64,000 bases of DNA, taken from assembly GCA_965248355.1 (NCBI GenBank), contig OZ252098.1, positions 1,390,098-1,454,097 of the forward strand, read 5' to 3'. The notes below the pieces were generated by a model. The model was not told the DNA's origin. It was given only the letters and a program-made list of their open reading frames with translations, and did not search any database. A program made the position numbers and the translations under genes. Source of the DNA: Candidatus Latescibacterota bacterium (lineage in GTDB: Bacteria; Latescibacterota; UBA2968; UBA8231). Positions 1 through 64,000 of the stretch are shown one piece after another. Each line of letters begins with the position of its first letter. Positions within the stretch are counted from its first letter, which is position 1.

Positions 1-69
1 GCCTGGTCAGGGGCCGGCGATCCCCTCCACCAGGGACTCCGGGCGGCCCTGTTCCTCCTGGCCCTGCTC

Positions 70-867
70 GTGCTGGCGGTGATCCTGCTAAAGGCGCGGC
101 GCCTCATGCCCCTGGAACGGGCCACGGGCGCCGCCGGGGCAGAGACCGGAGCGGCTCCGGCCCTGCCCCTGCGGATCAATCCCGCCGGGGCCTTGCCCGT
201 GGTGGTAGCCCAGGTGTGGCTCGATCCGTCCCTGGTTGCCGCCATCGCCACCTGCCTTCTCGTGGCGCTGGCCGCCCACCTGTACGCGGTCGAGGTCTTC
301 CATCCGCGCGATGCCGTCGAGCGCCTGGGACGGCTCGGGTTCCGCCTCGCCGCAGCCGCCTCCCCGGAGGACGCCGTCCGCCGTCTGCGCGACACTCAGC
401 ACCGTGTCATGGTGCCCGGCACTCTCGGACTCTGCGTGCTGGCGCTGGCGCCATGGATCGCCGCCAGCGGACTGGACCTGCGCCCGGACTGGAGCCTCAT
501 GTGCGGTCTCGACGCGCTGGTCCTCGCCGCCGTGGGCCTGCACCTGCGGCAGCAGGTCCGGAGCAGGAGATCCCTCGCCGGCCGCGAGGTTGCGCCGGTG
601 ATGGCCGCCGAGACCCGGTTCGAGCTAGACCTCGCCGCCGACGTCCTGCGCCGCGCCGGCATCGACAGCCGGATCCGCGACGACCGGGTGATCGCCGCCA
701 CCGGCACCCTCGCCCTCTGGGAGGCGAGCCGGCCGCGGTGGCCGAGCCTGACGGTGTACCCGCATCTCGGCGGCGGTCAGGCCCAGCTGCTGCTGGACGC
801 GGCCGAGGTAGAGGCCGCCGAGGGAGTGCTGCGGGAGGGCGGCCTGGCCGGGTCAGGCGCCGGCTGA
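70..867 (+). CDS. Hypothetical protein, possibly membrane-associated. It may be the C-terminal part of a gene that begins upstream of the window.
   Basis: 265-aa ORF with high GC3 codon bias and hydrophobic segments (LLVALAAHLY, LGLCVLALAPWIAAS). No recognisable catalytic motif. Confidence 0.3.
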   Translation: MLAVILLKARRLMPLERATGAAGAETGAAPALPLRINPAGALPVVVAQVWLDPSLVAAIATCLLVALAAHLYAVEVFHPRDAVERLGRLGFRLAAAASPEDAVRRLRDTQHRVMVPGTLGLCVLALAPWIAASGLDLRPDWSLMCGLDALVLAAVGLHLRQQVRSRRSLAGREVAPVMAAETRFELDLAADVLRRAGIDSRIRDDRVIAATGTLALWEASRPRWPSLTVYPHLGGGQAQLLLDAAEVEAAEGVLREGGLAGSGAG

Positions 868-899
868 GGCGGCCGCACTCGCGGGGAGTGGGCCTCTCG

Positions 900-1286
900 T
901 CACCAGTGCCGATTCACACCGTACCGGTCGAAAGCCCTGTCGATCGACACGATCACCAGATCGCGCGACAGGGCCTGGGCGATGAGCATCCGGTCGAAGG
1001 GGTCGCGATGTGGTCCGGGCAGGCGTCCGGCTCGTTCGGCATCGGCAACGCTGATGGTCAGTTCCTCGAAACCCTGGCTGGCGACGGCGCCGGCGATATC
1101 GAGCGCCACGGCTCCGCTTGCCTCCAGTCTTCCGAGTCGGAACTTGGTGGCGATCTCCCAGGCAGACGCGGCGCTGACAAGGATTTCGTTCGATTCGTCC
1201 GCGATCGTGCGGCGCGCGGGGACCGACAACCGCTCGCTGTCGGCGAGCCACCACAGCAACGCATGGGTGTCCAGCAGCGCCCGCAC
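900..1286 (-). CDS. vapC: Type II toxin VapC (PIN-domain ribonuclease)
   Basis: N-terminal 'LLDTHALLWWL' PIN signature and conserved acidic residues. It sits 2 nt downstream of the antitoxin ORF. Confidence 0.8.
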   Translation of the reverse strand: MRALLDTHALLWWLADSERLSVPARRTIADESNEILVSAASAWEIATKFRLGRLEASGAVALDIAGAVASQGFEELTISVADAERAGRLPGPHRDPFDRMLIAQALSRDLVIVSIDRAFDRYGVNRHW

Positions 1287-1288
1287 TG

Positions 1289-1522
1289 CTACCCGGCTTC
1301 CCAGACCTTCAGTTCGTCCTCCGGCAGCGGGTCGAGAAAACTGTCGGGAACGACGATCTGGCCCTTGAGGACATCGGGCTGCCGCTTGCCTGGGTGCTTG
1401 CAGCGGACGAGCCGTGCGACGGGCTCGCCCCGGCGGGCGATCACGACCTCCTCGCCGGTCTCGACTTGCGCCAGCAGCCGCGAGAGTTGGGTCTTGGCTT
1501 GATGGACATTGACGACAACCAT
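1289..1522 (-). CDS. Phd/YefM-family antitoxin
   Basis: Internal start at 'MVVVNVHQAKTQLSRLLAQVETGEEVVIARRGEPVARLV', a Phd/YefM motif. The ORF track begins further upstream at 1627, but 1522 gives a canonical 78-aa antitoxin immediately upstream of vapC. Confidence 0.7.
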   Translation of the reverse strand: MVVVNVHQAKTQLSRLLAQVETGEEVVIARRGEPVARLVRCKHPGKRQPDVLKGQIVVPDSFLDPLPEDELKVWEAG

Positions 1523-1543
1523 GGCTCTCCGCCTTCTTGAAGT

Positions 1544-1571
1544 GATCTTAGCTAAATAGATAGCTAAGATC
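1544..1571. promoter_or_regulatory. Perfect 11-bp inverted repeat (GATCTTAGCTA-aataga-TAGCTAAGATC), putative VapB/VapC autoregulatory operator
   Basis: The inverted repeat is seen directly in the sequence about 22 bp upstream of the antitoxin start. This is the expected location for a TA operator. Confidence 0.5.
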
Positions 1572-1716
1572 GGGGAAGTCAAGGCAAGACCGCGTACCGA
1601 GCAGCAATCCCCATGCTCCGCCATCACCCGGACGGCATCGCCGGGAACGGGGATTGGCCCGCTCTGCCCGATGGCCTATGATGGACGACGCCCCACCCCT
1701 CGATCCTCCACCACGG

Positions 1717-2751
1717 ATGCTGATGTCCAGAGTGAGACTCGCCCTCGTGGGCTGCGGGGGCATGTCCCGGGCGCACCTGCGCCGGTTCCACGTGCTCTCC
1801 GACCGCCTGGAGCTGGCCGCCGCCGTCGACGTCGATGCCGGCAAGGCCGCCGCCGTGGCCGAGCTGATGCCCGGGGTGCGCGCGGCCTCCGACTACCGCG
1901 AGGTCCTCGACGACGTCGATGCCGTCCTCCTCGTGCTCCCCCACCACGAGCACCACCCGGTGGGGCTCGCGTGCCTGCAGGCCGGCAAGCACGTCCTGCT
2001 GGAGAAGCCCATGGCCATCACCGAGGCCGCCTGCCTGGAGCTGATCGACGCCGGCCGCGCCGCCGGGCGGGTGCTGATGATCGCCTACTGCATGCGCTTT
2101 CACCCCCTCGTGTCGGGCATGAAGCAGCTCATCGACGACGGCGCCGCGGGCGACATCTTCCAGGTCTCGATCTGGACCGAGCAGCTCACCCGCTACCACG
2201 AGGGGCACTGGGCCCTGAAGGCGGCCACCCTCGGCGGCGGCCAGTTCTTCAGCCACGGCTGCCACTACGTCGACATCCTGCTGTGGTACCTGGGGCGGCC
2301 GGTGCGCGGCGTGCATCTGGGCACCAACCGCGGCACCCCCTGGATGGAGCGTGAGGGCACCAGCAACGCCGTCTTCGAGTTCGAGGGCGGCCGCCTGGGC
2401 TACCACTTCGGCACCTGGGGCGCCCGCGGCACGCGCTTGGGCTACGCCTTCCACGCCCACGGCACCGAAGGCATGATCGAGGCCGACATCCGGGGCGGCG
2501 AGCTGCGACTGCTCAGAGACGGGCAGACGGAGGTCGTGGGCCGCCACGAGACGGGCAAGCACACGGAGAACGAGATGGCCCATTTCCTCGACTGCATCGA
2601 GAGCGGCCGGGAGCCGCTCACCGGGGGGCCGGCGAGCCTGCAGAGCCTGCGGGCGATCTGGCGCATGTACGAGGCCGAGGCCGCCGGCGGCATGGCCGAC
2701 CTGAGGGGCCTGGGCCTGGACCAGGTCGACGAGCGCGGGAGGCTGAGGTGA
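1717..2751 (+). CDS. Gfo/Idh/MocA-family NAD(P)-dependent oxidoreductase
   Basis: N-terminal Rossmann motif 'VRLALVGCGGMSRAHL' and the 'EKP' motif. The ORF opens at TTG 1654; ATG 1717 is the chosen start. Confidence 0.75.
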   Translation: MLMSRVRLALVGCGGMSRAHLRRFHVLSDRLELAAAVDVDAGKAAAVAELMPGVRAASDYREVLDDVDAVLLVLPHHEHHPVGLACLQAGKHVLLEKPMAITEAACLELIDAGRAAGRVLMIAYCMRFHPLVSGMKQLIDDGAAGDIFQVSIWTEQLTRYHEGHWALKAATLGGGQFFSHGCHYVDILLWYLGRPVRGVHLGTNRGTPWMEREGTSNAVFEFEGGRLGYHFGTWGARGTRLGYAFHAHGTEGMIEADIRGGELRLLRDGQTEVVGRHETGKHTENEMAHFLDCIESGREPLTGGPASLQSLRAIWRMYEAEAAGGMADLRGLGLDQVDERGRLR

Positions 2752-4022
2752 GAGTCGGGGTCTCCCGCCTCGACATCACCCCCCGGGAGCCGGTGTGGCT
2801 CACCGGGTACGCGAACCGCGATCACCGCTCGGAGGGCTCCTACGCGCCGCTCTTCGCCGGCGCCCTCTACCTGGAGGGGGACGGGGACCGCGCCCTGGTG
2901 CTGACCGCCGACGTCATCGGCTTCTCGCCGCCCTGCGACGCCGAGGCCCGGCAGGCGGTCTGCGACGCCACCGGCCTGCTGCCGCGGCAGGTGGTGCTCA
3001 CCGCCACCCACACCCACTGCGGGCCCTTCTTCTCGCCCTGGAACATGCCCGGCGAGGTCGAGGCCGGGTACGCGGACTGGCTGATCGAGCGCCTCCAGGA
3101 GGCCGCGGTCACCGCCATCGGCGCCGCCGTCGAGGGGCGGGTCGAGTTCTCCCGGGGGCGCTCGGCCTTCGGCGTGAACCGGCGCCTTCCCGATGGCCGC
3201 GGCGGCGTCAGCTTCGCGCCGAATCCCGAGGGACCGATCGACCGCGACCTGGACACCCTGTGGTTCCGCAACGCCGGGGGCGAGCTGCTCGCATCGCTCA
3301 CCGTGTACGGGTGCCACCCCACCAGCATCGGCGGCTACCTCGTGGGCCCGGACTATCCCGGCTTCCTCTGCCGCCACCTGGGGGCCCGCACCGAGGCCCC
3401 AGCCCTCTTCGCAACGGGATGCGCCGGCGACGTGCGGCCCTGGTTCGGCCGCGGCGACCACGACGGCTTCGCGCGTCCCACGCTGAAGGAGCTGGAGGCG
3501 GCCGGGGCGGGCATGGCGGCGGAGGTCCTGGAGACACTCGCCGCGGCCGAGGCTGTCGCCGCCGACGGCCTGCGCATCGATCACATGTACCACCGGCTTC
3601 CCTACGCAGGGCTCCCCTCGATCGGGCGCCTCCAGGAGGCGGCGGACAGCCGCGACGACCACTGGCGCCGATGGGGCGAGATGATGCTGCCGCGCGCGAG
3701 GGCCGGCGGGCTCGCCGACGCCTGCGTCCACGAGATCCAGATGCTGCAGCTGAACCCGGACTTCCGGGTCGTCTTCCTCGGCGGCGAGGTGCTCTCCGAG
3801 ATCGGCCTGCACATCAAGAAGGCCCTCGCCCCCGCCACGACAATGACGGTGGCCTACGCCAACGGCCTGATCGCCTACGTGCCCGGCGCCGCCGCCGTCC
3901 CCCTCGGGGGCTACGAGGTGGACGGATCGTTCCACTACTTCATGAGGCCCGCCCCCTTCACCGCCGACTGCGAGAGGCTCCTCGTCGAGGGGACCGCCTC
4001 CCTGGCCGCCAGCCTGGGTTGA
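2748..4022 (+). CDS. Neutral/alkaline ceramidase-like hydrolase family protein
   Basis: 'GVSRLDITP...GYANR' N-terminal pattern and 'THTHCGP' resemble the neutral ceramidase family. Its start overlaps the upstream stop by 4 bp. Confidence 0.45.
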   Translation: MRVGVSRLDITPREPVWLTGYANRDHRSEGSYAPLFAGALYLEGDGDRALVLTADVIGFSPPCDAEARQAVCDATGLLPRQVVLTATHTHCGPFFSPWNMPGEVEAGYADWLIERLQEAAVTAIGAAVEGRVEFSRGRSAFGVNRRLPDGRGGVSFAPNPEGPIDRDLDTLWFRNAGGELLASLTVYGCHPTSIGGYLVGPDYPGFLCRHLGARTEAPALFATGCAGDVRPWFGRGDHDGFARPTLKELEAAGAGMAAEVLETLAAAEAVAADGLRIDHMYHRLPYAGLPSIGRLQEAADSRDDHWRRWGEMMLPRARAGGLADACVHEIQMLQLNPDFRVVFLGGEVLSEIGLHIKKALAPATTMTVAYANGLIAYVPGAAAVPLGGYEVDGSFHYFMRPAPFTADCERLLVEGTASLAASLG

Positions 4023-4025
4023 GAG

Positions 4026-4934
4026 ATGCCATACGATCCGGAGAACCGCACCTTCGACTGCGACCCCACCCTGAACGACTCCCAGGTCCTCGAGTTCTGC
4101 CGCGAGGGCTACCTGATGCTCCCCGGCGCCGTCCCCGACGAGATCAACGAGCGCGCCTGCCGCTACCTGAACGGGGAGATCCCCGTCGATCCGTCGTGGA
4201 TGCCGGAGGGCCTGACCATCGAGGAGCTCGAGCGCATGCGCGGCACCCACGAGCCGAGCGGGATCCTGCTCGAGGACTGGTTCGTCGAGCACGTGCTGCT
4301 GAACCCCGCCCTGGCCGGGGCCATGCGCTCCCTCCTCGGCGCCCACGTCGGCCTGCCGGTCCTCGTCAGCAACCACAGGGTCGAGTGTCCCGGCGAGGCT
4401 CAACGCTGGCACCACGACGCCGACCGGGTCTTCGGCCCCGAGCTGGAGTTCGCCGAGGTCTTCTACTTCCCCCAGGACACGCCGCCCGAGCTGGGGCCCA
4501 CCGAGATCGCCCCGCGCACCCACATCTCCCGCAGCGACGGCGACTTCACCGGCGAGGGCGTCCTCGCCGGGGGGCCCGCCGGCACCCTGGGCATCCACCA
4601 CCAGAGCATCCTGCACCGCCGCGGCGCCTCCACAGCCACGGGGCTGCGCCACATGCTCAAGTACAACTACTGGCGCACCTCGCCCCCCTGCCGCGACTGG
4701 ATCGACGACCCGGAGTTCGACCCGCGCACCGCCACGTACGGCGGCCACGCCCACTGCCAGTACGTGGCCCACATGTTCTGGTGGCTCCAAGGCAAGGGGG
4801 ACGAGTACCGCATCATCGGGGGCCAGGGCTGGCCCTTCCGCACCCCGAACCAGATCGGCCCGTCCTACGGGTACGGACGGCCCGAGGGATACCAGCCCGA
4901 CTGGCGCCGGAACCCGGACGGGTACTCGCGCTGA
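4026..4934 (+). CDS. Phytanoyl-CoA dioxygenase (PhyH)-family Fe(II)/2-oxoglutarate oxygenase
   Basis: 'HHDAD...H' 2-His-1-carboxylate arrangement and overall PhyH-like layout. Confidence 0.65.
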   Translation: MPYDPENRTFDCDPTLNDSQVLEFCREGYLMLPGAVPDEINERACRYLNGEIPVDPSWMPEGLTIEELERMRGTHEPSGILLEDWFVEHVLLNPALAGAMRSLLGAHVGLPVLVSNHRVECPGEAQRWHHDADRVFGPELEFAEVFYFPQDTPPELGPTEIAPRTHISRSDGDFTGEGVLAGGPAGTLGIHHQSILHRRGASTATGLRHMLKYNYWRTSPPCRDWIDDPEFDPRTATYGGHAHCQYVAHMFWWLQGKGDEYRIIGGQGWPFRTPNQIGPSYGYGRPEGYQPDWRRNPDGYSR

Positions 4935-5019
4935 GGCCAGGGTAGCCGGGGGCCCTTTGCGGGCAGCCGAGTCCCCGTGGGTCTCGTCAGCCCGGGGTGC
5001 CCGACCTCCTACCGAATCA

Positions 5020-5240
5020 GGCCGAGCTTTCCGACCCGGACCTGCTTGCCGGCGACGAGGCGGTAGAGGTACAGCCCCGAAGCGAGGGGCGGCCGGCTTC
5101 GTCGGTGCCGGACCAGACGCGGGTGTGAAGCCGGGCGTCAGGATCTCGCCGCGACCAGTTCGGTGACCCGCTGACCCGCGGTGTTGTGAATGGCCAGAGT
5201 CACCGGCGCGGCCTCCGGCAACTGGAAGCGCAAGGTGGTT
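5020..5240 (-). pseudogene. Degraded C-terminal remnant of a T9SS/FlgD-Ig-like C-terminal sorting-domain protein
   Basis: Minus-strand translation gives '...VTLAIHNTAGQRVTELV...' and 'SGLYLYRLVAGKQVRVGKLGLIR*' across two frames, with an internal stop. It resembles the intact CTD at 62794–63402. The remnant abuts the IS256 left end. Confidence 0.4.
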
Positions 5241-5409
5241 TCGGAGTTTCTTCGCTACCCTCGAAACCGACTTGCCGGACCGTCATGAGCTACTATCGAA
5301 AGGTGTGGAAAAAGAGAAAAGGCGACCCTACCCTTCCTAATTAGCAGCACACCACGAACGGCCCGGGTGACGCCGGGCCTGGAAGGAGAGAGTCGCCGTG
5401 AAGGAATCT

Positions 5410-6774
5410 GGCTCATCCGGGATTACTGTGGGTAGCCCCAACATGTTGTGGTCGCGGGTAGAGGTCGAGTCCGCCGCAATGGAAGTAGATGGCGGTCTGG
5501 AAGTTCGTGCGGTTGCGATAGCCTCGGGCCAGGCGCTTGACCTTCTCCACCTGGGCGTTCACCGCCTCGTTGAGGGCGTTGGTGATCCGGTGTCGCAGGT
5601 AGGTCAGGATGTTGTCCAGGCGCCGCTTCAGCGTGCGGGCCACGGCGATCACCGGCGGCAGACGGCTATGGGTGGCCCAGAAGTACCAGCGTCGGAAGAA
5701 GCGACGGGCCCACCCTTCCCGGCGGTAGGTCCACAGCTGGCGCAGATTCTCCTTCAGGGCCCAAGCGCGGCTGACCTGCAGGTCCATGGACCGCAACTCC
5801 TCGAACCGGGGCAGCAGGGCCTCGGGGATCCGGTCGGGGTGGTAGAGCCACAGATACTTGGTCCCCGTGAGGCACCTCGTCGTGCTGGGCCCGCAGCTTC
5901 TTGTGTTCTTGGCGGCGCACCCGGTCGACGGCCTCATTCATCAGTCGCAGGACGTGGAACTTGTCGAACACGATCTTGTCCTGGGCGTCGGGCACCCAGG
6001 CTTTCACGGCCGCGATGTAGGGGTCGTGCATGTCCAGGCAGATGGCCTCGATCCGCTCCAACTCCTCTTCGTCGAAGGGGAGGAAATACGCCTCCAGACT
6101 CTCCCGGCCCCGACCGTCGGCCACGTGTTCCACGCTCTGGGTCTGCAGGTCGCAGACCAGGGTCATGTACCGGTGGCGCTTGGCGAAGGCCTTCTCGTCG
6201 ACGCCGAGATGGACCGGCACCTTCCACACCTTACGGCGCTGACCCCGGTCCACGGCGCGGCCCATGACCCCCCCACAGCGATCCCAACTGAGCCCGGTGA
6301 GGCGGCTCACCGCCTCGAGGCTGCACTCCTTGGCCAAGTCGATGACGTGGGCCTCCAGGGCCCGGGTCAGACCCGAGCCGGGCTCGGCCCACTCGGAGGC
6401 GATGGAGAGCACGCCGTGGACCCGGCACTGGACCCGGGGCAGGCGGGTATGGACGTAGGTCGGCAGATCGCAGGTGTCCAGATGGCGCCATTCCCGCTCG
6501 GGGGCATGGTCGTAAACGGGACACCAAGCGTCACAGCGCGGGCAGCGCATTTTGACCCCGCGCTCATGGTCCACGTAGACATCGACCCGCTCCTGGTCCT
6601 GGAACCGCACCTCGAGCACGATCCAGGGGCGCTCGATGCGAAGCAGACGGGCATAGAACTGCTTGAGGTCGTCCATGGGCGGCCCTCCCCGATGGCGGTG
6701 GCAAGGGACTGCGAGGCTCGATCCCTATGATACCACAACATCTTGGGGGTCCCCACTCTCAACCCGGATGAGCC
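5410..6774 (-). mobile_element. ISL3-family insertion sequence with 8-bp target-site duplication AGGAATCT
   Basis: 43-bp terminal inverted repeats: 5410–5452 'ggctcatccgggattactgtgggtagcccc...' matches the reverse complement of 6732–6774. The 8-bp direct repeat 'aggaatct' lies at 5402–5409 and 6775–6782. Insertion site is about 30 bp upstream of the IS256 transposase start. Confidence 0.8.
5413..6676 (-). pseudogene. ISL3-family transposase, frameshifted (two overlapping ORFs of 336 and 174 aa)
   Basis: The N-terminal ORF has a zinc-finger motif 'CPRCDAWCPVYD' and a DDE region. The C-terminal ORF carries '...YRNRTNFQTAIYFHCGGLDLYP'. The frame changes around 5860–5940. Confidence 0.75.
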
Positions 6775-6806
6775 AGGAATCTACGCTGGCGTTCCCCCCC
6801 GCGTCC

Positions 6807-7136
6807 ATGCCCAGTTGGGAGACCTTGGAAGGCTGGGCTCGCTCTCAGATCCAGGACCTGCTGCAGCGAGTGTTGGAGGAGGAGGTGACCGAAGTGCTGG
6901 GGCGCACGCGGTATGCGCGCCGATCGGCGGTGGACGGCCCTCCGGGCTCGCGCAACGGCTATGGCAAGCCGCGGCGGCTGTCCCTGATGTCGGGCACCAT
7001 CGAGGTAAGACGGCCGCGGGTCCGGGGGCTGGAAGAGCGCTTTGAGAGCCGCATCCTGCCGCTGTTCCAGCGACGCACCCGCGAGGTGACCCAGCTGTTG
7101 CCCGAGCTCTACCTGCACGGGCTGTCGCAGGGCGAC
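6807..7136 (+). pseudogene. IS256-family (Mutator-type) transposase, N-terminal fragment cut by the IS3 insertion
   Basis: 'NGYGKPRRLSLMSGTIEVRRPRVRGLEERFESRILPLFQRRTREVTQLLPELYLHGLSQGD' is a typical IS256 N-terminus. The reading frame is broken after GD at 7136. Confidence 0.7.
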
Positions 7137-7194
7137 TGGAGTTGCCCCCGTTTGGTGGACATCCCCGATATTTGGGCAAAAGGAGGATGTCCTC

Positions 7195-7509
7195 ATGCCA
7201 CAGTCTCACCGTCCGTATCCGCCTGAGTTCCGCCAGCAGATGGTCGAGCTGGTGAGAGCCGGGCGGACCCCCGAGCAGTTGAGCCAGGAGTTCGAGCCCT
7301 CGTCCCAGGCGATTCGCAACTGGGTGCGCCAGGCGGATCGCGACGAGGGGCGGGGAGCCGAGGGAGTCACCCGCGCCGAGCGGGACGAGTTGCGGCGCCT
7401 GCGCCGGGAGAACAAGCGCCTGCGCACGGAGCGGGAGATTCTGTCAAAAGCCGCCACCTGGTTCGCTCGGGAGGCCGATTCGAGGTCGTCGAGGTCTTCG
7501 GATTCGTGA
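7195..7509 (+). CDS. IS3-family transposase OrfA (HTH)
   Basis: 'ELVRAGRTPEQLSQEFEPSSQAIRNWVRQ' HTH motif and a leucine-zipper-like C-terminus. An RBS 'aaaggagg' precedes the ATG. Confidence 0.8.
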   Translation: MPQSHRPYPPEFRQQMVELVRAGRTPEQLSQEFEPSSQAIRNWVRQADRDEGRGAEGVTRAERDELRRLRRENKRLRTEREILSKAATWFAREADSRSSRSSDS

Positions 7510-9185
7510 GCGCTCACCAGGATCAGTATCCCATCGCCACCATGTGCCGCGTCCTGGGCGTCTCCCCCAGCGGGTACTATGCGTGGCGCCGCCGGCAGCC
7601 GTCGGCGCGCTCCTTGTCCGATGCGCAGTTGACGCCCTTGATCGACCAGGTCCACACGTGGTCGCGAGGCACCTACGGGGTGCCGCGCATGGTCCGGGAG
7701 TTGAGAGCTCGCGGACAGCCCGTCAACCCCAAGCGCGTGGCTCGCCTGATGCGGGAGGCCGGCTTGCAGGGCGTCAGCCGCCGCAAGTCGACGTGTACCA
7801 CGCGGCGCGACGCGGACGCTCCGGCGGCGCCCGACCTGGTCGACCGCGACTTCGCGGCGGCCGGTCCGGACGCGTTGTGGGTGGCGGACATCGAGCGCCA
7901 CGAGGCGCTGTGGCACCGTGCGGTGGTGAAAGGCCACCGCCTTCAGTCCGTCGCAGCGGGCTGACGTAGCTGAGGGCAGCCGGATCCCAGGGGACGCGGG
8001 AGAAGGCGACAAGCCGCCCTGACAAAGCCGGGACGGACCAGCACCGTCAGATGGGCCGGGTCCGGCGAGCGAGACAGGAAGGTGTACGCAAGGAACCAGT
8101 GTCAAACGCCCCTCAGGAGACCCACCAGCTCGAACCTGACGGATCCGGGCTGGGTTGCGGTGCGCACTGGCACCGGAGTGGTGCCGGAAACTCCCGCGTC
8201 GGTCGATGTCGCCGGCAGGGAGGCCACGGGGAAGGACTGCGGCGTAACCGTGGCGATACCGCAGGGGCATAGTTGGGCACCTCCCCTGTCGAACGGTGGA
8301 ACAGGGAACGTGGGAACCCTCCCAGCGGCCCCACCCCGGTCCGCTTCGGGCGGACCGGCGGGAAGGCTCGTCGCCAGCTGATGCCGAGGGGAGGGGGCGG
8401 AGGGGCCGTAGTAGTCCGAGGCCGGGAAAGCCGGTCACATGGCGAAGGACCCCAGCGTGTTCGCAGCCACGATACATCCCATGGAGGCCGCTGATGAACA
8501 TCGGCGCACCGTGGCCCGACCTCGAAGAGGCCGAGCCCCGGGTACGAGGAATGCAATCGAAGCTGCACCAGTGGGCGGTGGCCACTGAGCCGCCACCCAT
8601 CGGCATGAACACGGGGAGAGCCGGATGCGGCGAGAGTCGCACGTCCGGTTCGGAGGGCGGACCGCAGAAACCCACTCGTTGCGAAACGAACAGGGCGCTG
8701 CGGTCCGACCCTACACCTACGTGCCGACGTGGTCTGGATTCCTGTATCTGGCCGTGGTCCTGGACGCCTGGAGCCGGCGCGTGGTGGGGTGGGCCATGGC
8801 CGGTCATCTGCGGACGGAGTTGGTCGTGCAGGCCTTGGACATGGCCCTCGGGCAACGACGTCGTCCGGAGGGGGTGATTCATCACTCGGATCAGGGATGC
8901 CAGTATTCGTCGCTGGCCTTCGGGCGCCGTTGCCGGGAGGCCGGGGTGCGGCCGTCGAGGGGCTCGGTGGGCGACTGCTACGACAACGCCCTGTGTGAGA
9001 GCTTCTTCGCCACCCTCGAGTGTGAGCTGCTCGACCGTCGCTGCTTCCCGACGCATGAGGTCGCCCGCCGCGAGATTTTTGACTACATCGAGTCTTGGTA
9101 CAACCGGCATCGCCGTCACTCGGCCCTCAACTACGAATCGCCGATGAACTTCGAACGCGCCCATGTCCAGCCGCAGGTTGCCTGA
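7506..9185 (+). CDS. IS3-family transposase OrfB (integrase/DDE), split by an 822-bp intron-like insertion
   Basis: Exon 1 (7506–7892) ends '...DALWVADI' and exon 2 (8715–9185) starts 'TYVPTWSGFLYLAVVLDAWSRRVVGWAM...' (rve domain). Exon 1 is in the −1 frame relative to orfA. The insertion is a multiple of 3 (822 bp) but contains stops. Removing it gives a canonical 286-aa OrfB. Confidence 0.7.
7893..8714 (+). mobile_element. ORF-less (intron-encoded-protein-deleted) group II intron inserted in IS3 orfB
   Basis: Canonical domain V at 8618–8651 (GAGCCGGAUGCGGCGAGAGUCGCACGUCCGGUUC: AGC triad, GNRA loop). A domain-VI-like helix (ggaccgcag/ctgcggtcc) has a bulged A 7 nt from the 3' end '...CCCUAC'. 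The boundaries exactly restore the OrfB frame. A vestigial ORF from 8494 encodes the RT/maturase N-terminal motif 'RVRGMQSKLHQWA' and then runs into domain V. The 5' end is GAGCG rather than the consensus GUGYG. Confidence 0.7.
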
Positions 9186-9403
9186 TGCGGGATCTGTTCG
9201 CCATGAAGCGGATCTTCCCGGGCCCTCCCGGGACCAGCCGGTGCTCTCCCGACCACCCGGTCTCTCGCACCGGGCCGGGGCGCCACACCGGTACCCCGAG
9301 CTCCACCCGGGCTCCGGGGCCGGGGTACTCCCACTCTACAACTTCCACATTCGGCAAAACCTGCCGAAAGCACTTAACTGTCCACCGTACGGGGGTAGCT
9401 CCA

Positions 9404-10254
9404 GACTTCGAGTTGGCCTTGCGGGGTCTGCTGGGGGGCGCCCCTGTCGGCCTCGTCCATCGCCCGTCTGCGGGCCACGTGGGAAGAGCAGTTCGAGACC
9501 TGGCAGCAGCGGCGGCTGGACGACCGGGAGTTGGTCTACGCTTGGGCCGACGGTATCTACGTGAAGGCCGGCCTGGAGAAGGACAAGGCGGCGTTGCTGG
9601 TCGTCATCGGAGCCCTGAGCGACGGCCGCAAGGAGATCCTGGCGATCCGTGCTGCGCGATCTTCGGGACCGCGGGCTGCCGGCGCCGCGGTTGGTGCTGG
9701 CCGATGGCGGCCTGCCGATCTGGAGCGCCGTCGACCAGGTCTGGCCCGAGGCCGCGCAGCAGCGCTGCTGGAATCACAAGATCCTCAACGTGCTCAACGA
9801 CCTGCCCAAGCGCGTGCAAGGCGCCGCCCGGGCGCTGCTGACGCAGATCCCCACGGCCAAGACCCGTCTGCAAGCCCAGAGACGACGCGACCGCTTCGTG
9901 GCCCGCTACGGCGAGGCCTATCCGGCCGCGTCGGCCACCCTCGAGCGCGACTGGGAGCGCATGGTCACGTTTTGCGACTTCCCGGAGGCGCACTGGAGGC
10001 ACCTGCGCACCACCAATCCGGTGGAGAGCCCCTTTGCCTCGGTCCGTTTGCGGACCAACGCGGGCAAACGCTACAAGCGGGTACAGGGAGCCACCGCCCT
10101 CATCTGACGCGTGCTGAGGGTGGCCGAGACACGATTCCGCAAGCTCAACGCGCCGGAGCTCCTGCCGGCGGTCTACGCCGGACGGAGATGCCAGGACGGC
10201 CAACCCGTCCAAGGGTTGTCCTCCACCGAGGAAGGAATCAAGAGGGCCGCCTGA
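9404..10254 (+). pseudogene. IS256-family transposase, C-terminal portion (frameshifts and an in-frame stop)
   Basis: Three frames carry, in turn, 'DFELALRGLLG', 'LVYAWADGIYVKAGLEKDKAALLVVIGALSDGRKEILAI', and 'CWNHKILNVLNDLPK...FPEAHWRHLRTTNPVES'. A TGA lies at 10105–10107 where a W is expected. The conserved tail 'RVLRVAETRFRKLNAPELL...' continues to 10254. Confidence 0.7.
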
Positions 10255-10627
10255 TCTCGTTTACACACCTTTTGACAGGACCTCCCGTCAGCGATTTGCC
10301 TGACGCCGCTGCAGGCCTTCAAGAAGGGGGTCCCAACCAAGCCCCGAGCCAAGGAGGCTGCCATGCAGAAAATCGCCGCCTAACCCTCATCCCCGAGCAG
10401 GGGCGAGTGTCAGGTCATTACCGTCACTGTAAACCCCGAGCCCAGGTCATTACCATCACTGCACACCAGTTCGTTAACCCTCTGGCGCTCGCGCAGGGCC
10501 TCCAGAGCCACCTTGGCTCCTTGACCTGTGCCGAATGCGTCTTCTTCCTCGCCATCCAGGCCCCTCCGGACAGTGGTTCGGTGCACGCAAAGTCTCGCTT
10601 AACCACCTGTCCAGGACTTGGGGTGCA

Positions 10628-11809
10628 TCACTGCCGCCGAGTTCTACCTGCGTTCTCACACAAAGACCGCAGTTCCTTAACTCGATCCAGCATGTCCAGA
10701 TCCCTGTAGGCATTCATCGCACCGTGCCATTGGGAAATGGCCTCTGGCACTCTGCCTATCCGGACGAGAAAGTAACCAAGGCTTGAACGCGAGTGTGCCA
10801 CTCCCTCCTGATTCCCCTCTAGTTGGAAAGCCTGCACTGCGGCACGCCACAGCTTCTCCGCCTCTCTCACATCCCCGCTTTCAGTACTTAATGATGCTGC
10901 GCGCGCATACACCACTGCCGGTGCCCTCTCCCCCGCAGCCTCGTAAGAGTGTAATGCTTCAATCACCAGTCGGTCCGCTCTACGGGCCTCCCCTGATCTA
11001 TCACATATCCAGGCTAACCTCACGGCCGCCACTGCAACGTGCAATGGGCGCTGCAGAAGTCGCAAGACCCTGAGTGCTTCCTCGAACCTGCCCCGAGCCG
11101 ACTCCCACTCCCCCCGTTCTGCGTGAATGTTGCCAATCTGCAAAGCCGTTAGGCCTTGAACGACCGACGGCTCCGCGTCTCTCAGCAGAGAGATCGCTCT
11201 GAGTAGAGCGCGCTCTGCCTCAGTCTCTCGCGATGACTCTAGGAAAAGCATGGCCAAGTCATGATATCCTCCACCCCTTGCCTCCTTACTCTCCTGTAGG
11301 CGGATCGCTGCCCTTAGCCGCTTCTCTGCCTCCAGCAGGCGACCCTGCCGTCGATATACATTGCCCAAGTTCTGTTCATCTACGGCCTGTGCGGCTCGAT
11401 CTCCAACCCCTCGGTGCCATTCGAGTGCGTATCCATGAAAAAGCTCCGCATCGTCCAAGTTCCCCTCAGAGCTTGCCAGCCATCCTAGGAAGCTGTAGTT
11501 GGCGGCAAGCCGGCCCTTGTCCTCTAGGTTCTTGTTGATCTCATAGGACTCCCAGACAAACTTCTCCGCCTGGATGCGGTTTCCTCGAGCCTCCTCTAGG
11601 TAGGCAAGCTCCAGGCACGCATCCGCAAAAATCCGCATCTCCTTCCCTTCAGAGGCAATCTCTCGGACTCTGCTCGCAAGCTCAGAACACCTTGCTAGGC
11701 CCCCCGCTTGCCTCTCTTGCTCCGCCTCCTTCAACCACTCCCTCAATTGCTGGACAGAACCAGATACGCGCTCCCTCTCAAGCCTTCGTGATTTGATGGA
11801 TCGACTCAC
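10628..11809 (-). CDS. TPR-repeat protein
   Basis: Repeated 34-aa units with W/LG/Y...A...A...P patterns through most of a 393-aa ORF. Local GC is about 56%. Confidence 0.55.
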   Translation of the reverse strand: MSRSIKSRRLERERVSGSVQQLREWLKEAEQERQAGGLARCSELASRVREIASEGKEMRIFADACLELAYLEEARGNRIQAEKFVWESYEINKNLEDKGRLAANYSFLGWLASSEGNLDDAELFHGYALEWHRGVGDRAAQAVDEQNLGNVYRRQGRLLEAEKRLRAAIRLQESKEARGGGYHDLAMLFLESSRETEAERALLRAISLLRDAEPSVVQGLTALQIGNIHAERGEWESARGRFEEALRVLRLLQRPLHVAVAAVRLAWICDRSGEARRADRLVIEALHSYEAAGERAPAVVYARAASLSTESGDVREAEKLWRAAVQAFQLEGNQEGVAHSRSSLGYFLVRIGRVPEAISQWHGAMNAYRDLDMLDRVKELRSLCENAGRTRRQ

Positions 11810-12337
11810 TGTCTATTGCCCATAGCCCAAACTGACTGCGAAGATTGGACATTCCGCTACGTCGAGGATACCTGGCGTTCTTGAAGAAAAAGAGAAGAGA
11901 GGATGGCCTCTTCCTTTGGGACGAAGAGTTGCACGGGGACGGAATGAACACGGGCTACCCACCAGCAACCCCACCCTGAGGACGCTCACCGCTTGCCGGC
12001 ATTCGCACTGACCCGTCTGAGCCGGACTTCGGCGCCGTCGATGGCGGAACGATTCTCAAGCAAGCGGCCGGTCCATGCGAACCCGCCGTCGGGGAGAGCT
12101 CCTGCGGTGCGGACCATGAATCCGGGTGGGAGTGCTACAAGCGAGTCCAGAGGGCGACGAGCTCTCATGTGCCGGGTCCTGAGAGTGGAGCAACGATTCC
12201 GGAAGCCCAACGCCCGCGAAACTCTTGGCTGCAGATCTGCGCCGGTCGGAGATACCAAAGGCGGCCAACCGTTCCAGCAGGGGGCCTCAACCAAGGAACG
12301 AAGTCGAGGGTCGCCCGATCTCCTTCTTGGCCACACC

Positions 12338-13855
12338 TCAGAACGGCGTCCAATCTGGGTCCCTGTCTTCCCCAGGATGGTCGACAATATGCTCTTCGGC
12401 ACCCCCCCCTATCGAGATCACGTAGATATCAGAAGCCCCTCCGTCTGCCGAGGAATAACCTGCGAAAGCTACCCGTGTGCCATCCGGTGCCCATGTGGGC
12501 GACCTTCTCAAGGACCTATCGACAGTGAGTTGTCTGGCCCCTCCGCCATCGGCCGCCATTACCCACACATGGCTCTCGGCGGGCCTGAGCTGCTCGATAA
12601 AAGCGATTTGTGTGCCGTCAGGCGACCAGGAAGGATCCCAGACAGGCCAGTCGTTGGTGGAGAGGCGCCGGACATCACCGCTTGGTAGCTGAATGCGAAA
12701 GATGGCCGAGAGGGTGTCCCGCAAGCTGACATAGGCGATGGACCGGCCGTCCGGTGACCACCTCGGATTGAAGGCACTCACCGGATCAATGGTTAGCTGC
12801 TCGGCGTCGGTGCCGTCGGCCTTCATCACAAAGATATCCGTGTTGTAGAAGCCACTTCCTTTCCGTTGCTCGCGCTCACCGTGACGATCCGATGCGAAGG
12901 CGATTAGCCGACCGTCAGGCGACCAGCAGGGATGCCCGTCCCACGCCTCGTGCTGGGTGAGGTTTATCGGCTGGCTGCCATCGGCGCGCATCAGGTAGAT
13001 CTCGGCGTTCCCATCCCTAAACGAAGTAAATGTCACTCTCAACCCGTCAGGCGACCGAGATGGATGAACTCCGTTCCCCGCCCCCGCTCCGTTTGGAGCA
13101 GGCTTCGTGCTATCCGGTTGCGAGCCATCCGATAGGGCGGTCATACTCAGAGCGGCGGACAGATCGGTGACCTCTCCTGTCTCCAGATCGAGAGAGTATA
13201 GTTCGAGATCGCCTCCAGGGATCGACCCGCTCCGCCGGCTTGAAGAGAACAGCAACTGCGTCTCCCTCAAAGGCGCGACATCGTCATTGGTGAAGCCTGA
13301 CCACTCCGGGGGTGCCTCGAAGTCCACGGTGACGCCCCGTTCACGCAACCCGGCCAGAAAGACCGCCGTTTCCCTGCTCAGCGGATTGCCAGCCAAACCC
13401 AGGCTCTGGAGGCTGTCCAGTCCCGCCACCGCCGACACATCCCGCACCCCATTGTCCGCTAGCAGCAGCACCTGCAACCGCTTGAGCGACGCCAGCGCCG
13501 AAATGTCCTCGATCCGGTTGCTCTCCAGATCGAGAAAGCGAAGCTGCTGCAGTCCAGCCAGGGGAGAGATGTCGATGATCTCGTTGTGGGAGAGGTCCAG
13601 GGCCTCGAGCCGCGTAAGCTGTTCGATCCCGCCCAACTCGGCGATGCCCCGGTCCTCGGCACTCAGGGCGGTCATCTCCGCGCCCGCTTCAGACTCATGG
13701 ACCGCCGCCTGCAGCGCCGAGTCCCGGAAGGCTAAGGCAACTCGGCCGGTTCCACCCGGGTCGGGTCCGCCTGGTCCACGACGGCTTGACTCGCAGCACG
13801 TAAGGGCGATCAATACAAGAAACCCCGTTGCCTTGATGCCCCATGTCGGCGCCAT
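12338..13855 (-). CDS. Secreted leucine-rich-repeat plus PD40/TolB-like beta-propeller protein
   Basis: Signal-peptide-like start 'MAPTWGIKATGFLVLIALTC'. LRR units 'LDLSHNEIIDISPLAGLQQLRFLDLESNRIEDISALASL...'. The C-terminal half has repeated 'SP/WSPDG..IAF' PD40 motifs. Confidence 0.6.
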   Translation of the reverse strand: MAPTWGIKATGFLVLIALTCCESSRRGPGGPDPGGTGRVALAFRDSALQAAVHESEAGAEMTALSAEDRGIAELGGIEQLTRLEALDLSHNEIIDISPLAGLQQLRFLDLESNRIEDISALASLKRLQVLLLADNGVRDVSAVAGLDSLQSLGLAGNPLSRETAVFLAGLRERGVTVDFEAPPEWSGFTNDDVAPLRETQLLFSSSRRSGSIPGGDLELYSLDLETGEVTDLSAALSMTALSDGSQPDSTKPAPNGAGAGNGVHPSRSPDGLRVTFTSFRDGNAEIYLMRADGSQPINLTQHEAWDGHPCWSPDGRLIAFASDRHGEREQRKGSGFYNTDIFVMKADGTDAEQLTIDPVSAFNPRWSPDGRSIAYVSLRDTLSAIFRIQLPSGDVRRLSTNDWPVWDPSWSPDGTQIAFIEQLRPAESHVWVMAADGGGARQLTVDRSLRRSPTWAPDGTRVAFAGYSSADGGASDIYVISIGGGAEEHIVDHPGEDRDPDWTPF

Positions 13856-14027
13856 GTTTGGGGCAATTCCAGACTTGCCCCTACAGGCGTCTTCTTCTCT
13901 CCCCCCGTGCGTCCCTTTCCGAAACCGTCTTGAACCCGTACAAATTGGATACAAGCCGATCATGCGGGGACCTCATGCCGATGGCTGGAACCCGCACTCG
14001 AGGGTACCCCTCCCACCTCGCTCTTCC

Positions 14028-15680
14028 TTAGAAGCTTCCACACTCCGGTTCCTCTATGTCCAATACGAAGCCTAGCTGAGTTGCTAGGCCTCGTCGCACT
14101 TCCCCAAGCCCTGCTCTAATCTCGGACGCTCTCACTCTCCGGGCAATTCGGCCATCTAGCCTAGCTATCAGGCTAATCGAATCTTCCGTCGCGCTCCCCT
14201 CCTCCCCCAACGAATGAAGAACCTCCCGCAGCAATGCAGTTCCCTCTAGGACCCGAAGCCGTGGATTTCTCTTTGCCCTAGCAAGCAATTCCTCTCTGCG
14301 CTGGACCGTCTCTTCTCTTCCTGCTCCAACGGGTACTAGGCTCCTGTATAGAGAATCAACCGAGACTCCCCTAGCCTCCGCTGCCGCTCCTACTGCGTAT
14401 GCTTCCGCAAACTGACTAGTCGCCCTAACTATCTCCCGGTACACCATGTGATCGTGTTCACACACTTCCTCCATAGGTAGATCTGATGTTGAAACAGTCC
14501 CCTTCGCAGATACCGCAAGGGTATCAAGGCGCCGACTCGTGGCCAGCAGCCCTGGTCCATCGCCTTCCACCGCACGTGCCATGCTAGCCCTCAAGACCCC
14601 GACCGTAATCTCACCGCGCACTCTCCTACCATTGACAAAAACGGTGGGCGTAGCACGAACGTCACATGCATGCCCAATTGCCATGTGGACACTTAGAGCA
14701 TCGCTCAATTCTCCCTTGTCTCGCACCTCTTCATAGCCCTGCGAAGCTATCCCTGACTCCTCTATCACATCCCAAACGACGCCTTGATCAAGCATCCCTC
14801 GATGGCCCATCAGACGGTCATGGAATTGCCAAAACACTCCCCGTTCCTCTGCAAAAATGGCCGCCTCATGCGCCGGAAAGGCGTTCTCATGAAAGGGTAG
14901 GGGAAAATGGATCAGTTCAAGCCTGACCATTCCCGGATCCTCACTAGCTAACACTTGCACCACGGAGTCAGCCCTAGCGCAGAACGGGCACTCGTAGTCG
15001 TAGAACACGGTCAATCTAATGGGCGCTCCGACGTCGCCAAACCCTGGGGCCACCTCCACCGGGCTTCCGAGGGCCTCACACCTAGGGCCCAGGGGTCGCC
15101 TTATCAGATACCGCACACCAAAGCTCTCGCGAAGCTTGCGCAGAAGAGAAGCTCTCTCACTCCGCAAGTACTTTGCCGTCAGGGCCTCACGCACCAAGAC
15201 TAGGAACCCCCGACTGGGATCATCCCAAACTCCCAGCCGGCTCAACAGCCGTCCCCGCTCCCTAGCGCTTGACGTATCAAACCTTCCTGAGGACCTCAGA
15301 TCCTCAATAATCCCCCACAGCCGCTTTTCCACCTCGACATGAATTGCACTTCCCAGATTGTTGGCGGCCAGCTCATCGGAGAACAGAACGGAATCCACTA
15401 GCTCCACTTGGCGATCGAAGATCGAGTCCTTCGTGGAAATCACCCGAGCATCCTGCACCATCTCTTCATAAATTTCCAGGTCACCTACTCGGCCCACAAA
15501 CCGAGACTCAGCGAAGCTCCGCACTCCCGACCCCGAGCCTGCCAAGAGCAAAACGACCAGCCACACCAACGGCAGCCGGCCCACTCGACCTCCTGGAGTG
15601 AGAAACGCCCGGAAATACCTACCCGCCTCTCCGCAGCAATGCCGATGCCCATGGTTCACCTTCCCCCTGGCTTCTTCCAT
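14028..15680 (-). CDS. DsbA-like thiol:disulfide oxidoreductase (thioredoxin-fold) protein with an N-terminal TM segment
   Basis: Thioredoxin 'YDYECPFCA' (CPFC) active site. An N-terminal TM 'LPLVWLVVLLLAGSG' follows the chosen start 'MEEARGK'. Confidence 0.55.
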   Translation of the reverse strand: MEEARGKVNHGHRHCCGEAGRYFRAFLTPGGRVGRLPLVWLVVLLLAGSGSGVRSFAESRFVGRVGDLEIYEEMVQDARVISTKDSIFDRQVELVDSVLFSDELAANNLGSAIHVEVEKRLWGIIEDLRSSGRFDTSSARERGRLLSRLGVWDDPSRGFLVLVREALTAKYLRSERASLLRKLRESFGVRYLIRRPLGPRCEALGSPVEVAPGFGDVGAPIRLTVFYDYECPFCARADSVVQVLASEDPGMVRLELIHFPLPFHENAFPAHEAAIFAEERGVFWQFHDRLMGHRGMLDQGVVWDVIEESGIASQGYEEVRDKGELSDALSVHMAIGHACDVRATPTVFVNGRRVRGEITVGVLRASMARAVEGDGPGLLATSRRLDTLAVSAKGTVSTSDLPMEEVCEHDHMVYREIVRATSQFAEAYAVGAAAEARGVSVDSLYRSLVPVGAGREETVQRREELLARAKRNPRLRVLEGTALLREVLHSLGEEGSATEDSISLIARLDGRIARRVRASEIRAGLGEVRRGLATQLGFVLDIEEPECGSF

Positions 15681-15688
15681 CTTGCTTT

Positions 15689-16474
15689 TCACTCCGTGAA
15701 ACGAATACCCAAGAAGGTTGCTGGGGCGAACAGCAAGGGCCCGGTGTCGGCCCATGTACTCCAATCTGAGAATTCTGGCCAAAATGAGTGCGCCGCGAAA
15801 TTTCCTCTCCAGATCTCACCTCTCGGTGCACCCGCCACGAAGAGGTCGCTAAACGGAATAGCCATCTCAACTACCCAGCTCTCCCTCATCCTCCCTACCC
15901 CAGTCAAGAGACCCTTCGCGTCCCACCGCACTCCATCCAAGAATGCCATCTCCACTAGAGTCTCGTCAGAAGGCGTTCCATCCCTTCGAATCTGCTCCAC
16001 CGCCTGCTCTGACGGCCACCACCTATCGTATACCAGATTGTCTGCATTCACACAGATCTGGAAGAAAGGACCACTTCCACTAGCTTCTGGCTCCAGGAAG
16101 ACTTCCACATCATCACTAGATAGCGCAATTTGCTCATCATCGCGCGCAATCCCTGCTCGTTTCACTTGCCCCTCAACACGATAGGGTGTCTGAAAAGACA
16201 CATAGAAATACGTAGAGTCAAACTGAACACACACATTCGTCCGAGCCATGGGCACGATGGCGCGGCCTGAGGTCGTCACCTTCAGATCAATACAACTTGC
16301 CCCTCCCCATTCCCCCGCACCTAGATCACCATCCACTCTTACCCCCTCAACGGCCACAGGCACTACCAAGTGCGGAGTGACTGTCCCGTCCATTGGCTTG
16401 CTCTCACCACTGACCATCCCGACTGAGCAGATGATCCCCCCGACAAGGGCCAATAGTACCGCATCCTTCCCCAT
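15689..16474 (-). CDS. Hypothetical secreted protein (possibly CBM9/DOMON-like)
   Basis: Start chosen at 'MGKDAVLLALVGGIICSVGMVSG' (signal-peptide-like). The long ORF extension upstream would overlap the neighbouring gene. Confidence 0.35.
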   Translation of the reverse strand: MGKDAVLLALVGGIICSVGMVSGESKPMDGTVTPHLVVPVAVEGVRVDGDLGAGEWGGASCIDLKVTTSGRAIVPMARTNVCVQFDSTYFYVSFQTPYRVEGQVKRAGIARDDEQIALSSDDVEVFLEPEASGSGPFFQICVNADNLVYDRWWPSEQAVEQIRRDGTPSDETLVEMAFLDGVRWDAKGLLTGVGRMRESWVVEMAIPFSDLFVAGAPRGEIWRGNFAAHSFWPEFSDWSTWADTGPLLFAPATFLGIRFTE

Positions 16475-16628
16475 CGCCAGTTTCCTCCCCTCTCTCCTTA
16501 CCGCCAGTTCCAACCCAGACGCCGAGGAGGCTCCCCCGGAAAGCAAGAAGAGGCGCGCGCGCTTTCCGACGGAGCCTCCCTTTTGGGCGTGCTCTGGCAA
16601 GTCTTGTCCTGGAACCTCCCAGATCCCC

Positions 16629-16934
16629 CTAAGGCACCAACACGCACTCCCAGTGGCAGAACATATCCACCATCGTATTTGGGCAATAGTAGGCATCTCC
16701 ATTGCTACAGGAGTCCAGCACTGGTTTCCAACTGTATTGGGAATTGCAGTTGTCGTCACACTGCTGCTGCGCCGTGCCGTATATGTCCGCAGGCACGTCG
16801 CAGTTGTAGGTGCTGCAACTCAACGCCGCGCCGCACCGATACGTCAAGGGCGTCTCACCACAGGTCGGGTTGTTTCCAGCAACAGGTACGGCCACGCCGA
16901 CATACGCGGCTGCCAACCCCAACCCAGCCATCAT
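16629..16934 (-). CDS. Small cysteine-rich secreted protein (12 Cys in about 80 mature residues)
   Basis: Signal-peptide-like 'MMAGLGLAAAYVGVAVPVAG' followed by a Cys-dense mature region (CGETPLTYRCGAALSCSTYNCD...CDDNCNS...CSNGDAYYC...FCHWEC). Confidence 0.4.
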   Translation of the reverse strand: MMAGLGLAAAYVGVAVPVAGNNPTCGETPLTYRCGAALSCSTYNCDVPADIYGTAQQQCDDNCNSQYSWKPVLDSCSNGDAYYCPNTMVDMFCHWECVLVP

Positions 16935-17113
16935 TCGGGAGACAACCCCCCGATTCTCCCTTGGGTCACCAGAAACGATTGCCATGTGCGTACTTCCCTC
17001 CCTCTTCTAAAGGGTTATGTGGAAAATGCCTCTCCAAAAAAGCGCGCGCCTCATAACCAGAATTCCCTCACTCACAGTCCAAGTGGTTGGCCTAGCCTTC
17101 TCAAGGCCAATCC

Positions 17114-18220
17114 CTAATCGTTCACTCCGTTCACTCTTGGATGATTCCTAAACACCACGGCCGCATCTTCCAAGAGTGCAGCCGAAGGCTGCACGTAGAT
17201 CTCGTGCAGATCCACTAGGGAAGGAATCCTCAATTCCTCTGGAGTCAACTCGTCTCCGAGAATGGCGGAGACCCACAGTGGAATCAGTAGGAACCGTTCA
17301 TCTCGGTGAATCTTCGCCATGTATTCTATTGCGCGATGCCACCTCGCCATCTGACTTCCGGCTCCTCCACTGCGTCTGCCTTCCTGATCATGATACAAAT
17401 GGTAGGTCCTAGCTTCTGATACATGGACGACGCCTACATCCGCCTGCATCAACCTGTACCCCAGCTCCCATCCCTCACTGAATTCAATCTGCTCATCAAA
17501 TCCCCCTACCTCCAGAAACGCACTTCTTGGCACCGTCACATTATGAGGAAAAAAAGCCACCCAGGCAAGTCCGCTGTCTGGCCAAGCCAGGAGAAGTTCC
17601 TCAATTTGCTTCTGTAGTACATCCTGCCCTGGAAAAGGATAGGCACCTTGCACGGACCTAGATCGTATCTTCTCGAAGTAACCTGTCACCATCTCAGGCG
17701 AGACCCGGACATCCAAAGATCCATCCCTCAAGTGTCGCTTCACAACGCTGGAGATGACGACATCCGCCTTCAATTCCCCACTCGTAGGGTCATCGACAAA
17801 CTCCAAGGTCGGTATACACCACAGACCTCCGGTCAACGCACAATGCCGGCGCATGTCGACAGTCCCCAAATAGACTTCCAACCATCCTGGGTCCGGAAGC
17901 GCGTCCCCATCCAAGAACATCACACACTCGCCTCGCGCCACAGACGCACCCACATTCCGAGCCTTACACCTCCCCTCTCTCTTGGAAAGACGCACTTGGC
18001 GTATCACTAGACCTTGGGACTTCCAATACTGCACCCTGACGTGGCTATTGTCATCGCATCCATCTAGGACCACTACAATCTCATACAGTTGCCTGCTGAC
18101 CGTCTGCGCACTAAGGCCAGCAAGAACCAAATGCAGTCGATTCTCCTGATTATGTGTAGCAATTACCACACTGGCCAGAGGACTCAATCGAGAATCTCCG
18201 CCTCCAGGTGGGTCCACCAA
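17114..18220 (-). CDS. Family-2 glycosyltransferase (GT-A)
   Basis: 'SVVIATHNQENRLHLVLAGLSAQT' and 'FLDGD' (DxD). The start was moved to a TTG or GTG near 18215–18220 to avoid a 112-bp overlap with the upstream gene, and is uncertain. Confidence 0.55.
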   Translation of the reverse strand: MVDPPGGGDSRLSPLASVVIATHNQENRLHLVLAGLSAQTVSRQLYEIVVVLDGCDDNSHVRVQYWKSQGLVIRQVRLSKREGRCKARNVGASVARGECVMFLDGDALPDPGWLEVYLGTVDMRRHCALTGGLWCIPTLEFVDDPTSGELKADVVISSVVKRHLRDGSLDVRVSPEMVTGYFEKIRSRSVQGAYPFPGQDVLQKQIEELLLAWPDSGLAWVAFFPHNVTVPRSAFLEVGGFDEQIEFSEGWELGYRLMQADVGVVHVSEARTYHLYHDQEGRRSGGAGSQMARWHRAIEYMAKIHRDERFLLIPLWVSAILGDELTPEELRIPSLVDLHEIYVQPSAALLEDAAVVFRNHPRVNGVND

Positions 18221-20664
18221 GCCGAATCTTGGCTCTTCTTTGCGTCCGGCCTTGTCCACAGAACGTGGGGTATCTGTTTCACCGCGTTTGAGCAAACCAC
18301 TCGATGGAGGTCCAGACTGCCAAAATAGTACTCTTCGAAGGGGGCCTCCTCTTGTTCAGCTTCAGTCCTCAATCGTCTACTCTTGCAGTTTCTCCCGTTC
18401 ATCCCACCCAGTCCGATAACCATGCTGTGGAACTCCACAGAGAGCCATCTCCCTTCGACGAACACCTCCGCCCAAGTGTGAGCGAACGGTGTCTCCCTCC
18501 AGCCGCCACACACGAATCTGTGTCCCAGTGGATATCCAAGTAATGCTCCGCTGACCTCTCGAGCAGGGATGCCTGCCAAGCGACAGAGGGAAATGAAGGC
18601 TCGAGCAGCGGTTATGCAATGCATCCCGGAACCCCCATCCAGTGCCTGATAGGTGCTACACTCCAAGCACTGGCAGGTTTCCTCTGTCTTCTCGAAGCGC
18701 TTCCCCTGCCTTATGAAGTCGTACAATGCCCGCGCCTTCTCAATGTCGCTCCCCGACCCAGCAACCCCCACTAGCACCTCTCTGATCCGCCGATCGTCCG
18801 CAATGGAAGGTGGCACCGACATGAACTCCCCACTGTACGGCGCTGCCAAGAGACCCACTTCCATTTCCCCGCTCCGAAGTGCGTTCACTCTCAAATCGCA
18901 GCAGTAGCCCACCTCCGCTGAACCACCCGGCTCCAAGTCTACCCCAAATCCATAGAAGAGACCGCAGGCCGAGAGTAGATGATTCCGCATCGCCTCTGGT
19001 TCCACCGACCGCAGTTTGATGTCCCGTTGTCGTCTATGCTGAATCGGGAATGGCACGAAGAGCAGAACTCTCCCGGAGGAAGTGCCAGCCTGCACCGATA
19101 CCCTATATTTGAGTCTCAGCACACAGCTGTCTTGTCTAGTCTGGACAGATCCCCGTTCTACAAAGAGGAAGCGTTGTCGCCTTGCCATTTGCGCGCGATA
19201 CTCCGCCTCGAAGAACGTCGAACTGTTTCGGTGCAACCAGTTCCACGATCGCAACAGGTCGTACGGGGTGGCAGACTCTTGACTAGAGGGCATACCCGCT
19301 CTCCTGGCCTCTGCAAGTAGTCTATGAACCTCACCCTTGCTTCCGAGCAACGGGTGCCCAATTCTCAGATATTTGACAAAGGTTGTCTCAGAGACTCGAT
19401 GTAAGCCGCCAGAGACCCCACTACGGGGATCCTCCTTAGGGTCGACCATTTCCTCAATCACTTGGGATACTCGGTCTACATTGTCCCACTCCCTGACGTG
19501 TCTCGAGAAGGCTCTGCATCGCTCCTCGTACTCCTGATTTTCGATTACGCGATCAACTGTCTTTCTAATTTCCTCTGCATTGGTCCACTGATTCCACTCC
19601 AGCTTAATTCCGAGACCAAGGCTACCTACTCGGTTTAGGTGGTACTCTTGATCAAGATGATCCGCCGCCCCGACAACCGGCACCCCACTCCGAAGAGCAT
19701 GGTATACGGTACCGGCGCCCCCTACCGTGATGACTGCAGATGCCTCTGCCGTAATCCAAGAAGCCGGTAGAAAATCCACTATCCGCACATTTCTAGATGG
19801 TGTAGTGGGAGCAGCCTCCCGGCTCCTGGGGCCTAACACGGTGCAGATAACACGATAGCGCTCCGAGAGCACGGAAAGGGTGTCTATCAGAAACCCCTCA
19901 AGAGCATGTCCCGTGCTGCCGCAATTGAGATAGATTAGGGGCAGGGTTGAGTCCCATCCATTTGAATCCAGGGTGACCACCTGGCGTGGCCGAGCAGGAA
20001 GGTCCAGCAGAGGTCCCACATAGTAGGCTCCCTTCCATTGGCCGGTAGGGTGGAACTGAGGCACATCCGCCACTAGAAGGCAGCTGCGCTTTCTCTTCGC
20101 CGGAGACGAACGGCATCTCCTCAAGTACTCCTCAAACGGCCCCGGCTCTGTCTCGAACCAGGTGGGAAGTTGAATCCTGTGACCGTAACTTGGGCTATTG
20201 TACGCGGCCTCGACCATGGCTAGATGGAGTCCCATGAGGCCAGCCGAGATTTGAAGGGTGGGCCGCATGTCACCAATTACGACATCGGGTCTGGTGTCCT
20301 CAATAACATCTCGTTCTGACTCAACGCAGGCATCGATGGACTCCATGTCGTAGAAGTCATACCTTGCAGATTTTATGGATCTGTCCATGGCTTCCTGAGA
20401 AAGGCTCTTCACATGCCGTACGGGGAAACCATGGTCCTTCACCATTGCAGAATTCACTCCGACACCGGCAAACTCAACATGGTGGGTTCGCCTGCGCAAG
20501 AATCGCCCGATCTTTATTGGGCGCAACGTATGCGCCAAGGAGTCACCATGAAAGAACACCAGGACTTTGAGTCGCCGCGAAGGAACACCGGAAGAAGTGA
20601 ATCTCGGGATGAGCCTTTCCAGGCTCTTCTTGGCTCTCTGGGCCAACTGGGCTGATTGGATCAC
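18184..20664 (-). CDS. Fusion protein: GT1 (MGT/UDP-glycosyltransferase-like) N-terminal half plus a transglutaminase-like cysteine-protease domain C-terminal half
   Basis: GT1 C-terminal domain 'VDFLPASWITAEASAVITVGGAGTVYHALRSGVPVVGAADHLDQEYHLNRV'. C-terminal transglutaminase core 'CQCLECSTYQALDGGSGMHCITAARAFISLCRLAGIPAREVSG...HTWAEVFVEGRWLSVE' (Cys-His-Asp). Local GC is about 52%. Confidence 0.55.
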   Translation of the reverse strand: MIQSAQLAQRAKKSLERLIPRFTSSGVPSRRLKVLVFFHGDSLAHTLRPIKIGRFLRRRTHHVEFAGVGVNSAMVKDHGFPVRHVKSLSQEAMDRSIKSARYDFYDMESIDACVESERDVIEDTRPDVVIGDMRPTLQISAGLMGLHLAMVEAAYNSPSYGHRIQLPTWFETEPGPFEEYLRRCRSSPAKRKRSCLLVADVPQFHPTGQWKGAYYVGPLLDLPARPRQVVTLDSNGWDSTLPLIYLNCGSTGHALEGFLIDTLSVLSERYRVICTVLGPRSREAAPTTPSRNVRIVDFLPASWITAEASAVITVGGAGTVYHALRSGVPVVGAADHLDQEYHLNRVGSLGLGIKLEWNQWTNAEEIRKTVDRVIENQEYEERCRAFSRHVREWDNVDRVSQVIEEMVDPKEDPRSGVSGGLHRVSETTFVKYLRIGHPLLGSKGEVHRLLAEARRAGMPSSQESATPYDLLRSWNWLHRNSSTFFEAEYRAQMARRQRFLFVERGSVQTRQDSCVLRLKYRVSVQAGTSSGRVLLFVPFPIQHRRQRDIKLRSVEPEAMRNHLLSACGLFYGFGVDLEPGGSAEVGYCCDLRVNALRSGEMEVGLLAAPYSGEFMSVPPSIADDRRIREVLVGVAGSGSDIEKARALYDFIRQGKRFEKTEETCQCLECSTYQALDGGSGMHCITAARAFISLCRLAGIPAREVSGALLGYPLGHRFVCGGWRETPFAHTWAEVFVEGRWLSVEFHSMVIGLGGMNGRNCKSRRLRTEAEQEEAPFEEYYFGSLDLHRVVCSNAVKQIPHVLWTRPDAKKSQDSAWWTHLEAEILD

Positions 20665-20689
20665 TTTAGAAGTCCCTATTCCAGGCTCA

Positions 20690-20800
20690 TTCCGGGAATA
20701 CTCCTCGAGGCTCTCCCGGCCCCGGCCGTTGGCGACGGTTCCACGCCCGATGGACCGACTCCACGGTACCAGAGCATCTTGGGGCGCCCAGAGCCAAGAG
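20690..20800 (-). pseudogene. ISL3-family transposase fragment
   Basis: The nucleotide sequence 'ctctcccggccccggccgttggcgacg' and the translation '...GRGRESLEEY' parallel the ISL3 copy at 6090–6120 ('DGRGRESLEAYF'). Confidence 0.4.
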
Positions 20801-21389
20801 CGGGGTGACGTCTACGTGTACCATGAGCGCCGGAATCTCCCCCAACCGGGGAATGGCGCCATTCTGAACACGCGCGGCCGCCCCCCAAGTGCGTAATCCG
20901 CGGCCATCTTGGAGGTGCTAGGCCGAGCCCCGATGTGGGCGTCAGTGCGATGGGATCGATCAGATTTCCCACCCTGTGCGATTGAATGTCATGGCTCGCC
21001 ATCTGGCCTAGGCAGCCCTGGAAAGGGGACGCTGGCTTGAGAAATAGTAGCTATGGTGTGGCCTCTGACATTAAAGAGGCTCCGAGGGGAGGTCCTGTGC
21101 AATCGAGAAACCGAAATTAGGCGGTCCTTCTCAATCTCTACCGGTTGGCCGTCCTGGAACCTCCTTATATAAACCTCGGGCTAAGAGGTCCGTCAAGGGA
21201 CCACCCAGATTCGCGCACCCCGGATTTGGTCGGGGTCGGTGGTACCGGATCGGTTCTCCCCCTCCTGAGATGAGGTGCACCGAGAACGGGGACCTGCACC
21301 GCAAACCCCGGAGCGGCCCCCGGTCCAGCCAGTGACGCTTGGCGAACGAGGGAATGGGTGTGAGGGATGGTCTTGGCCTCCTTCCGCTC

Positions 21390-21540
21390 CACGTGTCATT
21401 CGGCCAGTTGCTGCTCCATGTCCCGGAGGCCGAAGCTACGGCCATTGATCTGCAGGACATCGCAGTAGTGCAGCAGTCGATCCCAGATGGCCGTGGCCAG
21501 ACCCGTCGGCAGCATCTCCGGCCATTGGCGGATGCTCTTC
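21390..21540 (-). pseudogene. IstB-like (IS21 helper ATPase) C-terminal fragment
   Basis: Minus-strand 'MLPTGLATAIWDRLLHYCDVLQINGRSFGLRDMEQQLAE*' matches the IstB C-terminal pattern 'AILDRLLHH..V..I.G.SYRL'. Confidence 0.35.
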
Positions 21541-21570
21541 TTGGAGGTGATCGATCAGGGTGCTGGCGCG

Positions 21571-22749
21571 CTGCTAGTGTCATGTCGTAGAAATTACTGT
21601 ACATCTTCATGAGGATGCTGTAGGTTTCTCTTATTCTCTTTCCGAAAGGAGAAACCTATGGCGAGGGGACGACCGTTACCGGCGATAGAGTTGAGTCCGT
21701 CGGACCGGGACCAATTGGAATCGATGGCCAGATCACGGAGTCTCCCCCACGGGTTGGTGCGCCGAGCCGAGATGGTTCTGCTGGCCGCCGACGGCTGGCC
21801 CAATCAGGCGGTCGCCGCCGCGGTAGGGGTGACGCGGGCGACTGTGGGCAAGTGGCGGCGACGCTTTCTCGAGGGCGGGCTGCCGGGCTTGCATGATGAG
21901 CTGCGTCCGGGGGCGCCGCGATCGATCACGGATGAGCAGGTCGCCGAGGTGGTCTACAAGACCCTGAAGACCAAGCCCAAGGACGAAACCCAGTGGTCGG
22001 TGCGCTCCATGGGCCAGGAAACCGGCCTGTCCAAGGATGCGGTACATCGCATTTGGCGCACCTATGGTCTGCAACCCCACCGACACAAGCACTTCAAGCT
22101 GTCCACCGATCCCTTCTTCGTGGACAAAGTACGGGATATCGCCGGGTTGTACCTGAATCCCCCGGAGCACGCCATGGTTCTGTGCGTGGACGAGAAGAGC
22201 CAGATCCAGGCCTTGGAACGAACTCAGCCGATGCTGCCCTTGGGCTTGGGATACGTGGAAGGGGTTACGCACGACTACAAGCGGCACGGCACCACCACCC
22301 TGTTTGCCGCCTTGGACGTGGCCACCGGCGAAGTGATGACCCAGTGCAAATCCCGGCATCGTCACCAGGAATTCCTCCAGTTCCTACGCCACATCGAGAC
22401 CAACGTGCCCGAGGATCTCGATATCCATCTCGTCGTCGACAACTACGCCACCCATAAGCATGCCAAGATCAAGCGATGGCTGGCCAACCGTCCCCGGTTT
22501 CACGTTCACTACACCCCCACGTATGCTTCGTGGCTCAACCAAGTGGAGATCTGGTTCGGGATCATCACGCGCCAGGCCATTCGGCGCGGGTCGTTTCGGA
22601 AGGTCCCGGAGCTGGTCGAGCGGATCGAACGGTACACCGACAAGTGGAACGCCAAGGCCCGGCCCTTCGTCTGGACGGCGACGGCCGATTCCATCCTCGC
22701 CAAGGTCAAACGACTTTGTGAGCGAATCTCTGCGACATGACACTAGCAG
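21571..22749 (+). mobile_element. IS630/Tc1-mariner-family insertion sequence, intact
   Basis: Terminal inverted repeats 'ctgctagtgtcatgtcgtagaaatt' at 21571 match the reverse complement of 'gaatctctgcgacatgacactagcag' at 22724–22749. A single 360-aa transposase ORF lies inside. Confidence 0.7.
21658..22740 (+). CDS. IS630-family transposase (DDE_3)
   Basis: Winged-helix N-terminus, '[12 protein letters not shown]' and '[17 protein letters not shown]' DDE-region motifs. RBS 'aaaggag' upstream. Confidence 0.85.
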
Positions 22750-22846
22750 TCCGTTGGAAAAAGGCGAGGGATGAGGGAGGTACCAACTCCCCTCGTACGG
22801 GTCCTTTACTAGATTAGGCAGGCCACGTACCCAAGGAGCCGGATCG

Positions 22847-24284
22847 ATGTCGCTGAGCCGACGACCCGAGAGCCAGCAACAGGAGATGTGGGTGCCGACC
22901 CACACGCTGCCGGAGGCGCCGGGGTGTCCGTTCTACACGCAACTGATTCAGTTGCTGCTGGCGGCGCATGGGTTTGACCGCTTTGTCGAGTCTCGGTGCG
23001 CCCCGTATTACGCCGAGACGCTGGGCCGGCCGAGCATCGCGCCGGGGGTCTATTTCCGCATGCTCTTGATCGGCTACTTCGAGGGCCTGGGCTCGGAGCG
23101 GGGCATCGCCTGGCGGGTGGCCGACTCGGTGTCGCTGCGCCGTTTTCTGGGCTACGCCCTGAGCGAGGCCACGCCGGATCACTCGAGCCTGACGCGCATT
23201 CGTCAGCGTCTGCCGTCGGAGATCTACCAGGAGGTGTTCAACTGGGTGCTGACCGTGCTGGCCAAGGAGGGGCTTTTGAAGGGCAAGACCCTGGCGGTGG
23301 ACGCCACGACCCTGGAGGCCAACGCCGCCCTGCGCAGCGTCGTGCGGCGGGACACCGGGCAAGGCTACCGCGAGTACCTGGAGGACTTGGCCCGGGCCGA
23401 AGGAATCGAGACGCCGACGCGCCAGGACCTGGCCCGGCTCGACAAGAAACGGCCGCGCAAAGGCTCCAACCAGGACTGGAAGCATCCCCGAGGATCCGGA
23501 GGCCCGCATCACCAAGATGAAGGACGGGCGGACCCACCTGGCGCATAAAGCCGAACACGCGGTCGATCTGGACACCCAGGCCTTGGTGGCGGTCCAGGTG
23601 ACCGGCGCCGACGAGGGAGACACCTCGTCCCTGTCTTGGACGCTGATCCAGAGCGATCTGAATCTGCAGGCCGTGTCGCAGGATCCGAAAGCCAAGAACC
23701 ATCTGCATGGCCAACCGATGTCGGAAGTGGTGACGGACAAAGGGGTATCACAGCAACGACACGACCAAGAGGCTGAAGGGCGCTCAGATTCGCGGCTACC
23801 TGTCCGAGCCCGACCGGGGGCGCCGTCGGTGGAAGGACCGGGCCGCCCAGGCGGCCGTGTATGCCAATCGACGCCGGATTCGAGGGCCCCGGGGCCGCGC
23901 CCTGCAACGGCGTCGAGCCGAATGCGCGGAACGCAGTTTCGCTCACACCTACGAACGCGGGGGGCTGCGACGGACGCACCTGCGGGGCCACGCCAACATC
24001 TACAAGCGGCTGAGCCTTCATGGCAGCGCCTTCAATCTGGGCTTGGCCATGCGGAAGCTCACCGGCTGCGGGACCCCGAGGGGTCTGCGGGCACTGGGGG
24101 CCGTTTTTTCGGTCTTCAAGGCGGGTTTGCAGGTCGCTCGGGCCCTCTCGCGTCGCGCCGGCGGCCTCTTCCTCACCTGGGTCCGGGATCGATTCCTCAT
24201 CCGTTGCCGCCGCCTTCACCCAGAGCGACCGGACGTGATCCAAAACGTGGCTTTCTCAACGGGCTGCTAGACCTCATGTATTGA
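22847..24284 (+). pseudogene. IS5/IS1182-family transposase, frameshifted (at least 3 frames)
   Basis: Frame 1 has the DUF772-like N-terminus '...YFRMLLIGYFEGLGSERGIAWRVADSVSLRRFLG'. Frame 2 has 'KDGRTHLAHKAEHAVDLDTQALVAVQVTGADEGD'. Frame 3 has '...AVYANRRRIRGPRGRALQRRRAECAERSFAHTYERGGLRRTHLRGHANIYKRLSLHGSAFNLGLAMRKL'. Confidence 0.65.
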
Positions 24285-25152
24285 CCGGTACATAAAGGTC
24301 TAGCGATGATTGATGACCTTGAACAGTAGGTGGGCCTTTGCGACCGGTCCAGGGCCCGGCAATCACGTCGGCGCTGTCGACGCTCCAGCACCAGAACTTC
24401 TCCGCGTACCCCACCACCAGGCGCGTGCCCTCGTCGTGGTCGACGTAGGGCGGGCGCGCCGGGCTGTACATGGTGTCGGTGAGGTCGCGGACCAGGGCCG
24501 TCTCCACGCCCCACTTGGTCATCTGCTTGATGCCGAAGCTGCGGTGGAGGACGCACATGTTGGTGTGCACGCCGAGGATCAGCATGCGGGTCACGCCGCG
24601 GGCCTGCAGGCAGGCGTAGACCAGGCGGCCGTCGTCGGAGATCAGGTCCCGCTCCGGATCGATGTCGATGCCGGGGTGCTGGCTCTTCCAGGCCTTGTAG
24701 GAGTCGTTCTCGGCCACGGTGGTGCCGTTGTCGGCGGCGTCCACCGGCAGGGGCGGGTCGTACTCGGCCGCCTCCCCGCCCGGGGCGAAGAGCTGCCCCA
24801 CGAGGGAATCGGGATCCTGGGCCGCCGCCGGCAACTCCTCCGCGGGATCTGCCGGCTCCGCCTCCAGGGCACGGAGGCGGGCCGGGTGCTCCGCGTAGAA
24901 CTCCATCGTGCCCGAGGGCGCGTGGACGATCTGCACCCCGGCGGCGCGAGCCACCGTCACCGTCTGATTCATGCGCGGCACCAGCGGCTCCATGCGCTCG
25001 CGGGCGCCGCGGCACCAGTGGCTGTCCCAGACGTCGCACAGCAGCAGGGCCGTGGCCGCCGTTGGCCACGCGGCCTCCTCCGTTACCGTGCGCCACACGC
25101 GGTGGCCGCCCTCGTCGAGGGTCAGCCGCTGGCGGCGCAGGTGGAGGTTCAT
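24274..25152 (-). CDS. Isochorismatase-family cysteine hydrolase
   Basis: 'LLLCDVWDSHWC' and 'LILGVHTNMCVL' motifs. Confidence 0.55.
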   Translation of the reverse strand: MNLHLRRQRLTLDEGGHRVWRTVTEEAAWPTAATALLLCDVWDSHWCRGARERMEPLVPRMNQTVTVARAAGVQIVHAPSGTMEFYAEHPARLRALEAEPADPAEELPAAAQDPDSLVGQLFAPGGEAAEYDPPLPVDAADNGTTVAENDSYKAWKSQHPGIDIDPERDLISDDGRLVYACLQARGVTRMLILGVHTNMCVLHRSFGIKQMTKWGVETALVRDLTDTMYSPARPPYVDHDEGTRLVVGYAEKFWCWSVDSADVIAGPWTGRKGPPTVQGHQSSLDLYVPVNT

Positions 25153-25153
25153 C

Positions 25154-26314
25154 TTAGAAGGAGTCCTTCACGTCCATGGTCCGGGACGGCCCCTCCTTGA
25201 CCCTGGAGGTGGCCACGCGCTTCTGCAGCTCGTCGTAGTAGAGGTCGGCGTCGACGGGGATATCGACCCAGCTGTCGGTCCAGGTGGACAGGAGCATGGC
25301 GTTGAACAGCTCGACGCTGTGGATGCCGTCGAGGCCGGGGGCCAGCAGCTCGGTCTCGCCGCCGTCGCGGATCGACTGTACCCAGTTGGCCGTGATCGTC
25401 CGGTGCTCGCCGTCGCCGCCAGCGGGCGGCACCTGGCAGGTCCACACGTCGGGGCTGCCGAAGCCGCCGGGGTACTCCTTGAGAAAGCGGCTCACCGACT
25501 GCTCGGTGCGGTGGAAGACGATGCCGCCGTCCTCAGCGACGATCTTGCCGCGGTCGCCGGTGATCTCGAGGCGGTTGGTCCCCGGGGCGTCGCCGGTGCC
25601 GGTGACGAAGACGCCCGTGGCGCCGTTGGGGTACTCGACGAAGGCGGTGACGTCGTCCTCCACCTCGATGTCGTGGTGCTTGCCGAAGTAGCAGAAGCCC
25701 CGCAGGCGCGAGGGCATGCCGCAGACCCACTGCCACAGGTCGAGGTTGTGGGGGCACTGGTTGGCGAGCACGCCCCCGCCCTCGCCGGCCCAGGTCGCCC
25801 GCCAGCCGCCGGAGTCGTAGTAGCTCTGGGCGCGGAACCAGTTGGTGATGATGTAGTTCGTGCGCTGGATCTCCCCTAACTCGCCGGAGGAGACCAGCTC
25901 CTTCAGCTTCCGCGTCTGGCCGCGGGCCCGCTGGTTGAGCATCAGGGCGAAGACCGTCCCCGCCTTCTCGGCGGCGGCGTTCATCTGTTTCACCTGGCGC
26001 GTGTACACGCCCGCGGGCTTCTCCGACATGACGTGCAGGCCGGCCTCGAAGGCGGCCACGGCGATGGGCGGGTGCAGGTAGTGGGGGGTGGCGATGAGCA
26101 CGGCGTCGATCTCGCCCGATCCGATCATCCCCTCCGGGGTGTCGAAGCGCTTCACGCCGTCGCCCAGGCTGCTCTCGGCCCACGCGAGCCTCTCGGGGCT
26201 GGCGTCGGCCACCGCGGCGAGCCGGCCCGCCGGGATCTGCCCCTTCGAGAGGTACTCGCAGTGATTGCCCCCCATGCCGCCGATGCCGGCGACGCCGATC
26301 CGTACCTCGTCCAT
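25154..26314 (-). CDS. Gfo/Idh/MocA-family oxidoreductase
   Basis: 'VRIGVAGIGGMGGNHCEYL' Rossmann motif and an 'EKP' motif. Confidence 0.75.
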   Translation of the reverse strand: MDEVRIGVAGIGGMGGNHCEYLSKGQIPAGRLAAVADASPERLAWAESSLGDGVKRFDTPEGMIGSGEIDAVLIATPHYLHPPIAVAAFEAGLHVMSEKPAGVYTRQVKQMNAAAEKAGTVFALMLNQRARGQTRKLKELVSSGELGEIQRTNYIITNWFRAQSYYDSGGWRATWAGEGGGVLANQCPHNLDLWQWVCGMPSRLRGFCYFGKHHDIEVEDDVTAFVEYPNGATGVFVTGTGDAPGTNRLEITGDRGKIVAEDGGIVFHRTEQSVSRFLKEYPGGFGSPDVWTCQVPPAGGDGEHRTITANWVQSIRDGGETELLAPGLDGIHSVELFNAMLLSTWTDSWVDIPVDADLYYDELQKRVATSRVKEGPSRTMDVKDSF

Positions 26315-26346
26315 CCTGTCTCTCCTGTTTTCTTCCGGTGGTCAGG

Positions 26347-27237
26347 TCAGCCGGCGGCGGAGCCGAGGCGCCCCGGCGCGCCGACGGGTTGGCCGGAACG
26401 GCAGACGACCGGGAAATGGGGTCCCGCCCCGGCCATGGGAGCCCCGTCCGGCAGCTCGACGAACTGCTTCATCACGTGGTTGCCGCTGGCGTCGTAGCGG
26501 GCCTCGCCGGTCATGTAGTGGATGGCGATCGCCCGCCGCGGACGCCCCGAGGTGTTGGGGGGCGAGCCGTGCCAGGTCAGGGAGTGGTGGAAGGAGATCT
26601 CCCCCCGCCTCACCGGCCAGGGCCGCGGCTTCACCTGCGTCACGTCGGTGCCGTCGGGCGGCTCGAAGGCCTCGATGGCCGAGAAGTCGGCCAGGCTCTC
26701 CAGGTGGCGCTGGGTGCGCAGGAACTCGATCTGGTTCCCCCACCGGTGGCTGCCGGGAACCATCCACATGCAGCCGTTCTCCTCGTCGGCGTCGTCCATG
26801 GGGATCCACGCCGAGACCGGGGTCATGGGCTTGATGATCGGCCACAGGGGCGCGTCCTGGTGCCAGTTGGTGGGCCCCCCCGCCGCCGCCGGCTTGTACT
26901 GGATCTGGTCGTGCCACACCTGCAAGTCCCGCTGCCCCGTGAGCTGACTGACCGCCTTGACGATGAAGGGATGGTAGATCAGGCGCTCGAAGGCCGGCGA
27001 GGCCTCCCAGATGTTGACGATCTGCCACACCGGCGACGGGCTGACCCCTCCGCCCCGGGACTTCATGTCGTGGAACAGCACCGGCCGCGGCTGCCCGTCG
27101 GCGAAGCCGTCGGGGCCGATCTCCAGGATCGCCTCCAGGCCCTCGGTGATCTCGTCGACCTCGCTCTGCCGCAGGACGGGTCCGCTGTTGAGGAACCCGT
27201 CCTGGTGGAACCGTTCGATCTGTTCGGGAGTGAGCAT
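26347..27237 (-). CDS. Phytanoyl-CoA dioxygenase (PhyH)-family oxygenase (second copy, not a duplicate of 4026–4934)
   Basis: Start 'MLTPEQIERFHQDGFL' at ATG 27237, plus 'WHQDAPLW' and 'H' motifs. The 993-aa track ORF is an upstream-extended artefact. Confidence 0.7.
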   Translation of the reverse strand: MLTPEQIERFHQDGFLNSGPVLRQSEVDEITEGLEAILEIGPDGFADGQPRPVLFHDMKSRGGGVSPSPVWQIVNIWEASPAFERLIYHPFIVKAVSQLTGQRDLQVWHDQIQYKPAAAGGPTNWHQDAPLWPIIKPMTPVSAWIPMDDADEENGCMWMVPGSHRWGNQIEFLRTQRHLESLADFSAIEAFEPPDGTDVTQVKPRPWPVRRGEISFHHSLTWHGSPPNTSGRPRRAIAIHYMTGEARYDASGNHVMKQFVELPDGAPMAGAGPHFPVVCRSGQPVGAPGRLGSAAG

Positions 27238-27432
27238 CGGGCAAGTGTACGCCGGCGGGATGAGATCTTCAATCGCCCAGCGGGCACCCTTGTATCCCCC
27301 GTGGCGCGGCCCTTCGTTCTTCCGCGCGCGGGGACCGGCGCCGCGGGGGATCGCACCCCGGACGGACGCCCCACCCTCTCCCCCATTCCAGATGGAAGGC
27401 CTCCCGTGACCGAATCGGACTGGCTCCGCTAC

Positions 27433-29352
27433 ATGTTGCCCCTGCCCCGGCAGGTGTCGATCCCGGGCTCCGTGAGTCGCTCTCGAAAGGCGGTCCGGGT
27501 GACCGCCGCCGGACCGGCCGACGAGGTCCTGGAGGAGGCCGTGGATCTCCTCACCGAGGCGGTGGGCCACCGCTGCGAGGGGGAGGCGCAGCTGACGATC
27601 ACCCTCGGCCGGATCGGTGATCTCGAGGCCGTGCCGGATGAGCGCCTGGCCGGTGCCCGCAACCCCGGGCAGGCGTACGTGATCACCGCTCCCTCGGAGG
27701 GCGAGATCGTCATCGCCGGGGGCTCGAGCGTCGGCGCCCTCTACGGCGCGGTCACCCTGGCTCAGTTGCTGGACGCATCGGCCGGCGCCGACCCCGTCGA
27801 GGCGCCCCTCGCCGAGATCGTCGACTGGCCGGAGATGGAGGAGCGCGGCGTCTGGAACTATCCCGACGCGCCCCGCTGGGTCCCGTGGATGGCCGGCCTC
27901 AAGCTCAACTACGGGAAGATGGCCGGCACCTCCCTCGGCCAGGTGGAGCGCGGCCGGCCGGTTGCGGCAGAGATCGACGCCGACCTCATGGTGCGCGCCC
28001 GGCGGCGGGGATTCGCCTACGTCCCCTTCATCTCGCACCTGAACTTCCTCCACGACAGCGGGATCTTCCGCGCCTGGCCGGAGCTGGCCGGCCAGGGGGA
28101 CGCCGCCCTGGCGGGGCGCTACTTCGCTCACAAGGAGGGCAACCAGCACCGGGCGCCCTGCGCCTCGCAGCCGGTCCTCGTCGACCTGCTGGCCGAGTGG
28201 ATGCTCTCCATCGCCGAGCAGGGGGCCGGCGAGATCAGCTGCTGGCTCAGCGAGCGCCCCTGCCAGTGCCAGTGCGAGCGCTGCACGCCCGTGGGCCAGT
28301 TCGTGCTGGAGACCCGCGCCTTCGTCGCCGCCTGGCAGCGCGCCCGCCAGCGCTTCCCGGGCCTGGTGATCCGCATCTTCTCCTCCACCACCACCCCGGA
28401 GCAGGACGACCGCGTCCTGGCCGAGCTGCCGGAGGAGGTGCGCTTCGAGCGCGCCTGCGCCACGGCCATGGAGCGCTGGCGCAACCTGCCGCGGGACCGC
28501 TTCGCCAACCCCTGCCTCGACGCGGCCGCCGCCGCCGGCCGCTGGATCGCCAGCTACGACGTGCCGCTGCAGGCCTACGGCAACGTCGACACGCCGGAGT
28601 TCAAGGTGCCCCAGTTCTCGGCCCAGCGGGTGCGGGACTTCGTGGCGCAGCTGGCGCGGCGGGGATACGCCGGCGCCTACGGCATGATGGCCTGGAGCAA
28701 CATGACCCGCGAGACCAGCGGGCTCTGCGTCTGCGCCCTGGCCGAGTACGCTTGGAACCCCGGCGGCCGCGGCGTCCGGGAGTTCGCCGAGGCCTGGGCC
28801 ACTCGCGAGGGCTTGTCGGACCCGGCCGCCGTCGGCGCCTGGGCGGAACTGATAGGCGAGGTCGAGTTCGACGTCTACGACTCCGACTTCCCCATGTGCT
28901 GGTCCTGGGGGCACGCGGCGGCCATGGTCGAGGAGGGGCAAGCGCCGCGCTTCGGCGACGGCATGTTCCGCCACTTCTCGGACGAGGAGGACTTCGAGCG
29001 AAAGCTGGAGACCTGCCGGAGGGCGGCCGAACTGGTGGAGGGGTTGGAGCGCGGGGACCTGGCGCTGGCCACGGAGGTGGTGGGCTCGTACGTGGCCCTG
29101 ATCCGCGCGGTCTGGAGGATCGCCCACGAAATGGCCCACGCCGACCGGACTTCGGAGGCCGGTCAGCGCGGGCTCATGAAGGGCGTGGAAGAGCTGGAGG
29201 AGGCCGGCGAGGCCAACGTCGAGGCCATCCGGGCCTGGCGCTCGCACTTGGGGCCGGAGCCGTGGAACCAGCGGGTCCACGACGCCATGGCCGGCACCCG
29301 CGACACGGTGCGGCGCATCGCCGGCCACGTCCGCGACCGCTACATCTACTGA
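27433..29352 (+). CDS. Glycoside hydrolase family 20-like (beta-N-acetylhexosaminidase N-domain-like) protein with no signal peptide
   Basis: 'MLPLPRQVSIPGSV...' and 'AEIVDWPEMEERGVWNY' resemble the GH20 domain-1/TIM-barrel entry. An unusual 'CWLSERPCQCQCERCTP' Cys cluster is present. The first 365 aa of the track ORF lie antisense to the PhyH gene and are rejected. Confidence 0.4.
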   Translation: MLPLPRQVSIPGSVSRSRKAVRVTAAGPADEVLEEAVDLLTEAVGHRCEGEAQLTITLGRIGDLEAVPDERLAGARNPGQAYVITAPSEGEIVIAGGSSVGALYGAVTLAQLLDASAGADPVEAPLAEIVDWPEMEERGVWNYPDAPRWVPWMAGLKLNYGKMAGTSLGQVERGRPVAAEIDADLMVRARRRGFAYVPFISHLNFLHDSGIFRAWPELAGQGDAALAGRYFAHKEGNQHRAPCASQPVLVDLLAEWMLSIAEQGAGEISCWLSERPCQCQCERCTPVGQFVLETRAFVAAWQRARQRFPGLVIRIFSSTTTPEQDDRVLAELPEEVRFERACATAMERWRNLPRDRFANPCLDAAAAAGRWIASYDVPLQAYGNVDTPEFKVPQFSAQRVRDFVAQLARRGYAGAYGMMAWSNMTRETSGLCVCALAEYAWNPGGRGVREFAEAWATREGLSDPAAVGAWAELIGEVEFDVYDSDFPMCWSWGHAAAMVEEGQAPRFGDGMFRHFSDEEDFERKLETCRRAAELVEGLERGDLALATEVVGSYVALIRAVWRIAHEMAHADRTSEAGQRGLMKGVEELEEAGEANVEAIRAWRSHLGPEPWNQRVHDAMAGTRDTVRRIAGHVRDRYIY

Positions 29353-29377
29353 AAGCGGCGGCGGACGCCGGCCGGGA

Positions 29378-29815
29378 TCAGCCGGCCACGGCGGCGTGTA
29401 TCTCCGTCCAGTCGTCGAGGTTGTTGAGGTTCACCGCGTCCTTGATCGAGCCGTCGTCGGCGACCCCGGCGGCCGACAGGATGGCGCCGCGGGTGTCGTC
29501 GTCGTGGTCGTAGCCTCGGATGGCGGCGTTGGAGGCCTCGATCTCCCCCTGGGGGATGCTGCCGCCCCGCTGCTGAACGACCCAGGCCTCGAACTGGGCA
29601 TAGGTGGGCAGGTTGGACTTGATGTAGCCCACGGCCGCGTCGCGGTCGACCGACAGCCCGTCGAGGACCATCTGGTCGAAGCCCTGTCCGCACTCGTCGT
29701 ACCCGTCCTCGAGCTGTCCCTTGGCGCTCAGCAGTACCTTCGACCACAGCCTCGGCAGGTGGATGGCCCCGAGGGGACCGGCCAGGTCCGAGCTGATCAG
29801 CGGAATCGTGCCCAT
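29378..29815 (-). CDS. Hypothetical protein
   Basis: Start chosen at 'MGTIPLISSDLAGPLG'. No recognisable motif. Confidence 0.3.
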   Translation of the reverse strand: MGTIPLISSDLAGPLGAIHLPRLWSKVLLSAKGQLEDGYDECGQGFDQMVLDGLSVDRDAAVGYIKSNLPTYAQFEAWVVQQRGGSIPQGEIEASNAAIRGYDHDDDTRGAILSAAGVADDGSIKDAVNLNNLDDWTEIHAAVAG

Positions 29816-29952
29816 AATGGTTCCTCCGGTGTGAGTGGGGCGGAGAAATAGGGCGGCCCGGTCGCGGGCGTCAAGCATCGGGCTTGCCGGGCACGCGGCA
29901 GCCTGCTATGGTGCACGCAACCCGATATCGACCCGACACCAGGAGCGCGGAC

Positions 29953-30933
29953 ATGCACGCCGGCACCCAGCAGTTCAACACCAGCGATCACGATCTCGAG
30001 TTCCTCGCCCGCCACGGGGTGACCGCCAAGAGCGAGAACCACATCACCTTCCACCGGGAGTTCGGGTGGGACGTGAAGGAGCTGATCGAGAAGAAGGAGA
30101 AGTGCGCCCGCTTCGGCGTCGACCTGGAGATGGTGGCCATCCCCGTCCACTCCCTCGGCGTCGACGGCTGCAGCACTCCCAACTACATGCGCGGCCGGTA
30201 CGACGAGGGCGACCAGGAGATCGAGCTGGTCTGCAACATGATCCGCCAGGCCGCCGAAGCCGGCATCCCGGCGGTGAAGTACTTCCTGTGCGAGATGGAG
30301 AACCAGCGCACCGAGTCGACGCCCCCGGGACGGGGCAACTCACAATACAGCACCTGGAACCTGGAGAAGGCCGACGACTCGCCGCGCTACGACGAGCCGG
30401 TCACGGCCGAGCAGAACTGGGAGCGCATCACCCATTACCTGGAACGCGTCGTGCCGGTGGCCGAGGAGTGCAAGGTGCGCATGGCCTGCCACCCCTGCGA
30501 CCCGTGGCTGCCGCCGGGCTTCAAGGGCGTCGACCGCGTCCTCGGGGGCCCCGAGGGCTTCCGGCGCTTCATCACCATCTGCGAGAGCGACTACCACGGC
30601 GTCAACCTCTGCCTGGGCTGCATGGCCGAGGCCTCCACCGACCCGCGCAACGAGGTGCCGGAGATCATCCGCTACTTCGGGTCGCGCGACAAGATCTTCC
30701 TCTGCCACTTCCGCAACATCGTCGGCGGCCGCAACAAGTTCCAGGAGGTGTGGCCGGACGAGGGCGTCATGAGCATGCACCGCAACATCGGCGCCCTGAA
30801 TGAGGTGGGCTATCCGCACATGGTCGTGCCCGACCACGCCCCCGGCCACCCCGACTCCGACGGCTACCAGGCCTGGGCCTACGAGTTCGGCTACATCCAG
30901 GCCATGATCCAGTCGGTGACCGACGAGGACTGA
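29953..30933 (+). CDS. uxuA: Mannonate dehydratase
   Basis: 'VRMACHPCDPWLPPG...', '...LCHFRNIVGGRNKFQEVWPDEG...', 'MVVPDHAP' align with the UxuA motifs 'VRMAVHPDDPP', 'THLRS', 'MRPDHG'. Confidence 0.65.
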   Translation: MHAGTQQFNTSDHDLEFLARHGVTAKSENHITFHREFGWDVKELIEKKEKCARFGVDLEMVAIPVHSLGVDGCSTPNYMRGRYDEGDQEIELVCNMIRQAAEAGIPAVKYFLCEMENQRTESTPPGRGNSQYSTWNLEKADDSPRYDEPVTAEQNWERITHYLERVVPVAEECKVRMACHPCDPWLPPGFKGVDRVLGGPEGFRRFITICESDYHGVNLCLGCMAEASTDPRNEVPEIIRYFGSRDKIFLCHFRNIVGGRNKFQEVWPDEGVMSMHRNIGALNEVGYPHMVVPDHAPGHPDSDGYQAWAYEFGYIQAMIQSVTDED

Positions 30934-30955
30934 GCGCCCCGAGAGGCGCGGCTCT

Positions 30956-33493
30956 CTACAGAGCCGAGGCGCGCCTCGTCAGCTCGGCCCGGGCCTCGGC
31001 GAAGAGGGCGATCAGCCGCGCCCGCACCTCCTCGTCCCTGAACACGCCGATGCGCTCGGCCCAGGCGACGCCGCCCTCCATGTGGGTGAGCAGGTACTCC
31101 CCGTCGCCCTCCTCGAAGGCGCCCCTCCGGCCGACGTCGACGTAGACCGGCGACGAGTGGGCCATCACCGGCCCGGCGTCGGTGGCGTACGGCCCCCAGC
31201 AGCGGGCGGCGATCCAGCAGGGCTTGCCGCACTCGATCTCCGTCTTCAGGGTGATCGAGCGATCGCCCTCCCCCGCCGTCTCCCGCTCCCGGGGGACGCC
31301 GTTGACCACCAGCTCCACCGCGGTCAGGGGCCAGACGCTCCAGGCCCGGGCCTCCACCTCCACGGTGCCGCCGTTGCCGGGCAGGTCGAGCTGGCCGCCC
31401 ATGGGCACGCCGTCGACGCGCAGGTCGATCATGGCGCCGGTGCTGGCGAAGGTCTGACCCGAGCGCACCGCCCGGCACCAGTTGTCGAAGGTGAACTCCC
31501 GGCCCTCGGCGAGGCGGGCATAGGTCCGCGAGCCGCCGAGGATGCGGCCGTTGGACATCTTGTCCGTGCCCCCGACGATGGGCAGCTTCTGGCCCACGTT
31601 CAGCCACCGGTAGTAGCCGCGCTCGCCCTGCCCGATCCGCTCGCCCTCCCAGATCCAGCACATCTCCGCGGCGTCGGCCTGGCCGAGGACGATGTTGGCG
31701 GCGTTCTCGAAGTCGGGGACCGGCATGTGGGGCATGATGACGAGGCCGCCCTGGGCGCGGCACTGCTCCGCCCAGTCCGCCATCAGCGCCTGGATCTCGC
31801 CGCCGACCCAGTCCTCCTGGGGGCCTCCCGTGCACATGGGCGCCACCAGTTCCCGCAGGCCGAGCAGGCTGATGTGGCCGAGCACGTGCTGGCGGTTCTC
31901 CTGGCTCACGTAGACGAGGTGGTTCTCCGTCGACGTGGGCGCCACGCCGCCGGTGAACTCCTCCCAGCTGGTGAACAGCCGCCCCCACTGGCTGGCCAGC
32001 AGGTGCACCACGTTCAGGTCCTCCCCCTCGGCCTCCAGCACGCTCGACTGGGAGGAGAGAAAGTGGACGTGGGTGTCCCCGGACCAGTAGCCCTCGGCCT
32101 TCATGTCGAAGGCGCGCTGCACGGCCAGGGTCAGGTGCCGCTGCCCGGGCTTGATCTCCAGCTGCCGGCGCGCCGGCTCGTACTCGAAGCCGCGGGCCAC
32201 CTCGACGAAGCTGGCCCCCACGGGCAGCTCGATCTGGCAGGTCCCGTCGATGTAGGCGTACGGGGTGCCTCCCGTCTTGCAGTCGCCGCCCATGTCCTCG
32301 AACCAGGCGATGTTGACGTCGGCCTGGTGGCCGTGGGGGGCGAGGTAGACCCCCTCCTTCGAGCGGAAGTGGACGCGGCAGCCCACCGGGTCCCCCGTGT
32401 CGGCGTCGACGACGCGCACGTGCACCCACTGCCGGCCCTCGCCGTCCACCACCTGGACGCGCACGGGTCCGGACTCGGCCTCGCCCCGCTCCAGGACCTC
32501 GCCCCAGCGGAAGCCGGCGGCCGCCTCCCCCGAGGTCACCTCCAGGTTGGCCAGCGGCGAGCCGTGGACCTCGACCTGGCCTCCCGGGCCGACCTGCTGT
32601 CCGCCGCGGCCCCAGCCGGTCTCGTCGGTGGTCAGGAAGTCCGGGCCGGGAAGGAACAGGTCGTCCTGGCGCGCGATCACCCCCCGGTCCACGCCGACCT
32701 CCGGGGCTTCCTCGCCGCCCTCCACCGTCACCGCCACGGTGCGCCGCGCCTCCCAGTGGAAGGGGTCCTCCTGCTCCTGGCACAGGGTGACGGCGCCGAG
32801 GACCAGGGGCGTGGGCGTCGCCGCCTCCAGGACCACCTCGGCGATCTCCGCCTCCGGGCTGGGCACGGCCAGGTCGAAGAGCCACCAGCCCGTCAGGTCG
32901 CCGCCCATGGCGCCCGTCCCGCCGGCGGGACGGCCGTCGGCCCGGTCGTAGCGCGAGTACACGCCCACCTGGGAGCCGCCGTACCCGAGGGCCGGCTCGT
33001 GGAGGCCCACGGAGTCGAAGTGCCGGCCGTTGCGGCACAGGAAGGGATGGTGGCCCCAGGGGGCGTTGATGTCGTGGATCTCCCAGCGCCGGCGCAGGGG
33101 CTGCGCGGACTCGGAGCCATCGGCGAAGCGGACGACGTAGCGGCCGAGGGCCTCGCCCGCCCCCTCGAGGGTGGCCCACTCCCCGTCCACGGGAGCGCAG
33201 GCGTGGGCGAAGAGCAGGCGGCGGGCCCGGGCGCCCACGGGGATGACCACCCGCGACTCGGCGGCCTCCCCGGCCGCGGCGACCACGAAGCGCCGCTCGG
33301 CGTCGGCTTTCGCCAGCTGGAAGGGGACGCCGAGGAAGAGGCACTCGCCGGCCGGCAGACCATCCAGAGGCGTGGCGTGCGGATCGTCGCCGGAGTGGGG
33401 CCACAGCCAGCGCCCGCCGAGATCGATGTTCCCCGTGCCGGCGTTGCAGAGGCTCGTCAGGTCCAGAGGTTGGAAGGAATCGTTCATTGTCAT
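30956..33493 (-). CDS. Two-domain protein: N-terminal domain of unknown function (about 430 aa) plus C-terminal PHP-domain metal-dependent phosphoesterase/hydrolase (CehA/McbA-like)
   Basis: 'YWSGDTHVHFLSSQ' PHP motif and downstream His/Asp ligand pattern. RBS 'aaagga' before the chosen start. Confidence 0.5.
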   Translation of the reverse strand: MTMNDSFQPLDLTSLCNAGTGNIDLGGRWLWPHSGDDPHATPLDGLPAGECLFLGVPFQLAKADAERRFVVAAAGEAAESRVVIPVGARARRLLFAHACAPVDGEWATLEGAGEALGRYVVRFADGSESAQPLRRRWEIHDINAPWGHHPFLCRNGRHFDSVGLHEPALGYGGSQVGVYSRYDRADGRPAGGTGAMGGDLTGWWLFDLAVPSPEAEIAEVVLEAATPTPLVLGAVTLCQEQEDPFHWEARRTVAVTVEGGEEAPEVGVDRGVIARQDDLFLPGPDFLTTDETGWGRGGQQVGPGGQVEVHGSPLANLEVTSGEAAAGFRWGEVLERGEAESGPVRVQVVDGEGRQWVHVRVVDADTGDPVGCRVHFRSKEGVYLAPHGHQADVNIAWFEDMGGDCKTGGTPYAYIDGTCQIELPVGASFVEVARGFEYEPARRQLEIKPGQRHLTLAVQRAFDMKAEGYWSGDTHVHFLSSQSSVLEAEGEDLNVVHLLASQWGRLFTSWEEFTGGVAPTSTENHLVYVSQENRQHVLGHISLLGLRELVAPMCTGGPQEDWVGGEIQALMADWAEQCRAQGGLVIMPHMPVPDFENAANIVLGQADAAEMCWIWEGERIGQGERGYYRWLNVGQKLPIVGGTDKMSNGRILGGSRTYARLAEGREFTFDNWCRAVRSGQTFASTGAMIDLRVDGVPMGGQLDLPGNGGTVEVEARAWSVWPLTAVELVVNGVPRERETAGEGDRSITLKTEIECGKPCWIAARCWGPYATDAGPVMAHSSPVYVDVGRRGAFEEGDGEYLLTHMEGGVAWAERIGVFRDEEVRARLIALFAEARAELTRRASAL

Positions 33494-33512
33494 CCTTTCG
33501 GTTCGTGCCAGG

Positions 33513-34481
33513 TCATCCGGCTCCGAGCACTCGGGCATAGTGGTCCAGGGACAGGTTGCCGCCGCTGAGCACCCCCACCACCCGCCGTCCCGCCAGCCGC
33601 GGGCCCAGACGCGCCGCCGCCGCCAGGGGCGCCGCGGCCGCTCCCTCGGCCAGGAGCCGGGCGTCGCGGGCGTACCAGCGGATCGCCTCCTCGATCTCCT
33701 CGTCGGTCACGAGGACGAGGTCGTCGAGGTGGCGCCACAGGATCTCCATGGTCATCTCGAAGGGCACGCGCGTGGCCAGGCCCTCGTGGACGGTCCGCAT
33801 CTCCGCCTCCACGTCGAGGCGGCGCTCCGACCAGGCCCGCCAGACCGCGGGGGCCGCGGCGGACTGCACGCCGATGACCTCGATCTCCGGGTTGCGGGCC
33901 TTGGCCGCCAGGCAGGTCCCCGCGGCCGCGCTGCCGCCGCCAACGGGCACGAGGATCACCTCCGTCCCGGGCGCGGCCTCGAGGATCTCCACGGCCATGG
34001 TGCCCGCCCCCGCGATCAGCTCGGGCTCGTTGGCCGAGTGCACGTAGCGTCGCCCCTCCCGCCGGGCCACCTCCTCCACCTCGACCCGCGCCTCGTCGAA
34101 GTCGCGGCCGTGGCGGCGCACCTCGGCGCCGAGGCGCTCCATGGCCTCCAGCTTGGCCGGGTTGGCGCCCTCGGCCGGGGCGTAGATCACCACCGAGGCG
34201 CCGAATCTTCCGCCGGCCCAGGCCATGGCCTGGCCGTGGTTGCCGGTGCTGGCGCTGATCAGGCCGCCGGCGAGCTCGGCCTCCGACAGACGCCCTACAA
34301 GGTTGACGGCGCCGCGGACCTTGAAGGCGCCCACGGGCTGGAAGCTCTCGCACTTGACGGCGTAGTCGCAGCCGAGCCGCTTCGACAGGGCCTCGCTGCC
34401 GATCAGGGGCGTGGGCGCCAGGTGCTCCTTCAGGAAGGACCTGGCCGCGTCCACGTCGGCCGCCGTGGGAAGCCGGGTCAT
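33513..34481 (-). CDS. PLP-dependent threonine/serine dehydratase-family enzyme (fold type II)
   Basis: Lys motif 'SFQPVGAFKVRGA' and 'STGNHGQA'. About 320 aa, typical of catabolic dehydratases and racemases. Confidence 0.7.
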   Translation of the reverse strand: MTRLPTAADVDAARSFLKEHLAPTPLIGSEALSKRLGCDYAVKCESFQPVGAFKVRGAVNLVGRLSEAELAGGLISASTGNHGQAMAWAGGRFGASVVIYAPAEGANPAKLEAMERLGAEVRRHGRDFDEARVEVEEVARREGRRYVHSANEPELIAGAGTMAVEILEAAPGTEVILVPVGGGSAAAGTCLAAKARNPEIEVIGVQSAAAPAVWRAWSERRLDVEAEMRTVHEGLATRVPFEMTMEILWRHLDDLVLVTDEEIEEAIRWYARDARLLAEGAAAAPLAAAARLGPRLAGRRVVGVLSGGNLSLDHYARVLGAG

Positions 34482-35257
34482 GGCCGGTGCTCCCGGACCG
34501 CGGCCAGGGCTTCGGCCAGGTGGCGGCGGTAGAGGTCCAGGTCGAGGCCGACGGCGAGGATGCGGTAGCCCTTGTCGAGCAGCTCGCGAGCCTCCTCCGC
34601 GGTGGCGGCGAGGCGGCCCAGGGCCTTGCCCTCGGCCTCGCAGGCGCGGCGCACTTCCTCCTCGGCGGCCAGGTAGTCGGGGTGGTCGAAGAGGCCCGGG
34701 CGGCCGCTGAAGTTGGCCAGGTCGAACTGGCCGATCCAGAGGACGTCGATCCCCTTCACGGCGGCGATCTCCGGGGCGTTCCGGACCCCCCAGGGGCTCT
34801 CGATCTGGGCGATCACGAGGGTGCGCTCGTCGGCCTGGCGCATCTTCTCTTCCAGCGCCTCGTCGGCGCGGTAGTCGTCGTGGGCGACGCCGAAGGCGGC
34901 TCCCCGGCGTCCGGCCATGGGGTAGCGGCAGAACCCGGCCAGGCGCCGGGCCTGGTCGGCGTCGTCGACCATGGGCGCCATGACGCCGAGGGCGCCGGCG
35001 TCGAGGACCCGCGCCGCGAAGTGGTACTCGGCGGCCGGGATGCGCACGAAGGGCACCGCGCCGGTCCCGCCGCAGGTGGCCACGAGGCCGCGGATCGTCT
35101 CCATCGACCAGGCCGTGTGCTCCATGTCGAAGAGCACGAACTCGGCGCCGGCGTTGTCGGCGAGGCGGGCCACGCCGGTGGTCCCGAACTCCATCACCAT
35201 GGTGCCGAAGGACCGGCCGCCCTCCAGCAGGCGGCGCTTGACGGGGTTCTCTCTCAC
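34478..35257 (-). CDS. HpcH/HpaI-family class II (pyruvate/2-oxoacid) aldolase
   Basis: 'DMEHTAW...VRIP...YPMAGRRG' pattern parallel to HpaI/GarL. GTG start at 35257 preceded by GGAGG. A 4-bp overlap couples it to the upstream gene. Confidence 0.7.
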   Translation of the reverse strand: MRENPVKRRLLEGGRSFGTMVMEFGTTGVARLADNAGAEFVLFDMEHTAWSMETIRGLVATCGGTGAVPFVRIPAAEYHFAARVLDAGALGVMAPMVDDADQARRLAGFCRYPMAGRRGAAFGVAHDDYRADEALEEKMRQADERTLVIAQIESPWGVRNAPEIAAVKGIDVLWIGQFDLANFSGRPGLFDHPDYLAAEEEVRRACEAEGKALGRLAATAEEARELLDKGYRILAVGLDLDLYRRHLAEALAAVREHRP

Positions 35258-36300
35258 TCGCCCCTCCGGCGGCGGGCGCAGGCCGCCAGCTTCGCGCGGA
35301 ACGGTTCCGCCTCCAGCACCTCGCCGTTGACCACGTGGCCGGGGGCGCGTCCCTCGGAGACGGCGAGGATGCCGGCGAAGGCGCTCTCCCCCATCATGCG
35401 GAAGCTCTCGTCCGTCCAGGCCAGGGAGTGGGGCGCCAGGATCACGTTGTCGAGCAGGAGCAGGGGATCGCGAGGATCGACGGGTTCCTCCTCGAAGACG
35501 TCGAGGGCGGCGCCGGCGATGGCGCCCTGCCCCAGGGCCGCGGTCAGCGCCGCCTGATCGACGATGGGCCCGCGGGCGACGTTGATCAAGTGGGCCGTCG
35601 GCTTCATCCGGTCCAGCTCCGCGGCGCCGATGAGGTGGCGGGTCTCCGGGGTCAGGGCACAGCAGATGAGGACGAAGTCGGCCTCCCTGAGCAAGTCCGC
35701 CAACGACACCAGCCGCGCCCCCAGCCCGGCGGCGGCCTGCTCGTCGGCGAAGGGATCGGCGGCCAGCAGGGTCATCTCGAAGGGCGCGCACAGCCGGCAG
35801 ACCTCGCGGCCGATGTTGCCCAGCCCCACCACGCCGAGGGTGCGCCCCCGCAGGCCGAGGCCCATGTGGTCGACCCTCTCCGGCCAGCGCCCTTCGCGGG
35901 TGAGCCGGTCCTTGGCCGGCAGCCGGTGGGCCAGGGCCAGGAGGAAGGCCATGGCGGCGCTGGCCACGGGACGCCGTACGCCGTCGGGGGTGATGGTCAG
36001 GGCCACCCCGGCGCGCGTGCAGGCGTCCACGTCCACCGAGTCGTAACCGACCCCGATGCGGGCCACCACCGCCAGCCGGCCGGCGTCCGCCAGGGTTGCC
36101 GCCGAGATCCTCGGGGCCAGGACGAGCAGGGCGTCGCAGTCGGCGACGGCCTCGGCCGGCACCTCGTCGGCGCCCTCCTCGAGGCAGTGCCACTCGACGC
36201 CCTCGGTCCGGTCCAGCGGGGAGAGGTCGATATCGGGAAAGGCCTGGCGGCCGTCGGGCCGCAGGAAGTCCATGGTGAGACCGACGCGAAACATCCTCAT
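35254..36300 (-). CDS. D-isomer-specific 2-hydroxyacid dehydrogenase (NAD-binding)
   Basis: 'GVVGLGNIGREV' NAD-binding motif and 'HLINVARG'. Confidence 0.75.
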   Translation of the reverse strand: MRMFRVGLTMDFLRPDGRQAFPDIDLSPLDRTEGVEWHCLEEGADEVPAEAVADCDALLVLAPRISAATLADAGRLAVVARIGVGYDSVDVDACTRAGVALTITPDGVRRPVASAAMAFLLALAHRLPAKDRLTREGRWPERVDHMGLGLRGRTLGVVGLGNIGREVCRLCAPFEMTLLAADPFADEQAAAGLGARLVSLADLLREADFVLICCALTPETRHLIGAAELDRMKPTAHLINVARGPIVDQAALTAALGQGAIAGAALDVFEEEPVDPRDPLLLLDNVILAPHSLAWTDESFRMMGESAFAGILAVSEGRAPGHVVNGEVLEAEPFRAKLAACARRRRGE

Positions 36301-37037
36301 CCTCCTCCGGAACGGATTCGGGCCTCGGCCTCGCCCAGGGCCGCGGCGTTGTCCCAGGCGGCGATCAGATCGGCCCGGGCCCGCTCGGTTTCCCCGCCGA
36401 GGCGCCCTGCTTCGGCGACGAGGGCCGGCAGGGCGCGGACGACGTTGTCCACGATGGTCACCGTGGCGGCGCGGGCCGTGCGCGACAGCGGGTTCAGGTC
36501 GACGGTCAGGACCTGGCGGCCCATGCGGCGCAGGGCCTCGCAGCGGTCGCCGTCCTCGAGGGGGACGAAGATCACGTCCGCCTCGAGCAGTCCCTCGGGG
36601 TGCACGTGGCGGCGGTTCGAGTCGAGCCCCTCGAGGGCGGTCCCGGCCTCGGGCAGCAGGACACGCTCGGCGCCGTGGGCCTCCAGGTGGGCGGCGATGG
36701 CGCGCTCCCGCTCGCGGGAGCCGTGGAAGATGTTGACCTCGAGGGGAGCCCCGGTGAGCCGGGAGAGCCGCACCAGCTCCCCGGGGACCAGGGCGGCGGC
36801 GTTGCCGTTCACCGAGAGCACCGGTTGGCCGGCGGCCAGCAGCCAGGCCGCCGCCGCTTCGCAGGCGCGCCGGGCCCAGGGTCCGCTGCGCTCGCCCAAG
36901 AGGTAGTCGCAGGCCTCGCCGCGGCCGTGGGCGATCAGCCCGTGAGGCGAGGTGATGCCCGCCTCGACGCCGGCCACGATCAGGTCCCGCGTGAGCAGGG
37001 AGGCGCGGCGCGGATGGCTCTCGGGGACGTCGGTCAC
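36297..37037 (-). CDS. Conserved hypothetical protein; possibly an archaeal-type 4-phosphopantoate–beta-alanine ligase (PPS, COG1701/DUF137)-like ATP-dependent ligase (tentative)
   Basis: At 246 aa it matches PPS proteins in size and sits next to a short GHMP kinase, which is the archaeal PoK/PPS arrangement. The assignment rests on length and context, not on a verified motif. Motifs present: 'HGRGEA', 'SVNGNAAALVP'. Confidence 0.3.
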   Translation of the reverse strand: MTDVPESHPRRASLLTRDLIVAGVEAGITSPHGLIAHGRGEACDYLLGERSGPWARRACEAAAAWLLAAGQPVLSVNGNAAALVPGELVRLSRLTGAPLEVNIFHGSRERERAIAAHLEAHGAERVLLPEAGTALEGLDSNRRHVHPEGLLEADVIFVPLEDGDRCEALRRMGRQVLTVDLNPLSRTARAATVTIVDNVVRALPALVAEAGRLGGETERARADLIAAWDNAAALGEAEARIRSGGG

Positions 37038-37879
37038 GGCTCGATGAGCCCGACGCGGCGGGTCGACAGGGCGGTCTCGGTGGAGCCCGGGAAGGGGACG
37101 TCGCTGAAGACGGCGTTGCCGAGCATGATCATGGAGGCTTGGCCGCCGCGCCGGGTCACCTCGTCGACGGCGGCGCGCACCCCTTCGTGGGCCATGAGGC
37201 CGCTGCCGGACGCGAAGGCCCGGGACTCGCGGATGACGCTGCCCAGGTCCAGGGACGGCGCCTCGCGGAGACCCCCCAAGGCGGCCAGGGCCGAGTCGGC
37301 GGCGGCGTTGATCCGCCGGCGGCGCTCCGGGTCGGAGAGGATGTCCCGCGTGCGGATGGGGCCGAAGTGCCGGTAGTGGATGGAGGCCCCGGGGGCCAGG
37401 GGCATGCGCTGGGCCGCGAGGGGGTCTCCGGCGACGAGCTTCACCAGGCAGCCGCCGTGGTACTGGGCGCAGACATCCCCCAGGCCGGTGAGGTTCTCCA
37501 CCTCGGCCACGTGGGCGGCGGTGGCCAGGGCGCGCTCGGACAGCCCCAGGTCGAGCAGGGCGTTGGCCGCGTAGGCCGCGGCCAGCGAAGAAGCTCCGCT
37601 GAGGCCGAAGCCGCTGCTCAGGGGCAGGGGCGTCTCGACGTCGACGGCCAGCCGCTGCCCGGGCGCGACCCGCTCCAGCACGGCCGCCACCGTGGGGAAC
37701 TCGATCTCCTCGCCGTTGAAGGTGATGCCGCCGCCCCCGCGGCGGACCGAGACGGTGGCCCCCTCGCGCACGGTGAAGCCGAGGCCGAGGGAGTGCATCC
37801 GCGCCGGGTCCTCGTGGGGGATCACCTTGAAGACGCCGGAGATGTTTCCCGGCGCGAAGGCGGCCGCCGCCTCAGCCAT
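37034..37879 (-). CDS. GHMP-family small-molecule kinase (pantoate-kinase-like in size and N-terminus)
   Basis: GHMP ATP-binding loop 'PLSSGFGLSGASSLAAA'. N-terminal 'APGNISGVFKV'. 281 aa. Confidence 0.65.
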   Translation of the reverse strand: MAEAAAAFAPGNISGVFKVIPHEDPARMHSLGLGFTVREGATVSVRRGGGGITFNGEEIEFPTVAAVLERVAPGQRLAVDVETPLPLSSGFGLSGASSLAAAYAANALLDLGLSERALATAAHVAEVENLTGLGDVCAQYHGGCLVKLVAGDPLAAQRMPLAPGASIHYRHFGPIRTRDILSDPERRRRINAAADSALAALGGLREAPSLDLGSVIRESRAFASGSGLMAHEGVRAAVDEVTRRGGQASMIMLGNAVFSDVPFPGSTETALSTRRVGLIEP

Positions 37880-38561
37880 GGACGGCCTCCGGCGCCAGCC
37901 GCTGCGCCTGCAGCCAGCCCGGCAACCGGGCGACTCCGTCGAGCAGGGCCAGGGGCGCGTAGGGGGCGAAGGCCGGAGCCCCGGTGGTGCCGCTGAGGAC
38001 GGCCACGAAGCGGATCGCCCCCCGCCGCGCCGCCTCGGCGTCGGGAAGGCTGTCCCCCACGTAGAGGGACTCGGCGGCGTCGACCTGGAGACGGTCCAGG
38101 GCCAGGTGCAGGCAGCCGGGATCCGGCTTGTGCTCGGAGACGTCCTCGGCCCCGATCACGGCCCCCACGAGGTGACGCAACCCCTCCCGGTCGAGGATCC
38201 CCTCGATGCGGTAACGGTACTTGGTGGAGGCGATGGCGCAGGCCAGGCCCCGGGAGCGCAGTTCCTCCAGCACGCCGGGGACGGCGTCGTAGACCACGGT
38301 GCCCGCGGCCATGACCTGGTCGGCGCGCTCGAGGAAGAGCCTTCCGAACTCGACGCTGCGCCCCCGCTCCGCCTCGCCGTTGAGTGCGGCCAGGATGTTG
38401 GGTACGGAAAGGCCGATGGTGCGCCGGATCTCCTCCTCCCCGGACAGGTCGAGGCCCATGCGCCGCTGGGCATAACGCACGCAGTCGATGACGCCCACGG
38501 AGGAGTCCGCCAGGGTGTAGTCGAAGTCGAAGAGGACCGCCTTGAGCGGCGTCAGGCCCAT
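37872..38561 (-). CDS. HAD-superfamily phosphatase (phosphoglycolate-phosphatase-like)
   Basis: Motif I 'LFDFDYTL', 'KPDP' and 'GDSLPD'. Confidence 0.7.
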   Translation of the reverse strand: MGLTPLKAVLFDFDYTLADSSVGVIDCVRYAQRRMGLDLSGEEEIRRTIGLSVPNILAALNGEAERGRSVEFGRLFLERADQVMAAGTVVYDAVPGVLEELRSRGLACAIASTKYRYRIEGILDREGLRHLVGAVIGAEDVSEHKPDPGCLHLALDRLQVDAAESLYVGDSLPDAEAARRGAIRFVAVLSGTTGAPAFAPYAPLALLDGVARLPGWLQAQRLAPEAVHG

Positions 38562-38566
38562 GCCGG

Positions 38567-39379
38567 TCACGCTTCGGCCGGCGAGGCCGTGGCCCCCGCC
38601 TGGGCGCCGGCGTTCACCCCCAGCCCGCGGCGGTAGGCCTCCAGGGGCAGCAGATCCTCGGGGCCCACGTTGCCGATGTTGGCCTGGGGGCCGAAGCGGT
38701 CGATCAGGTCCCGGCGCATGCTGTGCACGTGATGCTCGCTCACCCCGGCGATCCACGGGCCGGGCAGCTCGAACATCACCTTCTCCAGGCCAACGGAGTC
38801 GACGATCCCGTCGATGTCGGCCGCCGTCCCCGCGTCGCCGCGGATCAGCTCCGCCGCCTCCACCAGAAGCAGGCTGGCTCCCGCCTCCATGCACGCCCTG
38901 GCGTCGTCGGCCAGGGGTACGGCGTTGGCCAAGCCTTCCTTCTTGCCCACCTCCCCGAGGACCTTCAGCCCGAACTCCTCTACCGCCCGGACGATGACCC
39001 GCTCCTTCCACCGCAGCGTCACCGGGGCCAGGTTGTCCGAGACCTCCACCCAGCGGTAGCCGGCCTCGACACAGGCCGGGAGGTAGCGTTCCAGGAGGCC
39101 GTGGACCTCGGCGTACTCCAGGAACTGCCCCCCGGGGAAGGGCTCCACGTGCCACGACAGGTAGCGGTCGATCTTCTCCGTCAGCAGCTTCGCCGGGTGC
39201 AGCCGCGAGAGCCCCACGGCGATCTTGGCGAAGTCGAAGCAGTCGGCCCCGACCGCGATCAGGTCCCGCTGCCGGTGCGGCCCGAGGCCCCAGTCGATGA
39301 CCATTGTCAGCCCCGAGGCGCGCGGCTTGGCGGTGCGCTCCGGGGCCAGATGTCCGTCGAGTCCGTCGAAGGGATGCAC
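38567..39379 (-). CDS. comA: (2R)-phospho-3-sulfolactate synthase (ComA family)
   Basis: 'KPRASGLTMVIDWG...DFAKIAVGLS...FPGGQFLEYA...WVEVSDN...VLGEVGKK...VMFELP' follows the ComA family pattern, including the diagnostic 'KPR..GLT.V.D.G' N-terminus and 'EVGKK'. Confidence 0.75.
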   Translation of the reverse strand: MHPFDGLDGHLAPERTAKPRASGLTMVIDWGLGPHRQRDLIAVGADCFDFAKIAVGLSRLHPAKLLTEKIDRYLSWHVEPFPGGQFLEYAEVHGLLERYLPACVEAGYRWVEVSDNLAPVTLRWKERVIVRAVEEFGLKVLGEVGKKEGLANAVPLADDARACMEAGASLLLVEAAELIRGDAGTAADIDGIVDSVGLEKVMFELPGPWIAGVSEHHVHSMRRDLIDRFGPQANIGNVGPEDLLPLEAYRRGLGVNAGAQAGATASPAEA

Positions 39380-39443
39380 TTCGCGGTCCTTCGTGGTGGG
39401 TTTGGAAGCGCGCTAACCTACGAAAAGGCCCCCTACTCCGTCA

Positions 39444-39481
39444 CGGCACTTGCCGCGTTCCCCCGAGGCCCGCGATGTTTC
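39444..39481. promoter_or_regulatory. 38-bp bipartite motif R1 (CGGCACTTGCCGC–N15–GCGATGTTTC). Putative operator/FCB-type promoter (TTG...TAnnTTTG-like) upstream of the helicase gene.
   Basis: A near-palindromic 13-mer plus a conserved 10-mer at fixed spacing. The same architecture recurs at 47087–47124. Confidence 0.4.
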
Positions 39482-39543
39482 TGACCGCCGCGGGCGACCG
39501 AGAGCCCGCCGGCCGGTTCCGGTCCGAGTAGGAATGACCATCC

Positions 39544-42500
39544 ATGGAAACAGGCTCTACTCTCCCATGTCTCTCGCTGGACCTCGAGGTCGGAAAGCAG
39601 GACCGTCGCATCCATGCGTTCGCCGCGATCCGATCGGATACCGACGACCGCCTCGTCTTCAACGGCGGTAACCTCGCCGCAGAACTGGCAAGACTGGACG
39701 ATCTCGCGCACGGTGCCGACTTCCTGCTGGGCCACAACCTGGTCCTCTTCGACCTGCCGCATCTGAAAGCCGCGAAACCCAACCTCCGGCTGTTGCGGTT
39801 GCCGGCGGTGGATACGCTGTGGCTCAATCCCCTCGCCTTTCCGCGTAACCCCTATCACGGTTTGGTCAAGCATTACCAGGACGGACAACTCAAGCGAGGG
39901 CGGCTGAACGATCCCGAACTCGATGCCCGGCTCGCGCTCGACGTCTTTCGTGACCAATGGCGCGCTCTCGGCTCCGCTTCACCGGATCTCTTGCTCGCGT
40001 GGCATTGGTTGACAACGGCGGGCGATATCGGGGACGGCTTCGACAGATTCTTCTCCTCGCTGCGTGAGTCTCCCCGGCCCTCGGACGCGGAAGCCCGCGC
40101 GGCGATAGAGGGACGGTTGGCGGACAGCGCCTGCCGGACCCACGGGCGCGAGGCCACGACAGATCCGGCCCTCTTTGGCTGGGCGCTGGCCTACGCCCTC
40201 GCCTGGCTTTCGGTGGCCGGTGGCAACTCTGTCATGCCGCCGTGGGTACGCCACCAATTCCCCGAGGCGGGACGACTGGTTAGCCGGCTGCGGGATACAG
40301 CTTGTGGAGACTCCGCCTGCGTGTGGTGCCGGGAGCGGCATGACGCCCGCAGGGAACTCTCCCGCTGGTTCGGCTTCAACGGCTTCCGTCCCGAACCTTC
40401 GAGCGCGGACGGAAGCCCGATGCAGCAGTCCATCGTTGAAGCGGCGATGGCCGGGGAGCACGTCCTCGGGATCCTTCCCACCGGCACCGGAAAGTCGCTC
40501 TGCTACCAGATCCCGGCTCTTTCGCGTTACGACAAGACCGGCGCCCTTACAGTGGTGATCTCACCCCTGGTCGCGCTCATGGCGGACCAGGTGGCGGGAC
40601 TGGAAGCACACGGCATCGGGTCGTGTGTCGCCATTAACGGCCTTCTGTCCATGCCCGAGCGGGCCGATGCGCTGGACCGGGTGCGGCTCGGAGACGCCGG
40701 ACTGGTGCTCGTCTCGCCCGAGCAGCTGCGCAGCCAGTCCTTCCGCCGCGTGCTGAACCAGCGCGAGATCGGCGCCTGGGTCATGGACGAAGCCCACTGC
40801 CTGTCGCGATGGGGGCACGACTTCCGACCCGACTACCGCTACGTGGGGCGCTTCATACGCGAGAAGGCGGGATCGGGGCCTGTCCCGCCGGTGTTGTGCC
40901 TCACCGCGACCGCGAAGCCCGATGTCGTCGAGGACATCGCCCGGTACTTCCGAGACTCCATCGGAGCGGAGCTCACAGTCTTCGACGGCGGAGCCCAGCG
41001 CACGAACCTCGAGTTCGTGGTGGTTCCGACCACCGGTGGCGAAAAGTTTTCTCACATCCACCAGATCCTGATGGCTGACCTGCCCCAGGACACGCCCGGC
41101 GGTGCCATCGTCTACTGTGCGACCCGGCGTCAGACCGAAGAGGTGGCGGAGTTTCTGCAGATGAAGGAGATCGCGGCGGACCACTTCCACGCGGGTCTGC
41201 CGCCCGAGACCAAGAAGAGCGTCCAGCTACGCTTCATCGCGGGCGAGCTCCGGGTGATCGCCGCCACCAATGCCTTCGGCATGGGCATCGACAAGCCGGA
41301 CGTGCGGCTGGTGATCCACGCCGACATCCCGGGCTCGCTCGAGAACTACCTGCAGGAGGCGGGGCGCGCCGGGCGGGACCGGGAGACCGCGCGCTGTGTG
41401 CTGTTGTACTCGACGGACGACGTCGAGCGCCAGTTCGGGATGTCCGCCCGGTCGCGCCTCACGCGCCGGGAAATCCACGGCATCCTGCGGGCGCTCCGGA
41501 ACCTCGACCGGAAGAAGCGTCTGAAGGGCGAGGTGGTTGCCACCGCGGGCGAGATCCTCCTGGAGGAGGACGAGAAGGTATTCGAGCGGGACTCAGCCAC
41601 CGACGATACCCGGGTGCGGACCGCCATCGCCTGGTTGGAGGAGGCGGTGCTGCTCACCCGTGAGGAGAACGAGGTGCGGGTGTTTCCCTCGTCCCTTCGG
41701 GTGAGTTCGGTGGAAGAAGCCCGAGCCAAGATCGAGAGCTCGCCCATTGCGGACGCCTACCGCCACCAGTTCCAGCTCATCGCTGAGAAGCTGATCGACG
41801 CCGACCCGGACGAAGGCATCTCCACCGATGAGCTGATGGGCGTGTCTGGCTTGAGCCCCGAAGGTGTACGCGCCGCCCTCTACGACCTGGAGCGCCTCGG
41901 CATCGCGAGGAACGAAACGGCGCTCACCGCCTTCGTCCATACCGGGGTGGAGAGAAGCTCGCTGAAGCGTCTTGACGAGGCGGAGAGTCTTGAGAAGGCA
42001 TTGATCGAGCACCTCCGTCTTGCTGCGCCGGACATGGGTAAGGGTGAGTCCTGGGCTCTGCATTTACGAGTCGCGTCGCAGGTTCTGCGAGATGCTGGGG
42101 TTGTCGATCCTCTTCCCGAGCGGCTATGGCGCATTCTTCGCAGCATTGCCGCTGACGGCCGCGGCGAGGGGGGCGGCTCTGGGAGCCTCGGGATCCGGAA
42201 GCGCGATGCGGAGACCGTGCAGGTAACACTGCAACGCGACTGGCAAGCCCTGGAGGAGACCGCATCGCGGCGCCGTGCGGGGTCGAGACGCCTGCTGGAA
42301 CACCTGCTCGCCGGCCTGTCGCCTGGGAGCCGGGGCACGGATCTCCTGGCCGAGACCACCCTGGGAGAGCTCATGGGCGCGCTAATGTCCGACTTGCTCC
42401 TCAAGAGCAGGCTCAAGAGTCCTGAGAAACTGCTGGACCGAGCTCTCCTGTGGCTGCACGAGCAGGAGGTCATCCGCCTCCACAAGGGTCTCGCGGTCTT

Positions 42501-44748
42501 TCGCCCCGCCATGACCATCCGGCTCACGGACGAGAAGCCGGGGCGGGGATTCGCCACGGCCGACTTCGAGCCGCTCAGACTGCACTACGAGGGGCAGGTT
42601 CGGCAAATCCACGTCATGGTGGAATTCGCGCGGCGGGGTCTGGAGGCCATGGCGGAGGCGCTTCGTCTGGCCATGGAATACTTCGGCATGAACGAGGAGG
42701 AATTCCTGCACCGCTGGCTTCCGGAACGGAGTCGAGAGATCGCCCGCGAGACCACCCCGGAATCGTGGCGGACCATCGTCGAGAGCCTCAAGAACCCCGT
42801 CCAACAGCGGATCGTTGCGGATGATCGAGAGCAGACGAACGTGCTGGTTCTCGCCGGTCCTGGTTCAGGAAAAACGCGGGTGCTGGTGCATCGCATCGCC
42901 TACCTGGTGCGGGCCAGACGCGAGAATCCCCGCGGCATCCTGGCCCTTGCCTACAACCGGCACGCGGCGGTGGAAATTCGGCGGCGCATCTTGGGATTGA
43001 TCGGTGATGAAGCCCGGGGGGTGACCGTGCTCACGTGCCATGCGCTGGCCATGCGACTGGTGGGAGCCAGCTTCCAAGAGCGAGAACGGCGGCGGCTCGA
43101 CGACGATGCATTCCGGGAGGTGTTGCGCCAGGCAGTAGCACTGCTGCGCGGCGAGGGGCTGGAACCGGAGGAAGCGGACGAACAGCGAGAACGACTTCTT
43201 GCGGGCTTCCGCTGGATCCTTGTGGACGAATACCAGGACATCGCTGCGGATCAGTACGAGTTGATATCGGCCCTGGCCGGACGGACTCAGAGAGATGAGG
43301 ATCGCAAGCTCACCCTCTTTGCAGTAGGGGACGACGACCAGAACATCTACGCCTTCAATGGCGCGTCGGTCGAGTTCATCCGCCGCTTCGAAGCGGACTA
43401 CGGTCCGAAGCCCACCTACTTGACCGACAACTACCGCTCCACCGGCCACATCATCGCTGCGGCCAATGCATTGATCGAGCCGGCGCGCGAACGGATGAAG
43501 ACCGGATATCCCATCTGCATAGATCGGCCTCGTGCGAAGAACCCACCGGGCGGCGACTGGCGGGAACTGGACTCGGTCGCTCAAGGCCGTGTGCAGGTTC
43601 TACCAGCGCTACACGATCCGATCATACAAGCGCAGGTTGCGATCACGGAGTTGCAACGCCTCGCTACCCTAGCTCCCGACTGGGACTGGTCCAGGTGCGG
43701 GGTCGTCGCGCGGGAATGGAAGTACCTCGATCCGGTACGTGCATTCTGCGAAGTAAATGGTCTTCCGGTCCAGATGGGAAACGAAGACATCCCGAGCTTC
43801 TGGCTCCTGCGAGACACCCGGACGATGGTCGAATGGCTGCGTGGACGGGATACCTCCTTGGTGAACAGCCCCGACCTCCGTGATTGGGTGAATGCACGTC
43901 CTTCAGGACCCTGGGTCGAGCTTCTTCAGGAGGCTCTGGATGAACATGAGCTTGAAACCGGAGCAGGTGCGGAAGTGAGGGTGGACCCCTTCATCGAGTG
44001 GCTGGCCGAGTGGGGCCGGGAACTTCGTCGCCGCCAGCGCGGGCTCCTGCTGTTGACCGCACATCGCGCCAAGGGATTGGAGTTCGACCACGCGGCCGTG
44101 CTTGACGGAGGCTGGAACAAGATCGACGTCGACAAGGGGGAGGACGAGGACGCGCCAAGACGGCTCTACTACGTGGCCATGACCCGCGCCCGGAAGACCC
44201 TTGCTCTGATTCGATTTCCCGGGCCGCATCGGCTGCTTGATGAATTGCAGGGCAATCCCTCGGTGCTGCAACGAGACGCCGGGTGGCCTGACTTCGCGAG
44301 GGAACCTGAGGCCCCGGCGTATTCGGGGCGATCACGCCCGCACCACGCCCCTGGCGGCTTGCTGCCGGAAACCCTGGAACTCGCGCGTCAATATCGACGG
44401 CCGGGCCTGCGCAGGGTCGATCTGGGATTCGCGGGGCGTCTTCGGCCCAACCATCCGGTGCATCGTGCGATCTCCGCCCTGTCGTCCGGCGATAAGCTGG
44501 AGACACGCGTGACCGAGGCGGGACGTTGGGAATTGCTCGACCTCTCAGGAAGGGTGGTGGGGCGCCTTGCCCGTGACTTCAAACCCCCACCGGGAACGCA
44601 GTGCAGGTCCGCAACAGTTCTGGCCATCATGTCCTGGAGCCGTGACCTGTCGGACTCAAAATACCACGACAGCATACCGTGCGATTCCTGGGAGGTCGTG
44701 GTGCCGGAGTTGGTGTTCGAACCAGTGGCGAGCAACCCGGAAGGTTGA
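39544..44748 (+). CDS. Giant tri-domain nuclease-helicase: DnaQ/DEDDh 3'-5' exonuclease + RecQ-family SF2 helicase + UvrD/PcrA-family SF1 helicase (1734 aa)
   Basis: N-terminal exonuclease 'LDLEVGKQ...FLLGHNLVLFDLPHL'. RecQ motifs 'LGILPTGTGKSLCYQIPAL', 'DEAHCLSRWGHDFRPDY', 'ATNAFGMGIDKPDVRLVIH'. UvrD motifs 'VLAGPGSGKT', 'ILVDEYQD', 'YRST', 'TAHRAKGLEFD', 'YVAMTRAR'. Confidence 0.8.
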   Translation: METGSTLPCLSLDLEVGKQDRRIHAFAAIRSDTDDRLVFNGGNLAAELARLDDLAHGADFLLGHNLVLFDLPHLKAAKPNLRLLRLPAVDTLWLNPLAFPRNPYHGLVKHYQDGQLKRGRLNDPELDARLALDVFRDQWRALGSASPDLLLAWHWLTTAGDIGDGFDRFFSSLRESPRPSDAEARAAIEGRLADSACRTHGREATTDPALFGWALAYALAWLSVAGGNSVMPPWVRHQFPEAGRLVSRLRDTACGDSACVWCRERHDARRELSRWFGFNGFRPEPSSADGSPMQQSIVEAAMAGEHVLGILPTGTGKSLCYQIPALSRYDKTGALTVVISPLVALMADQVAGLEAHGIGSCVAINGLLSMPERADALDRVRLGDAGLVLVSPEQLRSQSFRRVLNQREIGAWVMDEAHCLSRWGHDFRPDYRYVGRFIREKAGSGPVPPVLCLTATAKPDVVEDIARYFRDSIGAELTVFDGGAQRTNLEFVVVPTTGGEKFSHIHQILMADLPQDTPGGAIVYCATRRQTEEVAEFLQMKEIAADHFHAGLPPETKKSVQLRFIAGELRVIAATNAFGMGIDKPDVRLVIHADIPGSLENYLQEAGRAGRDRETARCVLLYSTDDVERQFGMSARSRLTRREIHGILRALRNLDRKKRLKGEVVATAGEILLEEDEKVFERDSATDDTRVRTAIAWLEEAVLLTREENEVRVFPSSLRVSSVEEARAKIESSPIADAYRHQFQLIAEKLIDADPDEGISTDELMGVSGLSPEGVRAALYDLERLGIARNETALTAFVHTGVERSSLKRLDEAESLEKALIEHLRLAAPDMGKGESWALHLRVASQVLRDAGVVDPLPERLWRILRSIAADGRGEGGGSGSLGIRKRDAETVQVTLQRDWQALEETASRRRAGSRRLLEHLLAGLSPGSRGTDLLAETTLGELMGALMSDLLLKSRLKSPEKLLDRALLWLHEQEVIRLHKGLAVFRPAMTIRLTDEKPGRGFATADFEPLRLHYEGQVRQIHVMVEFARRGLEAMAEALRLAMEYFGMNEEEFLHRWLPERSREIARETTPESWRTIVESLKNPVQQRIVADDREQTNVLVLAGPGSGKTRVLVHRIAYLVRARRENPRGILALAYNRHAAVEIRRRILGLIGDEARGVTVLTCHALAMRLVGASFQERERRRLDDDAFREVLRQAVALLRGEGLEPEEADEQRERLLAGFRWILVDEYQDIAADQYELISALAGRTQRDEDRKLTLFAVGDDDQNIYAFNGASVEFIRRFEADYGPKPTYLTDNYRSTGHIIAAANALIEPARERMKTGYPICIDRPRAKNPPGGDWRELDSVAQGRVQVLPALHDPIIQAQVAITELQRLATLAPDWDWSRCGVVAREWKYLDPVRAFCEVNGLPVQMGNEDIPSFWLLRDTRTMVEWLRGRDTSLVNSPDLRDWVNARPSGPWVELLQEALDEHELETGAGAEVRVDPFIEWLAEWGRELRRRQRGLLLLTAHRAKGLEFDHAAVLDGGWNKIDVDKGEDEDAPRRLYYVAMTRARKTLALIRFPGPHRLLDELQGNPSVLQRDAGWPDFAREPEAPAYSGRSRPHHAPGGLLPETLELARQYRRPGLRRVDLGFAGRLRPNHPVHRAISALSSGDKLETRVTEAGRWELLDLSGRVVGRLARDFKPPPGTQCRSATVLAIMSWSRDLSDSKYHDSIPCDSWEVVVPELVFEPVASNPEG

Positions 44749-44899
44749 GCAACGTCTTGCGGAACAGCTGCGGTGCCCCGGTGCCTGCGCTCGGATTCGC
44801 TCAAGCGGCGGCTGCCTCGGGGCGATTTTCCATCCGCCGCCCGCAAAGCTACCTTCCCGGCAGGCGTCTCGACCCGGCGCCGATCCCGAGGAGGCCGCC

Positions 44900-45808
44900 A
44901 TGACCATCACAGCCGACGTTCAGACCCTTCCGCAGCGCATCCTCGGCAAGACCGGCGAGCGCGTCCCCGTCCTCGGCCTCGGCTCGGCCTGCGGAGGACT
45001 GGGCCTGGGCGACGCCGAGGCGATCGAGCTCTACGAGAAGGCCATCGACCGCGGCGTCACCTACATCGACACCGCCCCGGGCTACGAGCGCGCCCAGCGG
45101 CAGCTCGGACACGTGGTGCCCCGCCGCCGCGACGAGCTCTTCCTGGTCACCAAGTCGCCCACCGCCGACGGCGCCGAGGCCGTGCGCCTGCTGGAGCAGA
45201 ACCTGCGCGATCTCGGCACCGACGCCGTGGACCTGTGCTACGTCCACTCCCTGGGCAACTACGACGTCGACCAGGTCCTGGCCCCCGACGGCGCCCTCGC
45301 CGGTTTGCGAGAAGCCCAGAGGCGGGGGCTGACCCGCTACGTCGGCTTCACCGCACATCACAAGACCGGAAGCTCGGAGCGCGTCCTCCGGGAGGCGGAG
45401 GTCGACGTCATCATGGTGGCCCTCAACTTCGTCGACCACCACACCTACGGCTTCGACCGCACCGTGCTGCCCCTGGCCGCCGAACGCAACGTCGGCGTGG
45501 CCGCCATGAAGGTCTACGGCGGCGCCGAGGCGATGGAGTACCAAACGCGGGAGGACGAGGACCAGCGCCCCTCCGCCCTGGAGGCCAGCGCCCCCGCCTT
45601 CGATCACGAACGCGCCCTGCGCTGGGCCCTCGGCCTGCCGGGCGTCAACGTCGCCGTGGTCGGCATGTACTCCGAGGAGGAGCTGGACCGCAACATCGAG
45701 TGGGCCCGCCGCTGGCAGCCGCTGACAGCGGAGGAGGAGGCGCAACTGCTGGAGGAAGGCCGGCGTATCGCCCGCTCCTGGGGCGACCACTACGGGGATA
45801 CCACATGA
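44900..45808 (+). CDS. Aldo/keto reductase-family oxidoreductase
   Basis: 'RILGKTGERVPVLGLGS...' with strong SD 'GAGGAGG' upstream. AKR-like 'IDTAPGY', 'HHKTG'. Confidence 0.7.
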   Translation: MTITADVQTLPQRILGKTGERVPVLGLGSACGGLGLGDAEAIELYEKAIDRGVTYIDTAPGYERAQRQLGHVVPRRRDELFLVTKSPTADGAEAVRLLEQNLRDLGTDAVDLCYVHSLGNYDVDQVLAPDGALAGLREAQRRGLTRYVGFTAHHKTGSSERVLREAEVDVIMVALNFVDHHTYGFDRTVLPLAAERNVGVAAMKVYGGAEAMEYQTREDEDQRPSALEASAPAFDHERALRWALGLPGVNVAVVGMYSEEELDRNIEWARRWQPLTAEEEAQLLEEGRRIARSWGDHYGDTT

Positions 45809-46755
45809 CAACGCCCAAGGGCCAAACAGAACACGCACTGATCGGCGAAGTCGAAAAGCTGATCGATGAAGGAGCGCGGCTCTACGAGAAGGAAACGGAG
45901 GAGTTTCCCCGCCTCCACTTCGACCGGCATCTCTACCAGCCCCTGTTGGTTGAGAAGAGCGACAAGGTAAAGACGGCGCCCCCGGCGTTGAACCAGAGCG
46001 AACAGCGGTTCGTGAAGGATCTGAAAGCCCACTGGAAAGCCGAACGCGACCGATCCCTCGCCGGGATGGAACTGTTCCTCCTGCGGAATCTGAGCCGTGG
46101 GGTCGGCGTTGGCTTCTTTGAGACAAGAGGCTTCTATCCTGACTTCATCCTCTGGATCAAGAAGGGGGAGCAACAGCACATCGTCTTTGTGGAGCCGCAC
46201 GGAATGATCCACGCAGAAGCATACCAGCACGACGACAGGGCCCGGCTTCACGAAAGGCTGGCGGAGTTGACAAGGGAACTCGGCAATGAGAATGTGACCT
46301 TGGACTCCTACATCATTTCCGCAACTCGTTACGACGACCTTCGCAAGAGGTACGACGACGGTTCATGGGACATGGAGAGATTTGCAGGGGCGCATATTCT
46401 GTTTGCGGAAGACTGCTACATCAAGAGGATCTTTCAGGGAGTTTGCCAGGCAAGGCTGCACTTCCCTGAAGACAGAATCGCCGAATTCTGCCGGCGCCAT
46501 CACATCCGGCGCATGGCCCTGTTCGGCTCGGTTCTCCGCGACGACTTCACCTCCGAAAGCGACGTCGATGTGCTGGTGGAGTTCGCGCCCGGCCAAACGC
46601 CGGGACTGGCCTTCATCACCATTCAGGACGAGTTGTCGGAGATATTCGGCCAGCGAGTGGATCTGCACACCTTCAGCGGAATCGAGGGAAGCCGGAACCG
46701 GTTGCTTCGGGAGGAGATTCTCAAGTCTGCGGAGATTCGGTATGAGCAGGCGTGA
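45805..46755 (+). CDS. Fusion of an uncharacterised N-terminal domain (about 200 aa) with a C-terminal MntA-type minimal nucleotidyltransferase (antitoxin-like)
   Basis: C-terminal 'RRMALFGSVLRDDFTSESDVDVLVEF' MNT signature (GS...D.D). The N-terminal part has no recognised motif. ATGA overlap with the AKR stop. Confidence 0.6.
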   Translation: MTTPKGQTEHALIGEVEKLIDEGARLYEKETEEFPRLHFDRHLYQPLLVEKSDKVKTAPPALNQSEQRFVKDLKAHWKAERDRSLAGMELFLLRNLSRGVGVGFFETRGFYPDFILWIKKGEQQHIVFVEPHGMIHAEAYQHDDRARLHERLAELTRELGNENVTLDSYIISATRYDDLRKRYDDGSWDMERFAGAHILFAEDCYIKRIFQGVCQARLHFPEDRIAEFCRRHHIRRMALFGSVLRDDFTSESDVDVLVEFAPGQTPGLAFITIQDELSEIFGQRVDLHTFSGIEGSRNRLLREEILKSAEIRYEQA

Positions 46756-47086
46756 TGACCGGGTAAGCCTGGTCGATATGCTCATCTACGCCAGGGAAGC
46801 CGTCGCCTTGTCCGGGCAGAAAAGTCTGAAGGACCTGGAAAAGGATCGGGTTGTTCAGCTCGCCCTGCAGAAACTGGTGGAGATTGTCGGCGAAGCGGCC
46901 AATCGCGTTTCCCAGGAGACACAGCAAGGTCATCTGGAAATCCCTTGGCCCCAAATCATCGGAATGCGCAACCGCCTGGTTCACGGCTACGATGAGGTCA
47001 ATCTCGAGATCCTGTGGAAGATTGTTGAGACTGACTTCCCTCCACTCATCCAGCAACTGGAAGAGATCGTTGGAGACGAGCCATAG
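46742..47086 (+). CDS. hepT: HepT-like HEPN (DUF86) toxin
   Basis: 'RNRLVHGYDEVNLEILWKIV' R-x4-6-H HEPN motif. Overlaps the MNT gene by 14 bp. Confidence 0.7.
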   Translation: MSRRDDRVSLVDMLIYAREAVALSGQKSLKDLEKDRVVQLALQKLVEIVGEAANRVSQETQQGHLEIPWPQIIGMRNRLVHGYDEVNLEILWKIVETDFPPLIQQLEEIVGDEP

Positions 47087-47124
47087 CGGCACTTGCCGCC
47101 CCGGACCGGGGGCGGCGATGTTTC
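47087..47124. promoter_or_regulatory. 38-bp bipartite motif R2 (copy of R1 architecture) immediately after hepT
   Basis: 'cggcacttgccgc' + 15 nt + 'gcgatgtttc', identical in spacing to R1. Confidence 0.4.
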
Positions 47125-47139
47125 GGGCGAGGGCGATCC

Positions 47140-47594
47140 TACCACCACAAGACCGGAAGCCGGAACGCGTCCTCCGGGAGGCGCAGGTCGACGTCATCAT
47201 CGTAACCCTCAACTTCGACGACCACCACACCTACGGCTTCGACCGCACCGTGCTGCCCCTGGCGGCGGAGCGCAACGTCGGCGTGGCGGCCATGAAGGTC
47301 TACGGCGGCGCCGAGGCGATGGAGTACCGCACCGGTGAGGACGAGGACGGGCGCCCCTCCGCCCTGGAGGCAAACGCGCGGGACTTCGACCACGAGAGAG
47401 CCTTCCGCTGGGCCCTCGGCCTGCTTGGCGTCGGGGTCGCCGTGATCGGCATGTACTCGGAGAAGGAGCTGGACCACAACATCGAGTGGGCCCGCCGCTG
47501 GCAGCCGCTCACGGCGGAGGAGGAGGCGCAATTGCTGGAGGAGGGCCGGCGCATCGCCCGCTCCTGGGGCGACCACTACGGGGACCTGCTGTGA
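47140..47594 (+). pseudogene. Orphan, roughly 90%-identical duplicate of the 3' 455 bp of the AKR gene (45353–45808)
   Basis: Nucleotide and protein alignment: 'RVLREAQVDVIIVTLNFDDHHTYGFDRTVLPLAAERNVGVAAMKVYGGAEAMEY...' vs copy 1 '...REAEVDVIMVALNFVDHHTYGFDRTVLPLAAERNVGVAAMKVYGGAEAMEY...'. No 5' half. Confidence 0.7.
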
Positions 47595-47836
47595 CCCTCT
47601 CCGCTTTGCGGCGGGAGCCGCCCGAGGGCCGCGCCGACTTCGTCAGGGAGATCGCCGACGACGTGAGCCGGCGCATCCGCGAGGGCCTCGTGGCCGAGGC
47701 CGAGGCCCGGGAGTTGGCCGCGGGTCTGCGCTTTCAGGCGGGACTGCTGCTGCCGGGCCGCCTGGAGGCGTTCGACCGCATCTACGGCTCCCGCTTCGAG
47801 CGCCTGATCCGCCAGTTCCTGCGCGGGGAGAGCTGA
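47591..47836 (+). CDS. Hypothetical small protein (GTG start overlapping the AKR-fragment stop)
   Basis: 81-aa ORF with coding-like codon bias. No motif. Confidence 0.3.
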   Translation: MTLSALRREPPEGRADFVREIADDVSRRIREGLVAEAEARELAAGLRFQAGLLLPGRLEAFDRIYGSRFERLIRQFLRGES

Positions 47837-47964
47837 AGGCGACGGCGGTGGTCCCTATGCGTTCGGGTATCGTCGACACCAGCCGGCCCGTCTTGCGAGG
47901 TAGGAGGACAGCGCCGAGCGTTGATGAAGTTGGCTCATCGATCGGATGAGGGAAGCTCGGGTTT

Positions 47965-48756
47965 CTACGGTAACAGAACTGGCTTCAGATCAAACCTGTT
48001 CCCATCGGTGCTCATTTGATAGAGTGGTATATCGGGCATTTCCTTGAGAAGAGCAAGAACCGTCTCGATGTCTGAACGGGAAGCACGTATACCGAAGGTG
48101 ATGGACCGTACGCGTGCATCCGTACTCTTTTCACGGACGAGTTCTCCGGGCTCTTTTGAAAAGAAAACTAGCCGCCACTCAAGCTCGTACCTCCAGCACG
48201 GAGCTTTCGTGTACAGAATCTTATTCATGAAGCCCACAGGGTCTTCAAAGAAACTGAGATCCTCGGTTATTGGACGCCTGTTACTGTATTCGACCCTCCT
48301 GCATGCACTTCCTCCCAGGTCGTTGTTGGGCGTGCGTTCGTATTCGATACAGATACCCCTGTGGTTGTCGGCGTAGTGAGACCACATAAGCACTTCGAAC
48401 GGCGTAGCACTGAGCGAAGCAACACCACAAGTCCGTATTGCTTCCTGCATCCACGAGAGGGCTTCAATCATCTTCTGTCTCTCGTCATGCACATTGTCAA
48501 CGGTGTAGTTCTCCGGTTCGCCCTTGGATCGTGCGCATTCGTTCAAGTGGGCGGCAATGTCCGCGTCCGAAAATGAAGGCTTGAAGACAGAAAGTGTATC
48601 AAAGGGATCATTGAATGAGCGGGGCTTGGCGAGCCAGAGAATCCCTTTGACCAAGCTCGATATGGAATGTTTGTCAATGGGGCAGTACCTAAACAGTGAA
48701 GTAGGGTTGTCCGAAGAGATTTCCTCTCTTGAAATCAAGACTGCATTCCTCCTCAA
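47965..48756 (-). CDS. DUF2971-family protein (low-GC)
   Basis: 'LMWSHYADNHRGICIEY' DUF2971 signature. GC is about 50% against a 70% background. Confidence 0.5.
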   Translation of the reverse strand: MRRNAVLISREEISSDNPTSLFRYCPIDKHSISSLVKGILWLAKPRSFNDPFDTLSVFKPSFSDADIAAHLNECARSKGEPENYTVDNVHDERQKMIEALSWMQEAIRTCGVASLSATPFEVLMWSHYADNHRGICIEYERTPNNDLGGSACRRVEYSNRRPITEDLSFFEDPVGFMNKILYTKAPCWRYELEWRLVFFSKEPGELVREKSTDARVRSITFGIRASRSDIETVLALLKEMPDIPLYQMSTDGNRFDLKPVLLP

Positions 48757-48831
48757 AGAAAGTGCCTGGCAAGGAGAGGCTTGGATTTCCTCTTCGCAGT
48801 CCTGACGGTTCCGCCGCCCCGGCGGTAACCC

Positions 48832-51504
48832 TCAGAACGCCGTCGCCGAGACCGCCTTGGCGATCATCAGCGTGGCGGCGCAGAACATGCCCACCAGGGA
48901 CATGCCCACCCCGAAGCCGACGGCCAGGACCATGGCGTACTGGCGCCACTGCTGGCGGCCGTAGCGCGGCCAGAAGTAGTGCTTGGCGATGAGGGCGCCG
49001 ATGACCTCGGTGAACATGGCGAAGAAGGTCGCCGCGCCCGCCGAGGCCACGCCCCGGATGAAGCCCCAGACGAAGAACATGGGCATGCCGAGGAACCCGA
49101 GGATCGAGTAGAGGCCCAGGCCGAAGACCAGGCCCACGACCATGATGGGCCACTTCACGCCCTTCGTGGGGTGGCCCAGGTCCTCGTCGATCTCGCCGTC
49201 GCCGTCGTCGTCCTTCTGGTTGAGGACCTCCTCGTCGGCCAGGCCGTCGAAGTCCTCGTCGCGGCCGTCGCCCGTCGACTTCGGGTCCTTCCAGAAGATC
49301 TGGAAGAACATGGGGGTCTCCAGCGAGCCCTGGAAGAAGTCGCCCCGGAAGCCGGGATGCGTGTCCAGCTCGAAGAGACAGACCACCTCGCGGTCGTGCC
49401 AGGCCTCCGGCAGGCGCACGCGCAGCATGGTCTCGGCCTGGGCCACCACGCCGCCGTCGGCGGGAGACAGCCGCAGGGGCCGCGGCAGGTCCGGGTTGGT
49501 CCTGCTGTCCGGGGGCGGCTCGAGCAGGACCGGCTGCTGCCGGTCGGCGCCGGCGCCGGGGAAGTCGGTGTAGAAGTACCCCGTCGCCGACCAGGGCCCG
49601 TAGCGCCGCAGCCCGGGATTCTGGATCTGCACCTCGTCGGAGACCCGGACGCGCCAGTAGTAGAGGGAACGGTCCTTCAGGTTGGCCGGGCTCCAGGCCA
49701 CCTCTCCCGGGGGCAGGACGCGGCCCTCCACCTCTTCCCCCGCCTCGTAGGTGAGGCTGTACTGGGTCGCCGAGAACCGCACCGCCTCCTGGAAGGCGCG
49801 GGCGGGCCAGAAGGTCTGCACGTAGGGGTAGGCGTCGGAGGGGATGGGAGCCAGCTTCCACAGGAAGCTCCAGTACATCAGGCTGGCGCCGAGGACGATG
49901 GGCACCATGACCAGCTCCGCCTTCAGCAGGCTGGTGAAGCGCATCCCCGTCAGCTCGATGATGCGGAAGGTCTCGGCGTTGCCGCCGAAGTCGGCCCCCG
50001 CCAGGGGCACGAACCAGATCTCGACGCCGCGGTACCCGGTGAGAAAGACGATCGCCTCGTGCAGGTGCGGGATCTGCACGTTCTGCCCGATCAAGCCGTC
50101 CAACCGCGCCGAGACGAAGGACATGATGGGGGCGTAGACGAAGGCGAGGACCAGCATCACCACCAGGATGCCGGTGGTGACCAGCGACGGGAACAGGGTC
50201 TTGGCCAGGAGGAGGGGATAGGCGGCGGCGAGGAAGAACAGGCTGAGGCAGATCCACACCGGGAAGTCGCCCCGGTTGAGATGCTTCACGCAATAGCCGC
50301 GGATGCGGGACGGCTCATGGCACTCCGGGTGCCGGCAGACGTCGGGGTCGTGGCCTTGGGCCTCCGCCTCGGACCGGTCCTCCCGGTGCTCCCGGGTGCC
50401 GCGCACCACCTGCACCAGGGAGATGATGGTGGTGGCGAAGATGACGCCCAGCCCGAAGGGCTGCCAGAAGTCGACGCCGGCGGTGATCTGCGTCTGCACG
50501 GCGCCCATGCCCGGCACCCAGTGGGGCATGAACCCGTAGTGGTGCAGCAGCGGCGACAGGACGATGAAGGAGACGACCGCGGCGAAGGAGCCCATGACGC
50601 TGTAGAACGGCAGCAGCAGGCCGGCGAAGATCGGCGACAGGCTGAAGCTGATGGCGATCGGCGTGGCCCCGAGGTAGCGCCCCAGGGTCGGGGTGAGGTC
50701 GGCGAAGGGGATGGGCAGGATCGTGACCTTGGTGCCGGCGAAGACCTCGGTGAGGGACGGGATCCCCACGTAGACGAAACCGAAGACGAGGCCGATCGCC
50801 CCCCCCATGGTGAAGCAGGGCCACTTCCAGGTCTGCTTCTCCGAGCCGCTCTCCTCGGCCAGGGCCATGGCCCCGAGGGCGGCCTGGGGCGCCGTGGGGA
50901 AGGGCAGGCGCTCGCGGTCGGAGACCAGCCGGAAGAGGACGTACCCGGAGGTGAACCAGGTGATGCGGCCGACGATGATGCCCAGCACCAGCAGGGCGAT
51001 GGGCAGGGCCCAGTCCATGTGGAGGAAGGTGCGCTGCAGGATCGCCTCGGAGTCGGGCGGCGGCGAGAACCACCCGTACCCGAGCCACTTCAGGCCCACC
51101 AGCTTCTCCGTGAGGCCGAACTGGGCGGCCTCCTGGGAGCCGACGAAGTACTGCCGCCAGATCAGCTGCAGGAAGGTGCCGGTCTCGGCGCGCACGATCA
51201 GCTGCGAGGCGACGTAGGTGAGCAGGAAGATCTCCTGCCGCCTCAGGGTCGTGAAGGAGCGCTTGGCGATCTCCAGGAAGAGGATCACCGTCACCCACTG
51301 GGCCGCGTCGCCGATGCCGATGCCGGTCACCAGCGACAGGTACATCTGGCCCGGGGTCATGATGAAGGCGATGAACAGCACCCCCACCAGGGTCTTGATG
51401 GTGTACCCGTGCTCGAAGCGTTCCGGCGCCTGCAAGAGATCCCGGTATTCGTTGATCTCCTGGTACTGGCGCTCTCGCTTCGTCTGTCGGGATTTTTCCG
51501 CCAT
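48832..51504 (-). CDS. 890-aa polytopic membrane protein (at least 12 TM). Possibly an OPT-superfamily transporter with an inserted cytoplasmic Cys4 zinc-ribbon and a large extracytoplasmic domain.
   Basis: N-terminal 'YTIKTLVGVLFIAFIMTPGQMYLSLVTG' resembles the OPT-family entry motif. 'CRHPECHEPSRIRGYCVKH' is zinc-ribbon-like. Many hydrophobic helices. Confidence 0.45.
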   Translation of the reverse strand: MAEKSRQTKRERQYQEINEYRDLLQAPERFEHGYTIKTLVGVLFIAFIMTPGQMYLSLVTGIGIGDAAQWVTVILFLEIAKRSFTTLRRQEIFLLTYVASQLIVRAETGTFLQLIWRQYFVGSQEAAQFGLTEKLVGLKWLGYGWFSPPPDSEAILQRTFLHMDWALPIALLVLGIIVGRITWFTSGYVLFRLVSDRERLPFPTAPQAALGAMALAEESGSEKQTWKWPCFTMGGAIGLVFGFVYVGIPSLTEVFAGTKVTILPIPFADLTPTLGRYLGATPIAISFSLSPIFAGLLLPFYSVMGSFAAVVSFIVLSPLLHHYGFMPHWVPGMGAVQTQITAGVDFWQPFGLGVIFATTIISLVQVVRGTREHREDRSEAEAQGHDPDVCRHPECHEPSRIRGYCVKHLNRGDFPVWICLSLFFLAAAYPLLLAKTLFPSLVTTGILVVMLVLAFVYAPIMSFVSARLDGLIGQNVQIPHLHEAIVFLTGYRGVEIWFVPLAGADFGGNAETFRIIELTGMRFTSLLKAELVMVPIVLGASLMYWSFLWKLAPIPSDAYPYVQTFWPARAFQEAVRFSATQYSLTYEAGEEVEGRVLPPGEVAWSPANLKDRSLYYWRVRVSDEVQIQNPGLRRYGPWSATGYFYTDFPGAGADRQQPVLLEPPPDSRTNPDLPRPLRLSPADGGVVAQAETMLRVRLPEAWHDREVVCLFELDTHPGFRGDFFQGSLETPMFFQIFWKDPKSTGDGRDEDFDGLADEEVLNQKDDDGDGEIDEDLGHPTKGVKWPIMVVGLVFGLGLYSILGFLGMPMFFVWGFIRGVASAGAATFFAMFTEVIGALIAKHYFWPRYGRQQWRQYAMVLAVGFGVGMSLVGMFCAATLMIAKAVSATAF

Positions 51505-51672
51505 CAGGCCACCTGTCGCAGGGCGAGATCAGCCAACAAGAGTTTCGCGCCAGCGAAACTCGCAACAAAGCCGCGCAGCGGCTTTGCGATCTCCTGGTAC
51601 TGGCGCTCGCGCTTCGTCTGTCGGGGTTTTTCCGCCATCAGGCCGCCTGTCGCAGGGCGGGATCAACCCACA
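51461..51672. repeat. Tandem direct duplication (about 85 bp ×2, 45-bp spacer) of the 5' end and leader of the 890-aa gene, with hairpins in the spacer
   Basis: 51461–51545 and 51590–51672 are roughly 90% identical. Copy B encodes a decoy 'MAEKPRQTKRERQYQEI...' start. The spacer holds a 9-bp-stem hairpin (gagtttcgc/gcgaaactc) and an 8-bp-stem hairpin. Confidence 0.6.
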
Positions 51673-51693
51673 CGCGCAGCGGCTTTGCGCGTT

Positions 51694-54600
51694 TCACGAG
51701 ATCTCCTCCACCGGGTCCAGCTCCAGCTCGCCCGCCGGCAGGGACACCTCCCGGCAGTGGACGGCGTGCTCCTCCTGGATATCCGTCTTCAGCGTCTGCC
51801 ACACCAGGAACCGCTTCCGCATCTCCAGCATGAAGCCGAGGTTGAGGCGCTGCCAGAAGGCCACGGGCCCGCTCACGCGCTCGATGTAGAGCTGGATCTC
51901 GCAGATCGACGGATTGCCCGTGGGCGCGATGGTGAACTGCAGGTACTGGCTCACCCCCATGTCGAAGGGCGCCAGCCACAGCAGCAGCTGCACGGCGCGC
52001 TCCCCCTCCTCGACGACGATGCGCGTGCGCTCGGTGTACATGTGCCCCACCGATTCGTGGCCGTACGAGCAGAAGAAGGAGTGGAGGTACCCGCACAGGG
52101 AATCCACGGCCTTCACGTTGACGGTGAAGGGGAAGGGAAAGCGCCAGACGTCGTCCTCGGGATCGGGCAGCTGCCAGCGGCGCACCACGTCGGGGACGGC
52201 CAGCTGCGCCGCCGTCCGGGCGGGGTAGACGCTGGACAACAGGACCACGGCGATCACCAGCAGGGCCGAGCCGATGGCCGCCGTGGAGGAGTAGTTGAGG
52301 GAGACCCCGCCGAGCAGGCCCAGGGAGAGCAGCACCTTGCCTCCCACCTGGCCGAGGACGTAGCCGATGACCACGCCGAGGACGCCGTAGACGCAGGACT
52401 CGGCGACGAAGAGGAAGGCGATGTGGACCGGCGCCAGCCCCACCGAGGAGTAGACGCCGATCTCGCGGAAGCGCTCGTAGACCGCCCCCATCATGGTGTT
52501 GAGGACGATCAGGGCGGCGATCAGGATGGGGATGACGAGGGCGCCGAGGCCCTCCACGCTGGTCAGGCCGATGCTGCTGTAGGCGTAGGTCCTCGGCTCG
52601 CCCTCCTCGTCGGGCATGCCCACGAAGAGGCGGAAGTTGGCCCGCGTGAGGTACTCCTCGATCAGCTGACGGCTCGGCACCTCGTCGTCGAAGGAGATGG
52701 CCACCGACATGAGCTCCGCCCCCAGGCTCTCCAGCCGGGCGTAGGGCATGACGGCCAGCCGGGCGGCGGACAAGTGCTCGTAGCCGACGTCGATGTCGGC
52801 GTCCATGAAGAAGTCGTTCATCATGAACATCTGGTCGAGGCCGGGCATGTTGAACTGCTCGAACTGCTCCTTGGCCGGCGTCAGGGGCTCGTTGTTCAGG
52901 TCCCGCACCTCCTCGAAGAGGAGAGGATCGTAGATCCCCACGACCTGCCACCCCTGGCCGAAGACGCGCACCAGGGGCCCCTCCCCGCGCTCCACCTCCT
53001 CCTCCGAGATGCCGAGCTGCTCCGCCAACGGCGCCGCCAGGATGGTGCTGCTCTCGCCGGGATCGACGAACCAGCGGCCGGCGGTCAGGGCGCGGTCGAT
53101 GCCCGTCACCTCGGGCTCGGCCGGCGTCAGGCCGAGCACGCCGAGAGCGTCCGCCTCCCGCCCCCGGAAGCGCATGGGGATGTAGCCCTCTTCCTCGAAA
53201 CCCATGGTCATCCAGGTGCGCGCCACCACGGTGCCGGCCTCGCCGAAGTGGGAGTGGAGGTAGTCGTAGACCGGCGGCTCCCAGGACCACCAGTGGATGT
53301 CGTGCATGAGGACGCCGCGGTAGAGGGGCTCCCAGTCCTTCTCGAAGCCGACGAAGCGGATGGCCGGCTTGAAGGAGGTGAAGGAGAGGACGGTGAAGGT
53401 CAGCATGGTGATCGTCGTCAGGGTCAGGCCGGTGCGCAGCACCCGGCGGCGCATGTTGGAGATGCCGAGCATGAAGGCCACGTAGGCGGTGCCGGAGCGG
53501 CTGAGGTCGCCGCTGGCGGTGCCCGCCGAGCGCTGGCGCAGCTCGGCCATGTAGGCGTTGAAGCGGGAGACGACGAGGGTGATGACGAAGATGGCCATGG
53601 CCATCACCATGAGCGCCAGCAGCACGATCACCGGGTGGGCCAGCTCGAAGGCCGGGTGCACCTGGGACAGGATCACCCAGATGACGAGCATGATGGCGGT
53701 GAACCAGGCGATCTGGCGGCGGATGTCGGGGGCCGCGAAGAGCAGGCGCTCGGCGAAGAACGCCGCCGGCACCAGGAGGGCGACGAAGAACACGAGGCCG
53801 GTGATGATGTCGTTCTGGGTGCTGCGCACGTCCGGGTAGGCCCGGTACTCCAGGCCGATCGCCTCGCGCACGTACTTGGCGTAGCGCCCCCAGTCGAGCC
53901 CGGCCATGGCCTCCTCGGCCTTCTCCACGGCCACCAGCGCGCGCTGGTGCAGAGCGTCGAGGCGCGGGTTCTCGATGGCGAACTCGCGCATGCGCTCCAT
54001 GCGCACCTCGTCGAGGCGCCACATGTCCCGCGTCGACTGCAGGGTGGCGTACGGGATCATGCGCCGCCGCGACAGGTCGAAGCCGGCCCCCTGGGCGCTC
54101 AGCTCGTCCACGGCGCCGGTGTTGTTGAGCAGCACCATCGACTTGTCCACCAGGCGCAGCGGCTCCTCCGGCGGTCCGTAGAGGACCATCATGCGCTCGA
54201 GGAAATCGCCCATGACGTAGCCGTACTGGCGGGGCACGGCGCCGCGGTCGTCCAGCACCTTCATCCCCCTGTGGGAGTTGCCGAAGGTGAAGTGGAACCC
54301 GGCGTGGATGCGGTCGTGGATCTCGATGCTCTCGGTCTCGAAGAGGATCGTCGTCCACACCGTCTCCGCCTTGGTCAGGCCCTGCCGCCAGGCGCCGATC
54401 TTCTGGGCCCGATCGCCGAGGTCCGTGGCGTAGGTGATCTCCCCCGTCTCTTCATCGAGGAGGAAGGCGTGCACCTCCATCCTCCCCCGGGACAGGCCGT
54501 TGACGGCGTAGTTGCCCTCGTCGTCGGCCAGGGCGATCCAGGGGCGCCACATGTCGGGGTAGTAGTCGTGGAGGAGGACCACGGCGCCGTGGGGCACCGG

Positions 54601-56511
54601 GTCCTCGGGCGTGGCCGAGCGCCTCGGCAGCAGCCGCAGCCGGCCGTCGATGGCGACCCGGCCGTCGGGCAGGTTCTTGTCGTGGGCGGGACCGAGCTTC
54701 TCCCACTCGGACCCGAAGAGGCCGGGGTCGGCCAGGGCCCGGGTGAGGACGTGGTTGATCATCTCGCTCTGGCGGGCCACGTTGCCGAAGTCGACCCGGT
54801 CGGGGCGGTCCAGGGGGCTGTCGAGGGCCGACCGCCGGTCGGTGGTGGTCACCAGGTTGAGGGCCACCAGACCCACGTCGCGGGCGATCTCGCCGTCCTC
54901 GCGGTAGACGTCCTCGTCGAGGTAGCTGTCCCACGACAGGCCCTTGATGGGGCTGACGAGGTTGACGAGGCCCCGGGGCTCGCGTCCGAGATCCGCGGCC
55001 GCGCCGGCGGCATGGCGCGAGAAGCTGCGCCCGAGGGCGACGAAGAACCGGCGGTGGGCGGACGCACGGGCGCTGTGCACCAGACCGACCTGGTCGGACT
55101 GGCTCGACAGGTCGAGGGCCAGGAAGAGATTGATGTCGAGGCTGTCCGGCTCCAGGCGGATGCCGAGGGAGTCCGGCTTGATGCGCCGGCGCTTCAACTG
55201 GGCCCTGAGCCGCGGCAGGTCGACGGACTCGAGGACCGGTCCGCCGGCCGTGTCGCGCAGCCGCACCCCCAGGGTGTCGAGGGGGATGGCGAGGGCGTCG
55301 GTCTGCCGGACCAGCTTGTCGACCTTCAGGGAATCGGCGACGAAGCGCTTCGGCATGCGGCCGCGGAAGGGGGCCAGCCGGCGCGCGTGCTTGTTGAGCC
55401 ACTGGAACAGCCCCCTGTCGCCCTGGAAGTGGGAGCCCGTGGCCACCAGCACCACCGAGCGCGCCGGCGGGTGGTCGCGCAGGTGGCGCGCCAGCTCGAG
55501 GAGGGCGGCGATGCCGCAGGCGCTCTCGGCGGCCGGCGCCTCCGAGGGAACCACCGAAAGCCCGTCGTAGTAGGCGTGGACGGCGACCAGCTCCTCGGCA
55601 AGGCCGGGCGTGGTGCCGGGCACGCGGCCCCATATCGCCCAGGTCGTGTGCCTCTCGAAGTCCATGCGCGCCCGCAGATGCACGGCGATCTCGCCGTCGC
55701 CGAGGCGCTGCCGCAGACGCAGGGCCGCCTGCCGCCCGAGCCAGAACCTCGGCACGTCGACGGGGGTCCAGCTCCACTTGGTGCGCGACTCGAAGTTCGT
55801 CGTCTCCTCGGGCTCGACGAAGATGATCGCCTGGGCGCCGAGAGCGGCCGCGTTCTTCCAGTTCGTCCAGGTGTTGAACTCCATGAGGACGACGGCGCCC
55901 TCCATGGCATGGCCGTTGAAGTCGGCGTGCTCCCCGGCGCCGCCGTAGAACAGGTGCCCGCGCCGGCCCTCGGGCCCGAGGGTGTTGGTGCGCACCAGGT
56001 TCGGCCACAACGACTGCAGCGGGATCCTCTCCACCACGCCGCCGCCCTCGTCGAGCAGCTCCAGGGAGGCGCCGTGGTCCATGGGCACGACGATCTCGTA
56101 GGGCTCGCGCTGCACCTCGCGGACCCCCGCGGCGCGCAGCTCCCGCTCCACGAAGTAGGCGGCGAAGCGGTCGCCCGGGTAGCCGGCGATCCGCGACCCG
56201 TGGGAGGAGAGCTGGCGGATGGTGTGGGCGATCCGGCCGAAGGCGTCGCCCTCCGCGGGGGCCGCGGCCTTGGCCGGGGCCGTCTCCGCGGCGGAAACCA
56301 GGGCCGGCGCTGCGAGGGCGGCCAAGGCCAGCGCCGACAGGAGCGCCAAGGCAGCGCGCCGGCCGCTCCGGGGGCGCGGCCCGGGAGGGACCGGTGGCGC
56401 GAGGGCCGCCAGGCCGGTGAGAACCCGGCCACTCCAGAGGCGCGGCCGAGGAAGGGGCGGCGGCGCGGCGTCCCAAGCCGCGGCGCGGTGGAGGCGCATC
56501 CCGGCCTTCAT
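51694..56511 (-). CDS. About 1605-aa membrane protein: signal/anchor + PA/M28-peptidase-like domain + large extracytoplasmic region + C-terminal FtsX-like (MacB-type) permease module
   Basis: Start at ATG 56511 (ATGA overlap with the upstream gene). 'ESACGIAALLELARHL...VVLVATGSHFQGDRGLFQW' is M28-like. 'RRRVLRTGLTLTTITMLTFTVLSF' is FtsX TM1. C-terminal 'ERFREIGVYSSVGLAPVHIAFLFVAESCVYGVLGVVIGYVLG' is FtsX TM2–4. The 1908-aa track ORF carries a 303-aa N-terminal antisense extension. Confidence 0.55.
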   Translation of the reverse strand: MKAGMRLHRAAAWDAAPPPLPRPRLWSGRVLTGLAALAPPVPPGPRPRSGRRAALALLSALALAALAAPALVSAAETAPAKAAAPAEGDAFGRIAHTIRQLSSHGSRIAGYPGDRFAAYFVERELRAAGVREVQREPYEIVVPMDHGASLELLDEGGGVVERIPLQSLWPNLVRTNTLGPEGRRGHLFYGGAGEHADFNGHAMEGAVVLMEFNTWTNWKNAAALGAQAIIFVEPEETTNFESRTKWSWTPVDVPRFWLGRQAALRLRQRLGDGEIAVHLRARMDFERHTTWAIWGRVPGTTPGLAEELVAVHAYYDGLSVVPSEAPAAESACGIAALLELARHLRDHPPARSVVLVATGSHFQGDRGLFQWLNKHARRLAPFRGRMPKRFVADSLKVDKLVRQTDALAIPLDTLGVRLRDTAGGPVLESVDLPRLRAQLKRRRIKPDSLGIRLEPDSLDINLFLALDLSSQSDQVGLVHSARASAHRRFFVALGRSFSRHAAGAAADLGREPRGLVNLVSPIKGLSWDSYLDEDVYREDGEIARDVGLVALNLVTTTDRRSALDSPLDRPDRVDFGNVARQSEMINHVLTRALADPGLFGSEWEKLGPAHDKNLPDGRVAIDGRLRLLPRRSATPEDPVPHGAVVLLHDYYPDMWRPWIALADDEGNYAVNGLSRGRMEVHAFLLDEETGEITYATDLGDRAQKIGAWRQGLTKAETVWTTILFETESIEIHDRIHAGFHFTFGNSHRGMKVLDDRGAVPRQYGYVMGDFLERMMVLYGPPEEPLRLVDKSMVLLNNTGAVDELSAQGAGFDLSRRRMIPYATLQSTRDMWRLDEVRMERMREFAIENPRLDALHQRALVAVEKAEEAMAGLDWGRYAKYVREAIGLEYRAYPDVRSTQNDIITGLVFFVALLVPAAFFAERLLFAAPDIRRQIAWFTAIMLVIWVILSQVHPAFELAHPVIVLLALMVMAMAIFVITLVVSRFNAYMAELRQRSAGTASGDLSRSGTAYVAFMLGISNMRRRVLRTGLTLTTITMLTFTVLSFTSFKPAIRFVGFEKDWEPLYRGVLMHDIHWWSWEPPVYDYLHSHFGEAGTVVARTWMTMGFEEEGYIPMRFRGREADALGVLGLTPAEPEVTGIDRALTAGRWFVDPGESSTILAAPLAEQLGISEEEVERGEGPLVRVFGQGWQVVGIYDPLLFEEVRDLNNEPLTPAKEQFEQFNMPGLDQMFMMNDFFMDADIDVGYEHLSAARLAVMPYARLESLGAELMSVAISFDDEVPSRQLIEEYLTRANFRLFVGMPDEEGEPRTYAYSSIGLTSVEGLGALVIPILIAALIVLNTMMGAVYERFREIGVYSSVGLAPVHIAFLFVAESCVYGVLGVVIGYVLGQVGGKVLLSLGLLGGVSLNYSSTAAIGSALLVIAVVLLSSVYPARTAAQLAVPDVVRRWQLPDPEDDVWRFPFPFTVNVKAVDSLCGYLHSFFCSYGHESVGHMYTERTRIVVEEGERAVQLLLWLAPFDMGVSQYLQFTIAPTGNPSICEIQLYIERVSGPVAFWQRLNLGFMLEMRKRFLVWQTLKTDIQEEHAVHCREVSLPAGELELDPVEEIS

Positions 56512-57230
56512 GACGCGCCGGTCCGCCTTCGGAAGCAGGCGTCCCAGTCGGCGGTGGGCTCGAAGCCGAGGATGCGGCGCGCCTTCTCGAAGGTGTAGAT
56601 CCCGGGGCCGCGGAAGGAGAGGACGTTGAAGCTCTGGAAGTCGTCCGGGATCTCCTCCGCCTCCAGGGCCAGCCGGCAGATGTGGTGCAGGTCCTGCCAG
56701 ACCACGGTGAAGGCGGGCGCGTCCCGGGGCTCGGCCGCGGGCTCCGGCGCCGGGCCCAGACCGTTGAAGACGAAGTAGGCGGTCTGGATGCCGTGGGCCT
56801 GGGCGAAGACCCGGCAGATCTCGGCGCTCAGCCACTTGGAGAGGACGTAGCAGCCGGTGCCCGGCGCGGCGGGCGCGTCGTCGACGCCGAAGTCGTGATC
56901 GTAGGCCGAGCGCACGGCCTGGGGGCCGGAGTGGATGACCTTGCGGATGCCCAGCTCGGCGGCGGCCTTCATCACGTGCCAGGCGCCGGCGGTGTTGACG
57001 TCGAAGCTGTCCACGGGGTGCTCGCGCACGACCGTGAAGTTCATGATCGCGTCCATGCCCCGGGCCGCCTCCAGCACCTGCTCGTAGGAGCGCACGTCCA
57101 CCCTCTCCACAGGGCGGCCCTCCGGGTGGTCCTGCACGTCGGTGAGGCGCAGCTCGTAGTCCTTCTCCAGGCCCGGGGTGAGATAGGGCCCGACCAGACC
57201 GGAGGCGCCCAGGAAAAGGATCTTCTTCAT
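56508..57230 (-). CDS. NAD(P)-binding epimerase/dehydratase-like (atypical short SDR) protein
   Basis: 'MKKILFLGASGLVGPYL' Rossmann motif. About 240 aa. Confidence 0.55.
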   Translation of the reverse strand: MKKILFLGASGLVGPYLTPGLEKDYELRLTDVQDHPEGRPVERVDVRSYEQVLEAARGMDAIMNFTVVREHPVDSFDVNTAGAWHVMKAAAELGIRKVIHSGPQAVRSAYDHDFGVDDAPAAPGTGCYVLSKWLSAEICRVFAQAHGIQTAYFVFNGLGPAPEPAAEPRDAPAFTVVWQDLHHICRLALEAEEIPDDFQSFNVLSFRGPGIYTFEKARRILGFEPTADWDACFRRRTGAS

Positions 57231-57997
57231 GCGCCGGCTCCGGCCGCCCACTGGCGGTGGAAGTCGTGCCGGGGCTCGAAGCCCATCTCGCGAATACCGT
57301 CGAGGAGGAACTTCGGGTGCGGGGGCTGATGGCAGACGTGCCGCACCTGCCAGCGCCCCACCCAGTTGCGGGACCCCGCCCGGTCCCGGCCCAGGGCCAG
57401 CTCCACGGCGGCGGCCGCATCCCGCGGATCGAGCCAGGTCAGGTCCGGTTCGGTGCCCTCGGCGACTTCGTCCTCGCGGGCCAGGCGTCCCAGCCGCAGC
57501 ACGGTGACGGTGACGGCGTGGTCGCGGGCGAACTCCCGGGTGACCTGCTCGGCCAGGTGATACGCCAGGCGACTCATGGCCGTCCCCGGCCGCGGACGCT
57601 GTTGCTCGGAGACGTACACGTCGTCCGGGACCTCGTGGAACACCTCCAGGGAGCTGCAGTAGACGAGGCGCGACACACCCGACTCGACTGCGGCCTGCAG
57701 CAGGGCGCGGGTCCCGCGCGTGGCCCGGTCGAGGAGGGCGCGCTCGCACTCGTAGGAATCGGCGGGCGGAAGAGCGGGAGGCCCGGCCGGGCCGGTATGG
57801 ACGATGGCGTCGACCCCGGCCACCGCGAGGCAGGCGCCGTCGGCATCGTACAGGTCGGCGTCGACGACCTCGAGGCCGGAGGCGTCCGGTGCTTCGGCGC
57901 CCGGGGGGCGGGCGACCCGGAGCCGGTGATCCCCGGAGAGCCTGTCCAGGAGGACGCGGCCCATGCGGCTCGTACCCTCGGATACAAGAATCCGCAT
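57227..57997 (-). CDS. NAD(P)-binding domain protein (NmrA/epimerase-like)
   Basis: 'MRILVSEGTSRMGRVLLDRL' Rossmann-like N-terminus. ATGA coupling to the downstream gene. Confidence 0.5.
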   Translation of the reverse strand: MRILVSEGTSRMGRVLLDRLSGDHRLRVARPPGAEAPDASGLEVVDADLYDADGACLAVAGVDAIVHTGPAGPPALPPADSYECERALLDRATRGTRALLQAAVESGVSRLVYCSSLEVFHEVPDDVYVSEQQRPRPGTAMSRLAYHLAEQVTREFARDHAVTVTVLRLGRLAREDEVAEGTEPDLTWLDPRDAAAAVELALGRDRAGSRNWVGRWQVRHVCHQPPHPKFLLDGIREMGFEPRHDFHRQWAAGAGA

Positions 57998-58113
57998 GTC
58001 GGGGACAACTCCGGTGAGGATCCGCGCTCGGGCCCGCGCGCGAGTTGGGGAAGGGCTGCCGGCAGAGTGAGTTACGCCGGAAGCGGCAACCTACCGACGC
58101 CCCGGAGGGGCTG

Positions 58114-59319
58114 TCAAGCCAAGGGGCCCGGGCCCGCGGCGGGGTCCTGTCCGCAGAAGTTCAGGGCGGTGGCCGCGTAGACCCGCGCCACCCGCACCAG
58201 CTCGGCCACGGGGACCCGTTCGCCGGTGGTGTGGGCCCCGGTCGCCGCCGGACCATGGGTGATGGCGGGGATCCCGGCTTGCGCGCAGAAGCGGTTGCCG
58301 TCATCGAGGAAGGGCTTGTCCGCCCAGGGCAGGGCGGCGCCGTCCATGGCCTCCACCGCGCCTTGGAAAGCCCTCACGAGGGGGTCCTCCGGGCGCAGCT
58401 CGAAGGCCTCCCCCACGATCTGGAACTCCACCCGGGCCTCGGCGCCGAAGCGGGAGGCCACGGACCCGGCCAGGGCCGCCAGCTCCTCGCGGACCGTCTC
58501 GCCCCGGCCTTGGGAGACCCATCGGCGCGTGCCCTGGAGCCGGCAGGCCACCGGGGCCTGGTTGAAGATCTCCCCCGACCCGAGCTTGCCCACGAAGACG
58601 GAGTCCCGGCCGCTCACCTCGTGGCGGGTCTGGCTCAGGCGCGCGTCCAGATCTCTAAGCTCCCCCACCAGGGCGGCCCCGGCGGCGACCACGTCCGGGG
58701 TCTCCGGGGGCCGCAGGACCTCGTGCACGGCCTCCCCCGGCCGGGTCAGGCGGATGTCGAAGACGCCCATGCCGCGGCCCGCTCCCGGCAGCCGGTCGGC
58801 CAGGTACTCGGGCAGGAGCACGCCGTCGCCCACGTATCCCTCCCGGATGAGGGCCGCCAGCTGACGGCCGTCCCCCCAGGGAGCCTCGTGGTGGTCGTGG
58901 GCGGTGAGCAGGATCCCGCCGGCCCGCGGCAGGCCGGAGTCGCGCAGGGCGCGCAGGGCCTCCACGGCGGCGGCGATTCCGCCCTTCATGTCCGCCGACC
59001 CCGAGCCCGTGAGCACGCCGCCGCGGACGGCCGGCGGCTCGAAGGGCAGGTGCACGATGTCCAGGTGGCCGTTGAACTGCAGCCAGCGCCCCGGGGCGCC
59101 GCTGTCGAGACGGGCGACGACCGCCGGCGACTCCGGCCAGTCGGCGGCCGGACGCTCCACCTCGAAGCCGTCCGCCCGCAACCGCCGGTCCAGCCGCTCC
59201 GCCGCTTCCCCGGCGGATCTCGTGGGGCTGGCCGCGGCGACCAGGTCCACCGCGGTCTCCAGCAGGCGAGTCTCGTCGACGGCCTCGGCCACGGCGCGGT
59301 GATCAGCAGCGCCGGTCAT
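58114..59319 (-). CDS. M20-family metallopeptidase/deacylase (ArgE/DapE/ACY1-like)
   Basis: 'GSGSADMKGGIAA' motif. Strong SD 'GGAGGAGGAG' before ATG 59319. Confidence 0.7.
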   Translation of the reverse strand: MTGAADHRAVAEAVDETRLLETAVDLVAAASPTRSAGEAAERLDRRLRADGFEVERPAADWPESPAVVARLDSGAPGRWLQFNGHLDIVHLPFEPPAVRGGVLTGSGSADMKGGIAAAVEALRALRDSGLPRAGGILLTAHDHHEAPWGDGRQLAALIREGYVGDGVLLPEYLADRLPGAGRGMGVFDIRLTRPGEAVHEVLRPPETPDVVAAGAALVGELRDLDARLSQTRHEVSGRDSVFVGKLGSGEIFNQAPVACRLQGTRRWVSQGRGETVREELAALAGSVASRFGAEARVEFQIVGEAFELRPEDPLVRAFQGAVEAMDGAALPWADKPFLDDGNRFCAQAGIPAITHGPAATGAHTTGERVPVAELVRVARVYAATALNFCGQDPAAGPGPLA

Positions 59320-59387
59320 GCTGTTCTCCTCCTCCACGGCCTCTCCCCTTTCACTGTCACGGGAACTTTGGTAGTCTAAGCCGCACC

Positions 59388-60977
59388 ATGCGCCCGACAC
59401 CACCACCCTACGGCATCATCTACAACTGGGACGGGGCCCCTCACGGGTACGACGAGGTCCCCCAGTCTATGGAGTCCTTCCTGGAGCGCGTCTACGCGCC
59501 GGTGGAACAGACCCAGGTGGGCGCCCTGTTCTGGTGCGTCGGCGAGCACGGGGCGCGCTGGCCCTCGACCGTCCTGGAGCAGCTCGGCGACATCCACTCG
59601 CGGCGCTACGAAGGGGCCGGCCCCCTGGCGCACACCGAGAACATCCGCCTCATGGTCGAGCGCGGGGAGGACCCGCAGGCGGCGCTCATCGAACGCGGCC
59701 GCAGCCTGGGGCTGCAGGTCTACGCCTCGATGCGCATGAACGACAACCACTTCAACGGCGCCCAGGTCTCCGACCTGCCCACCCTGCACCACACGGAGAT
59801 GACCGACCTGCGGCGCCAGCACCCCGAGTGGCTCCTGGGCTCCCGCACCTCCGAGTGGTTCGCCCTCTCCTGGGACATGTCGGTCCCCGAGGTGCGCCGC
59901 CACCGGCTCGAGCACATCCGCGAGGTCTGCGAGCGCTACGACTGGGACGGCGTCGAGCTGGACTGGCAGCGCCACGCCTTCCACCTGCCCGCCGACGACG
60001 CCTTCCGCCTGCGCTACGTCCTCACCGACCTGCAGCGGGCCGTGCGCCGCTGCGCCGACGAGATCGGCCGGAAGCGCGGGAGGCCGCTGTTCGTGGCCGT
60101 GCGGGTCGCCGGCAACCTGCACATGTGCGAGCAGCTCGGCTACGACCTGCCCGCCTGGCTGGAGGAGGGTCTGGTGGACCTCGTCGCGGCCGGCGGCGGG
60201 GCGGCCACCGACCCCGACGTGGACGTGGCCGGTTTCACCGACCTCTGCAGGACCCATGGCGTGCCCATGTACCCCGGCTTCGACGGCGGCCTCCCCGACC
60301 CCTGGGTCGGCCCCGAGCCGGCCGATGACAAGGACCGGCTGCGCACCCGCGCCATCGCCGCCCGCCACTGGCACCAGGGCGCCGACGGGATCTACGCCTT
60401 CAACTGGCACGCCGGCCGGAACAACCGCCGCGAGCTGCTGAACCAGGTCGGCAGCCCGGAGAGCCTGGCCGCCACCGACAAGGTCCATGCCGCCACCCAC
60501 CGGTTCCTCCAGCACGAGGGGGATTGGCGCGGCGCCTACAGCAACGACCGCGTGCGGGGCACGGTCCCGGTGGCCCTCAAGGAGACGATCACCGAATCCG
60601 GCCCGCTGATCCTCCTCGACGTGGCCGACGACTTCGAGACCCACCCGCCCCGCGCCCTGGAGCTGCGCCTCCACCTGAGCGAGTGGGCCCGGGGCGACGA
60701 GGTCACCGTCCGCTGGGACGGCGCCGAGCTGCCGGCGCCCACCGTGACCTACGACACCACCGGCGATCCCCACGGGATCTCGGGGGTGCAGGCCGCCGCG
60801 TGGGTGCGATTCGCACTGGCCCCCGGCCAGGTGAAAGGTGGGCGGCATGGCGTCGAGGTCATCCTGCGGCGACGTCATCCGCAGATGGCCTGCGATCTCG
60901 TGTTGACCGACGTGGAGCTGGTGGTGGCCTACTCGGAAGGCCTGGCCGGCACCCTGCTGGAAGCCGCCGGCTCCTGA
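59388..60977 (+). CDS. Hypothetical TIM-barrel glycosidase-like protein (GHL10/DUF4015-like?)
   Basis: 'RMNDNHF', 'DGVELDWQRH' patterns. No signal peptide. Confidence 0.35.
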   Translation: MRPTPPPYGIIYNWDGAPHGYDEVPQSMESFLERVYAPVEQTQVGALFWCVGEHGARWPSTVLEQLGDIHSRRYEGAGPLAHTENIRLMVERGEDPQAALIERGRSLGLQVYASMRMNDNHFNGAQVSDLPTLHHTEMTDLRRQHPEWLLGSRTSEWFALSWDMSVPEVRRHRLEHIREVCERYDWDGVELDWQRHAFHLPADDAFRLRYVLTDLQRAVRRCADEIGRKRGRPLFVAVRVAGNLHMCEQLGYDLPAWLEEGLVDLVAAGGGAATDPDVDVAGFTDLCRTHGVPMYPGFDGGLPDPWVGPEPADDKDRLRTRAIAARHWHQGADGIYAFNWHAGRNNRRELLNQVGSPESLAATDKVHAATHRFLQHEGDWRGAYSNDRVRGTVPVALKETITESGPLILLDVADDFETHPPRALELRLHLSEWARGDEVTVRWDGAELPAPTVTYDTTGDPHGISGVQAAAWVRFALAPGQVKGGRHGVEVILRRRHPQMACDLVLTDVELVVAYSEGLAGTLLEAAGS

Positions 60978-61329
60978 CGGCCGCCCGACGCCTGGGCGCC
61001 TGAGACCCGTTGCAACCCCCTCTCCGTTGAAGATCACCGCCCTCGAGCTGACGCCGGTGCGCACCCACCGCGAGATGGGACGCCGCGCCCCCAGCGATCC
61101 CGAGCCGGCCGAGTCCCGCCACGTGGTCGTGCAGCTCCACACCAACGCGGGCGTGACCGGGCTCGGCGAGATGTCGGATGTGGGCTGGGAGTTGGACGCC
61201 GGATCCGCCGCCCGCCTGCAGGCCGCCCTGGAGCCGCTGCTGCTCGGCGCCGACGCCTGGCGCCGGGGCCCGCTGCTGGAAGAGCTATCGCGCCGTCCCT
61301 GGGGGAAGTGTACCCCGTCAACTGGACAG

Positions 61330-61810
61330 GAATTGGGCTTGTACAAGCGAGAGTCTCGAGGGGAGGGTCCAGTTCGGCGAGGAATTCTTCAAAGCTCATC
61401 GGGCCCAGATGTAAGTATTGAATGCGCCCTACGGGCATGGTAAAGGTGTGGGAGCCCGCGGCGACAACCGGCAACTCGGGGTGGTCCTCGAGGAAATAGC
61501 GCAGGGCGGGCAGGGCGTGGGGGGTCGCCTGGATTTCGTCGAGGAAGAGTATGCTGCCCGGTGCCAACAGCGGTTGATCCAGGAGCCCTTGGAGTTCCCG
61601 GCGGATGTGCCTCAGGTCCAAGGTCTGGAACACGGGGTCCAGGTCCGGGTGGCGCTCGAGGTTGATTTCGTTGAGGTGCAGGTGATTGGACTGGGCGAAT
61701 TGTCGCACCAGGGTGGATTTGCCCACTTGACGGGCCCCGCGGATGACCAGCGGCTTTCGCTGTGGAGCGGCCAGCCATTTGGCCAGAGCGCGTTCAGCCG
61801 ACCTGTACAT
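61330..61810 (-). pseudogene. N-terminal fragment of a COG1373-type AAA+ ATPase (AAA_14/DUF4143 family), embedded antisense in the enolase gene
   Basis: 'MYRSAERALAKWLAAPQRKPLVIRGARQVGKSTLVRQF...ILFLDEIQ...YLHLGPMSFEEFL' (Walker A 'GARQVGKST', Walker B 'FLDE'). Truncated after about 160 aa. Confidence 0.5.
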
Positions 61811-61820
61811 GATGAATAAG

Positions 61821-61865
61821 AATGCCCCCGTTTTCGTGCGTATAGCGTACGAAAACGGGGGCATT
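61821..61865. terminator. Perfect 17-bp-stem hairpin (aatgcccccgttttcgt...acgaaaacgggggcatt) followed by TTTT, candidate bidirectional rho-independent terminator
   Basis: The inverted repeat is read directly in the sequence. T-rich tracts lie on both sides. Confidence 0.45.
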
Positions 61866-62793
61866 TTGCAAGGAGGGCGCCGAGCTGCCGGCGCCCACCG
61901 TGACCTACTGCTGGAGGAGCTGTCGCGCCGTCCCTGGGAGCACCAGGTCCTCTGCGGCATCGACATGGCCGTGCACGACGCGGTGGCGCGTGAGCTCGGC
62001 GTGCCTCTAACCGCCCTCCTCGGGGGCGCCTTTCGCGACCGCGTCCCCTTCGCCTATCCCCTCGCCTGCTGCCGGGACGAGGCGACGTGGCGGCCAACCT
62101 CGACCGCATCGAGCGCCGCCTCGGCGAGGGGCATGGCGCCTTCCGCTACTACTTCGGCGTCGACCTGGATTGTGACGAGAGCCTCCTCGACCGGGCCCGC
62201 TCCCGCTGGGGCGACGGCCTGACGCTGACCGCCCTCGACGCCAGCGGCCGCTTCTCGCCCGCCGACGCCGTGGCGGCGCTGAAACGCCTGGCGCCCTTTG
62301 CTCCGGACGTCTTCGAGTCCCCGGTGCGCGGCCGGCACCGTGCGCCGGCGGAGGACTTCCTGGCGGTGAAGGCCGAGATCGACGTGCCGATCTCCGAGCA
62401 CACGGCCGACGAAGCCTCAGCCCTGCGGATGGCCCGGGCCGGCGCCGTGGACGTCTTCAACACCGGACTCGGGTACGCCGGCATCGAGCCCTGCCGCCGC
62501 ACCTTCGCCATGGCCCGCCAGTTCGGTCTGGGAACGCTGATGGGCAGCACCGTGGAGATGTCGATCGGCACCGCCGCGAGAGTCCACGTGGCGGCGGCCA
62601 CGGCGAACCTCGATCACGGCTGCTACATGGCGGGCCCCTTGGTGTACCACGAGGACCTAACCGTGGAGCCGGTCCGCTACGAAGAGGGGCAGGTGCTGGT
62701 GCCCGACGGCCCGGGGCTGGGCGTCGAGCTGGATCCCGAGAAGCTGCGGGCGCTGCAGATCTGAGCGGCGCTATTCGATGCGGCTCCAGCCTC

Positions 62794-63402
62794 TCATCGA
62801 AGCAGAGTCAGTTTCCTCATCTTGACGACATCGCCCGCGACGAGACGGGCCAGGTACACCCCGCTGGCAAGGGATTCGTGCCCTTCGGTGTCCCACACGG
62901 CCTCGTAGGCGCCGGGAGAGTGCATCCCGTTGGCCAGAGAGGCCATCGGCTGACCGAGGGCATTGTAGATGGTCAGCGTTACCTGACCGTCCCGGGAGAC
63001 CGTGTAAGGAATCCTCGTCTCGCCGTTGAAGGGGTTGGGATAGTTGCTGTGCAAGGCAGATACGGACGGTTCGGAGAGATGGTGCACAGCTGTCCTGGCA
63101 GGGAGGTAGAGGGCGATGCTTTCTGGACGTTCGTTGTTTCGCCCATAGAGGAAGTGTTCAAAATAAACGGAATGCGCATCTATTTCGTCCCTGTCCAACC
63201 GATGGAGACTCACCCAATCCGCCGCCTGCAATGGGCCCAGCGGACTCGATTGCCAAGTCATCCAGTATACCCGATCACGAGCCAGGGCGATGGGAGTGCG
63301 GTCCCATACAAGAAAGCCATGTGGGTCTCGGTAAAGGCTTTCCCTTTCACCGCCATCCGAATCAATCCTCCACAATCCCTTTTCGTCTGCCCAGTAGATC
63401 AA
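62794..63402 (-). CDS. T9SS/FlgD-Ig-like C-terminal sorting-domain protein with YWTD/NHL-like repeat, 5'-truncated by the IS5 insertion
   Basis: C-terminal '...PNPFNGETRIPYTVSRDGQVTLTIYNALGQPMASL...SGVYLARLVAGDVVKMRKLTLLR*'. The ORF abuts the IS5 end at about 63430. Confidence 0.55.
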   Translation of the reverse strand: MIYWADEKGLWRIDSDGGERESLYRDPHGFLVWDRTPIALARDRVYWMTWQSSPLGPLQAADWVSLHRLDRDEIDAHSVYFEHFLYGRNNERPESIALYLPARTAVHHLSEPSVSALHSNYPNPFNGETRIPYTVSRDGQVTLTIYNALGQPMASLANGMHSPGAYEAVWDTEGHESLASGVYLARLVAGDVVKMRKLTLLR

Positions 63403-63440
63403 CTCTTGTTGACCATCAACAGCAATGTCGTGAACCTATC

Positions 63441-63998
63441 TCAAAATTGAAATTGCTTAAGTAAAATCAGGATGGAGGCAAGTTGGACGAAGCCAAGAAA
63501 ATTCTCCGGATACAATTCCCAGCGAGTGATCACTCGACGCTGCCATTGAAGCCAAGCGAAGAATCTCTCCACCATCCAACGCCGCACATAGCGACGCAAT
63601 CGGCGTCCGTCCTGAGTCTTTTTCTTGGTTCGGTTCTGGCGATGGGGAGCGATCATCTCGACCCCTTCTTTCTTCAGCTCCTCATCTAACGGGTCGCTGT
63701 CGTAGGCTTTGTCTCCAATCAAGTTCTTGGGTTTGTCTTCGATCAGGTAGAAGTCAAACGTCAACTGAACCAGCGTCACTTCATGATGGTTCGCTGCATG
63801 CGTGCTCACCGACAAGGGAAGCCCATGGCGGTCCACGATCCCCATGACTCGTACGCCCTTGCCTCGCTTGGTGTGGCCGATATCGGCACCTCCACCCTTG
63901 GCCGCCGAGAACATGCCATCAATGAAAGCTTCCGATTCGTCCAAGTCCCCTTGCTCGTGAAGAGTCTGGGCCAGGTCCACGAGAACTTCGCGTAACAC
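63441..63998 (-). CDS. IS5-family (IS427/IS5 group) transposase, partial (N-terminus beyond the window edge)
   Basis: 'IGDKAYDSD...ERFFAWLQWQRRVITRWE' DDE_Tnp_1 C-terminal motifs. GC is about 50%. Confidence 0.75.
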   Translation of the reverse strand: MLREVLVDLAQTLHEQGDLDESEAFIDGMFSAAKGGGADIGHTKRGKGVRVMGIVDRHGLPLSVSTHAANHHEVTLVQLTFDFYLIEDKPKNLIGDKAYDSDPLDEELKKEGVEMIAPHRQNRTKKKTQDGRRLRRYVRRWMVERFFAWLQWQRRVITRWELYPENFLGFVQLASILILLKQFQF

Positions 63999-64000
63999 CC

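Follow-up and report, generated by a model that had tools for sequence, protein, structure and literature searches.

Closest described systems

The MacB-type systems MacB, LolCDE, FtsEX, YtrEF and HrtBA (type VII ABC, mechanotransmission family; Pfam FtsX, PF02687, with MacB_PCD) share an elbow helix ahead of TM1, a four-helix FtsX-type bundle whose TM1 and TM2 flank a large periplasmic domain, and a conserved coupling helix that links TM2 to TM3. To our knowledge, the type VII ABC systems characterised so far all expel or extract substrates and none imports, and we know of no MacB-type system that works with a secondary transporter. The OPT-family members characterised so far are H+-coupled importers. 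The PA-domain M28 aminopeptidases YwaD (6hc6) and 2ek8 have relatives, the transferrin receptor and nicalin, in which the fold is kept and the catalytic site is absent.

The locus described here encodes a giant protein, BIG, that has the membrane features of the MacB-type systems, and in relatives of BIG the operon includes a LolD-class ATPase. Unlike those systems, BIG is genetically coupled, sometimes by fusion, to OPT-type secondary permeases, which is unreported for any member of the family. P890, in turn, differs from the OPT superfamily (PF03169; barley YS1, PDB 7wst) in being encoded beside a MacB-type protein.

Gene content and conservation

The window (the whole 64-kb stretch of DNA analysed) contains a minus-strand run of M20, NAD1, NAD2, BIG and P890 (Table 1), and ORF calls and Pfam matches bear out the five genes of the preliminary description at their positions. 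The ATGA couplings attributed to all of them are present at NAD1/NAD2 and at NAD2/BIG, so that NAD2 overlaps at both ends and its stop overlaps the BIG start ATG, but M20 and NAD1 are separated by 116 nt and BIG and P890 by 189 nt. In the 97%-identical relative L087 the BIG-P890 spacer is 24 nt and the site of the insert is empty. The uORF before P890 is the same in L005 and L082, and is absent from L004 and L087.

Table 1. Features of the BIG-P890 locus in window coordinates
Feature	Position	Strand	Evidence
M20, 401 aa, metallohydrolase, ArgE/DapE-type	58114..59319	-	Pfam PF01546, E 3.8e-18
NAD1, 256 aa, NAD(P)-binding Rossmann protein	57227..57997	-	NAD_binding_10/Epimerase; NAD_binding_10 E 2.8e-14
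NAD2, 240 aa, short SDR/epimerase-like	56508..57230	-	Pfam Epimerase, E 8.7e-12
BIG, 1605 aa, multidomain inner-membrane protein	51694..56511	-	ORF; Pfam FtsX, M28, PA
BIG N-terminal hydrophobic segment, aa 54-72, putative signal peptide or signal anchor	56296..56352	-	Hydropathy scan, translation
BIG PA/M28-like ectodomain, about aa 95-600	54712..56229	-	Family-profile matches; residue alignment
BIG rest of ectodomain, aa 601-900	53812..54711	-	Conserved columns
BIG three extra TM helices, aa 902-979, ahead of MacB-type module	53575..53808	-	Hydropathy scan; AF2
BIG MacB/LolC/FtsX-type module, aa 1005-1437	52201..53499	-	
BIG C-terminal cytoplasmic alpha/beta domain, aa 1455-1590, Bet v1/START/SRPBCC-like helix-grip fold	51742..52149	-	
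BIG-P890 intergenic region, hairpin-forming insert and ~134-nt tandem duplication of P890 start region	51505..51693	-	
44-codon uORF (MAEKPRQTKRERQYQEIAKPLRG...), product of the duplication	51504..51638	-	TGA overlaps P890 ATG
P890, 890 aa, polytopic, divergent OPT-superfamily permease	48832..51504	-	ORF; family-profile relatives matching OPT
P890 Cys3His zinc-ribbon-like motif, C390-x4-C395-x9-C405-x2-H408	50281..50337	-	Invariance, translation
P890 extracytoplasmic insert, aa 544-786	49147..49875	-	Beta-sandwich domains and acidic DxDxDG-type stretch, aa 744-775

Gene linkage was counted in the 66 related loci with enough flank. A search for orthologous BIG-P890 pairs, suggested in the preliminary description, found a P890 relative directly downstream of BIG in 62 of them (about 94%). 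The other three genes are real, but they are lineage-variable neighbours that lie outside the core. M20 adjoins type-A cassettes in 5/66 loci. It matches the NCBIfam ArgE/DapE family deacylase model (E 3.4e-28, under the equivalog cut-offs), and is read as cytoplasmic as it has no signal peptide. NAD1 and NAD2 are conserved as a pair, and NAD2 adjoins the cassette in L004, L005, L007, L014, L082 and L087. NAD2 has both GxxGxxG and YxxxK; in the NAD1 translation the glycine motif is degenerate and YxxxK has become YxxxE. Type-A cassettes are not flanked by peptidases alone: most of their neighbours are oxidoreductases (GFO/IDH/MocA, SDR), together with a class-III aminotransferase and an Atg22-like MFS protein, which counts against the peptide reading given below. 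An M42 peptidase recurs among the nearest ORFs (13/127).

BIG

BIG consists of a signal or anchor segment, an ectodomain of about 830 aa, three extra TM helices, a MacB/LolC/FtsX module and a START-like C-terminal domain; the parts fused ahead of and behind the module set it apart from the MacB-type systems. Misassembly of the 1605-aa ORF, raised earlier as a possible objection, is ruled out: 125 homologue clusters, mostly of 1430-1630 aa, cover 90-100% of BIG, and the ORF is therefore a single gene. An Arg-rich tail precedes the N-terminal hydrophobic segment in the translation.

The first ~500 residues of the ectodomain resemble the PA-domain M28 aminopeptidases in fold and domain order. Pfam matches M28 in part at aa 296-359 (E 5e-5) and PA weakly, and the family profile matches YwaD 6hc6 (E 2.9e-20) and 2ek8 (E 1e-17), as well as nicalin and the transferrin receptor. 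Residue alignment places Y315, E329, H361-F362 and D467 at the metal site. Across the columns of 39 homologues the first His of M28 is replaced by Tyr, the bridging Asp by Glu and Glu-Glu by His-Phe, while no counterpart of the last His is left; BIG also has a ~90-aa insertion, and its domain is anchored to a membrane machine. The PA/M28-like fold with partly non-canonical ligands that had been proposed is borne out, and the replacements run through the whole family. The ectodomain descends from a PA-domain M28 aminopeptidase and has lost the canonical di-zinc catalytic site; with the ligands changed family-wide, peptide processing by BIG itself is unlikely. Pfam and PDB sequence searches with aa 601-900 returned no match, and this part belongs to no recognisable family.

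AF2 models aa 891-1605 with a pLDDT of 81.5, and the helices 3-34, 40-61 and 70-106 (fragment numbering) correspond to the extra TM helices. Behind these BIG has a complete type VII ABC (MacB/LolC/FtsX) transmembrane module, in the order elbow helix, TM1, ~275-aa periplasmic domain, TM2, coupling helix (YERFREIG), TM3 and TM4. Pfam FtsX matches aa 1325-1436 (E 3.6e-12) and the family profile also matches MacB, YtrF and LolC, in agreement with the FtsX/MacB-type permease module noted before. The C-terminal cytoplasmic domain has a helix-grip (START-like) fold. This suggests that the domain binds something hydrophobic, for which a peptide model offers no explanation.

P890 and the DUF6785/DUF6784 permease

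P890 itself has no Pfam match in a direct search, and lies below the Pfam OPT threshold. Its family profile finds 1119 representatives at E<=1e-3, and Pfam assigns OPT to 19 of the 48 relatives that were aligned (best E 1.3e-17). Those that the profile finds at E<=1e-49 correspond to PF03169 along their entire length. The relative P0388 matches the P890 profile with E 2.2e-49 and Pfam OPT over its full length with E 9.3e-12. Through such intermediate sequences P890 is identified as a divergent OPT-superfamily permease with a homologous membrane core and the shared (E/D)RLPFP loop motif. The preliminary description had placed the OPT likeness in an N-terminal motif; the likeness stands, but it spans the whole membrane core. 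The best PDB fold match is the OPT/YSL transporter YS1, weak and non-significant (E 0.34), and much of the core is modelled poorly by AF2 (pLDDT <50).

Two insertions distinguish P890 from the OPT superfamily. One is a zinc-ribbon-like loop, which is Cys3His and not Cys4 as previously given; C390, C395, C405 and H408 are invariant in 39 homologues, and the loop is basic (8 K/R) and presumably cytoplasmic. The other is an Ig-like, acidic ectodomain of about 240 aa, where roughly 200 aa had been estimated. AF2 models aa 580-780 as all-beta (pLDDT about 85), the Ig-like fold matches are weak, and the D/E columns of the acidic stretch are invariant across the aligned homologues. Type-B P890 paralogues have a PDZ domain in the matching region.

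A third conserved partner, overlooked in the preliminary description, is a second OPT-like permease with DUF6785/DUF6784 (PF20581 and PF20580), encoded in 55/66 related loci. In a natural fusion, P0075, the order is M28, MacB_PCD, FtsX, DUF6785, DUF6784. These proteins, like P890, belong to the OPT (oligopeptide/metal-chelate:H+ symporter) superfamily as divergent members, and are remote homologues of the P890 superfamily (hhalign probability 95.8%, E 6.8e-9, 507 columns). P890, having no Pfam match, is not itself a DUF6785/DUF6784 protein. Neither the window nor its closest relatives (L004, L005, L082 and L087) contain the gene; it was specifically lost in this lineage, and the window cassette is a reduced variant that retains P890. 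Neither DUF6785 nor DUF6784 is mentioned in the literature searched.

The ATPase

The six frames of the window contain no Walker-A (GxxGxGK[ST]) or LSGGQ motif, and tblastn with two ABC ATPases found no ABC ATPase there, so the earlier statement that none is encoded nearby extends to all 64 kb. BIG differs from the MacB-type systems in this respect in the 62 BIG-containing loci as well, none of which has a MacB-class ATPase in cis. Latescibacterota/Gemmatimonadota BIG loci have no ATPase gene within 10 kb, save L029 and L035, whose MalK-type genes are importer-class, and L012, with a weak match.

This describes the gene order, but not necessarily the machine. A LolD/MacB-class NBD (LolD model, 234 bits) is encoded downstream of BIG in three homologous Armatimonadota-type operons (L003, L084, L085), and in L085 BIG is the sole FtsX-domain protein of the operon. 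The three genomes with the window-type cassette also have type-C cassettes (L028, L031, L060), in which a MacB-type permease and an ABC ATPase adjoin a P890 paralogue. The coupling-helix residues of BIG (ERxREIG...GLAP.H) and its basic elbow helix do not vary, whether or not a clade has an ATPase in cis. Since the Armatimonadota homologue operons encode a LolD/MacB-class ATPase, one probably acts in trans for the window cassette; this we infer rather than observe, because the Latescibacterota/Gemmatimonadota BIG loci have none in cis.

Possible function

The reading we prefer, with a probability of about 0.5, is that the cassette works as a mechanotransducer, driven by ATP and coupled to OPT-type permeases, that probably imports peptide-like substrates. 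BIG and P890 would be subunits of a conserved inner-membrane module, with the DUF6785/DUF6784 permease as third subunit in most relatives. A LolD/MacB-class ATPase, encoded elsewhere in the genome or, in Armatimonadota-type relatives, in the operon, would dock on the BIG coupling helix, and the MacB stalk would carry the ATP-driven motion into the periplasmic domains. The pseudo-peptidase/PA ectodomain may capture or present a peptide, glycopeptide or N-acylated amino compound, which the OPT-type permease(s) would take up by proton-motive force. The cytoplasmic M20 deacylase and the NAD1/NAD2 oxidoreductase pair would then process it. The coupling of BIG to a permease has no precedent, because no MacB-type system known to us pairs with a secondary transporter. 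Of the peptide processing and transport proposed earlier, a peptide link is plausible from OPT membership, the PDZ paralogues, the M20, M42 and M16 neighbours and the PqqD-like peptide chaperone of Armatimonadota-type operons; processing by BIG is the part that is improbable. OPT/YSL proteins also carry metal-chelates (PMC9691689), which counts against a peptide-only reading.

Both import and export were considered for the P890 cassette, and import is the favoured direction. It is possible, although unlikely, that BIG extracts and expels a hydrophobic or peptide compound, such as a ribosomally made peptide, a lipid-linked molecule or an antimicrobial, from the membrane or periplasm in the manner of MacB, BceAB, HrtBA or LolCDE. 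P890 would then serve as an accessory channel or as a sensor, and the hydrophobic cargo or signal would bind to the START-like domain. The outward or extractive action of every characterised type VII ABC system would agree with this, as would the helix-grip fold, typical of hydrophobic-ligand binders, and the neighbours LPG_synthase_TM (7/127 nearest ORFs) and a YbjN/CesT chaperone-like protein (30/127). The Armatimonadota-type operons, with a PqqD-like peptide chaperone and an M16 peptidase gene pair (L084), also resemble RiPP clusters. However, the cassette has no conserved association with genes for a precursor peptide, a modifying enzyme, a membrane-fusion protein or an outer-membrane factor, characterised OPT-family members import (YS1 is an H+-coupled importer; PMC9691689), and cytoplasmic peptidase and oxidoreductase neighbours suit the catabolism of an imported compound. 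The BIG ectodomain might instead steer periplasmic peptidoglycan activity by ATP-driven mechanotransmission, while OPT-like permeases import muropeptides for degradation by M20-type amidohydrolases. The FtsEX, PcsB and RipC systems, which act by activating periplasmic hydrolases (see also PMC10214136), are a precedent, and the ArgE/DapE family of M20, the SPOR and FtsZ genes beside L003 and the BIG relative P0096 (2462 aa), which has a LysM peptidoglycan-binding domain and an alanine racemase gene in its locus with minE near, point the same way. LysM is found in that one cluster only, though, and the cassettes encode no amidase, LytM or EnvC-like partner. The genomes also have at least three paralogous cassettes each, with varied catabolic neighbours (fucosidase, sulfatases, SDRs, aminotransferase, M42), so nutrient acquisition fits better than a housekeeping role in the wall, which we regard as improbable.

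In Latescibacterota/Gemmatimonadota the MacB-type module may instead have shed its ATPase, leaving BIG to sense or scaffold without ATP, as a periplasmic receptor or anchor by which the OPT permease is regulated or localised; the START-like domain and the P890 zinc ribbon would relay a signal on the cytoplasmic side. The lack of a cis MacB-class ATPase is consistent with this, and the ADOP family (NCBIfam TIGR03434), which we take to be "orphan" FtsX-family permeases, a known phenomenon, is among the weak BIG matches. The chances of this are low as well: because the coupling-helix motif and elbow helix are invariant, an unused ATPase interface is not expected, and sister cassettes of the same genomes code for LolD-like ATPases. 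The pairing of a MacB/FtsX-type giant protein with a divergent OPT relative is previously undescribed, and it recurs in three little-studied phyla.

A conserved gene cassette

BIG is a 1605-aa protein with a PA/M28-like ectodomain, a MacB/FtsX-type module and a START-like C-terminal domain, and it is encoded beside the 890-aa membrane protein P890. Eighty genome loci around P890 relatives were surveyed with tblastn, and counts were taken from the 66 loci with at least 7 kb of upstream sequence. A BIG homologue lies directly upstream of the P890 relative in 62 of these 66 loci, so the orthologous two-gene pair sought in related genomes does exist. A protein of about 700 aa with DUF6785/DUF6784 domains is encoded at 55/66 loci and occurs together with BIG at 52/66, the commonest gene order being DUF6785/DUF6784, BIG, P890. 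P0075 (2088 aa), among other proteins, is a natural fusion of M28, MacB_PCD, FtsX, DUF6785 and DUF6784 domains in that order, and such fusions argue for physical association. There are about three paralogous cassettes per genome.

The window, its 97% relative L087 and the loci L004, L005 and L082 form a sub-lineage in which two short NAD-binding proteins, NAD1 and NAD2, are encoded directly upstream of BIG. This sub-lineage has lost the DUF gene. No ORF in the window matches DUF6785/DUF6784 by Pfam or tblastn, and L007 and L014 retain the order NAD1, NAD2, DUF, BIG, P890.

The nearest neighbors comprise 127 ORFs called with a home-made codon model, so the counts are approximate: 30 encode a small YbjN/CesT-like protein immediately downstream of type-B P890, 16 encode short-chain dehydrogenases and 13 an M42 peptidase. 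Next in frequency are Atg22-like MFS proteins, LPG_synthase_TM and aldo-keto reductases, and type-A loci additionally encode a GFO/IDH/MocA oxidoreductase, a class-III aminotransferase and an M20 peptidase. The type-B P890 paralogues have a PDZ domain in their ectodomain, and two M16 peptidase genes lie immediately upstream in L084. The window cassette is flanked by genes for a GHL10-like protein, an MR_MLE-type dehydratase and an aldo-keto reductase. At L050 (13576-13965) and 29 other type-B loci, the gene directly after the PDZ-bearing paralogue encodes a 130-aa CesT_Tir_1/YbjN-family protein, which is secretion-chaperone-like; this gene is absent from the window's cassette.

Gene organization in the window

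The genome around the region has about 70% G+C. The preliminary description placed five genes on the minus strand, and the gene calls agree with it throughout (see table). The ATGA couplings that it ascribed to them are present at NAD1/NAD2 and NAD2/BIG, but not at the other two junctions, since 116 nt separate M20 from NAD1 and 189 nt separate BIG from P890. Long antisense ORFs, such as one on the plus strand at 48979-56598, are high-G+C artefacts; the minus-strand genes are favored both by G+C at the codon positions and by a window-trained codon model. A promoter and terminator scan of the operon gave nothing exceeding background. The M20 protein has no signal peptide.

Genes of the operon and of its surroundings in the window
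Feature	Position	Strand	Remarks
M20	58114-59319	minus	Pfam confirms M20
NAD1	57227-57997	minus	Pfam: Rossmann/epimerase-type
NAD2	56508-57230	minus	Pfam: Rossmann/epimerase-type
BIG, 1605 aa	51694-56511	minus	Pfam: C-terminal FtsX, partial M28, weak PA
P890, 890 aa	48832-51504	minus	Pfam: no match
DUF2971 protein	47965-48756	minus	in lower-G+C stretch
DEAD + UvrD double helicase, 1734 aa	39544-44748	plus	in lower-G+C stretch
DDE_3 transposase	21658-22740		within the 10000-23000 block

Among 5.8 billion proteins searched there were 125 clusters of BIG homologues, labeled by their sources as Latescibacterota, Gemmatimonadota and Armatimonadota, with identities from 97% down to 30%; most are 1430-1630 aa long and cover 90-100% of BIG. 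Full-length homologues in more than 100 clusters rule out a misassembled 1605-aa ORF, which had been named as a possible refutation.

NAD1 and NAD2 always co-occur, with overlapping stop and start codons, and resemble a catalytic/non-catalytic pair. NAD2 retains GxxGxxG and YxxxK (YVLSK); in NAD1 the glycine motif is degenerate (EGTSRMG) and YHLAE stands where YxxxK is expected. About 1.1-1.2 kb that separates M20 from NAD1 in L087, L004 and L005 is missing from the window (57998-58113) and from L082. In L087 this stretch (7349-8244) encodes two small ORFs, 198 and 100 aa long, neither of which matches Pfam.

Architecture of BIG

The layout of BIG is based on its hydropathy and on an AF2 model of a monomeric fragment, aa 891-1605 (mean pLDDT 81.5). 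An Arg-rich N-terminal tail and a single hydrophobic segment (aa 54-72) are followed by an extracytoplasmic region of about 830 aa, three TM helices (aa 902-979), a MacB-type unit (aa 1005-1437) and a cytoplasmic alpha/beta domain (aa 1455-1590). The C-terminal domain is START-like, a putative member of the SRPBCC/Bet v1/START superfamily. The MacB-type unit consists of a basic elbow helix, TM1, a periplasmic domain of about 275 aa, TM2, a short coupling helix, TM3 and TM4, and its four TMs with a large periplasmic domain between TM1 and TM2 correspond to the type VII ABC fold. PF02687 (FtsX, TM2-TM4) matches aa 1325-1436 with an E-value of 3.6e-12 (46.8 bits versus a cut-off of 25.5), and Foldseek matches the unit to MacB (E 1.8e-13), LolCDE, YtrEF, HrtBA, YbbAP, BceAB and FtsEX. 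With these fold matches and the invariant coupling helix, the C-terminal FtsX/MacB-type permease module noticed earlier is well supported.

The coupling-helix motif between TM2 and TM3 reads YERFREIG...GLAPVH, and residues E1346, R1347, E1350, I1351, G1358, L1359, A1360, P1361 and H1363 are invariant in 39 diverse BIG homologues. The model has a helix at this position, which, judged from the family, would dock an NBD. In some relatives the operon encodes an additional small FtsX protein (209-227 aa).

The first 500 or so ectodomain residues share ancestry with PA-domain M28 aminopeptidases, including the M28 fold and PA insertion (a profile search matches about 300 residues to YwaD, E 2.9e-20); the Pfam M28 score is 23.4 bits versus a cut-off of 21.3. 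This region had been described as PA/M28-like, which the profile match bears out, with partly non-canonical ligands; the catalytic constellation is gone in BIG and across the family. Of the M28 di-zinc ligands (His, Asp, Glu, Asp, His) and the catalytic Glu, the first His is replaced by Tyr315 (one clade keeps His), the bridging Asp by Glu329 and Glu-Glu by His361-Phe362 (likewise family-wide); Asp467 is retained and the final His is missing. Judged by these residues, BIG should not be classed as an active M28 peptidase. The substituted residues are conserved in their own right, which suggests a retained binding site rather than decay. Pfam and PDB searches gave no family or PDB sequence match for aa 601-900.

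P890 as a relative of OPT permeases

P890 has no family match in direct Pfam, NCBIfam and PDB sequence searches, with no OPT match at E<=0.1, and itself misses the gathering threshold of OPT (PF03169). The family is strongly conserved (55-93% identity among 39 aligned homologues), with invariant C390, C395, C405 and H408 sited in a basic loop and an invariant acidic run (aa 749-775) just ahead of the final TM helices. Searching 1.84 billion representatives with a P890 profile identified 1119 relatives at E<=1e-3, many of them 620-700 aa long and without the ectodomain. P0388, with an E-value of 2.2e-49 to the profile, matches positions 3-620 of the 623 in Pfam OPT (E 9.3e-12), and 19 of 48 aligned P890 relatives match OPT (best E 1.3e-17). 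Through these proteins the homology to the OPT superfamily extends across the whole membrane core, and on this evidence P890 belongs to the OPT superfamily as a divergent permease. The OPT kinship first seen in an N-terminal motif therefore stands, but it is not confined to the N-terminus, since a profile relative such as P0388 matches OPT end to end.

The AF2 model of P890 has a confident all-beta ectodomain (aa 580-780) and a poor membrane core (mean pLDDT 59). The core is too poor for a fold assignment, and the best PDB match by Foldseek, the OPT/YSL transporter YS1, is non-significant and was taken as a consistency check only.

The DUF6785/DUF6784 proteins (PF20581/PF20580) are also homologous to the P890/OPT superfamily, with an hhalign probability of 95.8% (E 6.8e-9, 507 columns) that was obtained with the deeper P890 alignment (A4) alone, the shallow alignment against DUF6785 giving only 5%. 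A (D/E)RERL(P/S)(F/Y)P motif is common to both. P890 is not a member of the DUF6785/DUF6784 families, the homology being remote only. The architecture and homology assignments for the cassette are considered highly probable, and the components all fall into known superfamilies (type VII ABC, OPT, M28/PA and, putatively, helix-grip).

Source of the ATPase

No ABC ATPase motif occurs in any frame of the 64-kb window, no ABC ATPase lies within 10 kb of the cassette in L087, and no MacB-class ATPase is encoded beside BIG in 62 Latescibacterota/Gemmatimonadota loci. The lack of a nearby partner noted earlier thus holds, and an ATPase just beyond the analyzed region is ruled out for the window, the syntenic 97% relative (within 10 kb) and the 62 related loci. 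BIG in the window therefore lacks the fused or adjacent cognate ATPase of type VII ABC systems.

In the Armatimonadota-type loci L003, L084 and L085, BIG and a P890-like core of about 665-692 aa share an operon with a protein of about 300 aa that matches no family, a PqqD-like protein and an ABC ATPase whose best models are LolD (234 bits), MacB, YbbA, DevA and FtsE. Two of the three operons (L003 and L084) also encode the small FtsX protein, and in L085 BIG is the sole FtsX-domain protein. The ~300-aa protein and the PqqD-like (peptide-chaperone/RRE-type) protein lie between the P890-like gene and the ATPase. Genomes with the window-type cassette also carry a type-C cassette (L028, L031, L060), which encodes a standalone MacB_PCD+FtsX permease, an ABC ATPase (ABC_tran by Pfam and tblastn in L031), an FG-GAP/ASPIC ectoprotein, a P890 paralogue and a DUF6785 protein.

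The missing neighbor could also mean that BIG is an ATP-independent scaffold. The cis ATPases of the distant loci, the type-C ATPase and the invariant coupling helix make supply of the ATPase in trans the most economical reading, with somewhat better than even odds. Pairs of MalK-type ATPases near the cassette in L001, L029 and L035 were set aside as partners: their NBDs are of the UgpC/MalK importer class and have TOBE domains, a fucosidase gene in the opposite orientation separates them from the cassette, and only one sub-lineage has them.

The BIG-P890 spacer and variable surroundings

The spacer between BIG and P890 (51504-51693, minus strand) contains a hairpin-forming insert of about 57 nt (GCAAAGCCGCTGCGCGGCTTTG...GAGTTTCGCTGGCGCGAAACTC), flanked by a direct duplication of about 77 nt of the P890 ribosome-binding/start region. 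The duplication creates a 44-codon uORF whose TGA overlaps the P890 ATG. The same arrangement is found in L005 and L082, L004 has the hairpin alone, and in L087 the spacer is empty and 24 nt long. A small mobile or REP-like element is one possible explanation of the arrangement, and a leader peptide coupling translation is another.

Immediately downstream of P890, the stretch 39544-48756 has a lower G+C content (about 54-57% in places) and includes a nucleotidyltransferase-domain ORF; its counterpart in L087 has IS3 and DDE_3 transposases and a HepT/NTP_transf_2 pair. This stretch looks like a variable mobile or defense island. A second block, 10000-23000, has about 55-62% G+C and a strongly negative GC skew (-0.2 to -0.28), and most of its genes are on the minus strand; they encode a TPR protein, an LRR + PD40 beta-propeller protein, a DsbA-like protein, a GT2 glycosyltransferase and an 826-aa UDPGT/EryCIII-like + transglutaminase-core protein. 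In L002 a similar UDPGT+transglutaminase/GT2 pair immediately precedes the cassette. The only P-loop-like gene near the operon is an AAA_14-type ATPase ORF (61034-61966, minus strand), which is not ABC; its C-terminal part is low-complexity Arg/Pro/Ala, and it may be truncated or frameshifted.

Proposed function and significance

In the proposed mechanism, a LolD-class ATPase dimer would dock onto BIG, and ATP-driven motion of the MacB stalk would move its periplasmic and pseudo-peptidase domains. These would bind a peptide-like substrate and pass it to the OPT-type permease(s), which would import it on the proton gradient, and the cytoplasmic M20, NAD1 and NAD2 would then process it. The probability of this mechanistic model overall is put at about 0.5.

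To our knowledge, MacB-type modules act only as ATP-driven pushing, extracting or activating devices in the periplasm. A wall-remodeling, FtsEX-like role is one rival, a role in export or detoxification is another, and action as an ATP-independent scaffold is a third. Since peptide-handling domains recur in and around the cassettes (OPT, M28-derived, PDZ, PqqD, M20, M42, M16), the capture and import of peptide-like compounds is tentatively favored. Other substrates are conceivable in view of the oxidoreductase and aminotransferase neighbors and of the START-like domain.

OPT proteins are known as stand-alone proton symporters, and their bacterial members are barely studied. The chance that the assembly represents a new kind of hybrid transporter is not negligible. 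One supercomplex would then unite BIG, P890 and, in loci that have it, the DUF6785/DUF6784 protein; in it, proton-driven OPT-type permeases would be physically coupled to an ATP-powered type VII ABC mechanotransducer, and a primary-active periplasmic capture/unfolding device would feed a secondary-active channel. Such a supercomplex, serving a previously unrecognized uptake of peptides or glycopeptides by FCB-group and Armatimonadota bacteria, is considered rather unlikely in this full form. The literature search found no paper on DUF6785/DUF6784, none linking OPT with FtsX/MacB, and no description of the P890 subfamily, which combines a zinc ribbon with an Ig-like, acidic ectodomain.

Genetic linkage of BIG to an OPT-type gene extends to about 94% of related loci, and some organisms have the two covalently fused. 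Should the two act jointly, they would be the first example of a mechanotransmission ABC module that serves a secondary transporter, and DUF6785, DUF6784 and the unannotated 890-aa family (more than 1000 representative clusters) would acquire a role. The cassette also offers a natural test of whether permeases of the FtsX family can share an ATPase that is encoded at another site. Latescibacterota are abundant, uncultured organic-matter degraders of sediments, and since their genomes carry several copies of the cassette, it may be a major nutrient-uptake route in these bacteria.

Follow-up and report, generated by a model that had tools for sequence, protein, structure and literature searches.

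An enolase-family gene of a sponge-type Candidatus Latescibacterota is split by a 635-bp patchwork, most of which comes from the 5' part of an ATPase gene, a candidate for phage defence. The scar is real, it represents ordinary genome decay, and no new system is revealed by it. We lean towards the view that illegitimate recombination left this scar, which has no function, in the window (the whole stretch of 64,000 nucleotides analysed, to which all coordinates refer), at a place where a slot of hypervariable cargo follows the enolase-family gene downstream, and that the scar arose by a multi-step route of import, deletion and patching.

Upstream of the split gene lies an intact GH-like (GHL10-like) gene on the forward strand (59388-60977), whose 529-aa ORF has a weak GHL10 match and shares 95% amino acid identity with the protein P0181; neither this protein nor the ATPase matched an NCBIfam family, and an exact look-up of the GH-like protein gave no record. 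The last third of the gene (60538-60977) forms a block of divergent, mosaic sequence, identity to the relative L090 being 97.4% over 59338-60537 vs 88% over 60538-60977 (Fisher p = 8e-13). The enolase-superfamily (MR/MLE) gene follows on the same strand in two pieces: c1 (61027-61303), which corresponds to nt 1-277 of 1104, has an MR_MLE_N match and is colinear with intact orthologues, and c2 (61908-62764), which corresponds to nt 247-1104 and has an MR_MLE_C match. The matches of the flanking ORFs to these two domains bear out the claim, made in an earlier note on this DNA, that an MR/MLE-like gene is interrupted by about 635 bp. When the pieces were joined and the frameshift described below was bridged, the rebuilt protein matched MR_MLE_C at 1.5e-39 and MR_MLE_N at 5.2e-13. 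Next to c2, on the reverse strand, are the C-terminal 212 codons of a T9SS-sorted beta-propeller gene (62794-63431, Por_Secre_tail match), truncated by an IS5-family element, also on the reverse strand, that runs off the window end (63432-64000; NCBIfam transpos_IS5_3 at 7e-36). In amino acids the remnant is 97% identical to the last 212 residues of the protein P0123 (698 aa), and the gene is uninterrupted in L086, L087, L089 and L090. A 99.6% identical copy of the IS5 element occurs in L086 in a different context, and the homology begins exactly at 63432. The GC content of the insert is 58-64% vs 71-76% in the flanking enolase-family and GH-like genes. An Rfam search of 60900-64000 gave no match.

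The enolase reading frame is broken twice, by the 635-bp interruption and by a 1-nt deletion at about 62081/62082 in c2, absent from the earlier note, which puts the 3' part of the gene out of frame. If 61304-61938 is removed, 1103 nt remain, which are colinear with the 1104-nt orthologues. The gene had been described as a pseudogene unless the insertion were removed; it is indeed a pseudogene, but removal of the insertion would not restore it, because of the separate 1-nt frameshift. In the three closest relatives (L089-L091), one of which is a circular 5.57-Mb genome, the enolase gene is whole (367 aa) and is directly followed by the T9SS-sorted beta-propeller gene. The GH-like protein of these relatives is 95% identical in amino acids and the upstream region 97-99% identical in nucleotides, and the ATPase is absent at the locus. 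Compared with them, the window differs by the 635-bp interruption, the 1-nt frameshift and the IS5 insertion in the T9SS gene. Orthologues are intact and colinear with c1 in L003-L006 as well as in L089-L091, and in both groups they span the junction. The best NCBIfam match of the intact L005 orthologue was muconate cycloisomerase, under the cutoff of that family. A JGI metagenome scan with the enolase protein returned a single, unrelated match (24%).

The largest part of the interruption is a 5' fragment of about 155 codons of an ATPase gene on the reverse strand (61810 down to about 61343), with a Pfam AAA_14 match at 1.9e-23 over residues 18-144; the 5'-only COG1373 AAA+ fragment reported earlier on the opposite strand is thus genuine. 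It is the beginning of a 456-aa AAA_14+DUF4143 ATPase of the PADLOC candidate defence family PDC-S01, as judged from sequence comparison: the fragment is 86-89% identical in nucleotides to full-length genes of L005, L006 and L088, the full-length L005 protein matches PDC-S01 at 7e-147, and the L088 gene contains PF13173 and PF13635. Since the window holds only the N-terminal part, which in addition has lost 24 nt in frame between 61449 and 61450 (alignment vs L005), this ATPase cannot be a working copy. The C-terminal DUF4143 (PD-(D/E)xK-like) domain, present in the full-length relatives, is missing from the fragment, which stops at about codon 155. No second copy of the ATPase or of the hairpin described below was found within the 64-kb window.

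Ten nucleotides upstream of the ATPase ATG lies a palindrome (61821-61865; arms 61821-61840 and 61846-61865), in which the perfect hairpin noted earlier was recovered with its 17-bp core. It folds at -35 to -42 kcal/mol, with z = -5.7 to -6.9 vs shuffles. The hairpin had been counted as part of the scrambling, and this did not hold: it is a conserved 5' element of the ATPase family, found at 7 loci in at least 5 genomic contexts, with 2 compensatory pairs across the 7 loci, and it belongs to the cassette. The stem is strong and is followed by TTTT on the forward strand, its tail on the ATPase strand being CATTCTTATT; the promoter and terminator scan made no call at the hairpin, and Rfam contained no family that matched it. 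An integron attC site is an imperfect palindrome that bears RYYYAAC / GTTRRRY core sites as well as extrahelical bases and lies close to an integrase. No attC core-site motifs were present at the edges of this near-perfect palindrome, which stands upstream and not downstream of the ORF, and the ORFs of 57-64 kb include no integrase. Homology to other ATPase loci ends in the flank TTTTGCAAG (61864-61872), directly after which comes the illegitimate junction; for L001, L002, L005, L083, L084 and L088 it stops at 61866-61872.

All features described in the earlier note are present, with coordinates at most 1 base off, and none of them matches by chance. The near-identical 31-bp direct repeats were found again by a repeat search at 61273-61303 (nt 247-277 of the enolase gene, as in c1) and, inside c2, at 61908-61938, the second starting one base before the 61909 given originally. 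Only two sites distinguish them, GAA/GAG and CTA/CTG, each a third codon position where the change is synonymous, and the GAA and CTA variants of the first repeat do not occur in the closest relatives. The exact copy of the upstream gene, put at 32 nt before, comprises 33 nt (61876-61908, identical to 60720-60752 within the GH-like gene, both on the forward strand) and extends to 37 nt with 1 mismatch if counted from 60716/61872; when the window was simulated 20 times with a third-order Markov model, the longest exact repeat was 16-19 nt. Its template lies 1156 nt upstream in the same orientation, and position 61908 is common to the patch and the second repeat, a 1-nt overlap. Since each of the five relatives compared (L002-L006) departs from the source stretch at 2-6 positions, the patch was copied from the GH-like allele of its own lineage. 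Between c1 and the ATPase fragment there is a filler, likewise not mentioned earlier, at 61304-61342 (right edge possibly up to 61357, i.e. 40-54 nt), to which nothing in the window, in 91 related loci or in the ATPase genes was significantly similar. When the filler was considered as degenerate ATPase sequence, Smith-Waterman scores were at the level of shuffles; about 4-5 extra codons (LDPPLE) are ATPase-like, and this protein homology extends only to about 61343.

The relatives show how such a cassette can sit at this place. A full-length ATPase gene lies convergent to and directly downstream of the enolase gene in L002, L005, L006 and L088. In L005 and L088 the hairpin flank of the cassette runs straight into enolase nt 200; an intact enolase copy stands beside this fusion, and the T9SS gene comes next. 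The junction was seen independently in a short-read assembly (L005) and on a 3-Mb contig (L088), and its microhomology is TGCAAG/TGCAGG (5/6 bases match). At the L005-type junction, the place of the window's 33-nt patch is taken by genuine enolase sequence (nt 200-246), therefore the patch is the derived state. The sequence past the window's enolase stop codon resembles that past copy 2 of L005 and not that past copy 1. The cargo of the slot varies among relatives (a hicB-like gene, the ATPase, or the ATPase with the T9SS gene), and in L004 enolase debris adjoins a toxin-antitoxin module. Tandem duplication by unequal crossover was also considered; it predicts the spacer and the ATPase after copy 2, where the T9SS gene is found instead, unrelated to the spacer.

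A target-site duplication is probably not what the 31-bp repeats represent, because they differ at 2 of 31 positions, because identity to L090 is 94.6% for c1 vs 98.3% for the first 300 nt of c2, and because L005 and L088 have the same cassette end fused beside an intact copy; short identical duplications, as made by an IS or MITE, are not what a 31-nt pair with 2 mismatches represents. The comparison suggests instead that the repeats are the overlap of two partial gene copies left after a deletion, and not the product of a one-step insertion. The identity to L090 changes at the interruption, from 88% in the 3' part of the GH-like gene and 94.6% in c1 to 98.3% in c2 (p = 0.02 to 2e-6 for the left/right contrast), which fits two alleles of different origin. 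The region as a whole is a mosaic of blocks 89-99% identical to L090.

From these data we infer the following series of events, its order and number as well as its enzymology. The resident locus would have been like that of the closest relatives, with the order GH-like gene, intact enolase gene, convergent gene for the T9SS-sorted protein and NAT gene. DNA of a diverged relative would then have entered, carrying a PDC-S01 cassette (the ORF with its 5' hairpin) convergent with its own enolase gene. One joint would have been homologous, in the GH-like/enolase region, and the other, just past the hairpin at the flank given above, illegitimate, inside the resident enolase gene; such an event would be a homology-facilitated illegitimate recombination (HFIR). 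In place of an import, this first step may have been a partial duplication. Its product would have contained the intact donor enolase, the ATPase, the hairpin and a 5'-truncated resident enolase, an arrangement still found in L005 and L088. A deletion of about 1.7 kb may subsequently have spared only the 5' quarter of copy 1 and the proximal third of the ATPase gene, with the spacer gone and about 40 nt of filler left behind. The first approximately 47 nt of copy 2 would have been replaced by 33 nt from the organism's own GH-like gene 1.15 kb upstream, a templated patch such as could result from template switching during repair. The 1-nt deletion and the IS5 insertion in the T9SS gene would have come later than the patch. 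In this series the repeats would be the stretch shared by the two surviving enolase pieces.

Several observations stand against this multi-step route. The closest relatives lack the ATPase at the locus, and parsimony applied to the flanks alone therefore favours direct insertion into an intact gene. The left junction (61303/61304) and the patch occur in no relative. A tree of a 411-nt 3' enolase segment was star-like, with no derived sites common to c2 of the window and copy 2 of L005, and the two did not group; both window pieces resemble the alleles of the closest clade and not those of L005/L088. In a region of many mosaic blocks the change of identity at the junction could be a coincidence. 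The microhomology at the window's own junctions is minimal (1 nt at 61908), and the route does not account for the filler. Codon-position bias was tried as an age test of copy 2 and was given up, as the dead second copies of L005, L086 and L088 share the third-position bias; codon-position patterns do not separate the scenarios.

Some of these points would be expected if the interruption had been made at once, by a break or a stalled fork at enolase nt 247-277 and repeated template switching during repair synthesis. Synthesis would have used a template for the filler, then an ATPase cassette elsewhere in the cell to just past the hairpin, then 33 nt of the GH-like gene, and would have returned to the enolase gene 31 nt back, thereby creating the repeats; the mechanism would be MMBIR/FoSTeS-like or an end-joining with captured fragments. 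In agreement with such an event, L089-L091 have an intact gene with neither the ATPase nor a second enolase copy, excision of exactly 635 nt brings back colinearity, both enolase pieces are like closest-clade alleles, and three junctions within 635 nt, a short insertion templated nearby and a 1-nt overlap follow the MMBIR pattern (PMC2621351). The repeats, however, show 2 mismatches in 31 nt while the 33-nt patch is still perfect, the identity to L090 shifts across the junction, and the same cassette end in the same gene, 47 nt away and with the same T9SS gene next, would have to be in L005 and L088 by coincidence. Moreover, no donor ATPase locus is known in this genome (none in the 64-kb window). 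Taking these together, we consider a one-step origin possible but doubtful. An assembly artefact, i.e. a chimeric join or a strain-mixture consensus in the metagenome assembly, is unlikely. It could be suspected because no independent copy of the window junctions was found in the collections searched, because strain mixing could mimic a mosaic of 89-99% identity to L090, and because the window sequence alone has the 33-nt copy and a junction so close to a strong palindrome. Against this, no repeat that could mislead an assembler spans 61303/61304, a k-mer mis-join cannot yield a second copy of a 33-mer with unrelated sequence on both sides, the adjacency of hairpin and enolase together with the T9SS gene is seen in the two independent assemblies of L005 and L088, and the accompanying decay (1-nt deletion, 24-nt ATPase deletion, IS with a near-identical copy in L086) fits a locus that is truly decaying.

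The direct repeats at its flanks, the sharp hairpin end that the ATPase cassette shows in at least 5 contexts, and the presence of the cassette in some relatives but not in others might also mark the block as a discrete mobile element (MITE-like or IS-derived, an integron cassette, or an excisable element) with a 31-bp target duplication, whose excision could restore the gene. This we hold to be very improbable: a repeat search of 59500-64000 revealed no terminal inverted repeats, the internal hairpin being the only inverted repeat in the block; there is no transposase or integrase, the sole ORF being the truncated ATPase; at its other end the block has a broken gene with filler in place of an element terminus; one piece was copied from a neighbouring chromosomal gene; the repeats are imperfect and far exceed target duplications of the usual length; no attC core sites accompany the hairpin; the frameshift would remain after excision; and neither the 64 kb nor the fetched loci contain a second block. 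The earlier conclusion that the locus is a footprint of template switching or illegitimate recombination and not of a standard IS survives in its core, given the intact relatives, at least three unrelated pieces and the lack of terminal inverted repeats and transposase, with the corrections given above on the hairpin, on the restoration of the gene and on the repeats. It is conceivable, albeit with little probability, that the PDC-S01 gene and the 45-nt palindrome form a discrete mobile cassette with a recombinogenic hairpin end, which some function of the host or of the cassette could cleave or use as a point of strand switching, and that the two seemingly independent fusions of this end, at nt 200 in L005/L088 and, by way of the patch, at nt 247 in the window, were directed by the hairpin. 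If true, defence genes would have a mode of insertion, guided by a hairpin, that has so far not been described for them. The conserved palindrome marks the 5' edge of a PDC-S01 subfamily and coincides with rearrangement junctions, a possible lead.

On the multi-step reading the locus offers a base-by-base case of turnover in a variable cargo slot of an uncultured, host-associated phylum. A candidate defence gene would arrive beside a metabolic gene, an illegitimate joint would leave a partial duplicate, and deletions, a templated patch and an IS would erase both cargo and metabolic gene in one lineage, with sister lineages retaining both. With its annotation it may be of use as an example to those who call pseudogenes, and to those who look in bacteria for natural traces of repair by microhomology and template switching. 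Among known systems, PDC-S01 is defined as an AAA_14 ATPase fused to a DUF4143 / PD-(D/E)xK-like domain (PADLOC; PMC12988326), which the full-length relatives match at the value given above. Like PDC-S01 genes, the ATPase is variable cargo in an island-like slot adjoining toxin-antitoxin genes; unlike the full genes, the window copy comprises only the N-terminal ATPase part and has an internal deletion.

HFIR, as described in PMC6382021, has joints of 3-10 bp (citing de Vries & Wackernagel 2002) and occurs on uptake of diverged DNA in Acinetobacter, S. pneumoniae and P. stutzeri (citing de Vries & Wackernagel 2002, Prudhomme 2002, Meier & Wackernagel 2003). The present locus, as reconstructed above, resembles it in having one homologous side (the GH-like/enolase region), one illegitimate joint and added foreign cargo, the ATPase; the L005/L088 joint has microhomology, and the anchor side in the window has a divergent block. 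Unlike the cases described there, the window joints overlap by 0-4 nt only (1 nt at 61908, an ambiguous GGAG at 61872-61875), a later deletion and patch are needed, and the target was partly duplicated and not deleted. The likeness to HFIR, a process seen in other bacteria, is drawn here from the sequence of an uncultured organism.

The clustered junctions, the minimal microhomology, the small duplication at the return point and the short insertion templated about 1.15 kb away in the same orientation are similar to MMBIR / fork stalling and template switching (PMC2621351), a model defined mainly on human copy-number variants and E. coli amplification; the locus differs in that its repeats are non-identical and the largest piece is without a known source locus in the same genome. 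With four disruptions of genes in 3 kb (enolase-family gene, ATPase, T9SS protein, plus the IS insertion) and with intact versions in close relatives, the locus is also like ordinary decay. Pseudogenes and IS-driven decay are ordinary in host-associated bacteria; the composite, multi-template interruption found here is more elaborate than a simple frameshift or IS insertion.

Reading through positions 60400-64000, together with a repeat search, recovered every element that the earlier note had listed for this junction. The MR/MLE-like gene is interrupted by about 635 bp, as had been claimed, and an intact, colinear gene exists in relatives; the flanking ORF pieces (61027-61303 and 61908-62764) match MR_MLE_N and MR_MLE_C. 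The direct repeats at the borders are near-identical and 31 nt long, and lie at 61273-61303 and 61908-61938, the second beginning one base before the 61909 originally assigned. Their two mismatches (GAA/GAG and CTA/CTG) both fall on synonymous third positions of the enolase frame. The ectopic copy of the upstream GH-like gene is exact over 33 nt rather than 32 nt (60720-60752 = 61876-61908), extends to 37 nt with one mismatch, and its final base is the opening base of the second repeat. When the window was simulated 20 times under a third-order Markov model, the longest exact repeat reached 16-19 nt. GC content is 58-64% in the block versus 71-76% in the flanking enolase-family and GH-like genes. 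No match to anything compared was found for the 40-54 nt of filler at 61304-61357, a stretch that the earlier note does not mention.

Relative to the closest relatives, segment 61304-61938 is a plain 635-bp interruption, and its removal leaves 1103 nt versus 1104 nt in the orthologues. The 3' piece carries a frameshifting 1-nt deletion (C) at about 62081/62082 when compared with all eight intact orthologues, and this is an independent inactivating lesion, absent from the earlier note. The expectation that the gene would be restored by removing the insertion therefore fails, since excision leaves the frameshift.

The antisense ORF starting at 61810 (- strand) is indeed a 5' AAA+ ATPase fragment (Pfam AAA_14, 1.9e-23). 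It corresponds to the first ~155 codons of a cassette gene and is 86-89% identical in nucleotide sequence to the related loci L005, L006 and L088. The full-length protein of L005 (456 aa, with AAA_14 and DUF4143 domains) matches PDC-S01, a candidate defence family in PADLOC, with a value of 7e-147. The window fragment has its own 24-nt in-frame deletion at 61449/61450 (LLEFVLSQ missing), and the otherwise full-length ATPase of L006 lacks a different but overlapping 30 nt at the same spot (about 13800); the segment has undergone in-frame deletion twice, independently. The best 120 protein homologues of the fragment (61304-61810, -) are all shorter than 300 aa, many of them located within long contigs or at contig ends, so truncated or assembly-breaking copies seem to be unusually common.

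The hairpin (arms 61821-61840 and 61846-61865; folding energy -35 to -42 kcal/mol, z about -6 to -7) is present as described, but it did not arise from the scrambling, as it precedes the ATPase start codon in seven loci. In this PDC-S01 ATPase subfamily a palindrome of ~45 nt, at 61821-61865 in the window, lies ~10 nt 5' of the ATG in L001, L002, L005, L006, L083, L084 and L088, which represent at least five unrelated genomic contexts. The stem is conserved among the loci, with two compensatory pairs. Homology between loci stops about 0-9 nt beyond the hairpin, so that the cassette's natural edge is also where the block in the window stops. An Rfam search returned no family for the palindrome; it might act as an operator, a 5'-UTR structure, a terminator of the upstream gene or a cassette boundary.

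The relatives are Candidatus Latescibacterota MAGs, several of the closer ones carrying other phylum labels on their records; the window's own sequence is absent from the collections searched. Closest are L089, L090 (a circular 5.57-Mb contig with 27x coverage) and L091, whose GH-like protein is 95% identical to that of the window, and which share 97-99% nucleotide identity with window positions 50.3-58.1 kb. The proposed comparison with intact orthologues revealed five states of the locus. In Type I (L003, L004) the GH-like gene is followed by an intact enolase-family gene, a small hicB-like gene and a NAT gene. In Type II (L002, L006) the intact enolase-family gene is immediately followed by a convergent full-length ATPase, the hairpin 10 nt upstream of its ATG, and NAT; the enolase gene of L002, on a 4x contig, has one frameshift. 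Type III (L005, a short-read MAG, and L088, a 3-Mb contig) is Type II with a second enolase copy directly past the hairpin flank TTTTGCAAG; this copy begins at nt 200, has a 383-nt internal deletion, and is followed by a 692-694-aa T9SS-sorted beta-propeller gene, then NAT. Type IV (L089-L091) has the GH-like gene, an uninterrupted 367-aa enolase-family gene, the T9SS gene and NAT, without the ATPase. In the fifth, L086, all that is left of the enolase gene is a remnant without its 5' part (starting at about nt 317), adjoining an intact T9SS gene. These differing states indicate that the site 3' of the enolase-family gene acts as a slot with cargo turnover. Remains of an enolase gene next to inserted cargo are also seen in L004, there on the opposite side of the gene: two degenerate pieces (nt ~583-677 and ~825-868) lie between its GH-like and intact enolase genes (11621-12820), and after them come what by eye look like an antitoxin of the DUF2384 type and the remnant of a RES-like toxin.

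Other differences were seen nearby. The window lacks, at 58118-58138 between the epimerase and M20 peptidase genes, a ~1.1-kb stretch with two short ORFs found in L089-L091; L002 and L088 have there a PF01636 (APH-type kinase) gene of 321-336 aa. The spacer between the GH-like and enolase genes has an 8-nt insertion, GACGCCTG, at 60987-60994 relative to L089-L091. A second partial duplication (45356-45798 versus 47143-47584; 443 nt, ~90% identity, exact runs up to 45 nt, offset 1786) lies close to an apparent nucleotidyltransferase-type toxin-antitoxin gene, as judged by eye. Further downstream, an IS5-family element (63432-64000) interrupts the T9SS gene, with the break at 63431/63432. A 99.6% identical copy occurs in a different context in L086 (14444-15013), its homology beginning at exactly the same base, which suggests present or recent activity of the element in this clade.

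The core of the earlier reading, illegitimate recombination rather than an IS in a dead gene, holds. There is no support for an IS, a MITE, an integron cassette or an excisable element: the block has no terminal inverted repeats, recombinase or attC core sites, it stops at one end in a broken gene, it includes a chromosomal piece, and the frameshift would persist after its excision. We think it very improbable that the structure is an assembly artefact. The window-specific junctions are known from assembled sequence alone, but the left junction is spanned by no repeat, a second 33-mer between unrelated flanks cannot come from a k-mer mis-join, and the hairpin-enolase-T9SS adjacency recurs in two independent assemblies of relatives.

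Our preferred account, which we hold to be somewhat probable, is a multi-step route of import with an illegitimate joint, deletion, patching and later lesions. Diverged DNA carrying the GH 3' part, enolase gene, ATPase and hairpin would have entered through homologous crossover to the left and, to the right, illegitimate joining within the enolase gene of the resident genome; a ~1.7-kb deletion from nt 278 of the first enolase copy to ATPase codon ~155, a short templated patch, and finally the frameshift and the IS hit would have followed. The 31-bp repeats would then be the overlap of two surviving partial enolase copies. Alternatively, one complex event with several template switches (filler, cassette to just past the hairpin, 33 nt of the GH gene, return 31 nt behind the start) could have given the same product; this is possible but rather unlikely. 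It fits the description of MMBIR (PMC2621351), and the closest relatives lack the ATPase here, which also weighs against the multi-step route, as does the resemblance of both enolase pieces to alleles of the closest clade. A clean one-step insertion is, however, argued against by three observations. L005 and L088 have the same cassette end joined to the same enolase gene only 47 nt from the window's join, with the same T9SS gene next; the repeats carry 2 mismatches in 31 nt, whereas the patch is still perfect; and identity to L090 shifts across the block, from 88% (GH 3' third) and 94.6% (first enolase piece) to 98.3% (first 300 nt of the second; Fisher p = 0.02 between these two enolase stretches, 2e-6 with GH 3' included). 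This shift could be due to chance, because recombination has made a mosaic of the whole region: between 58138 and 63431 blocks of 300-1200 nt alternate between 89% and 99% identity to L090, which suggests that strains often exchange homologous DNA, strain mixing in the assembly being the alternative. The patch, whose source lies 1156 nt upstream in the same orientation, is identical to the window's own GH allele, from which five relatives (L002-L006) differ at 2-6 positions, so it was copied within the window's lineage; as the L005/L088 junction keeps genuine enolase nt 200-246 at this site, the patch is the derived state. The multi-step route is also made less certain in that the left junction and the patch were found in none of the relatives compared, and that a tree of the 3' 411 nt of the enolase gene was uninformative.

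The interruption is a functionless scar, left where a variable slot is undergoing decay in an uncultured bacterium, and well resolved through comparison with relatives. The one lead from it is a possible role of the conserved 5'-edge palindrome of this PDC-S01 subfamily in cassette movement or regulation. The right-hand joint of the multi-step route would belong to homology-facilitated illegitimate recombination, which is known to use 3-10-bp joints (PMC6382021); the L005/L088 junction has the microhomology TGCAAG (cassette flank) / TGCAGG (enolase gene).
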